This document shows positions 1 through 64,000 of a stretch of DNA of 64,000 bases, one piece after another (within the stretch, counting starts at the first letter, position 1; each line of letters opens with the position of its first letter). Source of the DNA: Dendrobates tinctorius (Eukaryota). The notes beneath the pieces are model-generated. The model saw only the letters and a list, made by a program, of their open reading frames with translations. It was not told the DNA's origin and searched no databases. The translations under genes and the position numbers were made by a program. The stretch covers positions 3,534,001 through 3,598,000 of the forward strand of contig NW_027361727.1 of assembly GCF_039654945.1 (NCBI RefSeq), read 5' to 3'.

Positions 1-3000
1 GAGGATCATTGGCTTATTTCGTCTGACCAGCATCCCTGGAATATGTGTTGGGAGACCATGGCTCCCCATCCTTTCCCGCTGGAGTCTACTTTTATAGTGA
101 TCACTGGGGGACACCTCTGCTCAAATTCTTTGTTTTTAGCCACCATGTCAACGAGGTCTTTATGCGACGAGGCATCCTTATCCAAGGATTTTTGGGATCT
201 GTCCCAGTTTGCCAGAATGTGTGTCTGAAGCATTCTGATGTTTGGCTGTGTGAATCTAGTAGGACTCCCAAGAATGTGTTTTTTGTTGCAGGAACCATAT
301 CTGACTTCTTGAGGTTCACTATCCAGTCTGGAGAAGATAAGATCTGGGTCGTCATCTGTAGATGTTCCTGCAGCATGGTTACAAAAGGAGCCACCAACAA
401 GAATACGTCGAGGGATGGAACTATGCATATGTGCTGACCTCTGATGTATGCCGTAACTTCGGATATGATCTTTGTGAAGATCCGTGGGGCCGACGATAGA
501 TCAAATAGGAAGATGTTGAACTGATAATGGACTGTGTGCTCTCCCTGGGCGATTGAGAATCTTAAAAATTTCTGATAAGTTGGATGGATCGGTATGTGAT
601 AATATGCATCCTGTAGGTCTATTGTCGCCATGATGAAATCCTGCCCAATCAGAGATACTGTTGACCTGACAGATTCCATCTTGAATTTTCTGTATGTTAT
701 GTAACGATTTAGACGTTTCAGATCGATTATGACCCGATGGGACCCTTTTTTTTTTTTTTTTTTAATGACGAACAGGTTTGAGTAATGTCCTGTTTCTTTC
801 CCTTTCCAGGACTATGGAGACTACTTTTTTAAACAATAGGCCCTTCACTCCTGCTATCAAGGTGGACTCTGGAGAGGAAAGTCGTGTTGTTTTTGGACGA
901 TATGAGGCAAATTATCTTTATTCCTTCCCTAACTGATGTTAGAGTCCATTGATTTGAACAGATCTTGTGCCACTGTGGAAGGAAGTTTGAGACGTGACCT
1001 CCTACTCTGTTGGCGTCATGGCTTATTTTGTCTCTGGCAGTTGGGAAGAAAAAGATTTCTGCCTTTCCCCCTTTCGGGTAGCTCCAGCGACCTGATTTGC
1101 CCTTCCCCTTGTACTGAGGTGTATGCTCTTGCTGGGGGCAAAAGGGCATTTTCCTAGTATTCCTAGGTTCAGGTAAGGTCTTCTTTTTATCCGAAGCTTT
1201 CTCTAAAATCTCGTCGAGGACCGGACCAAACATGCATTTCCCATTGAAGGTGGTAAAACACAATTTCATTTTTGAAGTCATGTCCCCGCTCCAGGATCTT
1301 AGCCAGAGTGCTCGTCTCACAGAGTTTGATAACCCTGATGATCTTGCTGCCACTCTTACAGATTCTGTAGAGGCATCTGCCAAGAACCCTGTTGCTTTCT
1401 GGAGGAGAGATAGAGAAGCTAGGATGTCCTCTCTGGGAGTACTTGTGGACAGGTGTTCCTCCAGCTGCCCCAGCCAACTGTACATCAATTGGGCCACACA
1501 GGTAGATACGGCGTTGGCATTTAATAAAGATGCCGAGGTTCCCCATGATTTCCTCAGTAGCGCATCCATCTTGTGTTCTAGAGGGTCCTTCAACTGTGAG
1601 GCATCCTCAAATGGTAGTGTGTTTTTTTTTTAGCTACCCGCGCAATCTGGTCGTCGACCTTTGGAATCTCTGACCAGCATGATGCAATTTTGTCGTCCAC
1701 AGGGAACCTGTCCTTTATCTCTGCCAGAATGGTTAGCCTCTTTTCTGGGGATTCCCACTTCTCCAGCACCAGGTCCCAGATGTTTTTATGAATGGGAAAC
1801 ACCCGCTTCTTCCTAGAATGGAGACCCCCAAACATTTCTTCTTGTACCACCTAGGCAGTCTTTTCTTCCTCAATCTCCATGGTCCTCCTTACTGCCTATA
1901 TCACCTGAGGAGAAATAATCTCTCCCTGTTGGGAAACATCTGGGTCTAGGATTAATTCGCCTTCTTCCAGAGGTTCATCTGGGATTGACATTTCATCCTG
2001 AGAGTCACCATTCCCATCCTCTTCTAGATTAAGCTTCCTCCTTTTAGCTTCTGGAGGGACATTGGGAGAGGGGGCGGGCTGGGGAAAAAGCGGCCAGGGA
2101 GGTTTTTTTTATCTCCTGTTGGATTAGGCCCTTAATTTCTTCCATCAAGGATGGTTGCTCTTCCCTGATGACTTTAGGGGGCTTTACATATAGCGATATC
2201 GCTAAAGCGTCACCGATTTTGTGAAGTAGCAGCGATATTGCTAGCGATATCGCTGTGTGTGATACTTACCTCCGACCGGCTCCCCCGCTGGCTATCGCTG
2301 ATCACGCGAGAACGTCCTGGGGCGTTTCTCAGCGGCGGCTTCCTGCTGGCGCTGATGAGTGACGCGTGGACGCGGGCGGAGAACGTCATCATCGCCGCGT
2401 CTGACAGGTAAGTAACGACCGCTGCTGCGTTGTTGCTGAGATCTGCCTGTATGGCAGCTCACTAGCGAGCATTTAGCGATGCGCCAGCGATCCTGACCGG
2501 GTCATATTGTGGTCGGGATCACTGGTGCATCGCTAAATGTAACGGGGCCCTTTCTCAGTGCACTCTTTGCATAATATCTTCTTTTTTTGTACAGACTGCA
2601 CCAAGTGCCAGAGTACTTACTGGGACTGGGAGGGTTCTGGGATTCACAAATACAGAGCGAGAGGAACCTGACATCTCCATGCTGCTACCACACAGTGGTC
2701 CTACCTTAGATGTCTTCCTTGTCCAGGGCTCTTATATGGACTTTCAGAACCTGTCCTCTGATTAATCAGAAGACCTACTCCCTCCGATGTCCAGGTGTGT
2801 GGGGGGGGGGGGGGGGAGGTCCCGCCGACACCATCTGTGCTGTGTTGCTCATGTGCTCCAGCGTGGAACGCAAGAATCTCTGTGCTAAAGCCGGCCGGCG
2901 TGTGACGTCACCTCCTGCCGCCAGCTTCAGACCTGTAAGTTCTCGCGTGTGCATGCCCAGTGCAACACGCTGCCTGGATCCACATGCCGGAGGAGAGGAG

Positions 3001-3322
3001 GCTGGAGAGCTCCGAGAGGCCTCCGGCCGAAGAATCCCCCACAGACCTTACCCGAAAGTGAGGACTGGAGGGGGGTCCTGAGTCCTGAACAGCGCTCGGA
3101 GAGGAGTGGTAAGTCCCTCGCCGCCCGGCTTGAATTCATTCCCCACCCCCGATGACTGTTGCCGACACAGCACACCGAGGATGACCTCTTCATCCCTAGT
3201 AGGGACAGGAAAGAAGACTGAGGGGGAGGATGTGGGAGAGGTTATTTAACCTCTTTGATATTTCCTGTCCTTATTAGGTAATATCCTCTGATGTGCTGTA
3301 GTGGGGGGTTACTAGAGAAAAA
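1..3322 (-). mobile_element. DIRS1-type retrotransposon copy A (degenerate; 3' part runs off the window start)
   Basis: Gag-like fragments at 829-1850 (KDPL..K.D.LL, S.RRALWL..W.GD). RT fragment at 101-679 (DLQDAYYH, SSAPRIFTK). RNaseH-like 'VDSSGKGWGA'. Left terminal region about 3195-3322. Multiple frameshifts. Confidence 0.88.
2177..2550. mobile_element. Harbinger/PIF-like MITE inserted in DIRS copy A ORF1
   Basis: Imperfect TIRs (gggggctttaca...tgtaacggggccc) and an AGCGAT/ATCGCT-rich body shared with 18863, 48517 and 54569. It interrupts CKECTEK|VIREEQ. Confidence 0.8.
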
Positions 3323-3852
3323 AACCCACTAAGAACCATTTTTCCAATTAAAAAAGCCAATAAAACCGAAAAGATGTTCAACAGTGCGACTTCATTTAAA
3401 AGGTAATAACATACATTAAGACCTCTGCAGAATGTCTTTCCAAAGGGTTAGGGTTAGGGTTAGCCAGAAACTTCAAGACGGTGTCACAAAGGCCACCGAT
3501 TGCCCAACCCCCTATGGATTCCCATTGCAAAGAAATTAGCTATTTGCTTGACGTCAGGATGTTCTCCAAAAACCAGTAATAGATTATGCTTGGCTCAGCT
3601 ATGGTTGACTTGCTGGATTGATTTTCAGTCAGCCACAAGAGCGGTTTCCTACCAGCATAAAACACAATCAAGGTCCATCAACATTGATTGTCATAGAAAT
3701 GGACTTCAGAGGTTTTATTTATTTCTCTAGGAGAAAATTTACATGAGATGGAAAATCCTCAAGAGACAAAACAAAGAAAAGATTAAAAAAAGGGGAAAAA
3801 AGACCTGAGAGCTGAAATATAAGATGGTCAATTCCATACAGGCTTAGCCAGA

Positions 3853-5390
3853 GGCAGTATTATAGTAGTTATATTCTTGTACATAGGGGGCAGTATTATA
3901 GTAGTTATATTCTTGTACATAGGGGCAGTATTATAGTAATTATATTCTTGTACATAGGGGGCAGTATTATAGTAGTTATATTCTTGTACATAGGGGGCAG
4001 TATTATAGTAGTTATATTCTTGTACATAGGGGGCAGTATTATAGTAGTTATATTCTTGTACATAGGAGTAGTATTATAATAGTTATATTATTAAAATATT
4101 TATAATACTGCCCCTCTGTAAAAGAATATAACTGCTATAATACTGCTCCTCTGTACAAGAATATAACTGCTATAATACTGCTCCTCTGTACAAGAATACA
4201 ACTACTATAACACTCTCCCCTATGTACAAGAATATAACTACTATAACACTACCTCCTATGTACAAGAATATAACTACTATAATACTGCTCCTATGTACAA
4301 GAATATAACTACTATAATACTGCTCCTATGTACAAGAATATAACTACTATAATACTGCCCCCTATGTACAAGAATATAACTACTATAATACTGCCCTCTA
4401 TGTACAGGAATATAACTACTATAATACTACCCCTATGTACAAGAATATAACTACTATAATACTGCACCTATGTGCAAGAATATAACTACTATAATACTGC
4501 TCCTATGTACAAGAATATAACTACTATAATACTGCTCCTATGTACAAGAATATAACTACTATAATACTGTCCCTATGTACAAGAATATAACTACTATAAT
4601 GCTACCCCTATGTACTAGAATACAACTACTATAACACTCTCCCCTATGTACAAGAATATAACTACTATAATACTGCCCCTCTGTACAAGAATACAACTAC
4701 TATAACACTCTCCCCTATGTACAAGAATGTAACTACTGTAATACTGCTTCTATGTACAAGAATATGACTACTATAACACTCTTCCCTATGTACAAGAATA
4801 TAACTACTATAACACTACCTCTTATGTACAAGAATATAACTACTATAATACTGCTCCTATGTACAAGAATATAACTACTATAATACTGCTCCTATGTACA
4901 AGAATATAACTACTTTAATACTGCCCCTATGTACAAGAATATAACTACTATAATACTGCCCTCTATGTACAGGAATATAACTACTATAATACTACCCCTA
5001 TGTACAAGAATATAACTACTATAATACTGCACCTATGTGCAAGAATATAACTACTATAATACTGTCCCTATGTACAAGAATATAACTACTATAATACTGT
5101 CCCTATGTACAAGAATATAACTACTATAATGCTACACCTATGTACAAGAATATAACTACTATAATACTGCCCTCTATGTACAAGAATGTAACTACTGTAA
5201 TACTGTTTCTATGTACAAGAATATAACTACTATAATACTGCCCCTATGTACAAGAATATAACTACTATAATACTGCCCCTAAGTACAAGAATATAACTAC
5301 TATAATACTGCCCCTCTGTACAAGAATGTAACGACTACGTTACTGCTCCTTTACATAAGAATGTAAGCACTATAATATTGCTCCTATGTA
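3853..5390. repeat. 35-36 bp minisatellite (gcagtattatagtagttatattcttgtacataggg) with an orientation switch at about 4095
   Basis: About 7 forward units at 3853-4090, then about 36 reverse-complement units at 4098-5390. Confidence 0.95.
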
Positions 5391-6554
5391 CAAGTATACA
5401 AAAAAAAAGGTAAAAATAAAATACTGCTGCTGCGGTTACACAAAACAAGGATGAAACGTTTTTCCAATTGAACCATAAACAAGAATTATTGTGATATCTC
5501 TTGTTGACCTTGATGAAATAAAATTCCTGTAGACATGCAGCCTTGATAATAACGACGAGTGTTCTGCCTTTTTCTTGGTGACCGTGAACACAAACTTTTA
5601 CAAGCCGTTCAAAGGAAGGGAAAAATACACAACAGGAAAATGATCTATTCAATGAGAAGAAAGGAAATTAAATGTTGTCATGGCGGTTTTTATCCGGAGG
5701 GGGTCATTTATCATTGTGATAGTGCCGGCCTCATGCGTATCACTGAAGATACAATGAACCAGTTGGGAACACAAAGACGGAGGATAATGTTCTTGTGATG
5801 GGGTTTAGCCAGGCATGAAGGAGCATCGGTCCCACACCCTGCAGTGGGACGCACGAGACCGGAGGATAATCCACCACTAAATCCTCAGAATCGCTCTTTT
5901 CCTTTTAGTGATCAGTCAACGTCTCAGCTTCTCGAACTGAAAACTTCTGGACTGTCACTTTTAAAAGGACAGCTAACGTCCTAGAATCTGGTAAAGCGGA
6001 AGATGGAGCCAATAATCGTCCGCACTGTAAACCTGTATATCCAGCTGGGAACCACTGCACAGCCACAGCTCATGTAAGAGGGCAGGGTGGAAGGCACCTT
6101 GCTGAGGATGACAGTACATCATGATGCATGCACAGATAGTACTGCCTCCCTGTCTTTTCCACCAATTTACAAAGGATCAGGTATTACTGCCTCTCCATGT
6201 AAACAATGTGGACACAAAATATTACTGTCTCCTTGTACAATGTATGTATCCATTGTTCTACATGTAAAACATGCAGGAAGTCAGTTTTACCTTTGTCTAG
6301 ACATATAATAAATGCACATATTAATACCTCCCTTTATTTACCTATTCATGGGTGGGTGCAGAAAGTACTGTGCCTCTGCCTCTTCCTTACCAGGACGAGT
6401 ATTAGATATTACTGCAACCCTGACTTTCTGTACTATAAATTATGTAAGTATATACAATACTACCTCCTGATCTTCCCCTATAAATAAAGTAGGGGCACAC
6501 TGTACTGCCTTCCCATCACTCCCTGTTAGTGATGAAGGTACAAATAGTACTGTC

Positions 6555-7192
6555 TCAGGTCCAGATAGTGCTGCCTCTCCCTGCTGGTGACACAGGTCCA
6601 GATGGTGCTGCCTCTCCCTCTTGGTGACGCAGGTCCAGACGGAGCTGCCTCTTCCCTGTTGGTGACACAGGTCCAGACGGAGCTGCCTCTTCCCTGTTGG
6701 TGACACAGGTATAGATGGAGCCGCCTCTTCCTGTTGGTGACGCAGGTCCAGACGGAGCCGCCTCTCCGTTGGTGACACAGGTCCAGACGGAGCCACATCT
6801 CCCTGTTGGTGACACAGGTCCAGACGGAGCCGCCTCTCCCTGTTGGTGACACAGGTCCAGACGGAGCCGCCTCTCCCTGTTGGTGACACAGGTCCAGACG
6901 GAGCCGCATCTCCCTGTTGGTGACACAGGTCCAGATGGAGCCGCCTCTCCCTGTTGGTGACCCAGGCCCAGATGGAGCCGCCTCTCCCTGTTGGTGACCC
7001 AGGTTCAGATGAAGCCGCCTGTCCCTGTTGGTGAACAAGGTCTAGATGGCGCTGCCCCTTCCTTTTGGTGATGCAGATCCAGACGACGCTGCCTCTCCCT
7101 GGTGGTGACGCAGGTCCGGATGACACTGCTCCTTCCTTTTAGTGATGCAGGTCCAGACGACGCTGCCCCTTCCATTTGGTGATGCAGGTCCA
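6555..7192. repeat. 37-bp GC-rich minisatellite (gtccagacggagccgcctctccctgttggtgacacag)
   Basis: Direct tandem units with a 37-bp period (e.g. 6781, 6818). Confidence 0.93.
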
Positions 7193-8949
7193 CATAATAC
7201 TACGTCAGTGGGCTCTATGACAATGGTTACATCTGCCATGAGCAGGCATTCATGCCAGCTCCATAACAAATATCTATGTCATGCTGATGTCTCAAGTACT
7301 GCTGCTGTATCCACAAGATCAAGACATAACGTGGATTAGTGGGAACTTCAATCCCCACAGTTTTACTCCTCACATGTTTAAGTCAATAGCAACTGTGGAA
7401 TCTGCTTATTCATTGCCGAAAATGGGAGACGTTCACTGGTTGGTGACGCATTATTACTGAAACCAGTGGCCCAACAATGGACCCAGCCAAAGCTGCCATC
7501 TTAGTGCTCCTATTAGACCCAGACGCACCTGTGAAGTATTCCAGTGATGATGTTGGTAAAGCTCTGGGGAAATAATGGCGCTATATAAGTGAGTAAAGTA
7601 AAAAATATATATATTACAGTAACTATTATGAGTCAACCATGTTCTAGTCCCCTTGTGGGTATAAAATAAAAAAGTGAAGGTTTTAGAAAACTGAAAAAAA
7701 ATAAAACTAAGAAGCCAAAAACTTTTTCCCGTCCATAAGTTGCTTTTTTATGTAAAATAAAAAAATGTTCTATTAGTATCACCTTGTTTATAATGACCCA
7801 ATCTACAAAAATAACACATAACTCAACCCATCTGGAAAAATGTTAAAAAAAATAAAAAAATAAAAGCCAACATGTCAGTTTTCATTCAGCCATCCTCAAA
7901 AAAAAGTAAAGGAAAATTGATAACGAAAAACCCAACACAAATATATCCAAAATAGTTACAATAAAAAGATCATGTGATCCCACAAAAACAGGCCCAAAAC
8001 ATACAAAACAACAGAACAAAATCTTGTCCCTACTTGTCATGTTACATGTCACAAAATATCAATTCAAAAAAATTAAACTGCAGAATTGTTGTATTTTTTC
8101 CATCCTTGCCTCTAAAAGAAAACTATTAAAAGTTTTTTACAGACATTTTATGTACCCAAAAATGGTGTCATTAATAGACAAATGAGATGTACACAGAGTT
8201 CTACTTACAAATGGTCTCCAGGGAATGATACACAGGTATACAATGTATCAGAAAACAAGAAATAACAAACATTGCGAAATCAAACTTGCAGAACAAGCCG
8301 TCACGACGAAGAATTAAGTGCAATGGCTCAAATCAATCTATAGATATGAGCACATAACATGACGTGAATGGAAAAAATATTACAGACTTCACTGGGCGAG
8401 GGGGCCGGGGTCTCCACTCGGGTGCAGGGGTCCTGCCCTGAATAATCATCACTTTAACCAGTAAAAGAAATCAATGATTGTGAACTCTGTGGGGAAGGAA
8501 CAGCGGGACCAAAGCTCAATATAAAGTTATCGCTCGTGATGAGCCCGGAATGATGGGATTCTCAGGAAATCCTGCAGGAAAGCTGAAGACACGAGATCCT
8601 GCCATCACTCCTGACACGTTCTGTAGGAACGCTGATGGGATATTCTGGCACAGCGGGGATTCACATCTGAGAGTCATTTATGTCAACCATGCTCATGATG
8701 GACTCAAAAAGATTTCTGCTTCTCAACCTGGAACAGGTGATCTCATATCACCGCATCATGCCCCGAACACTTCATATCATAGACATGCACAATACACAGT
8801 CAGTGGTGGAAATAAATGGTGTCCTGAAGATTTCTAAGGGCCAACACCTATGTAGCAATGTCCTATCATGGCCACCTGCTGTGAGGCATCATCCACACTT
8901 ATCACAAGCCACGTAGGAATTATAGAGGTCACGTAGGAGAAGGCGAGAA

Positions 8950-11330
8950 ATGTCTGCACACAGTGACTGCACCAGCAGAATAGTGAGTGCAGCTCTGGGG
9001 TATAATACAGAATGTAACTCAGGATCAGTAATGTAATGTATGTGCACAGTGACTGCACCAGCAGAATAGTGAGTGCAGCTCTGCAGTATAATACAGGATG
9101 TAACTCAGGATCAGTAATGTATGTGCACAGTGACTGCAGCAGCAAAATAGTGAGTGCAGCTCTGGGGTATAATACAGGATGTAACTCAGGATCAGTAATG
9201 TAATGTATGTACACAGTGTCTGCACCAGCAGAATAGTGAGTGCAGCTCTGCAGTATAATACAGGATGTAACTCAGGATCAGTAATGTAATGTATGTACAC
9301 AGTGACTGCACCAGCAGAATAGTGAGTGCAGCTCTGGAGTATAATACAGGATGTAACTCAGGATTAGTAATGTAATGTATGTACACAGTGACTGCACCAG
9401 CAGAATAGTGAGTGCAGCTCTGGAGTATAATACAGGATGTAACTCAGGATCAGTAATGTAACGTCTGCACACACTGACTGCACCAGCAGAATAGTGAGTG
9501 CAGCTCTGGAGTATAATACAGGATGTAACTCAGGATCAGTAATGTAATGTATGTACACAGTGACTGCACCAGCAGAATAGTGAGTGCAGCTCTGGAGTAT
9601 AATACAGGATGTAACTCAGGATCAGTAATGTAATGTCTGCACACACTGACTGCACCAGCAGAATAGTGAGTGCAGCTCTGGAGTATAATACAGGATGTAA
9701 CTCAGGATCAGTAATGTAATGTATGTACACAGTGACTGCACCAGCAGATAGTGAGTGCAGCTCTGGGGTATAATACGGGATGTAACTCAGGATCAGTAAT
9801 GTAATGTACACAGTGACTGCACCAGCAGAATAGTGAGTGCAGCACTGGGGTATAATAAAGGATGTAACTCAGGATCAGTAATGTAATGTATGTACACAGT
9901 GTCTGCACCAGCAGAATAGTGAGTGCAGCTCTGCAGTATAATACAGGATGTAACTCAGGATCAGTAATGTAATGTATGTACACAGTGAGTGCAGCTCTGC
10001 AGTATAATACAGGATGTAACTCAGGATCAGTAATGTAATGTATGTACACAGTGACTGCACCAGCAGAATAGTGACTGCAGCTCTGGGGTATAATACAGGA
10101 TGTACCTCAGGATCAGTAATGTAATGTATGTACACAGTGACTGCACCAGCAGAATAGTGAGTGCAGCTCTGCAGTATAATACAGGATGTAACTCAGGATC
10201 AGTAATGTAATGTATGTACACAGTGACTGCACCAGCAGAATAGAGAGTGCAGCTCTGGAGTATAATACAGGATGTCACTCAGGATCAGTAATGTAATGTA
10301 TGTACACAGTGACTCCACCAGCAGAATAGTGAGTGCAGCTCTGGGGTATAATACAGGAGGTAACTCAGGATCAGTAATGTAATGTATGTACACAGTGACT
10401 GCACCAGCAGAATAGAGAGTGCAGCTCTGGAGTATAATACAGGATGTCACTCAGGATCAGTAATGTAATGTATGTACACAGTGACTGCACCAGCAGAATA
10501 GTGAGTGCAGCTCTGGAGTATAATACAGTATGTCACTCAGGATCAGTAATGTAATGTATGTACACAGTGACTCCACCAGCAGAATAGTGAGTGCAGCTCT
10601 GGGGTATAATACAGGAGGTAACTCAGGATCAGTAATGTAATGTTTGTACACAGTGACTGCACCAGCAGAATAGTGAGTGCAGCTCTGGGGTATAATACAG
10701 GAAGTAACTCAGGATCAGTAATGTATGTACACAGTGACTGCACCAGCAGAATAGTGAGTGCAGCTCTGGAGTATAATACAGGATGCAACTCAGGATCAGT
10801 AATGTAATGTATGTACACAGTGACTGCACCAGCAGAATAGTGAGTGCAGCTCTGGAGTATAATACAGGATGTAACTCAGGACCAGTAATGTATGTACACA
10901 GTGAATGCACCAGCGGAATAATGAGTGCAGCTCTGGAGTATAATACAGGATGTAACTCAGGATCAGTAATGTAATGTATGTACACAGTGTCTCCACCAGC
11001 AGAATAGTGAGTTCAGCTCTGGAGTATAATACAGGATGTAACTCAGGATCAGTACAGGATTAGTAATGTAATGTATGTACACAGTGACTGTACCAGCAGA
11101 ATAATGAGTGCAGCTCTGGAGTATAATACAGGATGTAACTCAGGATCAGTAATGTATGTACACAGTGACTGCACCAGCAGAATAGTGAGTGCAGCACTGG
11201 GGTATAATACAGGATATAACTCGGGATCAGTAATGTAATGTATGTACACAGTGACTGCACCAGCAGAATAGTGAGTGCAGCTCTGGAGTATAATACAGGA
11301 TGCAACTCAGGATCAGTAACGTAATGTATA
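8950..11330 (-). repeat. 86-bp satellite array (with 81-bp variants), opposite orientation to the other arrays of this family
   Basis: Reverse complement of ctgatcctgagttacatcctgtattatactccagagctgcactcactattctgctggtgcagtcactgtgtacatacattacatta, about 27 units. Confidence 0.95.
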
Positions 11331-12689
11331 CAGACAGTATAGATATATATACGTATACTGTATAGTATAAAAGAATACACGTAAAAGTGATATATTTACA
11401 AAGTGTTACACATAAATAGATTTCTTGTATGAGGGAAGTGTGAGTATTTCATGTTTTTTTTCATCAGTCTCCTCACTTTCCGGACAATCGGTTCTCTGTC
11501 TGTAACAATCGGTTCTGCTGTAATGAAGACAAATCTTGGAGTTGGACGTTTTAATCACATTCAGCACTGACGTATTTTATTTCAATAGAAAACTTGTCAT
11601 TTCCGTGAAAAGAAGCAATTTTAGGGCCGGTTAGTTTAGTGGATTCAATTTACAGGGTCAAAACCAGGTCAATGCGACTAAAGACCCTCAGAAAGTGTGG
11701 CACGATTGGCACGTTTCATGCCCAAGCTGTGCGCGGTGCGTTCTGTATAATTCCATTGACAGAAACAAGAAAGCCATTTTCCTGCGAGAATGAGCTCTGT
11801 GGGTAATGAGAACAGCGGGGATGATGGAGGACGGGATGAAGTGCTGGCACGCGCCTGGAATATAGAGATGAGGCCGCGGCTGCAGACCTGACAGAGGATT
11901 ACCGCTATAGCGTGGGGGGCACAAATTTATGGGCTGCACGGTACAGGACACAGCGCTCACAATACAACGGCCCGTTCTAGAAGCACATGAAGGAGGATGA
12001 AGATATTAATGGAAATTTTATTTGCCCAAATCGATCATTTCGCGGCCACCTGGATCCCATCCGATATGGCCACTGTCACATCTCCAGTAATGATTGTCAC
12101 TACGTGGTACCAGACTGCTATAATCACATCTGCCCCTCGTGCTGCGCTGTAACACCACTGTACGTCACCGGGACATGAAGATCAGAGTCTGGGAAAGTAG
12201 GGTAAACCTCGAATAGTTAATATATTAATTATCACAATACTTCCCCGAACACAGATCTAATGGCCGAGCCGAACTTCTGACACCTTCACAGCAGAGGAGC
12301 GCTCGAGGGCGGGTAGACAATGCCCATGTACTGTGCCTTAATTTGTCATCATGGGTCACACCTCTATATGGCTGCAGATTAGCTGGAAATTCTCTGGGAA
12401 GAGACAAAAGCTGCAGAGACGTTTGCAAGATGGAGCAAATGTAATCCCGAGCCGTCCAAAACTCAAGAGTGATTTACTTTACCCAGAAGGTTTCCATTCA
12501 TCAGGAGAACTAATGTCTCTGTATGTAGACAACCAGCGATGTCCTCACCGGAGCTCATCAGACACGTGAAAAAGAAGGAATCGGCAGCGATACATGTTAT
12601 ATACAGACACCTGCTATATATCAGCACTGATACACAGCGCTATTATATACCAGCACCGATACATGTTATACACAGACATCTGCTATATA

Positions 12690-14305
12690 CAGTCATATGT
12701 AAAAGTTTGGGCACCCCTATTAATGTTAACCTTTTTTCTTTATAACAATTTTGGTTTTTGCAACAGGTATTTCAGTTTCATATATCTAATAACTGATGGA
12801 CTCAGTTATATTTCTGGATTCAAATGAGGTTTATTGTACTAACAGAAAATGTGTAATCTGCATTTAAACAAAATTTGACCGGTGCAAAAGTATGGGCACC
12901 CTTATCATTTTCTTGATTTGAACACTCCTAACTACTTTTTACTGACTTCCTGAAGCACTAAATTGGTTTTGTAACCTCATTGAGCTTTGAACTTCATAGC
13001 CAGGTATATCAAATCATGAGAAAAGGTATTTAAAGTGACCACTTGCAAGTAGTTCTCCTATTTGATTCTCCTATGAAGAGTGGCATCATGGGCTCCTCAA
13101 AACAACTCTCAAATGATCTGAAAACAAAGATTATTCAACATAGCTTTTCAGGGGAAGGATACAAAAAGTTGTCTCAGAGATTTAACCTGTCAGTTTCCAC
13201 TGTGAGGAACATAGTTAGGAAATGGAAGAACACAAGTACAGTTCTTGTTAAGCCCAGAAGTGGCAGGCCAAGAAAAATATCAGAAAGGCAGAGAAGAAGA
13301 ATGGTGAGAACAGTCAAGGACAATCCACAGAACACCTCCAAAGACCTGCAGCATCATCTTGCTGCAGATGGTGTCACTGTGCATCGGTCAACAATACAGC
13401 GCATGCATAACGCCTTTTTGGATGACCAAACAACTCAGTCTTTGTTTCATCAGTCCACAGGACCTTCTTCCAAAATGTAACTGGCTTGTCCAAATGTGCT
13501 TTTGCATACCTCAGGCGACTCTGTTTGTGGCGTGCTTGCAGAAACGGCTTCTTTCGCATCACTCTCCCATACAGCTTCTCCTTGTGCAAAGTGCGCTGTA
13601 TTGTTGACCGATGCACAGTGACACCATCTGCAGCAAGATGATGCTGCAGGTCTTTGGAGGTGGTCTGTGGATTGTTCTTGACTGTTCTCACCATTCTTCT
13701 TCTCTGCCTTTCTGATATTTTTCTTGGCCTGCCACTTCTGGGCTTAACAAGAACTGTACCTGTGTTCTTCCATTTCCTTATTATGTTCCTCACAGTGGAA
13801 ACTGACAGGTTAAATCTCTGAGACAACTTTTTGTATCCTTCCCCTGAAAAGCTATGTTGAATAATCTTTGTTTTCAGATCATTTGAGAGTTGTTTTGAGG
13901 AGCCCATGATGCCACTCTTCATAGGAGAATCAAATAGGAGAACTACTTGCAAGTGGCCACCTTAAATACCTTTTCTCATGATTGGATACACCTGGCTATG
14001 AAGTTCAAAGCTTAATGAGGATACAAAACCAATTTAGTGCTTCAGGAAGTCAGTAAAAAGTAGTTAGGAGTGTTCAAATCAAGAAAATGATAAGGGTGCC
14101 CATACTTTTGCACCGGTCAAATTTTGTTTAAATGCAGATTGCACATTTTCTGTTAGTACAATAAACCTCATTTGAATCCAGAAATATAACTGAGTCCATC
14201 AGTTATTAGATATATGAAACTGAAATAGCTGTTGCAAAAACCAAAATTGTTATAAAGAAAAAAGGTTAACATTAATAGGGGTGCCCAAACTTTTACATAT
14301 GACTG
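12690..14305. mobile_element. Palindromic (foldback) Tc1/mariner derivative made of two inverted 5' halves
   Basis: TA|cagtcatatgtaaaagtttgggcacc...ggtgcccaaacttttacatatgactg|TA. Near-identical transposase N-terminal ORFs lie on both strands (13043-13480 +, 13374-13952 -). Confidence 0.93.
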
Positions 14306-14998
14306 TATCAGCACCAATACACCGGGTTATTATATACCAGCACCGATACATGTTATATACAGACACCTGCTATATATCAGCGCTGATACTCCGGGTTATT
14401 ATATACCAGCACCGATACATATTATATACAGACACCTGCTATATATCAGCACCAATACACAGGGTTATTATATACCAGCACCGATACATATTATATACAG
14501 ACACCTGCTATATACCAGCACTGATACTCGAGGGTTATTATATACTAGCACCAATACATGTTATATACAGACACCTGCTATATATCAGCACTGATACTCA
14601 GGGTTATTATATATCAGCACCAATAGACAATATATACAGACACCTGCCATATATCAGTGCTGATACACCGGATTATTATATACCAGCACCGATACATGCT
14701 ATACACAGACACCTGACATATATCAGCGCTGATACACCAGGGTATTATATACCAGCACCAATACATGTTATATACAGACATCTGTTATATATCAGCGCTG
14801 ATACACCGGGTTATTATATACCAGCACCAATAGATGTTATATACAGACACCTGCTACAAATCAGCGCTGATACACCGGGTTATTATATACCAGCACCAAT
14901 AGATGTTATATACAGACACCTACTATATATCAGTGCTGATAAACCGGGTTATTATATGCCAGCACCAATAGATGTTATATACAGACAACTGCTATGTA

Positions 14999-15206
14999 CA
15001 GGTGCATTTCAATTCTAACTTACTGAGATAATGACTTTTGGGTTTTCATTGGCTGTAAGCCACAATCATCAACATTAACAGAAATAAACACTTGAAATAG
15101 ATCACTGTGTAATGACTCTATATAATATATGAGTTTCACTTTTTGTATTGAAAAACTGAAATAAATTAACTTTTTGATGATATTCCAATTTTGTGAGATG
15201 CACCTG
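14999..15206. mobile_element. Mini Tc1-type element, copy 1
   Basis: TA|caggtgcat...atgcacctg|TA termini; 208 bp, non-coding. Confidence 0.8.
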
Positions 15207-15415
15207 TATATGCAGTGATACACCCGGTAATTATATACCAGCACAGATACATGTTATATACAGACACCTGCTATTTATCAGCGCTGATACACCGGGTTAT
15301 TATATACCAGCACCAATAGATGTTATATACAGACACCTACTATATATCAGTGCTGATAAACCGGGTTATTATATACCAGCACCAATAGATGTTATATACA
15401 GACACCTGCTATGTA

Positions 15416-15623
15416 CAGGTGCATTTCAATTCTAACTTACTGAGATAATGACTTTTGGGTTTTCATTGGCTGTAAGCCACAATCATCAACATTAACAGAA
15501 ATAAACACTTGAAATAGATCACTGTGTAATGACTCTATATAATATATGAGTTTCACTTTTTGTATTGAAAAACTGAAATAAATTAACTTTTTGATGATAT
15601 TCCAATTTTGTGAGATGCACCTG
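15416..15623. mobile_element. Mini Tc1-type element, copy 2 (417-bp tandem duplication)
   Basis: Apparently identical to 14999-15206, with near-identical flanking satellite. Confidence 0.8.
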
Positions 15624-15754
15624 TATATGCAGTGATACACCCGGTAATTATATACCAGCACAGATACATGTTATATACAGACACCTGCTATTTATCAGCG
15701 CTGATACACCGGGTTATTATATTTTAGTGCAGATACATTTTATATACAGACACC

Positions 15755-16807
15755 ACTTTTTCCCGACATTGCCACTTCCGTGTGTGGTTCCACCATTAGT
15801 CCCCAGCAACATACCTGCCGTCTTGGGGTCATACTTGATTCCGAGCTTTCATTCACCCCCCACTTCAGATCACTGGCTCACTCTTGTTATCTCCACCTCA
15901 AAAACATCTCTAGAATTTTTCTTACTTCCGACTCTGCAAAAACTCTTACTGTTTCTCTTTTTCATTCTTGTCTGTTCTATTGTAACCCTCTACTAATCGG
16001 TCTCCCTCTTATCAAACTCTTCCCCCCCCCCTCCAATCCATCCTGAATGCTGCAGCCAGGATCATATTCCTCAGTCGTTATACTCTACCTTGTGCCAGTC
16101 ATTACACTGGTTACTCATCCACTCCAGAATCCAGTACAAACTTATTACCCTCACCCACAAAGCCCTCCATGGCTCATCACCACCCTAGTCTCAGCCTACC
16201 ACCCTACCCGCGCCCTTCGCTCTGCTGCTGACCTGAGGTTAACATCCTCAATAATCAGAACCTCCCACTCCAGTCTCCAAGACATTTCACATGCTGCGCC
16301 AATTCTTTGGAATGCACTACACAGGTTAATACTATTAATTCCCAATCCCCACAGTTTTAAGCGTGCCCTAAAAACGCATTTGTTCAGACTGGCCTAACGC
16401 CTCAACACATTAACCTAATCTATCCCTGTGTGGCACAGCCAAAAGTTTTACCATAACCAGGTACCTCGTATTATGTTCTCACATGCTTTATGCATTTAAT
16501 AGCCCTCTGTATCTGTACTGTTACATACTTTGGCTGTTAACTGGTTCATGCAGTATTACAGGAACACCCGATTCGAACACTATGGCTGGTCCGAACAATG
16601 AAAGCAATTGTTACCACCCACCTTTCGTGTCTCCCCTTTTTTCCTCATAGATTGTAAGCTTGCGAGCAGGGTCCTCATTCCTCTTGGTATCTACTTTGAC
16701 CTTTGCTTATTGTTATGCTGTAATGTCTATTGTCTGTACAAATCCCCTCTATACTGTAAAGTGCTGCGGAATATGTCGGCGTTACAGAAATAAAATTATT
16801 ATTATTA
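15755..16807 (+). mobile_element. L2-clade LINE 3' fragment
   Basis: Frameshifted RT C-terminus (LGVILDSELSF, HLKNISRI, APILWNAL, FKRALKTHLF), 3' UTR, AATAAA and a (TTA)n tail. Confidence 0.85.
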
Positions 16808-18602
16808 CCTGCTATATATTAGTGCTGATACACTGGGTTATTATATTTTAGTGCAGATACATTTTATATACAGACACCTGCCATATCAGCATAGATACAC
16901 CAGGTTATTATATACCAGCAATGATACATGTTATATACAGACACCTGCTATATATTAGCACTGATACACCAGATTATTATATACCAGCACCGATACATGT
17001 TATATTCAAACACCTGCCATATACCAGCGCTGATACACTGGGCTATTCTATACCAGCGCCGATACATGTTATATACAGACATCTGCTATATATCAGCACT
17101 AATACACCGGGTTATTATATATTAGTGCCAATACATGTTATATACAAACACCTGCTATATATCAGCGCTGATACACCGGGCTATTATGTGTCAGCACAGA
17201 TACATGTTATATACAGACACTTGCTATATATTAGCACTGATACACCGGGTTATTATATACCAGCACCGATACATGTTATATACAGACACCTGCCATAGAT
17301 CAGCACTGATACACCAAGTTATTATATACCAGCACTGATACATGCTATATACAGACACCTGACATATCAGTGCTGATACACCAGGGTATTATATACCAGC
17401 GCCGATACATGCTATATACAGACACCTGCTATATATCAGCGCTGATACACCGGGTTATTATGTACCAGCACAGATACATGCTATATACAGACACCTGCTA
17501 TATATCAGCGCTGATACACCAGGTTATTATATATTAGTTCCGATACATATTATATACAGACACCTGCTATATATCAGCACTGATACACCGGGTTATTATA
17601 TATACCAGCACATATACATGTTATATACAGACACCTGCTATATATCAGCACTGATACACCGGGTTATTATATATACCAGCACATATACATGTTATATACA
17701 GACACCTGCTATATATCAGCACTGATACACCGGGTTATTATATACCAGCACATATACATGTTATATACAGACACCTGATATATATCAGCGCTGATATACC
17801 GGGTTATTATATACCAGCACTGATACATGTTATATAGAGACACTTGCTATATATCAGCACTGATACAACGGGTTATTATATATTGGGGTTTGGAGAAGGC
17901 TTTTATTATGGGGGACAAGAAAAAATAAGGGCTCTTCTCCAACAAGTTTAGAAACCAACCATACTAATCACGCACATGTTGGAGGGCCCCCTCTTAAATA
18001 TCCCCACCCCATGTATGTATAGAGGACTTGGAATGAATTTTTATCCTCACAGTATTCAAGGCAATGACATTTTGATTCTTCCAGTGTCTGCAGAGTCCTG
18101 CTCTCTGTCTACAAGTAATATAAATCTTTTTCTGCCCTGAAATTATACAACACTAGATCAATTCTTATTCCATCAGTTCCCGGCAGGACCCCCATAATGA
18201 GAAGGGGATGCAGCACGGAACGGCAACGCCGAAAAATGTTTTACAGACAACAGTCATGGAATTAGCACCGGGCCGCGGTTATTATAATAGAACGCCGGAG
18301 CATGACTACAAGATACATAGAAATCTATTGTACTAGATCCCTGGCTATTACTGGCGAGGGGGGTGATGGAGGGGATAGGTTTAGTTAGTGTCTGACACTT
18401 CATTTATCATCTCCTGCTGCCCAACCTTGCAGTAAATGAACAATAAACCACATTATCCCCACTGAGCAGAGGCTTTTTTCTTGGTAGGAGACCGTAAATA
18501 CTACATATGTGTGAAGACAAACACCAAGATCTTCTCTGTCCTTTTCTAGAATTCATTGCTTTGTAATTAAATAGCCACTCCAAAGAAAAAAAGAAAAACA
18601 CC

Positions 18603-18606
<4 letters not shown>

Positions 18607-18658
<52 letters not shown>
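18607..18658. repeat. (TA)n microsatellite
   Basis: About 26 TA units. Confidence 0.97.
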
Positions 18659-18662
<4 letters not shown>

Positions 18663-18862
18663 CATGACAAAATATAACCACTAATTGCACCATTAAATTC
18701 TGGTTCTGATCCATAGGACTATTTGGCAAGGTAACCCAATCCTTCTAACAAGAGTGGATTATCATATGGCACAAAAGGCTAGGCCCATCTTTGAGCACAA
18801 AAGTAAGGCTTAAATATGCATATAATCAATATAATCCTGAGCATAAATTACTTCCTCTCTTA

Positions 18863-19512
18863 AGGCCCCGTCTCACTAAGCGACTTACCAGCGATCCCGA
18901 CACCGATATCAAGGTGTCAGGATCGCTAGAAAGTCGCTATGTGATCGCTGGTGAGCTGTCACACAGACAGCTTCACCAGCGATCAGCACAGCGATGCCGA
19001 GCGCCCGGCATCGCTGGCCATCCTGTAAAAAATAGAATCAAAATAAAAAATATAGTTATTCTCACCTTCTGACGTCCCGCGCAGCCATCCTGCCTCTCTC
19101 CACGCTCCGGTCCTAGTGATCCTTTGCGAGAATGACCGCGAGATGTCACGGTCTCGAGGGATAACAAAGTCTCGCGGTCATTCGTGCAAAGGATCACTGG
19201 GACCGGAGCGTGGAGAGAGGCAGGATGGCTGAACGGGACGTCAGAATGTGAGAATAACTATTTTTTCTTATTTTTTACACCTGTTCGCTGGTCTCCTGCC
19301 TGTCACACACAGCGATGCGTGCTGGCCAGCGGGAGACCAGCGACCAAAGAAATGTCCAGAGGTTTCTTCCAGCGATCAGCGATACCGGCAGGGGGGCCGC
19401 TCGCTGATCGCTGTCACACACAGCGATCTCGCTGGTGAGATCGCTGTTACGTCACAAAAGTTGTGACTCAGCAGTGATCTCGCTACCGAGATCGTTTAGT
19501 GAGACGGGGCCT
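18863..19512. mobile_element. Harbinger/PIF-like MITE with an internal palindrome
   Basis: TTA|aggccccgtctcactaa...ttagtgagacggggcct|TTA. Internal inverted arms at about 19045-19270. Confidence 0.88.
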
Positions 19513-19515
19513 TTA

Positions 19516-19725
19516 TGCTCCAGAGCTGCACTCACTATTCTGCTGGTGCAGTCACTGTGTACATACATTACTGATCCAGAGCTGCACTCACTATTCTGCT
19601 GGTGGAGTCACTGTGTACATACATTACATTACTGATCCTGAGTTACATCCTGTATTATACCCCAGAGCTGCACTCACTATTCTGCTGGTGCAGTCACTGT
19701 GTACAGACATTACTTATCCTGTACT
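19516..19725 (+). repeat. 86-bp satellite family, short array
   Basis: Same unit as 8950-11330, forward orientation. Confidence 0.9.
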
Positions 19726-19789
19726 GTTCCTCAGTTAACTCCTCTATTACACTCCATGAGAAGTCCATGAGAAAAGCTCAGTGCAGACT

Positions 19790-20195
19790 CATAGAATCAC
19801 AGAATCGTAGAGTTGGAAGGGACCTCCTGGGCCATCTGGTCCAACCCCCTGCTCAAAGCAGGATTCGCTAAATCATCCCAGACAGATGTCTGTCCAGCCT
19901 CTGTTTGAAGACTTCTATTGAAGGAGAACTCACCACTTCTCGTGGCAGCCTGTTCCACTCACTGATCACTCTGTCAAAAATTTTTTTCTAATATCTAATC
20001 TGTGTCTCCTCCCATTCAGTTTCATCCCATTGCTTCTACGCTTTCCTGGTGCAAATGAGAATAAAGATGATCCTTCTACAATGTGACAGCCCTTTAGATA
20101 TTTGTAGACAGCTATTAAGTCTCCTCTCAGTCTTCTCTTCTGCAAGCTAAACATTCCCAAATCCTGCAACCTTTCCTCATAAGACAGGGTTCCTA
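19790..20195 (-). mobile_element. CR1 LINE 3' fragment
   Basis: [33 protein letters not shown] is the CR1 ORF2 C-terminus. The tail has ATTCTRTG-type repeats. Confidence 0.88.
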
Positions 20196-20522
20196 ACTTC
20201 TGTGTCACTTACATTTGAAGTGAAGATAATAGATTTGATTCTACCCTTCCATCCTGTAGCAGAGCCGCTGAGCAGTTGTTTTCATTCAATGGCAGAAATC
20301 AGAGATCCTGAATATGGCGATGAAACAACCAGTATTCTTGAAAGTTACAGAATTGTTCATGCACATTGGCTGAGCTTCAGAAAACCCCTTTAACTCTTTC
20401 TTTACTGCACTGACATTTCCCGGTGTCACACTTGTCAGTGCGGTTGAAGGTCTGCAGAGAAGGAATATCAGAAGCCCCTGCAGCTCGGTCATGATCCCAC
20501 TTACGCAGACCTCACCACTCAC

Positions 20523-20609
20523 CGTGCACGTCCCGTCCCTTGTGATCGGCAGGGAGAAGTCTGCGCAGAAATCCAAATCTTTCACTGCGGCCGTCTGGCA
20601 GATAATGTC
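20523..20609 (-). CDS. PRMT3: PRMT3 internal coding exon (87 bp), DIICQTAAVKDLDFCADFSLPITRDGTCT
   Basis: Beta-barrel segment that follows the previous exon in PRMT3. Acceptor is cattttag|GA and donor is ACG|gtgagt. Phase 0/0, 29 codons. Confidence 0.9.
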
Positions 20610-20922
20610 CTAAAATGGGGTGGGGGAAATGATAGGAAAAACTTAATGTACAGAAGTGGAGCCCATGTCCTGGATGGAGAAGATAAGATATGACTTGCAG
20701 CCTGCGAGAGGCCGCGACGTGGGAGTCATCACTGAGGTCACAGACGCTCCTGATTTTTTTTTTTTCAATTACTATTATAATAAGCCTATTATTTTTAATT
20801 TTGTATGTGAACAATCTTATATGATGTACGTGTAGTGGTGACAAATGTTTATTAGGGGGTTGGCAGCCAGGATCCCACTGTAAGAAATGGGATCAGAGAA
20901 ATCGCTGATCCAGATTTATTAA

Positions 20923-21373
20923 GAGAATTTGTCAGCAGGTTTATTGCCATGTAACCTGAGAGGGGCATAATGTAGGGGCAGAGACCCTGATTCCAGCGGT
21001 TTCAGTTAATAGGCTGCTGGCTGTAGTTTTGACAAAATCAGTATTATCAGCAGGAGATTATCGCTAGAGGACTAGTAAACCTGCTGCCATATAGTCCTTC
21101 TTATTCATGATCCCTATATAACTCTGTTCAAACCAGTGCTTGGCAGATTTCTGCCTATGCACAGTATACATAGAAATCGGCCAAACAATGGTGTTGTCTG
21201 AGTTATGTAGTGCTCAGCATTCAGAGAACTGGTATATTTGCTACAGATAAAACTGATTTTATCAAAACTGCAGGAAGCAGCCCAGTAAGTTAAAAATTAT
21301 TGGAATCAGGGTCTGTGCCTGTACATTACAGCGCTCTCAGAAGAGACAGCAAAAACCTGGTGACACATTCCCT
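20923..21373. mobile_element. TTAA-targeting (T2/Kolobok-like) palindromic MITE
   Basis: TTAA|gagaatttgtcagcagg...cctggtgacacattccct, with long degenerate inverted arms (agaccctgattcca / tggaatcagggtct). Confidence 0.65.
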
Positions 21374-21549
21374 TTATTGATCAGCATATCAATACGGAAC
21401 TCAGATCATGTGAAATCTTTTATGATTAAATCAAAGCCAGAAATCTTTTACTCAAAATTTGAGGTCATAGGAGAGACAAAAACACAAGGTTACCATGAAT
21501 ACAGAAAAAAAAAAAAAAATCAAAAGTATGAAATGTATCTGAAATAATT

Positions 21550-22160
21550 AATTTATCCAATTAAACAGCATAAAATACAATCAAAGCAAAAAAATAAAAA
21601 CATTTAATAACTAATCTTAACCGAAAGAAATAAAATCTGGATCAGTTTAACCCTTTACTACGTTGCCTTTTGAGCAAGTAGCAAAGAAGTTAAAAGAAGC
21701 CTGTGAGCATGTAACAAGCTATGGATGAGTGGCACGGCTGTATAGGTGCTTGTCTTCTAACAAAAATTATACTCTATTTGTCGTAATCCGATGTGCCAGT
21801 CATGCCAAATCTGAAGTAGAAGCCATATGCAAACTGGCCTGAAACAGAAGCTCCATGGGGGAGGGACAATGTACCTGCCACGCCCCCGAAGAACTGCACT
21901 ACGTCTGACTTACCTATGGCTTCTACACTAGATTTCTCATGACTGGCACATCACATCTCTACAATAAAGGTATCATTTTTATTGGGGGGACAAGCATCTA
22001 TACAAATGTAACCCTATTGCCTTCTGTAAAAGACAAAAAAGTGCAGACTGGCTCCAATTAAAAGAAAAAGCAGAGCAGGAAGGTAGATTAGATTTAAAAA
22101 TTTTTTGCTTTAATTAGGGACAGATGTAATTGGGTTTTATATCAATTAGTTTAATCAATG
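21550..22160. mobile_element. Old palindromic MITE
   Basis: Inverted arms gatgtgccagtcatg...gtagaagccata and tatggcttctac...catgactggcacatc; boundaries approximate. Confidence 0.55.
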
Positions 22161-22379
22161 TATCATGAAAAGTTCTATAATGTTCTAAAATACTTTGATT
22201 TACATATTCTGGTAATTACCGTAAGATCTCTGCTTGCTGTCACTGAAAGAAAATATTTATTTTACGGCAGAATGTTTCCTTTCGTGGACAGCAAGCAGAG
22301 ATCTTAAAGATCTTAAAAATGGTAAGCAAAATAAACAGCAAGTCTACAAAGTTTATTTGTTCCCATGTTTTAATGATTA

Positions 22380-22601
<222 letters not shown>

Positions 22602-22947
22602 TTAGAAAAGAAAAACATTAATACAAATGTATGACGAGGAAAATCTGGCCAATATCACAGTAATACACTCGCCCTACAAATATGACAAAAGTAAGGAGAA
22701 TTCACTTTTCCAGGTTCATGAAGAGAAATTGAAAAAAAAAAAACAAGTGTTGTAGTGATCTACACGAGATTGTCGCTTTATCAGAACATAAAACTAAGAA
22801 ATCGATCAGAATAATATCTAACAAATTTTAGCAAAATATGAGGAGTAAAGAACTAATATGTACTGGGAACTCTCTGGGATTTCAGGGGAAATTATCATCA
22901 TTTATATATGAACAGAATCTACATAATAAGTTATGCTACAGTGTAAA

Positions 22948-23710
22948 TACATCCTGTATTCTACTCCAGAGCTGCACTCACTATTCTGCTGGTGCAGTCA
23001 CTGTGTACATACATTACATTACTGATCCTAACTTACATCCTGCATTATCCCCCAGAGCCGCACTCACTATTCTGCTGGTGCAGTCACTGTGTACATACAT
23101 TACATTACTGATCCTGAGTTATATCCTGTATTATACTCCAGAGCTTACTGATCCTGAGTTACATCCTGTATTATACTCCAGAGCTGCACTCACTATTCTG
23201 CTGGTGCAGTCACTGTGTACATACTGTACATTACTTATCCTGAGCTACATCCTGTATTATACTCCAGAGCTGCACTCACTATTCTGCTGGTGCAGTCACT
23301 GTGTACATACATTACATTACTGATCCTGAGTTACATCCTGTATTATACTCCAGAGCTGCACTCACTGTTCTGCTGGTGAAGTCACTGTGTACATACATTA
23401 CTGATCCTGAGTTACATCCTGTATTATACTCCAGAGCTGCACTCACTATTCTGCTGGTGCAGTCACTGTGTGCATACATTACTGATCCTGAGTTACATCC
23501 TGTATTATACTCCAGAGCTGCACTCACTATTCTGCTGGTGCAGTCACTGTGTACATACATTACTGATCCTAAGTTACATCCTGCATTATACTACAGAGCC
23601 GCGCTCACTATTCTGCTGGTGCAGTCACTGTGTACATACATTACATTACTGATCCTGAGTTACATCCTGTATTATACTCCAGAGCTGCACTCACTATTCT
23701 AATGGTGCAG
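22948..23710 (+). repeat. 86-bp satellite array
   Basis: Tandem 81/86-bp units. Confidence 0.93.
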
Positions 23711-24444
23711 AAACATTATATATATATATATCATATATTAATGACTCTGTACTGATCCTGTATTATAAGTAATGTCCCTTACCGCTAATGCTATATTAAT
23801 TCTGTATATAACCTGGTGGTCGGAGGTTACGCCTTCTTCTACAGTCGGGTCAGGTGGATATCTCTGCAGGTAATGTTGAGTTGATTTCAGAGATATCTGT
23901 CATTCTCACAAGGGAAGGACACCTAGCAGATGGTTCTCAGAGTAACGAGTGAGGAATCGCATTCTGCACTAGTCTCAGTCTGTGATATTTTGTATTTTCT
24001 ACTCCATAAACACTTTATTGTCACATTTGTAACTCCTGATTGTTCTAGAGTGAAAGATCGTAAAAACACAAAGACGAAGAAAACTCAAAACAGACTTTAT
24101 ATCAACCAAAAGATCAAATCCTTAATGTCAAACCTGAGAAAATGGCAGCAGAATATGTCAATATAAGAAAGCATAAGGTAAGGCGGGTTCTGCTTCTAAA
24201 AATCACAGGTCAACCAATGTGTGGCTGCTCGGCAATAACATATCTAAAAATGCTTCAATAAACTTTTATAACTAAATTCACTGGGAGCAATAAAATGAAA
24301 GAAGTGGAAAAAAATTCTCAACCTGTGCCTCTAACAAGAAAACAGGCAGCTACAAACAGCAATGTACTCTCATCAGGCAGTGAGGCCCAAAGTCTGCCAC
24401 TATTTCACTTACTATATAGAATTAATCTACATTATATTTTTTCT

Positions 24445-24876
24445 GTACTGATCCTGAGTTACATCCTGTATTATACTGCAGAGCTGCACTCACTATTCTG
24501 CTGGTGCAGTCACTGCGTACATACATTACATTACCTATCTATACTGATTCTGATTTACATCCTGTGTTATGCTGCAGAGCTGCATTCACTATTCTGCTGT
24601 GCAGTTACTGTGTACATATATTACATCACTGATCCTGAGTTACATCCTGTATTATACTCCAGAGCTGCACTCACTATTCTGCTGGTGCAGTCACTGTGTA
24701 CATACATTACATTACTGATCCTGAGTTACATCCTGTATTATACCCCAGAGCTGCACTCACTATTCTAGTGGTGCAGTCACTGTGTACATACATTACATTA
24801 CTGATCCTGAGTTACATCCTGTATTATACCCCAGAGCTGCACTCACTATTCTAATGGTGCAGTCACTGTGTACATA
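24445..24876 (+). repeat. 86-bp satellite array; resumes at 32223-32370 after the Tc1 insertion
   Basis: A unit is split at ...gtgtacaTA|Tc1|TAcattacattactgatcc. Confidence 0.9.
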
Positions 24877-25343
24877 CAGTGGGGAAAAAAAGTATTTAGT
24901 CAGTCAGCAATAGTGCAAGTTCCACCACTTAAAAAGATGAGAGGCGTCTGTAATTTACATCATAGGTAGACCTCAACTATGGGAGACAAACTGAGAAAAA
25001 AAAAATCCAGAAAATCACATTGTCTGTTTTTTTTTATTTTATTTGCATATTATGGTGGAAAATAAGTATTTGGTCAGAAACAAAATTTCATCTCAATACT
25101 TTGTGATATATCCTTTGTTTTTTTTTTTAATCAGATAGTTTTTATTAAAAGTTTTAGAAATGACAGGCATGTACAACTTACAACATGTTGTCAAACATTC
25201 CCTTCCCCCATAACACCCCCCTCCCTTTGTCCGATGGCATATGGACTGGTACATAGCGAATAAACCCAATTCCATCACACAACCACATCATATGAGAAAT
25301 GACGATTAACAACCGACAGGAGACCACCTCCAGGGCCCACTCA

Positions 25344-28300
25344 TTAATCTAGGAGATTCGAGGCAGCCAGGCCGGGAACCTTCAACCATCCCTCCCATAT
25401 TTTCCCGAAAATATGCGGCACACCCCTCCTGAGGTACACAAACTTTTCCCTATATAATATTTGATTCAACCTATTAATGTATTCTTTTCTTGAGGGGATT
25501 TTGGCAGAAATCCAGTGATAAGCTATCAGCTTTCGGGCCACAAATAGCATTCTGGCCACAGCAATTTTAAGGTATTGATCCCCTCCCACCTCATCAACAT
25601 AACCCAAAACACAAATCGTGGGGTCCCTGGGAATATCCTGCCCCGTGACCAAGTGTATAAGGCCAAGAACCACGATCCAGAATATTTGCAGGCAAGAGCA
25701 TGTCCACATCATATGTAAAATGTCCGCATTATCTATCGTGCACTTAGGGCACCTCGAATCCAACCGCAACCCTCTACTGAATAACCATTCGGGAGACCTG
25801 TATGTCCTATAGAGGATATATAGCTGAGACAGGCGGCCAGGCTCACTAAGAGATAATCTGGGAATCATCTGTAGAATCGAGTCCCACTGTTCCGCTGATA
25901 TCGTACCCAGCTGTTGTTCCCACTTTGTCAGTGCGCCAATGGGATGCCTTGACAGGACCTGTCCAAGTAAGCCACCATACACCATTGAAATCAGTCCCCT
26001 GGTGGACCCCTGCATACCAAGCCTATGGATAATGACATCGTGGTGTATGGTTAGGTCAACTTTTTTGCTCTGCACCATGTACGCGTGACGCAGCTGCAAA
26101 TATTGATAAAACATAGAGCGTTGGAGGGGAAATTCCCGTTCCAATTGCTCGAAAGTTTTAAAAACCCCTCCCTCCACCAGCTGCGACACCCACCATATGC
26201 CAATCCGCCTCCAGTGAGCAAAGCCTCTGAGCGTTTTCATGCATGGCAAATGCTGATTGTCCCATATGGGGGAGTACTTTGTAAGACCGCGTATTCCTCT
26301 CAGCTGCCTCAGCTTATCCCATACCCTAACCATTAGAAGCACCGTAGGGAACCTGAATGCAAGGGATCGAAATCTACCCGACTCCAGACTCGACACCAGT
26401 GATCCCCGCCCCACTAGGAATTGAAGGATCCTCTGACCTCCCACCAAATCCACCAACTCGCCCTCCATTCCTCCTGCTACATGCTGGCATTGGGAAGACA
26501 GAAAATAAAGCCATGGGTTGGGCAACGCAAGTCCCCCCTCATCTTTAGGTTTTTGCAAGTGTTCAAGTTTAATTCTCGCGCCTTGTTTCAGCCAGATAAG
26601 CTCTCTAAAAATCATATTAATTTTATGAAACCTGTTCTGGGGAAGCCAGACAGGGGAGTTATGGAGGACATATAAGAGTTGCAGCATAACTACCATCTTC
26701 AACAGATTCACTCTTCCCACAACAGAGAGGTGTAACTTTGCCCAGGCCTTAACCTTCTGTTTGATCCTGTCCAACAACGGAAGATTTAGGCTCTCATAGT
26801 CTGTCAGCTTATTGGATATCCTTATGCCCAAATATTGGAGGGACGTTGCAACCGGCACACCTACCACACTGCAGGAGCTTGAGTCCAGTGGGAGGAGCGC
26901 AGACTTCTCCCAGTTAATAACCAGACCCGAGACCTCCCCAAATGCCCCAAGAAGTGTCATCGTGTTTTGTAATGATCTGTCCGCGTCCGCTAAAAATAAC
27001 AACAGGTCATCCGCATATAATGCTACCTTCTCCTCATGCTCCCCATACCGGAATCCCTCTATGCTAGCATCCAATCTTACCCTGGAGGCCAATGGCTCCA
27101 CCGCGAGAGCAAACAGCAGCGGGGATAAAGGGCATCCCTGCCTTGTTCCTCTATGAAGCAAGAAAGGATTAGACAACTGACCATTAGCCCTCAGCCGAGC
27201 ACTCGGCTCCGAGTACAAGAGCTTGACCCAGCCAATAAATCCCGGGCCAAAGCCCATACAGTGAAGCGTCGCCCATAAATAGTCCCACTCCACACTATCA
27301 AATGCCTTAGCGGCGTCTAGGGACAGAACCACCCTCTTCCTGGCATTATCAGCCCTCACCTGCATATTCAGATATAATCTCCTAATATTCATAGCCGTCG
27401 ATTTGTTGGGCATAAACCCCGTCTGATCGGGGTGTATTAACACAGCTACTACCTTTGAGAGTCGAATGGCCAGGACCTTCGCTAAAAGTTTAATGTCTAG
27501 CGTCAACAGGGAGATGGGCCTATACGACGCGGGCAGAGTTGGGTCCTTATCCTTTTTCAACAACACGGCAATAACAGCTTCTCGCATAGACGGTGGGAGA
27601 ACACCCCGTTCCAAACTATCGTTAAACACTGTCAATAGAGCAGGGAGCAACACCGTCCTATACCGTTTGTACACCTCAGCTGGCAACCCATCTACCCCAG
27701 GTGCCTTACCATTGGACATGGTTCCCAGAGCCTCCTCCAACTCGTCCAGACTTCGAGGTCTATCTAGAAAGTGTCTGTCCTCAGGAGTCAGCCTTGGGAG
27801 ACCGGCAGCCTCCAAAAAGGCAACAACATCCTCTGTCGGGGCCCTAGCATGTGAGGAATATAAGTCAGCATAAAAAGTCTCCAGAATTTTTAAAATCCCC
27901 GGTGCGTCAGTGAGTAGTCGCCCATTCACATCCTGAAGACCCGCTATAGTTGCAGACCCTCTCTGTGCCGATGTCACGACAGAAAGCAAATGCCCCACAC
28001 TTTCCGCACTCTCAAAATATTGAGTAGATTGAAACAGCCGTTTTTGCGCCGCCGCCTCTAATGTCTGTTTGGTCACCTTTGACTGCGCCTCCCCCAATCG
28101 CTTCCGAGTGTCAGGCGTGCTCTGTGCTGCAAGGGTCCTTTCCGCGTCCTCCAGTTCCCTGAACACAAGTTGTGATTTTGCCCTGGAGGCGGTCTTTATT
28201 TTAGAAATCTCTCGTATGTACATTCCCCTTAAGTACGCCTTTAAGGCCTCCCAAACGATCCCACTAGAAGCCGAGCCTCTATTAAAACTAAGATATTCCT

Positions 28301-29110
28301 GCAACTCAGGGATAAAGCCGTCATTCCTATCGATTAGCTGCAGCCAAAACGGGTTGAGGCGCCAGAGAGGTCTATCATTCCTCCTGTTCCCGCCCCCCCC
28401 AAGCATGACTGAAACAGGCGAATGATCAGATACCGTTCGCGCCAGATATTTAACCTCTAAAAAGTTTTTCCAAGCATAAGATCATCACCCAGGGCCAGAT
28501 CGATGCGAGACAGGGAGGAGTGAGTAGAGGAGAAGCACGAGAACTGACGGACACCAGGGTTACAGCATCTCCACAAGTCGGTCAAAGCTATCTCCCGCAC
28601 GAGCACCCCAAATGGCGTAAGATTACCTCCCAGCCTCAGAGGCTCATGGCCACCCCTGTCCCAATGTGAATCCAGAAAATTATTAAAATCTCCCACCACC
28701 ATATGCGGAACCCCCGGAAAATCTCTCAGAATGGCAAGAACTTTATAGATAACTCTACTGCTATAAGGCGGAGGTATATATATAGATATCAACACCAGTG
28801 GGGTGGAAAAGATTGTACAAGATAGAAGGACAAATTGCCCCTCTGTGTCCACCACTACCCGGTGACACTTAAATTGAGTCCTGGAGTGAATCAATATACT
28901 AACCCCCCTAGAGTATTGGGAATGAGTAGAGTGAAAGCCCGCCTGTACCCATCTCTTATCCAGGATTCCCAGCGTCTCCTGTGTGAGATGCGTCTCCTGC
29001 AAACAAACAACCTCCGGCTTCTGGTCCGTTATGAAGGAGAATATGTCATGTCGTTTTACCGGCGACTTCAACCCCCTGATATTCCAACTAAGTATCTTAA
29101 AATCAGCCAT
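25344..29110 (-). pseudogene. L1 ORF2 (APE endonuclease, RT, CCHC), one frameshift near 28460
   Basis: SWNIRG, LQETH, GDFN and SRID (EN). KAFDSV, GTRQGCPLSP and YADD (RT). CPKC..H....C at the C-terminus. Confidence 0.93.
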
Positions 29111-29542
29111 TATCGTACCATAGCATATTGCCTACCATCTCCCCCCCGGCCGTACCATAGCCAATATTGAAATGTACAAGTATGCCAAAGGACATTTTTG
29201 AACCCAATCCCTCCCCCCAAAGAACACCCTCCAACAATTCCTAGGGCTGAACCAAGGGTGCAAAAAGTAAGGGTACTGTCGAACCCTTCCACCCCATTCA
29301 GCAGGTGCTTCAGTTCCTTTTCACTACCCGCATTTGACAGGATATAACCCCACAGCACTTTGCATTTTCCCTTATCCGTATTCAGACCAAGGCCCCATAA
29401 GGACCACAAATTCTTAAAAAAACAGCATATAACAGAATAATAAAAGAATAAATAAAAATATAACTTCTTAGGCAGTCCATTGCCTCAGGACCGCAGACTT
29501 CAACCGCAAGGCTCCATAATAACTGAGCAGGCCAAGATACCA

Positions 29543-30671
29543 TCAGCCACATTCCTGCTCCTTCCTCTCCTTCCTAAACTGTCGCTCGTTAAGGTCCAAC
29601 CAGTCCACGGCTTCCCTGGGGTCCAGAAAAAAGTGGATTTTATTCCAGGCCTCAACACGCAGTTTAGCCGGGAAAAACATGGAGTACTTGACGCCACAGG
29701 CTCTCAGACGCTTCTTGATGTCTATGAACTTCGCTCTCATCTTCTGAACCTCGCGAAAAGTCCGGGTAAAAGGAGACTCTGGATCCTTCTATTGTAAGGT
29801 CAGGGTGTTCTCTTGAGTATCTAAGGATAACGTTTCTGTCCCTGTAATGGAGGATTTTAGCCAGCACAGGTCTTGGTGGATGACCAGGGAGGGGGGGCCG
29901 AGTCGGGACTCTGTGTGCTCTTTCCACTGCATATAGGTGTGTTAGATTGTCCACACCTACTGTTTCTTTAAGCCATGTTTCAATAAAGGCAGTAGGATTC
30001 TTTCCCTCACAGCGCTCTGGCATGCCCACAATACGAACATTATTCCGTCTGGATCTATTTTCAAGGTCGTCAGTTTTAGCCCAGACAGCGGCCATATCCT
30101 TCTTCAGCTCTGTACAATACTGTCCTGAGTCAGAGGCCGAATTTTCCACAGCACCCATACGTTTTTCCAGCTGGCTTGTTCTGTCTCTAACACTGTGCAG
30201 TTCATGTCGCACAGTCTGCATGGACTCCTGCAGAAAGCCCAGTTGTGTCAGGACATGTGAGATCGCAGTCCCACAGTGTACCACTGCCAGCATTACATCT
30301 TTGTTGGTGGGCTCGTCTGGAACTTGTAATTGCAAGGCTGTGAGGTGCTGTTTATTTCTTTCCACCAGATCACTCCAGCTAGGCTCAGCTCCCTTCCCCC
30401 CCTGCACTCTGGCATGGGCAGCCTCCTCCTCCTCCCCCATTCCCGGGCTCATGTCCTCTGCCACAGTCTCCTGGTCCATATCAGAGTCCTGAAGAGACTC
30501 CTGTTCTGCCTCGGCCGTGCGGGCAAAGCGCTGCAGCCTGGCCGCCACTGCCCTGTTCCTAGCCGCGCTGTCTTCTGCGGCCTCCTCTAAGGCGCGCGCT
30601 GTGGCGGCGCCGCCATCTTGGCTCCCTGCGCCGTCCTCTCCTGCCACCCTTCTCTGACCTCTTTTCCCCAT
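29543..30671 (-). pseudogene. L1 ORF1 (coiled-coil/RRM/CTD), one frameshift near 29750
   Basis: DLENRSRRNNVRIVG, ERAHR and FYPDFS. The C-terminus (KYSMFFPAKLRV) is in a shifted frame at 29543-29740. Confidence 0.9.
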
Positions 30672-30817
30672 ATCCTGGGGTGAAGCAGCGATCTCCGGTG
30701 CCCCGCGGTGTCTACCGACTCCGATGCAGCCTCCAGGGGTTATACTAGCCGTGCTGTGGGGACGGAACAGCTAAATTAATCAGGTATATGCGGGAACTCA
30801 GCGGGCACACGTCTTCC

Positions 30818-31855
30818 TCACATGCCGCTCAGGCCACGCCCCCCAATATATCCTTTGTTGGCAATGACAGAGGTCAAACGTTTTCTGTAAGTCTTCACAA
30901 GGTTGCCACACACTGTTGTTGGTATGTTGGCCCATTCCTCCATGCAGATCTCCTCTAGAGCAGTGATGTTTTTGGCTTTTCGCTTGGCAACACGGACTTT
31001 CAACTCCCTCCAAAGGTTTTCTATAGGGTTGAGATCTGGAGACTGGCTAGGCCACTCCAGGACCTTGAAATGCTTCTTACGAAGCCACTCCTTCGTTGCC
31101 CTGGCGGTGTGCTTTGGATCATTGTCATGTTGAAAGACCCAGCCACGTTTCATCTTCAATGCCCTTGCTGATGGAAGGAGGTTTGCACTCAAAATCTCAC
31201 GATACATGGCCCCATTCATTCTTTCATGTACCCGGATCAGTCGTCCTGGCCCCTTTGCAGAGAAACAGCCCCAAAGCATGATGTTTCCACCACCATGCTT
31301 TACAGTAGGTATGGTGTTTGATGGATGCAACTCAGTATTCTTTTTCCTCCAAACACGACAAGTTGTGTTTCTACCAAACAGTTCCAGTTTGGTTTCATCA
31401 GACCATAGGACATTCTCCCAAAACTCCTCTGGATCATCCAAATGCTCTCTAGCAAACTTCAGATGGGCCCGGACATGTACAGGCTTAAGCAGTGGGACAC
31501 GTCTGGCACTGCAGGATCTGAGTCCATGGTGGCGTAGTGTGTTACTTATGGTAGGCCTTGTTACATTGGTCCCAGCTCTCTGCAGTTCATTCACTAGGTC
31601 CCCCCGCGTGGTTCTGGGATTTTTGCTCACCGTTCTTGTGATCATTCTGACCCCACGGGGTGGGATTTTGCGTGGAGCACCAGATCGAGGGAGATTATCA
31701 GTGGTCTTGTATGTCTTCCATTTTCTAATTATTGCTCCCACAGTTGATTTCTTCACTCCAAGCTGGTTGGCTATTGCAGATTCAGTCTTCCCAGCCTGGT
31801 GCAGGGCTACAATTTTGTTTCTGGTGTCCTTTGACAGCTCTTTGGTCTTCACCAT
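30818..31855 (-). CDS. Tc1 transposase (DD34E), 345 aa; last 3 native residues replaced by L1-derived sequence
   Basis: Paired HTH N-terminus, [15 protein letters not shown] and [11 protein letters not shown]. The native end ...KGYITKY* lies at 25093-25119 on the far side of the L1. Confidence 0.93.
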
Positions 31856-32715
31856 AGTGGAGTTTGGAGTCAGACTGTTTGAGGGTGTGCACAGGTGTCT
31901 TTTTATACTGATAACAAGTTTAAACAGGTGCCATTACTACAGGTAATGAGTGGAGGAAAGAGGAGACTCTTAAAGAAGAAGTTACAGGTCTGTGAGAGCC
32001 AGAAATCTTGATTGCTTGTTTCTGACCAAATACTTATTTTCCACCATAATATGCAAATAAAATTAAAAAAAAACAGACAATGTGATTTTCTGGATTTTTT
32101 TTTCTCAGTTTGTCTCCCATAGTTGAGGTCTACCTATGATGTAAATTACAGACGCCTCTCATCTTTTTAAGTGGTGGAACTTGCACTATTGCTGACTGAC
32201 TAAATACTTTTTTTCCCAACTGTACATTACATTACTGATCCTGAGTTACATCCTGTATTATACCCCAGAGCTGCACTCACTATTCTAATGGTGCAGTCAC
32301 TGTGTATATACATTATATTACTGATCCTGTACTGATCCTGAGTTCCATCAAGTATTATACTCCATAGCTGCACTTCTGCTTCACAACTGAAATCGCCCAA
32401 TTCTTCTTGCTTGCCTAGGTTTTGTGCAGAGCTCATTCTTATTATTTCAGTTCTGGGCAGTATACGGTAATCTGTACACACAAAGTGGCTGATAACAGAG
32501 AATAATAGACTGTGTATAGAAGAGCTGAAAGCAATCTGCCCATAGATAAAATGGCTGTAAACAAAGGGCAATAGATTGTTTCCACCTGTCACACTGTCCT
32601 CCTTGTCCCTCCCTGAAATGACTGATAACAGGGGGCAATAGTCTCATTCTACTGAATGGGAGGAAGGGATTAGTCTTAGGCTTGTGTGTTAGGAGTGGGT
32701 CACTGAATGACTCGG

Positions 32716-33876
32716 TGTCATGATCCAAGGTGGATCTGACAGTTTAAAATGGAAAGTTGAACTTTTTTTCCTTTGGCTAGGTGCCAAAGTGGGTTGATTG
32801 GCCCCGGTGGCCATTAGAATTATTACACGTGGTGTTTCATTCTAAGTTGCCCAGTGGTGGTGAGTGGTATCGCACCTTAGTTTTAGGGTTAATGTGCACG
32901 CAATTACAAATCAGGTGTTAGGCTCTATAAAAGGGAGCCAGGTTTGTTCAATCATTGTTGGTGATATTGTGTGTTAGTCATTCACAAGGAGGCCTGGGTG
33001 AAAGAAGGAGCTGAACATGAGTCCTGCGCAGCCCAGCCAGAGGAGACGAGTGGCAGCTAGGTGGTCTGCAAGAAGGGCTGGCATGGTGTGGTGGAGTCAC
33101 AGTTTATGGTGTTGGCAGGAAGTGCTTGCATGCATGGCTTGGTGGAGTGACGACTATGGAGAGAGTTGCACTCAGCATGCTGGACTTGGTTGCTGAAGAC
33201 TGGACTCGAGCATGCTGGACTTTTTGGAAGAAGCTGGACTCATCTTTGGGACTCTGTTTACTGGGAAGCTGGAACTGGTGGTGGACTCTGCTCCAAGGCT
33301 GCACTATGGTGAAGAATCCGGTTATGGTGATGGATCCGGGTGGAGAAGATGCACACAGGTGGTGGGCTCTGTTGCTAGGAGCGTGCGCAACAGAGCAAAG
33401 CTAAGTGGTATTTCCCCTGTTTTGTCATCTTTCCTCATGTGTGTTTTAGTGCAGTGGTGGGATTAGTTTCCGCACGGACCAATTCCCTAGTGAGGGTTTA
33501 GGTCAGGGCGAGCTAGGTGTTTTAGGTTCCTGTTGCGCGCCCGATGCGGAACCGGCATAGGGAACGTTAGGAGTGCAGGGACACTGGCTCAGGGGAGCTC
33601 AGGAGGTCTCCACTTCCCTATTCCCTATCGCAGGGCCCACCATTGTTAATGTTTCCCAGGTTCCCCCTTTATTATTTAAATTCGCCTTACTGGAGGCGGG
33701 GTTTCCAGACTTGTATATACGTGTAATATCTAAATTCGCCAGTTGGAGGCGGTGTATCCAGCTGCACGTCTTATTATTTAAATTCGCCCCACTGGAGGCG
33801 GTGTATGCAGGGTCACGTGTGTCATATGGGTTCGCCTTGCGGTACTCGCTGCGTCCAGACACACGTGACCGTGACA
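32716..33876 (+). mobile_element. Solo LTR (Gypsy-like), 1161 bp
   Basis: CTCGG|tgtca...tgaca|CTCGG gives a 5-bp TSD and TG..CA termini. TATA-like ctataaaagg at about 32925. Confidence 0.85.
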
Positions 33877-34323
33877 CTCGGGGCTCGTAGCCGGATGTCC
33901 GTGTCCTGTATCTGTGATTCAATTACAACGACTGCAGAAACCGAGGAGAAAAGATGAATAATTATTCTCCCTCGCAGGTAAAATTAACAAAGTGCTGATT
34001 GGACAGAAATTGCTCGTCATCGTAAATCAGAGGATTCATGGCTCCGACATCTGTGTCCTTCTCGATTCACTGCCCCAGAATCATTTGTCACCGGGTAACA
34101 ACTCACGTGGAGGGAGACCCAGGACAAGGCCGAGCCGATTACAAATCCCCAGCCATAAAAAAAGAGGCTAAAAGGACATCCAGAAAATAACCTCTCCCAA
34201 CACCATGCTGGACCTCCCCTCCTGGATGTAATCTGTATGTAAAGACGTCGGAAAACGCTGTAACAGTGACATATTGTCATCACATGTGCGACATGTATCA
34301 GTCGGTAAATGGGATTATGGTCA

Positions 34324-35498
34324 TCTAAAGCTGAATGTGTGGGTGTGTATGTATAGGATTGGCATCTGCACCGTCGCAGCTACAGCCACAAAATTTTGCA
34401 CAGCCACACGTCTGGACCCCGAGAGCGTCATAGGCTATGTTGTGAGGCGAAATTTTAACCCCGCGCGTTCCAATTCACCAAACAATTTGGCCTATCATTC
34501 TTATCATTTCTATGGTGTTATTGTCCTTCTGTAAAGCTGGAAATAACACAATTTATTACCTTGCCAACACAGACCACCCTCTGACACAGACTGCAGGGGG
34601 AGCCCAGTATCACACAGGATAGGATTAGATACACGGCTGAGCAGTCAGTATCACACAGGATAGGATTAGATACACAGCTCAGCAGTCAGTATCACACAGG
34701 ATAGGATTAAATACACGGCTCAGCAGTCAGTATCACACAGGATAGGATTAGATACACTGCTTAGCAGTCAGTATCACACAGGATAGGATTAGATACACGG
34801 CTGATCAGTCAGTAACACACAGGATAGGATTAGGTACACGGCTCAGCAGATAGTATCACACAGAATAGGATTAGATACACGGCTCAGCAGACGGTATCAC
34901 ACAGGATAGGATTAGATACACGGCTCAGCAGTCAGTATCACACAGGATAGGAATAGATACACGGCTCATCAGAAAGTATCACACAGGAGAGGATTAGGTA
35001 CATAGCTCAGCAGACATTATCACACAGGACAGGGTTAGATACACAGCTCAGAAACAGGATGTGCCAAAGGAGAGGACATTTTCATTCCAAGAATTCCACT
35101 CATTCCATCTGATTTGTTTTTTGATTTTAAATGTCTCCAGTTTCCAGTTCTATTTGCAATGTCCATTAACAATGCTCAGGGACAGTCCTTGAAAGCAGTA
35201 GGGATCGATTTGCAATCTCCATGCTTTTCTCATGGTCAACTTTACGTGGTCTGTTCAAGAGTTGGAACTGCCAAAAATATGTTCATCTTTGCACCGAAAG
35301 GAAAAACCAAAAATCTTGAATGAGTTGAAAATAAAATACTATCAATACTTGGGTAATCGTTTAGTTAATTTGTGTTGCAAATCTGTAGTGTTGAATATAT
35401 GATGTGAAATGTTTTTATGGGCAATATAATCATTATAATTTGTTATAACTAACCACAGTTGGTTACTATGCCCAGGCAACGCTGGGCTCTACAGCTAG
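34324..35498 (+). mobile_element. Non-autonomous Helitron with a 41-bp minisatellite and a PIF1-type helicase remnant
   Basis: A|TC start. 3' hairpin gcccaggcaacgctgggc plus CTAG|T. Peptide FAMSINNAQGQSL..VGIDL..PCFSHGQLYVVCSRV at 35114-35323. 41-bp units at 34605-35050. Confidence 0.88.
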
Positions 35499-35826
35499 TA
35501 TACTATAACTGGAGATTATAGAACAGTTGCGTGTTATTATTATAGCAGATACAATTACTGGATATTAGAACAACTGGAAATTATTTTTATAAAGTAACAG
35601 TCACAGAAGGATATTATTATAGTTGGATATTATGCAGCAATTGTATCTATATGACACTCAGGTATTTGGATATGATGGCTATTCTATATCAAGATTTTCG
35701 ATACGTCCAATAGCCGTCAGTGAATGCCAATACTTGTCTCTCTATTCAGATATGCGTCTGTGAGAATAAGTGATTTCAATCCAAAATTCGATGACTGGAG
35801 ACAGATCGGTCCTGCCACTTTGTTAA

Positions 35827-36255
35827 AGAAGCACTCCTCCTCATCTAAAAGTTTTCATCCTCTCAGTGCTGTGTACTTACAATTGCTCATTTTGCCTTTC
35901 TACCAAGCTAATTCTTCTCTTTTCTCTGCTCTATGTAGAAACAGGAAGTCTCTGGTCCCTGCATTTATCATTCCCTCATCACCTCCTAACCCAGCTACTC
36001 CCTCCTCCCCAGTCATAGAAAGTTGCAGTGACTCATTACTCATACAGGGAAAATTGTCCTCCTGTTACTACATAGAGCTTAGAAGGATTCAGCTAGTCGG
36101 TTTTTAGTTACATGATGTCATAGACCTAATGGAAAGGACAATAATGAGCTGGGTAGAAAGGCAAAATGAGCAATTGTAAGTACACAGGGCTATATACTAT
36201 GATGATGGCAATATATTAAGAGGATAAAAACTTTGATGGGATGAGGAGGGCTTTG
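35827..36255. mobile_element. TTAA-flanked palindromic MITE (T2-like)
   Basis: TTAA on both sides. Arms gtgtacttacaattgctcattttgcctttctacc and ggtagaaaggcaaaatgagcaattgtaagtacac. Confidence 0.75.
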
Positions 36256-38392
36256 TTAAAGGGAACCTGTCATCAGGTATCTCGATACGACTTTCAGGGC
36301 TTATCTACAACATTCTAAAGCCCTGACTGGTCAAGAGGCCTCATGATGGGGGCAATACGCGCCATTAGCCAAAAAAGAGTAATATGACAGTACAATGATC
36401 CAACCTCGAAATTAGAGGATTTTTACTATATTTTTTGGAAGGGACAAGCAACTGGGATCTGTGGCCCTGCAAAAAAATATAGATAAAAGTGCCAGTAGAT
36501 TACCCTGCGCCATTGTTACACAGAAGCACGTGTTACCAACCACAGAACCACCCAAGTCGGATTCTGGATCATTATTCCCGAATCTGGAGACATTTTTTGC
36601 ACCCTCCTCTCTTTCTCGCCCGTTGTCACCCACTGACCCCACAGAGCGGTTTTTATACATGAGCACCATTGTGCGTGCAGTTTTCAGCCGGCGGAGCCCA
36701 CACCTGAGCGCACGCTCCTCGTCTCAGACCTTCCACATGGCGCTGACTGATAGAACGGAGAATCACAATGGCCAATTACGAGCTTGTGTGCGATTGTTCA
36801 CGTCTTTAATTGAATTTCTCACATAATTCCAGTCGGCTGCCTTTGTTCTGACGTTGCCTGGGAGCACATTACAGCACAATGGCGCTGCAGTGATGAGCGA
36901 GCATCGAGAGTCATTAAAGCAATGCAGTGGAACGTGGTACAATGGACTGGGAGCCGTGCTGAGGGAATGGAAGAACTGCATTGAGACGTGTCAGCATTAA
37001 ATGAAAGACAGACAGCCCCGCCGCCTCGTAAAGACGCCCAACCGGCAGAAATGTAACATGCGCCGGGATAGAGGGATGGGGGAGGTGATGGCTCTGGATT
37101 GAGAATTCACTCTGCATTTACATTGTATCGATTCCAGCTTGTAAAGATGGGAAACATAGTAATCACAGTAATTATAGGGAACGCTCAGTAGTAATTAGGA
37201 TTATTTAACGACCTTCTAGCAGAGAACTCATTATAGAAGTTGGAATCATGTACGGCAGGGGACAGGGAGGGGGTCCATATATAAACTTTGCAGCATTTTT
37301 TCAACATCTGCTTAAAACTTTTTCACATTATCTGTAAATATATATATTTTAAACTTACGGTCGTGTGAATAAAAGATTATAGTTCGTTGTTGCATTAATG
37401 CTGCAAAAGTAAGCATGTTTTCACAGATAGAAATGTTAATATATTTTTATCTAACAAAATGCGAAGTGAATAAAGAGGAGAGAAATCTAAATCCCATCAA
37501 TATTTAGTGAGCGCCCTTTGCCTTCATTAATTCTTATAGATACACTTGTCACTTGCACACAGACTGTAAATGATCTCAGCAGAAAGTTGTTCCAAACATC
37601 TTGGAGACCTGACCCCAGATCTTCAGTGTATGAGGCTTGTGCAAATCCTTCTGTTTCTTCATGTGATCCCAGACACAATGGATGAGGTGAGATGATGTGA
37701 GATCAGGGCTCTGCGGGGGCCGGATCATCACTTCCCAGACTCCTTGCTCTTAGTGACATTGGCTGGATCTTTGGGGTCGTTGTCCGGCTGCAGAATAAAT
37801 TTGGAGCTAATCAGACGCCTTTCTCATGGTATTACATGATGGATAAGTATCTGCCTGTGTTTAATCCTGACCAAATTGCCAATTTCATTTGCTGAAACGC
37901 AGCCCCAAACATACAGGATTCCCCACCATGCCTTACTGTTACTGTGTACTCCCATTATTGTGCAGCCCTTTGGTGAACAAATTGCCATCTGTTACAGGCA
38001 AATAGTCTTAGTTACTCACCGGTTAACGGTATTTTTCGGAGTCCATGACAGCACCATCTGAGAGAGGGGATCCACCCTTCTTAGGAACAGGAAAAACCTA
38101 CAGATACAAAAGGGCGGCACCTCTCCCACGCATCAGTTGGATTACAGAGTATAAAAAGAGGACCTCCAAGGTTAATGCATAATTATATGTACAACAATAT
38201 CAACACTTAAATCTTTATCACCCATGGATATGTACAAAGGGAAGACGTGCACACCCAAATTAACTAAGGGAAGGGAATCTATGGGTGCTGTCATGGACTC
38301 CGAAAAATACCGTTAACCGGTGAGTAACTAAGACTTTATTCGGTCGTCCATGACAGCACCACCTGAGAGAATTACAGAGAGTAATCACTACT

Positions 38393-39823
38393 TTAGGGGG
38401 GGACTACAGCCTGCAGAACCCTGTTACCGAAGGAGAGGTCTGCAGAGGCACCCAAGTCTAGTCTATAATGACTATAAAAAGTGCTCGGAGAGGACCAAGT
38501 GGCCGCCTTACAAATCTGGTCGATGGAGACTTCCGACCTCTCGGCCCACGAGGTTGCCACGGCTCTGGTGGAATGCGCCTTCAATTTCTCCGGAGCTACT
38601 CTACCTTTTGAGGCATAAGCTAACGAGATTGCTTCTCTAATCCACCTGGCTAGTGTACTTTTGGACACCCTAAGACCTTTCCTAGGGCCTTGGTAGGAGA
38701 CAAAGAGAGCATTGTCTTTCTTCCAGGGATCGGTAGCTGCTAGATACTCCAAGAGGCATCTCCTAACATCTAAAGTGTGTAGCTTCTCCTCTTTCTCATT
38801 AGTTGGTTTAGGGAGGAAGGATGGAAGGACTATTTCCTGCGACCTATGAAAGCTGGAGGCTACTTTTGGTAAATACGCTGGGTCGGGTCTAAGTATTACC
38901 CTATCCTCCTTTACCTGAAGAAAAGGTGGGCGCCTAGACAATGCCTGAATGTCGCTTACCCTACGGGCTGACGTTATGGCTATTAGGAAAGCTATTTTGA
39001 GGGACAGGCTCCTAATAGAGGCCGACAAGATGGGTTCAAATGGCGCTTCTGTCATAGCTGTGAGGACTAGGTTCAAATCCCATGGCGTGAGTCTATTCTT
39101 TACTATTGGTCTGGATCTACTCGCTGCTTTGATAAATCTTTTGACCCAATAATTAGCCGCGATGTTGCAGCTAAAGAGGGCCCCTAAGGCGGATACCTGT
39201 ACTTTAAGGGTACTGGTGGAGAGACCCAAGTCCAGCCCTTTTTGTAAAAATTCCAAGATCTGGCCTATGGGGACGGAATCACCAGTATTTACATTTGAGC
39301 TTTCGAGGAACCTTTTCCAAATTCTGACGTAAATCTTAGTTGTCACTACTTTCCTACTTTTTAGTAGAGTGTCAATTAGGTCTGGAGAGAAGCCTTTACT
39401 TTCTAGCAGTGACCGCTCAAATTCCACGCCGTGAGATGTAGGCCAGCCACCTGAGGGTGGAAGACCGGGCCCTGGGACAGAAGGTCCGGGATGTCCGGGA
39501 GAACCCAAGGATCGTCTACCGACATGATCCTGAAGTTCGAAAACCATGCTCTTCTGGGCCAGAACGGGGCGATGACTATGACCCTTGCCCTGTCTTTCCT
39601 GATCTTCCTCAACACTAGAGGAAGTAGAGATAGGGGAGGAAAGGCGTAGGCTAGCCTGAAGTCCCATTTTATCAGAAGCGCATCTACTGCCAGAGGAGTC
39701 TCCCTGGGGTTTAGGGAGCAAAACTGTGTCGTTTTCGAGTTCTCCTTGGTGGCGAATAGATCCACCTCTGGCTGACCCCATCTCTGCACAATCTGAACGA
39801 AAATGGAGGTGTTTAAGGCCCAC
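38393..39823 (-). CDS. DIRS tyrosine recombinase ORF (open; the homologous domain starts at about 39420)
   Basis: PWDL..VL, TSARRVSDI (R), AHSTR (HxxR), ATWSS and FYSHY (Y). No stops or frameshifts. Confidence 0.9.
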   Translation of the reverse strand: MGLKHLHFRSDCAEMGSARGGSIRHQGELENDTVLLPKPQGDSSGSRCASDKMGLQASLRLSSPISTSSSVEEDQERQGKGHSHRPVLAQKSMVFELQDHVGRRSLGSPGHPGPSVPGPGLPPSGGWPTSHGVEFERSLLESKGFSPDLIDTLLKSRKVVTTKIYVRIWKRFLESSNVNTGDSVPIGQILEFLQKGLDLGLSTSTLKVQVSALGALFSCNIAANYWVKRFIKAASRSRPIVKNRLTPWDLNLVLTAMTEAPFEPILSASIRSLSLKIAFLIAITSARRVSDIQALSRRPPFLQVKEDRVILRPDPAYLPKVASSFHRSQEIVLPSFLPKPTNEKEEKLHTLDVRRCLLEYLAATDPWKKDNALFVSYQGPRKGLRVSKSTLARWIREAISLAYASKGRVAPEKLKAHSTRAVATSWAERSEVSIDQICKAATWSSPSTFYSHYRLDLGASADLSFGNRVLQAVVPP

Positions 39824-41223
39824 TCTCCTTGTTTTAACAGATTGCGGCTTAGGAAATCTGCCGCAATGTTCTCTTTCCCTCTTATGTGAAGAGCCGTGAG
39901 AGATAAAAAATGACGCTCTGCTAGCTGGAACAACTGTCCTGCCACCTTCATCAGAGTTCTGGATCGAGTTCCGCCTTAGTGGTTGATATAGGCCACGGCC
40001 ACTCGATTGTCCGATAGAACTCGTACGTGATGGCCCTGTAGATACATAAGGAGCTCTTTAGCTGCGAGTACTACCGCTGTTAATTCTTTCAAATTAGAAG
40101 ACATTTGTATCTGATCTCGTTCCCATAGGCCCTGGACCAGAATTTCTTCCATATGCGCCCCCCAACCGGAAGGACTTGCATCCGTGGTGACCACGCGGGT
40201 AATGTTATACTCCCAAGGGATCCCTCTAGACAAGTTATTTCTTTCTAGCCACCATTCCAGGGACTCTATTGTGTTTCTAGATAAGGTCAGTCGACCTTCT
40301 AAGTTACCCCCAAGAATCCTCTGATACCATAAAACTTCGCCCTGTAGAGTTCTCGTATGAACTTGGGCCCACTGGACTGCGGGAATGCAGGACGAGAGGG
40401 AACCCAACAGGGACATGGCATTCCTGAGGGACATGGAGGGGTTGTTGGAGGCGTTCAGGACCCGGCCATGCAGGTGCAGCAGCTTCTCTGGGGGCAGACG
40501 GCATTCCTGCTTTTTTGAATCTAGGGTTAGGCCTAGAAATTGTTGAATTTTTAATGGCTGCAAACGGGATTTTTTGATATTAAGTAGCCATCCCAACCGC
40601 TCTAGAGCCGCCGTTGTTTTCTGTAACTGTTCTAAACACTGCTCGGCTGAACTGCCTATTATAAGGAGGTCATCTAAATAGGGGACGACTAGAATGTTTA
40701 GCTCGCGCAGATGGGCCATCACTTCCCCTAAATGAGTCGTCCGGTTTACGGACAAAGAACAGGGGGGAATAGAAGCCTTTCCCCCTCTCTTCCTCTGGAA
40801 CTCTCGTCAGGACTTTTTTGTCCAGTAGCTCGAGGACCTCGGTCTCCAGGGCAGCTTGTTCTAGCGGGGAAGATTTGAGTGGAGTTACATTGAAACGATC
40901 TTGGGGAACGCAGGCGAACTCTAGGTGCAGTCCTGTAGCTATCACCCCCAGTATCCAGCTGCTATTCGAGATTCTGGCCCAGGCCGGGTAGAAGGCAGAT
41001 AATCTTCCTCCTACCGGAGCCACTAGTCATTGGGGCGGCTTCTTATTATCCCGTGAAGGACCTTCTTGGCGCCCCCCTCCTCCATACATGAAGCCCGTAC
41101 CTCTGGTTTTTTTGTTGTCCCATCTGTTCTGATCTCTGGCCTGTCTCCTGCGGGAATACCCTTTCCTAGAAAAGGGACGTCTCCAGGATGTATTCGGCAG
41201 ACTCGGAAATTTCTTTTTCTCAT
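39403..41223 (-). pseudogene. DIRS copy B ORF2: RT-RNaseH-Dam-like methyltransferase domain
   Basis: VGGRL, FYSPLF, PYLDD, TDASPSGWGA, N..AD.LSR, DLFA and YAFPP. RT core deletion at about 40730, stop at 39976-39978, 1-nt indel at about 41025. Confidence 0.9.
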
Positions 41224-42582
41224 CCCCGACCTTCTCTAACAGTTCGTCTAGCACGGGGCCGAACAAGTATTCACCCTCACAGGGGATAGAACAGAGACGG
41301 GACCTGGCTTGGATATCTCCCGGCCAGCATTTTAACCAGAGGGCTCTTCGGGCCGAATTAGACAAACTTGCAGACCTAGCCGCCATTCTTACTGAGTCCG
41401 CCGAGGCATCTGCCAGAAAGGCAGCAGCATTCTGGATAATTGGTAGAGACTTACGGATGGAGGCTCGCGAGGTTCCATCTTTTAGCTGAGAGTCCAATTG
41501 ATCCAGCCAGACCATCATGGATCTGGCTGCGCACGTGGCTGCTATTGCTGGCCTTAGGGCGCCTGCTGACATCTCCCATGTGCCCTTTAAAAAGGAATCT
41601 GCCTTTTTATCTAGGGGGTCTTTAAGGGAGGCCATATCGTCGAAGGGTATAGATGACTTTTTTGAGGCTTTAGCTACCGCTGCATCCAGCTTGGGGGCCT
41701 TATCCCATCGACTTACTATTGGGTCCTCAAAGGGGTATCTACGTTTGAAAGCGGGCGGCATAGAACCCCTTTTTTCCGTTTTTTTCCCACTCCCTGTCAA
41801 TCAGGCTCTGGACTTTTTCGTTTAGTGGAAAAGTCTTTTGTTTTCTGGGGTCTAGACCCCCGAACATAATGTCCTGAGCAGACAGTTCTGTCTTTTTTTC
41901 TTCTACCCCCATGGTTGACCTTATGGCTTTAATTAATTTATCCATTTGGTCCAAGGGAAAGCAGAACCGGCTGGAATCCTCTTCGGAAGAAGAAGAGGAG
42001 GCCGAGGACTCTGAGGAGATATCTTCCTTCCTAGGGCCGACTGAAGACTCTGAGCCTGAAACACTAGCTCGTCTTCTTTTAGAAGAACCTTCTTTTGATA
42101 GGGCTTTTATTTCAGTCCTGATTAATTGCCTCAGGTCTGTAGCGAAGCTTGGTGCTTCTTCCGCTACCTGTATAAATAGGAAAGAGTGTAAGAGTCTGAT
42201 ACTCCACTCACGTTCTACCCCTCATCTCCGTCCCTACCGTCTGTCTCACTCAAGACTGACACAATCTCTTGGGGTGGCCATCTGGTAAGGGGCAACTACA
42301 GAGGGCACATTCCTTGTGCTTCTGCTTCCCTGTGGCCTTCTTCCCCTGAGAATCAAACACATAAGGGGACACTGCATCAGGGTACATTCTCGCAGATCTC
42401 TTACCCTTGCAGATGAGGACAGGTACCGGATCATGGGGGGCTGCGGGAGGATCCTTTGACCTAGAGGAACTGCTGTGGCTCCGTCCACTTGAACGTCCCT
42501 CCTTCCTCTTAGGTTGGTCACTGGGGCGCTTTGCCACGGGCTGCACCTCTTGTGGGTCCATGGGGGCTTCTGTTGTGTCCAT
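41027..42582 (-). pseudogene. DIRS copy B ORF1 (gag-like, C4 zinc finger), with two putative introns
   Basis: Exons 42582-42427, 42345-42238 and 42167-41027. TGA in place of the last Cys codon at 42250-42252. Frameshift at about 41780. Confidence 0.8.
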
Positions 42583-44999
42583 CGCTGGGCCTCCAGAAGC
42601 ACCTCAGCAGCGATGCCTTCTGTCTTAAGAAGGCTCCCCCTCCGGATTAGCAGGACTCTGTCCGGTGTTCGGGCCCCCCATTGAACCGCTCCCCGCGATC
42701 CTCCCCCTCCCCTTCAGGTGCCCGGCCCCCTCAGGTGGCGGGCGCGCATCGGCGCGCGTTCACCACAACCGGAAGTCGCCGGCATCCGACTTCCGGTTTC
42801 GGCGCTAGGCCCCGCCCCCTTCCCCGCGCGGCAAGCGGCTAGAACTGCGCCGCCGCTCCCTCTGTGGGACACCGCCGGCGGCGCCCGCCCGAACGGACCG
42901 CACCTGAGATCCCCTCTCTCAGCTGGTGCTGTCATGGACGACCGAATAAATTTCACATTTTACTCATTGGCCCAGAGCACCTGCTGCTACTTTTGTGCCT
43001 CCCAGATTTCTAGGTTTTCATGCATAGTCAAGTCGCTTGGCCTTGTTGGCATGTTGCAGGTCTACTTTTCGGCCATAATTCTTCTATGAAAACCACCGCT
43101 GGCCAAATTTACCGAACAGTAGATGGGTTTAGCCGTGTCCCACTGGTTGCTGCCATTAATGAGCTGATGGCACTGCTGGGCATCTTCCGATTTTGAAAAA
43201 GAATTAAGTATGATGCGTCTTTTGTCTGCTGCAAGTTTCCTTAGATAACCACGGCATCTACAACGGTGCCCATTTCTTGGTTCATTTTCAAAAGAGCTTC
43301 TGCCAAGCTTTTGAAAGCTCTGTCTGCTTTGAAATGTCTGCCTGGGAGAGACCTTGCTGATGAAGTATAACTAACCTGTGTCTTCTAGCTGCGCTCTGTC
43401 TTGATATGGTGTATAACATAAAACATGGAAATGTCTTCCACAATCTCACCTTTGTAACAGTTTAAGTGTTCCTCACCCAGTTTTAAGCCTCTTACACAGC
43501 TGTTTCTGTTATAGTTAATGTCTGTTTATATGAAAATGAAGATGATCACCTGTTTGGTTACTCATCCACCTTACCACTATCCTACAAAATCCCTGACTGT
43601 GTGCAAGTGTACCTAGAAGAATTGATGCAGTTTTGAAGGCAAATGGTAATCACACCAATATGGATCTGATTTCAATTTCTCTTTTGTTAGTCACTTAGTT
43701 TGGCAATTGCTTACAAAAAACTATTATAAGGGAACCAGTCATGTCCACTAAAACGTTAGGGATGACCTGCAGCTTAACAGCGTTATAACGCTGCCTGGCT
43801 GCAGTACAGAATGTGTGCCTACTGGGAGAAAATGGACTTATTTCAACCAGGAAGCCGCCAGCTTTCAGTCATAGGGACGTGGACATGAGGACTACAGTCA
43901 TCGCTCACTATATGGTGAACAGTGGTTGTAAGCATGCCTCGGTAGTTTGAGTGACAGCTCGCATCTGTGCCGTCAATGCTATGAGCGACGACTGTGAAAG
44001 CCTGTGGCTCCCAGGAGGAATGCAGTTCATTTTCTCCCGGTAGCCGCTCTTTCAGTCCAACAGCAAGACAGCATTGTTAATTTGCAGATTAATTCTATAC
44101 TTGCAGGCTTATAACATTTTGGTGACTAGCAATCTCCTATGAAGCCCAGTGAGCAACTCCAGCTCTGAGCCTTCTCCATATGCCGTACCCAATGTATGAG
44201 GAAAAGATTAGATTGTGGGGCAGTTTGGAATTCAAGGGCATACGTGCTAAAAACTTTTATCCTCTATTCATGGGAGTGATGTAAACACCCAAGCAAAGCA
44301 GAGGTCAGAAACTATATATAGATCACCTCTACATGGAACTGTGACCTACTTTATTTATAATGATGGATTCTTAGATGGGATGGAACCTAGACAAACTATC
44401 AGTTTCTCAATGGCTAGGTGATCACAGATCTGTAGGTGGGTCCCACCGCTGGAAAATCTACTGTTAAGTCACAATGGGGTCTGAGGTTCCTCACTCTCCT
44501 CTGGGTCTCCGATATCTGCAAAGTAGCGGCCATTCATATCCTCCTGATCACAAGACTGTTCTGCATCTCAGTGGGAACCACACAATCTAAGATATTCAAT
44601 CTTTGAGAAGTTAACTCTTTAAAGGGGTCTTCATGTCTTGTACATTTAGGGCATACACACAGAATATTCAATAAATGTGAAGTAAATGAGGGTCCCATAA
44701 CCCTTTAAGTGACCAGTTCTTGCACCATGTTAACATTGAGAATGAGAAATTCTAGACTCAATGAAAGATAAGGGAATCCTCAAACTTTTGTGCTGTTGGC
44801 AAACCAATGTCCTAATAACCAGTTGTAAACAAGAAATCTGATGAGCCATGTGTACGCTCAAGGGTGTGAAATTTGGCAAGGACCAAAGAGTTGGTTAAAC
44901 TCAACAGGTGTAACTTATAAATCATCATTCCACTTCATCCTCATCCATCTTAAATGGGGTGGGTGCGGGATTCATGAAGAAGGGGCATGCCCAACCCAC

Positions 45000-46745
45000 G
45001 TTCCTACAGATTTAACTAAAATTTCTCAGAGTCTGTACCACAAGATTGGCGCATAGCAAATGTGGTGTCAACATTAAAAAAAAGGGAACAAATTCTGAAC
45101 CTGGAAATTATAGGTCGATAAGTTTAAACATTGCCTGTTGGTAAAATCCTGGAAGGTTTTCCTAAAGATGCTTTCCTGGAGTATGTCAATAAGGATAACC
45201 TCATGATCCAACCACAACATGGTTTTTTGAGGGATTGTGCGTTTCGCACCTAGCTTCGTCAAGAGTGTGAAGCCTGAGTCACCCCTTTGACGAAGCTAGG
45301 TGCGAAACGTGCATCGGGTGCGGTTCTTTCATGGACTGGTGAGATTTCTCTATGCCGCTGTGCTTGTGTGCATTCCATATCTATGGGGTTTACACCTTTG
45401 TATTTGCATGAACATTTTTTTCATGATATTCTCTATGCACTCGTAATCCATTTGTAATATTAGGACTATATGCTGCATACTACACTATTATATTTATTAT
45501 ATCTAACTGTACCTTGTTTATTGACTTATTCTAAAACTTTGTCTCATGCTGTCTATTTCATGTCTGCTCATCAGCTGTCTTATGTCTTACATATGTTATT
45601 TTTTTAAATCTATTTCTTAATAAAATTTAATTTGTATATTTTTGTGCTTTGAACTTATTCTCTATAGGTTTTATTTCTGCCTTATGCTCATTACACCTTA
45701 TGCAAGTATATCATAGGTCTAGGGATAGAAAACAGAGGGTGGCTAATAATGGCAAACACTTGGACTGGGTCACAGTTATCAGAGGGGTAACACAAGGGTC
45801 AGCATTGGGCCCACTTTTAAACATATTTATTAAATGACCATGTAGGGGCCATACACAGAAAAATCAATAACTGCAAATTATACTAAAGTCTGCAAAGTAA
45901 TTAACACAGAAGAGAATGATTAAATATTACAGAGGGATTTATAAAAGCTGAAGACGGCTAAAAATGGCAATTAAAGTTTAATGTCGATAATTGTAAGGTC
46001 ATGCACTTGGGCAGAGGAAACAAAATGTACAATTATGTACTAAATTGTAAAACAATGGGCAACATGATCAATGAAACAGACGGGTGTATGAGTGGTCGGC
46101 AAACTCCACTTTAGTGGCCAGTGTCAGGCAGCTGTAGCCAAGACTAATAAAATAATGGGATACATTAACAGAGGCATAGATGCTCATGACGAGAACATAG
46201 TTGCGCCTCTATACAAGTCACACGTGTGACCTTACAATATTGTGAACAATTTTGGCTCCAGTGTATAAGGAGGACATAGCTGGACTAGAGCGGGTGCAGA
46301 GAAGAGCAACCAAGGTTATTAAGGGAATGGGTGGACTGCAACATCAAGACCGGTTATTAAACTGGGGCTATTCAATTTGGAAAAACAACGGTTTAAAGGC
46401 GATCTTATTACAATCTACAAATATATGATAAGACAGTACAGAGATCTTTCGAATGATCTTTATACACGTAGGCCTGTGATGGGGACAAGGGGCCATCCTC
46501 TAGGTACAGAAGAAAGAAGGTTTAATCATAATCACAAATGCAGATTCTTTACTGTAAGAGCAGTGAGACTATGGAACTCTGCCACATAATATTGTAATGG
46601 TTGATTTTCTACTAAAATTCAAGAAAAGTCTGGATTACTTTCTTGAAAAATATAACATTACAGGTTATGGGTACTAGATTCTGCGATGGGGCGTTGATCC
46701 AGAGAACTCATCGGACTGCTGAAAGTGGGGTCAGGAAAGGATATT
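45000..46745 (+). mobile_element. Decayed CR1 LINE ORF2 and 3' end
   Basis: PQDWRIANVV, RDRKQRV, GVTQGSALGPLL, GDLITIYKY and FFTVRAVRLWNS. Confidence 0.82.
45237..45715 (+). mobile_element. Penelope-like 3' fragment with an inverted 5' duplication and a hammerhead-like core, inserted in CR1
   Basis: 23-bp perfect inverted repeat at 45240-45262 and 45287-45309. TTGACGA...GAAAC...TC flanked by caccc/gggtg. AT-rich tail with AATAAA. Confidence 0.55.
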
Positions 46746-47176
46746 TCCCTCCATATGGAGCGATTAGTATCTGCTGAAGTCTCCCTTCAACCTTAGAAAC
46801 AGGTTTGTGAATGCAAAAAGGGTAGTAAGCTGCTGCCAGACACCTTCACCCTGTCAGCACCCTCTGCATCGGGCACGGCACCCAATCTTCCATGAGGACA
46901 ATGGGTACAGCTCTTGCGCCCCGGGACCCCTCTTGCACCTTCTACACATAGCACTGGATATATCAGGATCTGAAGGTGTTACACCCTAGATTTAAATAAC
47001 CCATTTAAGGCCAGCAGACTACAAGTGCTCAGAAGGAAAGCCTTGCAGCGAGTACTAATGGCCCCATCGCTCATCTGTGGAGGGAACATTCCCAGCCGAG
47101 CGGAACTCTATCTACAGCTGAAGGTTCACACAGTCCCAGCAATGTTCCCGTATACTATGGAAATTTCCATACAAAC

Positions 47177-47255
47177 CTGCTCCGCCGGCGTCCAGATACT
47201 TGTCCTTTGCATAAATAACAGAATCCAGCATAGACTCAAACAGCAGGAAGTAACC
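47177..47255 (-). CDS. PRMT3: PRMT3 internal coding exon (79 bp), GYFLLFESMLDSVIYAKDKYLDAGGA(G)
   Basis: Peptide matches the double-E loop/motif III region of type I PRMTs, in PRMT3 form. Acceptor is ...ttcctcag|GG and donor is GCAG|gtttgt. Ends in phase 1, and G+TT gives Val with the next exon. Confidence 0.95.
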
Positions 47256-47469
47256 CTGAGGAAAGAGCAGAAAACAAAAGGGTAAGATGGCATCAAGATG
47301 CACGGAAAGAGCCAAGACGGGGGCGCAAGAAATATGCAGCAACCTCTCACTGTCCAATAGGAAAAAACTACGCTGTCTGCAATACATAGGAAAGAGGATA
47401 ACTTTCTGATATCTGGGGGTCCATCCAGTTGGCCGGAAAAACATCAAAGGGGTATTCCAGTCTTTCTTA

Positions 47470-47728
47470 GGGTGTGTGCACACACTGCGGATTTTTCCGC
47501 GCGGATTTGTCAAAAACCGCAGGTAAATCCACAGGTCAAAAGACCTGCGGTTTATCTGCAGTTTTTCTGCGGATAAGCCGGCGGTTTGACACATGCCATG
47601 GAGCAGGTGCCAAACCGCAGCGGAATCCGCACAAAGAATTGACATGCAGCGGTTTTCATTTTTCATTGATTTTAATGCGGATCCGCAGAACCAAAACCGC
47701 TGCGGATCCGCAGCATGTGCACACACCC
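47470..47728. mobile_element. Harbinger/PIF-like MITE
   Basis: TTA|gggtgtgtgcaca...tgtgcacacaccc|TTA, with a GCGGA/TCCGC-rich body. Confidence 0.88.
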
Positions 47729-48516
47729 TTAATATTGTCGCATAGGTCTTTTTGCAATTTACTGCTTATTTATATTTTCAGCCGTTGTTCATGAGATGTT
47801 TACATATTTCTTTTGTTTACAGATCGTTGCCTTGGAGACCGACCCCGACCACCAAAACTAGACAGCAGAACAGGCACAGTGCTTATAAGCTCTTTTCTAT
47901 TGAGCCTGTAAGCACTGTTTTGAAGATGCGGGGTTATTGGAGACCCCCTCTTCTCCCCGTTACCACCAAATCCTGGCCAGCTTTGGTGCAGTGCTTATAG
48001 GGTAGAGGGCAGCGATGGTCGATCTCCTAGTCAATGAGCTGTAAATAGTAAGTTATCTCAAGAACGGCTGAAATTTTTAATAAGCAGTAAGTAAATGGCA
48101 GAAACGCTTCTATTTACAAGCACTTTCCATCTACGGAGATGGGAATAACCCTTTAAGTTGTGTCCTAATTTGTGGTAAGAAAATCTTGTTACAACATCTT
48201 TTAATATATTCCACCAAAACACCCTATAATAGATGTCCTTAAAAGGGTTGGAAAAACATGGCTGTCATCAATCAGAAACAGCGCCACAGCTACGTTCAGG
48301 TTGTGTCGGGAATTACAGGTCAATAATTGAAATGGAGCAGAGTAGGAATACCCGACACAATCCACACTTTTCCAGAAAAAGAACTAAGAAGCACTTGAGA
48401 ACCTTAATTTCCTGATTTTATTTTCGGTCTCTTTAACCTTCTCGGTGGCTGTTGCCGGAGATCATCCTCATTACCACGCCCAGCAGGGGGCACTGTATTA
48501 GATTTACGCAGAGTAA

Positions 48517-48894
48517 AGCCCCCGTCACACATAGCGATCTCACCAGTGAGATCGCTGTGTGTGACACTGACCAGCGACCGGCCGCCCTGCCGGCTATCGC
48601 TGATCATCCTGGAATGGCCAGGACATTTTTTTGATCGCTGGTCTCCCGCTGGCCAGCACGCATCGCTGCGTGTGACAGGCGGTACACCAGATATCAGCGC
48701 GCTGGTAACTAAGGTACACAGTGGGTAACTAAGCGACATGCGTCGCTTGTTACCCGCGTTTCGCTGGTGCTGATCACTGCTGAGATCTGCCTGTTTGGCA
48801 GCTCACCAGCGATCATGTAGCGACACACCAGCGATCCTGACAAGGTCATATCGTTGTTGGGATTGCTGGTGCCTCGCTATGTGTGACGGGGCCC
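48517..48894. mobile_element. Harbinger/PIF-like MITE (AGCGAT family)
   Basis: TAA|agcccccgtcacacatagcga...tcgctatgtgtgacggggccc|TAA. Confidence 0.88.
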
Positions 48895-49361
48895 TAATAG
48901 CTGCTCCCCACACAAAACCTCTCGCTCAAGTTTTATCACTTTCCATCATGTTTACTGCAAAACAGACTTCACATGTCGCCCATCCTGCAGACCGGCTACA
49001 TTTATAGGGACCTGAAACATTTCAGTATCCAATTTCAAGATAAACAGTCGGTGTGAACTGTGCACCATTCATTCTACGGCATCAAGGCCACAGCATAAGG
49101 CGCTGTCTCACTGCAGAAATATCAACAGCTCCAGGCAATCTGTTCATGGCACAAGAAAAAAAAATCCTATTTCCACGAGGATAATTTCATATTGCCCATT
49201 AAAACTTTGCAATAAAATTCAGCAATAGAATAATTTCATATTTCACCTTTCTATGCAGCAAAGATGAAGCTGTCTCAGCACCTAGAGTAGGGGACGGGCA
49301 ATGAGAAAGATACTGTGTATAACAGCTGCAGCATATGTAAAAGCCAGGGAGGCAAGAAAGA

Positions 49362-50770
49362 GCATCTTGTATTACACTGCAGAGCTGCACTCACTATTCT
49401 GCTGGTGCAGTCACTGTGTACATTCATTACATTACTGATCCTGAGTTACATCCTGTATTATACTCCAGAGCTGCACTCACTATTCTGCTGGTGCAGTCAC
49501 TGTGTACATACATTACATAACTGATCCCGAGTTACATCCTGTATTATACTCCAGAGCTGCACTCACTATTCTGCTGGTGCAGTCACTGTGTACATACATT
49601 ACTGATCCTGAGTTACATCCTGTATTATACTCCAGAGTTGCACTCACTATTCTGCTGGTGCAGTCACTGTGTACATACATTACATTACTGATCCTGAGTT
49701 ACCTCCTGTATTATACCCCAGAGCTGCACTCACTATTCTGCTGGCGGAGTTACTGTGTACATACATTACATTACTGATCCTGAGTTACATCCTGTATTAT
49801 ACCCCAGAGCCGCACTCACTATTCTGCTGCTGCAGTCACTGTGTACATACATTACATTACTGATCCTGAGTTACATCCTGTATTATACCCCAGAGCTGCA
49901 CTCACTATTCTGCTGCTGCAGTCATTGCGTACATACATTACTGATCCTGAGGTACATCCTGTATTATATCCAGAGCTGCACTCACTATTCTGTTGGTGCA
50001 GTCACTGTGTACATACATTACTGATCCTGAGTTACATCCTGTATTATACTCCAGAGCTGCACTCACTATTCTGCTTCTGCAGTCACTGTGTACATGCATT
50101 GCATTACTGATCCTGTACTGATCCTGAGTTACATCCTGTATTATATCCAGAGCTGCACTCACTATTCTGCTGGTGGAGTCACTGTGTACATTCATTACAT
50201 TACTGATCCTGAGTTACACCCTGTATTATACTCCAGAGCTGCACTCACTATTCTGCTGGTGCAGTCACTGTGTACATACATTACATTACTGATCCTGAGT
50301 TACATCCTGTATTTTACTCCAGAGCTGCACTCACTATTCTGCTGGTGGAGTCACTGTGTACATACATTACATTACTGATCCTGAGTTACATCCTGTATTA
50401 TACTCCAGAGCTGCACTCACTGTGTACATACATTACAGATCCTGAGATACATCCTGTATTATACTCCAGAGCTGCACTCACTATTCTGCTGGTGCAGTCA
50501 CTGTGTACATACATTACATTACTGATCCTGAGTTACATCCTGTATTATACCCCAGAGCTGCACTCACTCTTCTGCTGGTGCAGTCACTGTGTACATACAT
50601 TACATTACTGATCCTGTACTGATCCTGAGTTACAGCCTGTATTATACTCCAGAGCTGCACTCACTATTCTGCTGGTGCAGTCACTGTGTACATACATTAC
50701 ATTACTGATCCTGTACTGATCCTGAGTTACAGCCTGTGTTATCTTTTACAGCTGCACTCACTATTTTGCA
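49362..50770 (+). repeat. 86-bp satellite array
   Basis: About 16 tandem units. Confidence 0.94.
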
Positions 50771-52512
50771 ACTTCAGAGCTGAAATCTCTGGGTATACTA
50801 CGCTTGCGTAGTGCCTCCAGAGTAGTTGCTCGGGTGATTTATGTTCTAGAAAGATACGTTCTGTATAGTATTTCGATGGAGAATAAACTGTTTCTGATCC
50901 TCAACAGCAGATGTTTGCATTCTGTAACGATGGAGACGCATAGCTCTGCACGGGAGCTGGACACAAAATTGTATGAGATATTTATTTAAAACTATTTGTG
51001 AAGATTGCGTGCCATTATACATACAGGTCCAGCCGTCTTTTTGATGCTCTGTTGACACTGGAGCCTTTAGGATACTCCTCCACAGCAGGGGCTCTCATGG
51101 CATGCTGGGAGTTGTAGTTTTACAGATGAGAGTAGGAGCCTGCAGCTCTCCACAATGAGGGCGGCCTGCGCTGTCCATGGTCCTGCCTGATTATTCACAT
51201 GCAGGGCCATTTACAATGTAATTTCCCGGTCGGCTGCTCCACCTGTAGGGGAGCCATCTGGAGGAGAATTATACCCGACAACCTTTCCCCGCAATGCTCA
51301 TGGACAACATTCTGTATTTTTTTTCTTTAGCCCCCAGTCACCACCTTCAAAATTAATTACTGCAAAAGAGCCCGGCGTCACCCCGTGTGCAGGAGTCAGC
51401 CGAGCGACAATGTAGCACATTAGCGTCACATGAAACCATTTCAAGAAATGTAACAACTTAATCGGCAACGAAAATATCCAGAGAGGATTCTAAAGTGAAG
51501 CGGGGCTCACGGCGGTGGATACACGGGTGACATCGGGGCTGAAGACTGCACCGCAATAACGCAAGGAAGAAAATAGGGCCATCCGACGCTGTGAGAGGGA
51601 GTGGTTCTGACGATATTACGACCCTATATTCACGTCATGACATTTGCATGTGTGGCAAGTATCACGCGGGTGTCCTGTGCACCAGCACACATCTCTGCAG
51701 GAGCGTGGGGTCGTAATTAGAGATGAGAGAATTTGTTCAGATTTCGTCCCCGAATCTGATTTTGACATATTCGAGCCATATTCTCATAAAGCCACCGGTA
51801 CCAGTCACTTCTGACCCTGAAATAAACTGCGCCAGACAGAGCTGGATAACCCCTTTAATTACTAACCCCTTAAAAGATTAATTTTACATTGCACAGACCA
51901 GCAACTTTGTAACGTACTTCGTTTAATTTTATCATTTCCACAAACCCTGCTTGATTGAATGTATTCTTGTTAACATAGCAAAAACTGCAGACAGATTCCA
52001 TTTAAGCTTCCAGATGTAATCTAGGAGCAGCATGATGTAGGGGTGGAGACCCTGATTCTAGCGATGTATCACTTAGGTTACTGAGTACAGCAGTTGTGAT
52101 AGAATTCCTGTTTTTTCTGCTGCAGATCTAGCAGAGCTGTGAATGCTGCGCTCTGTATATCCCCACCCATACCACTGACTGGTCACTTTCTGTGTGCACT
52201 GCGCATAGACAGAAAGCTGCCAATCAGTGTTGGGGGCGTGGTTTGACCAGGCAGCACGGGACACTTAGTCCTCTATTGATAATCTCCTGATGATAAAACA
52301 CTGATTGTATTGATGCAGCAAAACATAGCTTATTAAATGATACATCGGGGTCTCTGCCCTTACATTACTTCTAACAGCTGAGGGTTGGTAACAAATGTAC
52401 CCAGTCTAGATGTAAAGAACTTTTTCATTCACTGTAAAAGGTCTATTTATACTGGATTCCATGAAGAATGAAAGTGGATGACATTATAAGGGAAAAAAAA
52501 AAACCTGTTTAA

Positions 52513-53393
52513 GGCTATGTGCCAACGTAGCGATTTTTAAGCGTTTTTGCCGTGATTTTCGGCGCGAAAACTTTTAAAAATCGTGTACACAACGCCCCCC
52601 ATGCATTCCTATGGCATTCCGCACATGCTGCGCTTTTTTCCGCGGCGGAAACGCATCGCGGAAAAAAATCGCAGCATGCTCATTCTTTTGTGCGGAATCG
52701 CAAAGAACTGCCGCGATTCCGCACCCATAGGAATGCATGAGAATCGCTTACTTCCCGCATGTGGCTATGCCCACCATGCGGGAAGTTAAGCGTCTCATGT
52801 GCGGTTGGTACCCACGGTGTGGAGGAGAGGAGACTGTCCTCCAGGCCCTGGGTACCATACCCCTGTAAAAAAAAAGAATAAAAAATAAAAAAATCGGGGT
52901 ATATTTACCTTCCGAAGTCCCGCGCTGCATTCCCGGGCCTAAGCGTTCCCAGTAATGCCTTGCGGCAAGGCCCTGTGAGGACGTGGTCTCACGAGATCGC
53001 TATAGCAACGCGAGACTATGTCATCACAGGTCTCGCAAGGCATCACCGGGAACGCTGAGGCCCGGGATGGCAGCGCGGGACGCCGGAAGGTAAATATACC
53101 CCGATTTTTTAATTTTTTTTAGCATTTTAACATTATATCTTTTACTATTGATGCCGCATAGGCAGCCTCAATAGTAAAAAGCTGGTCACACTTGTCAAAC
53201 ACTATGTTTGACGAGTGTGACCAACCTGTCAATCACTTTCCAAGCGATGCTTCAAATCGCTTGGAAAGTGCTTGAATATCGCACGCAAAAATCCCGGCAA
53301 AATCGCGATCATAATCGCGGTAAAATCGCGCGATTTCTGGGAAGGAGTCCGGTTTTTAGTGTCCGGAATAAAACGCTACGTGGGCACATAGCC
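52513..53393. mobile_element. Harbinger/PIF-like MITE with an internal palindrome
   Basis: TAA|ggctatgtgccaacgtagcg...cgctacgtgggcacatagcc|TAA. Internal arms at about 52885-53110. Confidence 0.87.
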
Positions 53394-54568
53394 TAAATGA
53401 ACGATTCTAGTAACGGAATACTTCTATACGTATGCTGTATGAAGGGATAATAAAAAGGAAAATAAGTCTGAAATGTTTGACCAGAGGCTACGCAAGGAGA
53501 GAGCTTGAAAATACAGAAGAACCGAAAACACCAAGGTTACTTACCGGTAGCCGTTTTTTCCGGAGCCCATGACGGCACACATGAGAGAGGGGATCCACCC
53601 AGTCAGGACAGGAACCCTACTAAAGATAAAAGGGCGGTACCTCTCCTTCGCTTCAGTTCGTTTACAGAGCATGAGAGGCCCCCCGGTTTAGTACACATGG
53701 TAAAACTATCACCACATTATATCTAACTAAAAAAAACACCCAAACTATAGTGCACACCAAAGGAGTGAAAAGGGGGGGGGGGGAATATACAGGTGCCATC
53801 ATGGGCTCCGGAAAAACCGGCTACCGGTGAGTAACCTTGGTGTTTTAACGTCTCCCGTGACGGCACACATGAGAGACTTTTGTAGAATAAGACACCTTAG
53901 GGAGGGACCACCGCTTGCAGCACCCTTCTACCAAAGGTTAGGTTAGTAGAGGAAGACAGATCAATTCAGTAGTGCTTAAAAAAGGTCGAAGGTGAGGACC
54001 AAGTAGCGGCTTTACAAACTTGTTCAATTGATACCTCAGCCTTCTCTGCCTAGGAGGTAGCCACGGCTCTGGTGGAGTGAGCCTTGATGCCTTCTGGAAC
54101 CAGAGCGCCACTTGCGGAGTAGGATAACATAATGGCCTCCCTGATCCATCTGGCAATGGTACTCTTAGCTACCCCGTGCCCTTTTCTACTACCCTGAAAG
54201 GCTACAAAAAGGGACTGATCTTTCCTCCACTGACTAGTTACTGACATATATTGTACTATGGCTAGTCTTACATCTAATGTATGGAACTTTTGCTCCCCAG
54301 GGTTTCTAGGATTGTTACAGAACGATGGCAAGGAGATCTCCTGAGTCCTATGAAACTTTTAGACTACCTTGGGGAGATAGGCCGGGTCTGGTCTTAGAAC
54401 CACTCGGTCATCCAAGATCTGTGTATATGGAGGACATATAGACAGAGCTTGAAGGTCGCTGACTCTTCGGGCTGATGTTAAGGCTACCAGTAAGACAGTT
54501 TTAAGTGTAAGTAGCTTTGGTGACAGTTCTAGTAGTGGTTCAAAGGGGTCTTTGGTTAAGGCCTCTAA

Positions 54569-54964
54569 AGGTACTGTCACACTTAGCGATGTACCAGCGA
54601 TCCCGACCAGCGATATGACGCGGTCAGGATCGCTGGTACATCGCTAAGTGGTCGCTAGTGAGCTGCCACACAGGCAGATCTCACTAGCAACATCGCTGGG
54701 GACGGGGGTCGCTACTTACCTGTCACACCAGGCGATCCTGCGTCCTCCCGCCCGGCTCCACGCGTCGCTCGTCGTCACAGCAGGAAGCACCGCAGGAAGC
54801 TGACGACGAGAAACAGTCCAGGACGTTCTCGCGCGAGCAGCGATAACCAGGGGGGGAGCCGGTCGTAGGTAAGTATCAGACACAGCGATATCGCAAGCAA
54901 TATCGCTATAACGTCACAAGTTATAGCTATATTGCTAGCGATATCGCTTAGTGTGACATGCCCT
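54569..54964. mobile_element. Harbinger/PIF-like MITE interrupting the YR gene of DIRS copy C
   Basis: TAA|aggtactgtcacacttagcgat...atcgcttagtgtgacatgccct|TTA. It splits PWDLSLV|LEALTKDP. Confidence 0.88.
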
Positions 54965-57900
54965 TTAGACTAGGCTGAGGTCCCAGGGTGGTATCTTTGG
55001 GATAATGACCGGCCTTGACCTGCCACAGGACTTTATGAATCGGGACACCCACCTATTGGCTGCTAAGTTGCAGTTATATAGAGCTCCCAAAGCTGAGACT
55101 TGAACTTTGAATGTGTTAGTGGCTAACCCCAGTTGTAGCCCCGACTGTAAGAACTCTAGGATAGGTCCCACTGGCACTACATCCACCAAGGGTTCCCCCA
55201 GGAAGTCTAGGAACTTTTTCCACGTTCTACCGTAGATTTGGGATGTTATAGGTTTCCTACTTTTCAACAGGGTAGAGACTAACCCTGGAGAGAATCCCTG
55301 GCGACTCAGTAGAGCCCTCTCAAATTCCAGGCTGCTAGATGGAAGCCCTTCACCTGAGAGTGGACCACTGGTCCCTGGGAAAGCAGGTCTGGAATCTCCG
55401 GTAGTATCCATGGATCTGTCACTGACATGAGTCTCAGAAGGGAGAACCAAGGCCTCCTCGGCCAAAACGGAACTATAAGAATTATTCTCGCTCGATCCTC
55501 CCCGATTTTCCTGACCACTACTGGGATCATTGTTATCGGGGGAAATGCATAGGCCAGGATGAACTTCCAGGGTATTTGTAGGGCATCTACTGCGAAGGGG
55601 TTTTCCCTTGGGTTTAGTGAGCAGAACTTCCTGACCTTCCGGTTGTGTGCGGTAGCGAACAGGTCTATTTCTGGTTTGCCCCAGGCCTGAACTATTTGTT
55701 GGAAGACTTGGGGGTTTAGGGACCATTCCCCTTGTCTCAGATGCCTGCGACTCAGGAAGTCTGCCTGTATATTTTCTGCCCCCTTTATGTGCAGTGCTGT
55801 GATGGATAACAGATGTTGTTCTGCTAGCTGGAAGAGTAGATCTGATATTTGCATGAGGCCCCGAGATCTCGTTCCCCCCTGGTGATTGATGTAGGCTACT
55901 ACTGCTTGATTGTCCGTCATGACCCGGGTGTGGCGGCCCTGAAGTAAGGGAAGGAAATGTCTCACGGCTTTCTCCACTTCCCATAGTTTTTACATTTGAA
56001 CCGTGATCCTTTTCTAGCGAGGACCAGGTCCCCTGTATTGTGTGGGATCTCAGGTGTGCTCCCCATCCTGTGGCACTCGCGTCTGTTGTAATGATGTCCT
56101 CGACTGGTTTTTGCCACAGGACACCGGCTGTTAGATTCTTTTCTACCGTCCACCAGAGCAGGGAATCTCTTACAGCCACTGAGAGACATAGTTTGCCTTC
56201 TAAATGCCCTTTTAATTGTTTCTGTGCTGACAGAACTTCCCACTGTAGTTGCCTTAAGTGGTACTGCGCCCATGCTACTGCGGGTATGCATGATGTCAGT
56301 AAGCCTAAAAGGGACATTGCGTTCCTCAGTGTCATATTTGGTCTTTGTATTGCGAGCTAGGCCTCTTATCTTGGTCACTTTGCTCTCTGGTAGGAGGCAG
56401 CGTTGTTGCTCGGAGTCCAATATCAACCCTAGGAAGGATTGCTCTTTTACTGGGGTTATCCTTGACTTGGGGATGTTTACTATCCATCCTAGTCCTACTA
56501 GAATTGCTATCACTTCCTTCACTTGATGTGTGCAGTGAGACTCCGACCTCACTATTATCAGAAAGTCGTCTAGCTATGGGACGATCACTATGTCCCTGGA
56601 ACGCAGAAAAGACATTACTTCGGCCATCACTTTGGTGAATACTCTGGGGGCTGTAGACAGGCCAAATGGAAGGGCTGCGTTCTGGTAGTGGTTCACCTGC
56701 CCCTGGACATGGAGCGCTACTCAAATATTTTTGATACTCCCGATGAATATATGATAGTAGGCATCTTTTAAGTCTATCACTGCCATGAGGCAATGCTGGA
56801 ACAGGATCTTTGTGGCCGTATTGATGGACTCCATTTTGAAGGAGCAATTGTCTACCCACTGATTGAGTCTCCTCAGGTTGACAATGGTTCTCCAAGAGCC
56901 GTTTTTGTATTAAGAAGAGGGGGGAGTAGAACCCCCTTCCTTCTTCTTGCACTGGGACTTCCTGTAGGACTTGTTTTTTCACTAGTCCCAAGACTTCCGT
57001 CTCCAGGGCCAGCTGTTGCTCTTGGGCTTTCCTTCTGGGTGTCATTATGAAGGTGCGCCTGGGCGGACGGATGAATTTTATTTTTAAGCCGTCCTTGATT
57101 ATATTTAGGACCCATGTACTGGGGGAGATATTTGCCCAGGCAGAAAGGAAGAGAGAAAGCCTTCCCCCTACCTCCGACCCAATGTTATTGGGGAGATTTT
57201 TTGGAGGAAGTGGATGGCCTTTTAAACATATAGCCTGATCCTCTACTTTCTTTAAAGTCCCAGCTTTTTCTATCTCCCGGGGGACGACCCCTGTTAAATC
57301 TCCTCCTCCGAAAGGGCTGCTTTTTAGGTTCTCCCGGAAATCGGGGAAAGCCTTTCTTCCTATCCCCGCATGTTCCAAAATCTCTTCTAGTTTTTTCCCG
57401 AAGAGGAATTGGCCATCACATGGAGTGGAACATAACCTATGCTTCGATGGTAAATCTCCGGGACACCCTTTAAGCCACAGGGCTCGTCTTGCCGCGTTTG
57501 ACAGGCTTGCTGCTCTAGCTGTCAACCTTGCAGAGTCTGCAGAGGAATCCGCTAGGAAAGCCGCTGCTCCGTGCACCAGTGTCAAATTAGACAAAATTTC
57601 GTCCCTAGGAACTCTATCCTTGATCTGGTCCTCTATTTGTTGTAGCCAGACCATGAGGGCACGAGCGGTACAGGTATCGCTATCGCTGGTTTCAATCCAC
57701 CTGCTGAAGCTTCCCAGATATGCTTTAGGAAACCGTCTGCTTTTTTGTCAAGCGGGTCTTTCAACACGCCAGAGTCCTCTAATGGTAGGGATACCTTTTT
57801 GAGGATCTGGCTACGGCCCCATCAATTTTTGGGACTTTTTCCCAGGCTTCTGAATCCTTCTGCTCAAAAGGGTACCTCCTCTTTGATGTGGAAGGTAAGC

Positions 57901-58506
57901 CCCCTGACCACTCCGTTTTTTTCCATTCCCTGTCAATTAGCGCTTTTATTTTATCATGTACAGGGAAGGTACGTTTTCGTTTTTCCTCCAGTCCTCCAAA
58001 CATTACATCCTCTAATGATTTGGGAGTTTTTTCCTCTTTAAGGCCCATTGTAGCCCTAATCGCTCTGACCAGTTTTTCCACATCCTCTGTTGGGAAACAT
58101 GGACGGCCGCCTATATCGCTGTCCGAGGAGGATTCTGAGGACTGAGTAGAGGAAGAGGAGGTGGAGGGGGACAAGGATCTATCCCGCCCCTTCTGCCTTG
58201 GCGAGGCCTCTGAATCGGAGCTTCTTCTACGATTTCTTTTATCTTTCTTTTTAAGGGCTGCCCTTAGGGAACATTTCACCTCCTGTTGAATTAACTGTTT
58301 AAGGCTAGTCACCAAATCAGGGGTCTCCTCTTGTGTAGATTTATTTATACAGTCAGCGCAGAGGTCTTTCTGCCACTGATCTGCCAGCGGGTGTTTACAT
58401 AGGGCGCAGTCTCTATTTTTGGTTTTGCTGCTTGCCTTCCTCGACCCCTAGTGATCAAACAGAGAAAATGGAACCCCGTTACCATAAGGATGACATTCAT
58501 GTAGAT

Positions 58507-60334
58507 CAGTGGTCCCCAACCTTTTTTGCACCAGGGACCGGTTTCAAGCAAGACCATTCTTCCATGGCCCGGCAGGGCGGGGATGGAGGTGTAGCAGGGG
58601 CGGGGCTTTGGTCATAAGGGGGCGGGGCTATGGACACGGTTGTAGTGTAGCAGTGCATACTTATAATTAACTAACATTTATAATGTGACTCAACTCACCA
58701 TAGGTTTTGAATGAGTGCGCCATCACCCCCTTCTCCCCATCATTGCCTTCACCCCATCACTCCCTTCTCCCCATCATTGCCTTCACCCCATCACTCCCTT
58801 CTCCCCATCATTGCCTTCACCCCATCACTGCTGTCTCTCCATCATTGCCTTCACCCCATCACTCCCTTCTCCCCATCATTGCCTTCACCCCATCACTCCC
58901 TTCTCACCTTCATTGCCTTCACCCCATCACTGCTGTCTCTCCATCATTGCCTTCACCCCATCACTCCCTTCTCTCCATCACTGCCTTCACCCCATCACTC
59001 CCTTCTCCCCATCATTGCCTTCACCCCATCACTCCCTTCTCCCCATCATTGCCTTCACCCCATCACTCCCTTCTCCCCATCATTGCCTTCACCCCATCAC
59101 TGCTGTCACTCCATCATTGCCTTCACCCCATCACTGCTGTCTCTCCATCATTGCCTTCACCCCATCACTGCTGTCTCTCCATCATTGCCTTCACCCCATC
59201 ACTGCTGTCTCTCCATCATTGCCTTCACCCCATCACTGCTGTCTCTCCATCATTGCCTTCACCCCATCACTGCTGTCTCTCCATCATTGTCTTCACCCCA
59301 TCACTGCCGTCTCTCCATAATTGCCTTCACCCCATCACTGCCGTCTCTCCATCATTGCCTTCACCCCATCACTGCTGTCTCTCCATCATTGTCTTCACCC
59401 CATCACTGCCGTCTCTCCATCATTGCCTTCACCCCATCACTCCCTTCTCCCCATCATTGCCTTCACCCCATCACTCCCTTCTCCCCATCATTGCCTTCAC
59501 CCCATCACTGCTGTCTCTCCATCATTGCCTTCACCCCATCACTGCAGTCTCACCATCATTGCCTTCACCCCATCACTCCCTTCACCCCATCACTCCCTTC
59601 TCCCCATCATTGCCTTCACCCCATCACTGCTGTCTCTCCATCATTGCCTTCACCCCATCACTGCTGTCTCCCCATCATTGCCTTCACCCCATCATTCCCT
59701 TCTCCCCATCATTGCCTTCACCCCATCACTCCCTTCTCCCCATCATTGCCTTCACCCCATCACTGCTGTCTCTCCATCATTGCCTTCACCCCATCACTGC
59801 TGTCTCCCCATCATTGCCTTCACCCCATCACTGCTGTCTCCCCATCATTACCTTCACCCCATCACTCCCTTCTCCCCATCATTGCCTTCACCCCATCACT
59901 CCCGTCTCCCCATCATTGCCTTCACCCCATCACTGCTGTCTCTCCATCATTGCCTTCACCCCATCACTCCCTTCTCCCCATCATTGCCTTCACCCCATCA
60001 CTGCTCTCTCCATCATTGCCTTCACCCCATCACTCCCTTCTCCCCATCATTGCCTTCACCCCATCACTCCCTTCTCCCCATCATTGCCTTCACCCCATCA
60101 CTCCCTTCTCCCCATCATTGCCTTCACCCCATCACTGCTGTCACTCCATCACTCCCTTCTCCCCATCATTGCCTTCACCCCATCACTGCTGTCTCTCCAT
60201 CATTGCCTTCACCCATCACCCCCATCATGGCCTTCTCCCATCACCCCAGGCATCATGGCCTTCTCTCCCCATCACGGTCTTCTCCTCATGTCCCCATCTC
60301 CTCCAGGGCCAGGCTCCACCTACACAAACACAGA

Positions 60335-60365
<31 letters not shown>

Positions 60366-60762
60366 GTACACACAGACAGACATACATACACACACATTAT
60401 ACATACACAGACACCACCTCTCTCCTCTCACCTGTCCGCAGCATCGCCCGCGCTTCCTCGCTCTGACACAGCAGCGGCCGCGCTCCTCTCTGTGTCAGTC
60501 AGAGACAGGAAGCGCGGGCGGCGGGCAGGAAGCTGGACGGGTCCTTGCAGCTCCGCTCCTGCTATTCCCTCTTGCAGGCAGCGGAGCTGCTTGGATCGCT
60601 CCCTGGCCGCCACTACACATGAGGGCAGTCTAAGAACTGCTGCGCGCCGCCCCAGCACCCGCTACGCCACTGACCGCCCCTGGCTCCCCTTGTGTCCGCG
60701 GACCGGCAAGGGCACTGCAGCGGCCCGGTGCTGGGCCGCGGACCGGCGGTTGGGGACCCCTG
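58507..60762. mobile_element. hAT (Charlie-like) non-autonomous element carrying a 34-bp minisatellite
   Basis: 8-bp TSD atgtagat at 58499-58506 and 60763-60770. TIRs cagtggtccccaacc...ggttggggacccctg. Confidence 0.92.
58720..60270. repeat. 34-bp minisatellite (ccccatcattgccttca ccccatcactcccttct; 2x17)
   Basis: Tandem units in two interspersed variants. It is the source of the spurious long ORFs. Confidence 0.95.
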
Positions 60763-61981
60763 ATGTAGATCACTCACCACCGCTGTCAATCAGGGGTACC
60801 GATCTCAGAGGCTCCTCAGATGCACTCGTGACATTTCTCCTGGACGTCTCAGAGTCATGCCGATTGCGTTTATGACTGCCGCTCCCACCACTCGAGCAAC
60901 TGCTCCTGGTATGTTGGCGCCACGGCCTGGCATCTGGAGAGAGGTCTTGCCACTGACACTGCTGTCGCTGCTCGTCTTGCCCCACTTCCATCATGAAGCC
61001 TTGGGCATGAGTGCGTCTTCTGTGGTCATCCCCTTTTTGTAAGGGGGATCCACTGCACTCTCCACCTCCTCCGGTTACCCCACAGCAGACCCCCCCCCCC
61101 CCCGCCATGCCGCCGGGATATTTCGCCGGCCGGAGTTATTTGCTATGGGCGCCGCCATCTTGGGTTGCTGGCGCCGCCATCTTGGGTTGCCGGCGCCGCC
61201 TCCCGACGTCACGCAGGCACGCTCCCAGCGTGCCCTGCGTGTGACGTCAGGGGAGCGCGACCCGGAAGTGGCCGTTCCCTGACGCTGGCTGCTCCTGGAT
61301 GCGGCAGAGGGGGAGAGGGCGGCACGGCAGAGCCCCAGGACGTGCTGCTTCTGCGCCCGCTCGGATGTTGAGCCCCCGGGGGACCCGCGGACGGAGCTTC
61401 CCTCCCCCGACGCACGGCGCCCAGGACCCTGCCTGTTCTTCCACGCCGGCACGAGAGAGGGGCAGGTACGTGTTCCTTCAATACACGGGTCCCTGTCAGG
61501 ACAGGAAACCCAACTGAAGCGAGGGAGAGGTACCGCCCTTTTATCTTCAGTAGGGTTCCTGTCCTGACTGGGCGGATCCCCTCTCTCATGTGTGCCGTCA
61601 TGGGAGACGGGAAAACACAAAGTATATCAGCAAGTTGTTGGTTTGCATTAACCATAGTTATCACACGAGACCACAAGACGGGAACCGAGGAAAACAGAGC
61701 GCAATCTAATTAAATAAGGAACTTTCTTAATTTCCTGACCTAATATTTTTTTCTGCCCTGAATTGAAGAACTGATTAATCTAAGGAAAAGTTCACAGTAG
61801 GTGTTTTTTTTTAGGCAAATTTTCAGTATCAGCAAAGTCTATGAGATTTCAGAAATCTCATGCACACGGCTTGGTTTTTATTGCCATCAGGATTTTGTCC
61901 TTTGTATGGTTTTTAGCACAACAGAGCATGTCACTTCTTTCATGCTTTTTTCAGCGTTTTTCAAACATTCAAATGAATGTG

Positions 61982-62857
61982 TGTGGAGCCACGGGGAGGG
62001 GGGGGGGGGAGGGTCGGCGGGCGCCCCGGTCTGCTAGTCGAAACCGCATAGACCAGGGATCGTCCCGCAGAACGCCTGCTCTCCTTTTAACGTGGGTATA
62101 ACACTATTCAGACAACACAGGGGGAGGCTAAAACAGTGTGGCAATGCTTTATTGAACCACAAAACAGGAAGATATATGTAGAACAATCCCAGCAAAATAC
62201 CTCAAGATGGTGCACATTAGTCTCACCCTTCAGCTGACCCGCCGGGATAATGGCAGCTGTGGCAAACACACAGAGGAGGTAACGACAAGCATAGGAAGAT
62301 GACAGTCCATTCAGGTACAAGGCCACTTGACAGGAGGGTCACAACCTAGCTTCTCCAAACATCTCCATGGAGTCAGGTGACCGGCAGGGTCTCAATTCTG
62401 GCTCTCTTGAAACGTATCCATGGTTCAGCGATGGTCAATGGAGCAGATCTGTATTTTTCCAACAAGGGCTGAGGTCCCCTAGGTTGGCATCCTATAAGAT
62501 AATAAATCTGGGTCCCTTGTGATGGAGCCATGATATCTTGGCTGCAGTCATGTAGAGTCCCTGGATGTTTGGATGTCTTGGCTGAATCTCTGGGTGTCTC
62601 AGTCTTTCCATATGGAGACATGTAACCTCTTTTTATAATTAACAAGTGTCCTTCAATCCAGCATCACAGATAAGGGGACGAATGGTGAAAACCAACATGC
62701 ATTATTTAATTATGTAATCTATCTGCATATATTTTCCTACTCTGTTTGGAATGCCAACAAACTGGCTGGCCTGGACAATGCATAATTAGCATATCCGTAA
62801 ACATCACTAGTCATCGAAGATAAGAGCACAATATGTTACATCAAATGTCAACTTACA
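61982..62857 (-). mobile_element. Possible solo LTR
   Basis: TG..CA-like ends, with a minus-strand TATA (about 62635) upstream of AATAAA (about 62150). TSD not clean. Confidence 0.3.
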
Positions 62858-63009
62858 TGTCAAAATTACAGGCTTACACAAGCAAAAGTCTGTTTTCTTG
62901 ACCAACCAGAAAGAGACACAAATTCAAAAGTCAGCATATAGATACCAGTATATTCTTTCTGGCTTCCTAAAAATAGTCATCTGGCTAATTAAGATACAAT
63001 GCTGTGTCA

Positions 63010-63370
63010 ACACACTTACTAACCAGAAACTGCTACAATGTATCCCTACTAACCCAAAATGGCTACAAATGTATCCCTACTACCCAGAAACGGCTACAAT
63101 GTATCCTTACTAACACAAAATAACTACAATGTATCCCTACTAACCAGAAACTGCTACAATGTCTTACTAATCCGAAATGGCTGCAATCTATCCCTACTAA
63201 CCAGAAACTGCTACAATGTCTTACTAATCCGAAATGGCTGCAATCTATCCCTACTAACCAGAAACTGCTACAAATGTATCCATACTACCCAGAAACGGCT
63301 ACAATGTATCCTCACTAACCCAAACCGGCTACAATGTATCCCTACTACACAGAAACTATTACATTGTATC
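63010..63370. repeat. About 30-bp minisatellite (ctacaatgtatccctactaaccagaaactg)
   Basis: About 12 degenerate tandem units. Confidence 0.88.
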
Positions 63371-64000
63371 TATCTCCTAGATAGTCACAAAGGACTCTGC
63401 TGTTTAATATGGAGCTGTATAGTTACAGCGCTGACATTAGAGAAGGACAACAATTAGCCATTGCCCGCCCCCCCACTCCAGATGCGGACTGACAAGATGT
63501 CGGGATGATACATAGCTGTCCCCTAACTCTCCTGCACCCCTCTCTATACTATTCCTGTACATGCTGATTTACCAGGTTAACTTATTTTTTTTAACTATTA
63601 ATCAGGTTCATTTATTAATTAATTTAACACTTAGGTGATCACGTTGTTTTTTGACGTGGTCAAAACCCTTAGTCCAAATAAAAACTTCATTACAAGAAAA
63701 AAAAGAACATTTCATCACTAATTTTTGGATGTTTTTTTTTTTTTGGCAGGGGGAGGGGTCAGGAAAAAGTTAAAACTGCACGCTCCACGATAACAGCTGC
63801 CAGCACATAAACAGAGGATCTAATTTCAGCTTTAATCCCCCAAAAATAAAAAACCAGAACATGAAATGTGCAATCTGCAGCGGAGAAGCAGCAGTGATTC
63901 ACCAAAATAGCCGCAATTAACAATATGGACAGGACAAAACAAAGACTGTTACAAAAGTACAGATTTCTCCTTCTTAAAGTGACCCTACAACCATATTATG

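Follow-up and report, generated by a model that had tools for sequence, protein, structure and literature searches.

Probable gag introns and predicted routes to reverse transcriptase and recombinase in DIRS1-type retrotransposons of Dendrobates tinctorius

Results and discussion

The window, a stretch of 64,000 nucleotides of Dendrobates tinctorius DNA, contains copies of two DIRS1-type retrotransposons, which we call copy B and copy C (Table 1). On balance we favour the reading, drawn from sequence comparison, that copy B carries introns in gag, that unspliced RNA serves as the usual template while spliced RNA would give Gag, and that a further splice to an acceptor at 40035 would give the tyrosine recombinase (YR). 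This would make it a vertebrate retrotransposon that splices its gag and yet retains the introns in most copies, as judged from genomic retro-copies. It would also mean that ORF-based annotation of these abundant amphibian elements misses the true N-terminus of Gag.

Table 1. Features of the two DIRS1-type copies, in positions of the window.
Feature	Position	Strand	Details
Copy B	38004..42950	-	DIRS1-type retrotransposon, young family
Left inverted terminal repeat, copy B	42908..42950	-	Remnant
Right terminal repeat, right extension and internal complementary region, copy B	38004..38370	-	
Gag exon 1, coding part, copy B	42427..42582	-	ATG at 42582; 52 codons
Gag intron 1, copy B	42346..42426	-	81 nt; weak phase-0 donor
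Strong second donor and motif, copy B	42385..42404	-	Donor 42404, phase 1, 59 nt from acceptor, then a motif common to families B-F, not G
C4 zinc-finger exon, copy B	42238..42345	-	
Gag intron 2, copy B	42168..42237	-	70 nt; phase 0; contains a stop; inner strong donor at 42211
Gag exon 3, copy B	41027..42167	-	LAP2alpha domain
Gag stop, copy B	41023..41029	-	In the pol frame; UGA-CUAG context; readthrough predicted
Pol frame, copy B	39403..41026	-	Reverse transcriptase, RNase H, adenine-methyltransferase-like domain
Open YR frame, copy B	38393..40057	-	554 codons; overlaps RNase H and methyltransferase; recombinase domain is the last ~340 codons
Predicted YR acceptor in RNase H	40035..40053	-	Exon from 40035; YR phase 1
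Slippery heptamer	39904..39910	-	Rival -1 frameshift entry into the YR frame
First in-frame YR ATG	39779..39781	-	462-aa database model P0001
Two earlier proposed YR acceptors	39450..39473	-	Gln codons of pol; probably not the entry point
Copy C	53526..61616	-	Older DIRS1 family; donors 60799 and 60777, acceptor 58447
Predicted +1 frameshift site, copy C	57308..57316	-	Pro-Phe-Arg codons, UUU-CGN

Identity of the elements

Copy B shares with DIRS1-like tyrosine-recombinase retrotransposons of the vertebrate and Xenopus type, members of the DIRS-like superfamily (PMC3266345 and PMC9210276), the inverted terminal repeats, the internal complementary region, a gag with a LAP2alpha domain, the combination of reverse transcriptase, RNase H and methyltransferase, and a YR frame that overlaps pol. 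The terminal repeats survive as a 32-36-nt remnant in the window copy and measure ~100 nt in sister copies. Within the internal complementary region (38284-38370), positions 38284-38335 pair with the right end and 38335-38370 with the left. The gag domain matches PF11560 (E 5e-12). In pol, RT_RNaseH scores above its cut-off, and RVT_1 (E 5e-5) and Dam (E 1e-3) both fall below theirs in this deleted copy; in sister copies pol is unbroken and 627 codons long. The YR frame matches PF00589 with an E of 1e-4, below cut-off in copy B, and its database relatives carry the label Tyr recombinase.

Both copies bear private damage. Copy B has lost 318 nt from its 5' region and 272 nt from pol, and has a stop in the zinc finger. 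Copy C has two insertions (58507-60762 and about 54569-54966), the first of which carries terminal inverted repeats and an 8-bp target duplication and is absent from 20 of 20 other C copies examined (one of them aligns in part only). The flanks of the retrieved loci yielded no additional well-preserved families.

Gag introns and their precise loss

All ten sites listed for copies B and C by the sequence-only reading that preceded this analysis are present where it placed them on the minus strand, with the letters and phases it gave, and in both copies the zinc-finger exon is indeed in frame with the phase-0 donor only. The proposal that gag is expressed through a splice at this weak donor is supported by precisely intron-less sister copies and by joined frog gene models. 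Ten copies, from five sister subfamilies (E1, E2, F, G1 and G2), are missing intron 1 with exact ends, one at the phase-0 donor and the other at the acceptor, the kind of loss that marks a spliceosomal intron. At the junctions in family G no microhomology exceeds one base, and two intron-less copies (L097 and L098) are 99.7% alike in different flanks, indicating repeated insertions. Gag models from four named frog species fuse exon 1 to the zinc finger at the same phase-0 point. Searches of families B and C found no copy without intron 1.

Intron 1, ~80 nt long, occupies the same position in every family examined. Intron folding is no better than that of shuffles (z -1.0 to 0.3). In families C-G the zinc finger, if unspliced, lacks both a start codon and a frame. 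In B all 21 translated copies have intron 1 in frame and free of stops, so its removal is not required. In copy C, the earlier reading had the intron run from the donors to 58447; the sites stand, and the 2.35-kb gap between them resolves into an 88-nt intron and the private 2256-nt insertion.

Family B has a second gag intron, with GT-AG ends and a pyrimidine tract, whose removal restores the frame and whose internal stop interrupts gag unless it is spliced. Intron 2 would be the obligatory gag splice in B, whereas intron 1 could be read through. It is precisely gone from 3 of 80 B copies, which come from three sub-lineages: each is nearest to a different intron-bearing copy (0.7-0.9% apart), and they differ from one another at 137-224 of ~5370 positions. 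Families C-G do not have this intron. Conservation of the sites within B (93-100% of copies) is uninformative, as the family is too young.

Among 163 copy-to-reference comparisons, 43 deletions of at least 40 nt were found. Thirteen are exact removals of a gag intron (12 flagged as GT-AG, plus the one in L100), and the remaining 30 include none with GT-AG ends. Contigs of four runs (two guessed to be RNA and two of unknown kind, and so possibly DNA) showed no joint at the predicted sites when compared with copy L049, and continue across intron 2, a result that counts neither for nor against splicing. Since introns are kept in most copies though gag is spliced, unspliced RNA is implied to be the chosen template, which supports the earlier suggestion that the genome RNA is mostly unspliced.

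Comparison with known elements

Several retroelements use both spliced and unspliced RNA, among them retroviruses (env), foamy viruses (pol), Drosophila copia (gag), plant Ogre and Penelope. They keep their introns because unspliced RNA is the usual template, with occasional intron-less copies. The elements studied here belong to a different order, and in them an ~80-nt intron lies near the start of gag, it contains a second strong donor, and gag needs the splice. Introns in fungal YR elements are reportedly mentioned by Goodwin and Poulter in 2004 or in related work.

PMC3266345 and PMC9210276 describe DIRS1-like elements with three unspliced ORFs, and neither main text contains 'intron' or 'splic' (0 occurrences). 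In the elements studied here, by contrast, gag appears to be spliced, and the predicted frameshift, readthrough and splicing signals are family-specific. Replication of DIRS1-like elements through single-stranded or circular cDNA is described in PMC7192593. In the literature we found no account of how DIRS1 expresses three overlapping, partly start-less ORFs, although Repbase entries and the supplements of PMC9210276 may annotate such introns. More tentatively, frog DIRS1 elements may share a retrovirus-like programme in which an intron with a weak and a strong donor, together with its motif, sets genome RNA against mRNA, the YR is reached from the second donor or a gag-internal one through acceptors hidden in pol, and the route to reverse transcriptase switches among +1 frameshift, stop readthrough and splicing according to family.

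The second donor

The 22-nt distance between the two donors that was first noted in B and C holds within both families (81 of 81 B copies and 18 parsed copies out of 21 in C). As a conserved layout with phase 1 it breaks down elsewhere, with spacings of 17-29 nt overall (19 in D; 23-29 in E; 22 in 12 copies and 23 in 3 of F; 17, 19 or 20 in G), phase 1 or 2, and sometimes a stop between the donors, which is in frame in five G copies and one F copy. The old family A has a single strong in-frame donor in the 5 copies examined. Expression routes would vary by family, and the 22-nt spacing is not the fixed core of the programme. A retrovirus-like shared donor would call for a constant donor phase and a constant acceptor where the YR domain begins, and this combination was not found.

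The second donor lies 54-66 nt from the gag acceptor in B, C, E and F, probably too close to use it well, and so would either serve distant acceptors or hold the RNA unspliced. Rous sarcoma virus has a negative regulator of splicing, and by analogy a strong donor that gives no product could shift the balance toward unspliced genome RNA; the second donor here differs in that gene models suggest it is sometimes used, and a role as decoy is an analogy only. A genome-wide search with exact patterns for retro-copies that had used the second donor returned 0 for family B, against 175 exact carriers, and 0 for E2, where a control pattern recovered 4 intron-1-less copies; these patterns are blind to acceptors with A as the third base and to mismatched copies. 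Acceptors at the gag stop that match the second-donor phase occur in 3 of about 7 families, which is the level of chance, and were dropped as candidates.

Entry into the recombinase frame

Splicing to the YR still looks likely, landing well upstream of the first site proposed. The candidate acceptor at 40035 is 25 nt downstream of where the last stop of the YR frame begins (40060), and its donor in B would be one of three phase-1 sites: the strong second donor, or one of two further donors within gag exon 3 (41274 and 41100); this acceptor and the two donors inside gag were identified post hoc, by eye. From pol codon 409 of B, the chance of the frame staying open is 1.0 to 40035, 0.13 to the slippery site and 0.03 to the first ATG, and it stayed open by chance to 39471 in 0 of 3000 cases. 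This acceptor itself coincides with a pol Gln codon, and most C copies, E2 and F do not have it. An RNase H acceptor common to copy C was considered and rejected, as the AG in the window is private and most other C copies have none.

Gene models of related frogs contain comparable joins. In one related family, 11 of 14 RefSeq models splice into the homologous acceptor in RNase H, and in another, 7 of 11 models join the second donor to a pol-internal acceptor and continue to the YR. Gag-to-YR joins also occur in two tree-frog clusters, in 13 of the 15 members listed (of 24) and in 4 of 5, although all these models are automated, many yield broken products, and cryptic splicing may explain them. 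Those using the second donor read exon 1 in another frame, which is closed in L130, a G1 copy of this genome. A direct join from a donor to 40035 in a B-type element appears in no model, and no deletion among 80 B copies ends there.

The earlier observation that the YR frame has no positionally conserved ATG needs qualifying, since in-frame ATGs do occur, both at 39781 and in about 30 long YR models of relatives, which begin at pol codons 10-21. These ATGs derive from Trp codons of pol. An excess over chance is not demonstrable, and at pol Trp12 in particular the number is indistinguishable from chance.

It is possible, if rather less probable, that the gag introns are real and the recombinase is made by recoding, with the second donor a decoy that keeps genome RNA unspliced. 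Family B would then shift by -1 from pol at 39910, G by -1 right after the last YR-frame stop, and C-F would read through the gag UGA into an in-frame YR frame of 968 codons. Slippery heptamers do occur, in B at pol codon 459 and in G at codon 397 (directly past the last stop), and the RNA 3' of the B site forms a better fold than its shuffled versions (z -2.8, for one among 7 stretches that were folded), whereas no fold follows the G site (z 0.0 and 0.4). Recoding also fits the YR frame of C and E, which is in frame after the gag stop and stop-free across the whole of pol, a 216-member cluster with gag and YR in a single 1503-aa frame, and the varying phase of the second donor, with a stop possible upstream. 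It does not account for the splices into the YR frame in relatives' gene models, nor for the phase match in D, E and F between the second donor (1, 2 and 1, respectively) and an acceptor at pol codon 10.

This shared shift of phases between donor and acceptor would also be expected if the second donor were a dedicated YR donor in most families, with the codon-10 acceptor serving D, E and F and 40035 serving B, a reading we regard as unlikely. In E1 and E2 no internal acceptor scores higher than the codon-10 site, on scores computed from a rough matrix, and in E and F the first ~110 codons mostly contain no ATG in the YR frame, unlike C, where one stands at codon 18. However, the agreement covers three lineages only: C and subfamily F3 have no such acceptor, and G sets phase-2 donors or stops against a phase-1 acceptor. 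Moreover, the donor-less L097 and L098 were re-inserted, though help in trans may apply, and no retro-copy of such an RNA was found.

The sequence-only reading as written, in which exon 1 would be joined to the YR domain at 39471 or 39450 from a phase-1 donor with conserved 22-nt spacing, is largely refuted by the open YR frame and the variable spacing and phase of the donor, and we consider it very improbable. Both acceptors are present and in phase in B and C, but they are probably not the entry point. The YR frame is stop-free for 195-604 codons upstream of them. In the 185 codons above the first acceptor, 18 of 21 copies with unbroken pol have no stop and the other 3 have one each, where 4-11 would be expected and at most 4 of 1000 shuffles had none. 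As that reading itself cautioned, the first acceptor coincides with a Gln codon in the overlapping frame. The codon is CAA in family D and subfamily E3, which therefore have no phase-1 AG, and among relatives the corresponding residue points to CAG in only 30 of the 39 that could be parsed (of 120, by a rough parse). None of the 43 deletions and none of the protein models inspected has the join. What survives is the broader idea of splicing toward the YR, which is plausible, and not the conserved fusion.

That the introns are incidental, with cryptic sites occasionally spliced in passively transcribed copies and no role in expression, is hardly credible: it would suit a readable B intron 1 and the many broken gene models, but the zinc finger of C-G needs the splice for its start and frame, the intron 2 stop cuts B gag, and the position of the intron is constant across all families examined.

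Expression of reverse transcriptase

Judging from motifs and reading frames, reverse transcriptase is likely reached by readthrough in B, by a +1 frameshift in C-F and by splicing in G. The context of the B gag stop, UGA-CUAG, is one we take to be a readthrough motif, and ribosomes would pass from it into pol. Families C-F would shift at UUU-CGN, and G would use a short gag-to-pol splice. UUU-CG is present in 54 of 59 C-F copies, 0 of 77 B copies and 0 of 15 G copies, a distribution that matches the families needing a +1 frameshift; as parsed, 47 of the 54 motifs fall in the gag frame, and the +1 frame is open beyond them.

The +1 site of influenza PA-X is UCC UUU CGU (PMC8310308). By comparison, the predicted site in C-F lies in the gag frame ~40 codons before the stop (at 57187 in copy C), with the +1 frame open into pol; the exact nonamer occurs in one E3 copy. 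The gag-to-pol join predicted for family G is seen in the model P0159 and, within the P0148 cluster, in 4 of 14 members; the G mini-exons are stop-free (P ~0.08 only).

Neither intron 2 of B nor these likely recoding signals for reverse transcriptase featured in the sequence-only reading. The gag stop of copy B is also a possible phase-1 acceptor, with an exon from 41022.

Copies and families

All ten splice sites that the sequence-only reading had placed in the two main DIRS copies are present at their positions. Copy B occupies 38004-42950 on the minus strand; its terminal repeats, internal complementary region and domains are those of a DIRS1-like element, and among named proteins its closest relatives are from poison frogs. 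Its family is young: the 21-mer between the two intron 1 donors has 175 exact carriers in the 6.4-Gb genome, and identity is about 92-99% in the 20 copies aligned. Copy C is a member of an older family. Besides the window copies, we sampled 80 B copies and 20 C copies, as well as families A, D, E1-E3, F, F3 and G, these last located via neighbouring DNA or named gag proteins. E-G copies were ranked by how well they matched spliced gag models, a choice that favours intron-less copies, so no frequency can be taken from these families; 60 B copies were picked by the inter-donor motif, so absence of intron 1 was impossible among those.

Introns in gag

Ten natural copies (see table) exactly lack intron 1, from its weak phase-0 donor to the zinc-finger acceptor, and the remainder of the element is collinear wherever present. 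A second intron in B (42237-42168), predicted from reading frames before its absence was seen in copies, is precisely missing in L190, L194 and L208, from three separate sub-lineages. These gag intron losses account for 13 of the 43 deletions of at least 40 nt; the remaining 30 all lack GT-AG ends. Splicing with subsequent reverse transcription is expected to leave just such a precise loss, and its presence in genomic copies indicates that the gag introns are real. The marker assay of PMC7192593 is built on the same logic. In gag models of Ranitomeya, Phyllobates and Engystomops, exons join at the same point as in the intron 1 loss. We are nearly certain that intron 2 is a real intron, and intron 1 is very probably one in the clade. 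Three observations count against such a reading for B: its intron 1 keeps the frame and contains no stop, the three copies without intron 2 all retain intron 1, and an exact-pattern search found no B copy without it. The obligatory gag splice in B is probably intron 2.

The long intron proposed for copy C stands as an intron of 88 nt, but its remaining length is a private insertion. L097 and L098 (G000:C171, C185) are 99.7% alike and have a 9-nt deletion in common; their flanks differ, and they may form a small intron-less sub-lineage that transposed at least twice. In full-length B copies (L033, L044), the 5' untranslated region, deleted in the window copy, contains a strong donor and, after it, a pyrimidine run.

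The second donor

Every family from B to G has a strong donor downstream of the working one. It had been described as phase 1 at a fixed 22 nt, which does not hold across B-G (17-29 nt, phase 1 or 2). An in-frame stop separates the two donors in five of seven parsed G1/G3 copies. The distance between the second donor and the acceptor is 54-66 nt in B, C and E and about 60 nt in F, which is small for a vertebrate intron. Families B-F have a downstream motif in common, and B intron 2 has the same layout as intron 1 (inner strong donor at 42211). No retro-copy spliced at the second donor was found by exact-pattern search in B and E2. Of 11 automated models for one family in Ranitomeya, seven join this donor to an acceptor at pol codon 146 and continue via codons 228 and 414 into the tyrosine recombinase (YR) frame; they read exon 1 in another frame, closed in this genome's L130. 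Model P0343 reads through the donor unspliced.

Family G (L130, L132) has a phase-consistent donor/acceptor chain in pol (codons -50, -21, 146, 228, 265 and 414) that agrees with the multi-exon Ranitomeya models; no acceptor at codon 146 was found in G2. Family A shows a single strong in-frame donor.

Entry into the recombinase frame

The acceptors first proposed for YR (39471 and 39450) are both Gln codons of pol, the first being CAA in D and E3, and we reject them as the entry. Above them, 185 codons of the YR frame are stop-free in 18 of 21 copies with an unbroken pol; the other three have one stop each. Between 4 and 11 stops would be expected, and the third frame has 49-78. The point of entry must lie far upstream. 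The YR frame opens at pol codon 409 in B and 396 in G, and in C and E it is open across all of pol, in frame with gag. The earlier idea that spliced subgenomic RNAs are made was partly right; the YR route stated with it was wrong.

In families C and E (e.g. L056, L107), the stop-free recombinase frame wholly overlaps the 627-codon pol, leaving 1.9 kb double-coded. In the fish-like cluster P0264, gag and YR share a single frame.

Judging from reading frames and splice sites, YR in B is likely entered at a phase-1 acceptor just beyond the last YR-frame stop (exon from 40035). G has an acceptor at the same place, and in a related family a homologous one is used by 11 of 14 models, but from a pol-frame donor. 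Phase-1 donors are available in B at 42404, 41274 and 41100. That at 41274 is GTGAAT in 67 of 71 copies of B and GTRAGT in all 16 of G; an equivalent is weak in D, present in two of three F3 copies and absent in E, F and all C copies but one. Its match in G is the acceptor with the highest score, which leads into pol; this join occurs in P0159 and, within the P0148 cluster, in 4 of 14 members. Models from tree frogs show, for many loci, the gag end joined to the YR frame; all these gene models come from automated annotation, and the joins in them are putative. Pol codon 10 in D, E and F carries an acceptor whose phase agrees with that of the second donor; no such acceptor occurs in C or F3. 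Rivals to entry by splicing are a -1 frameshift into YR, readthrough of the gag UGA, and a start at ATG 39781, with a chance of 0.03 that the frame would stay open up to there.

Expression of pol

Pol is in frame with gag in B and +1 in C-G. UUU-CG occurs about 40 codons upstream of the gag stop in 54 of 59 C-F copies, and in 0/77 B, 0/15 G and 0/4 A copies. UGA-CUAG, presumably a readthrough context, is present in 72 of 74 B copies. We predict a +1 frameshift for pol in C-F and UGA readthrough in B. The putative C-F site resembles the PA-X site of PMC8310308. We lean slightly towards the whole model (spliced gag, unspliced genome RNA, YR via 40035, and pol by family-specific recoding or splicing).

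The element belongs to a known superfamily, whose members are described as three overlapping ORFs in PMC3266345 and PMC9210276; the available parts of both leave introns and splicing unmentioned, and those of PMC4495291, PMC9341512, PMC12477816 and PMC13465315 add nothing on either. No report of spliced DIRS1 gag was found in a literature search excluding subscription papers, Repbase and supplements, and its spliced gag is newly evidenced here.

Other features of the window

Further repeats are listed with the intron-less copies below.

Copies lacking intron 1, and other features of the window
Feature	Location or copies	Strand
Intron-1-less copies, E1	L096, L100	
Intron-1-less copies, E2	L097, L098, L140, L141	
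Intron-1-less copies, F	L116, L117	
Intron-1-less copies, G1 and G2	L125 (G1), L126 (G2)	
Third DIRS copy (family A), decayed; interrupted by an insertion beyond the zinc-finger region	1-2200	minus
Non-autonomous insertion in copy C intron 1, presumably hAT-like; 8-bp target duplication, long 17-bp-period array	58507-60762	
Related short palindromic insertions, interrupting copy C recombinase and copy A respectively	~54569-54966, ~2190-2400	
Further members of this palindromic group	near 19466, 48526	
LINE with endonuclease and reverse transcriptase; Tc1-type transposase ORF (371 codons) interrupts upstream	25344-29131, 30818-31933	minus
Many minisatellite arrays; units 35-37, 41, 69, 81-86 bp	3850-24900, 34500-35100, 49360-50750	
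Inverted repeat, 717 nt	12687-14308
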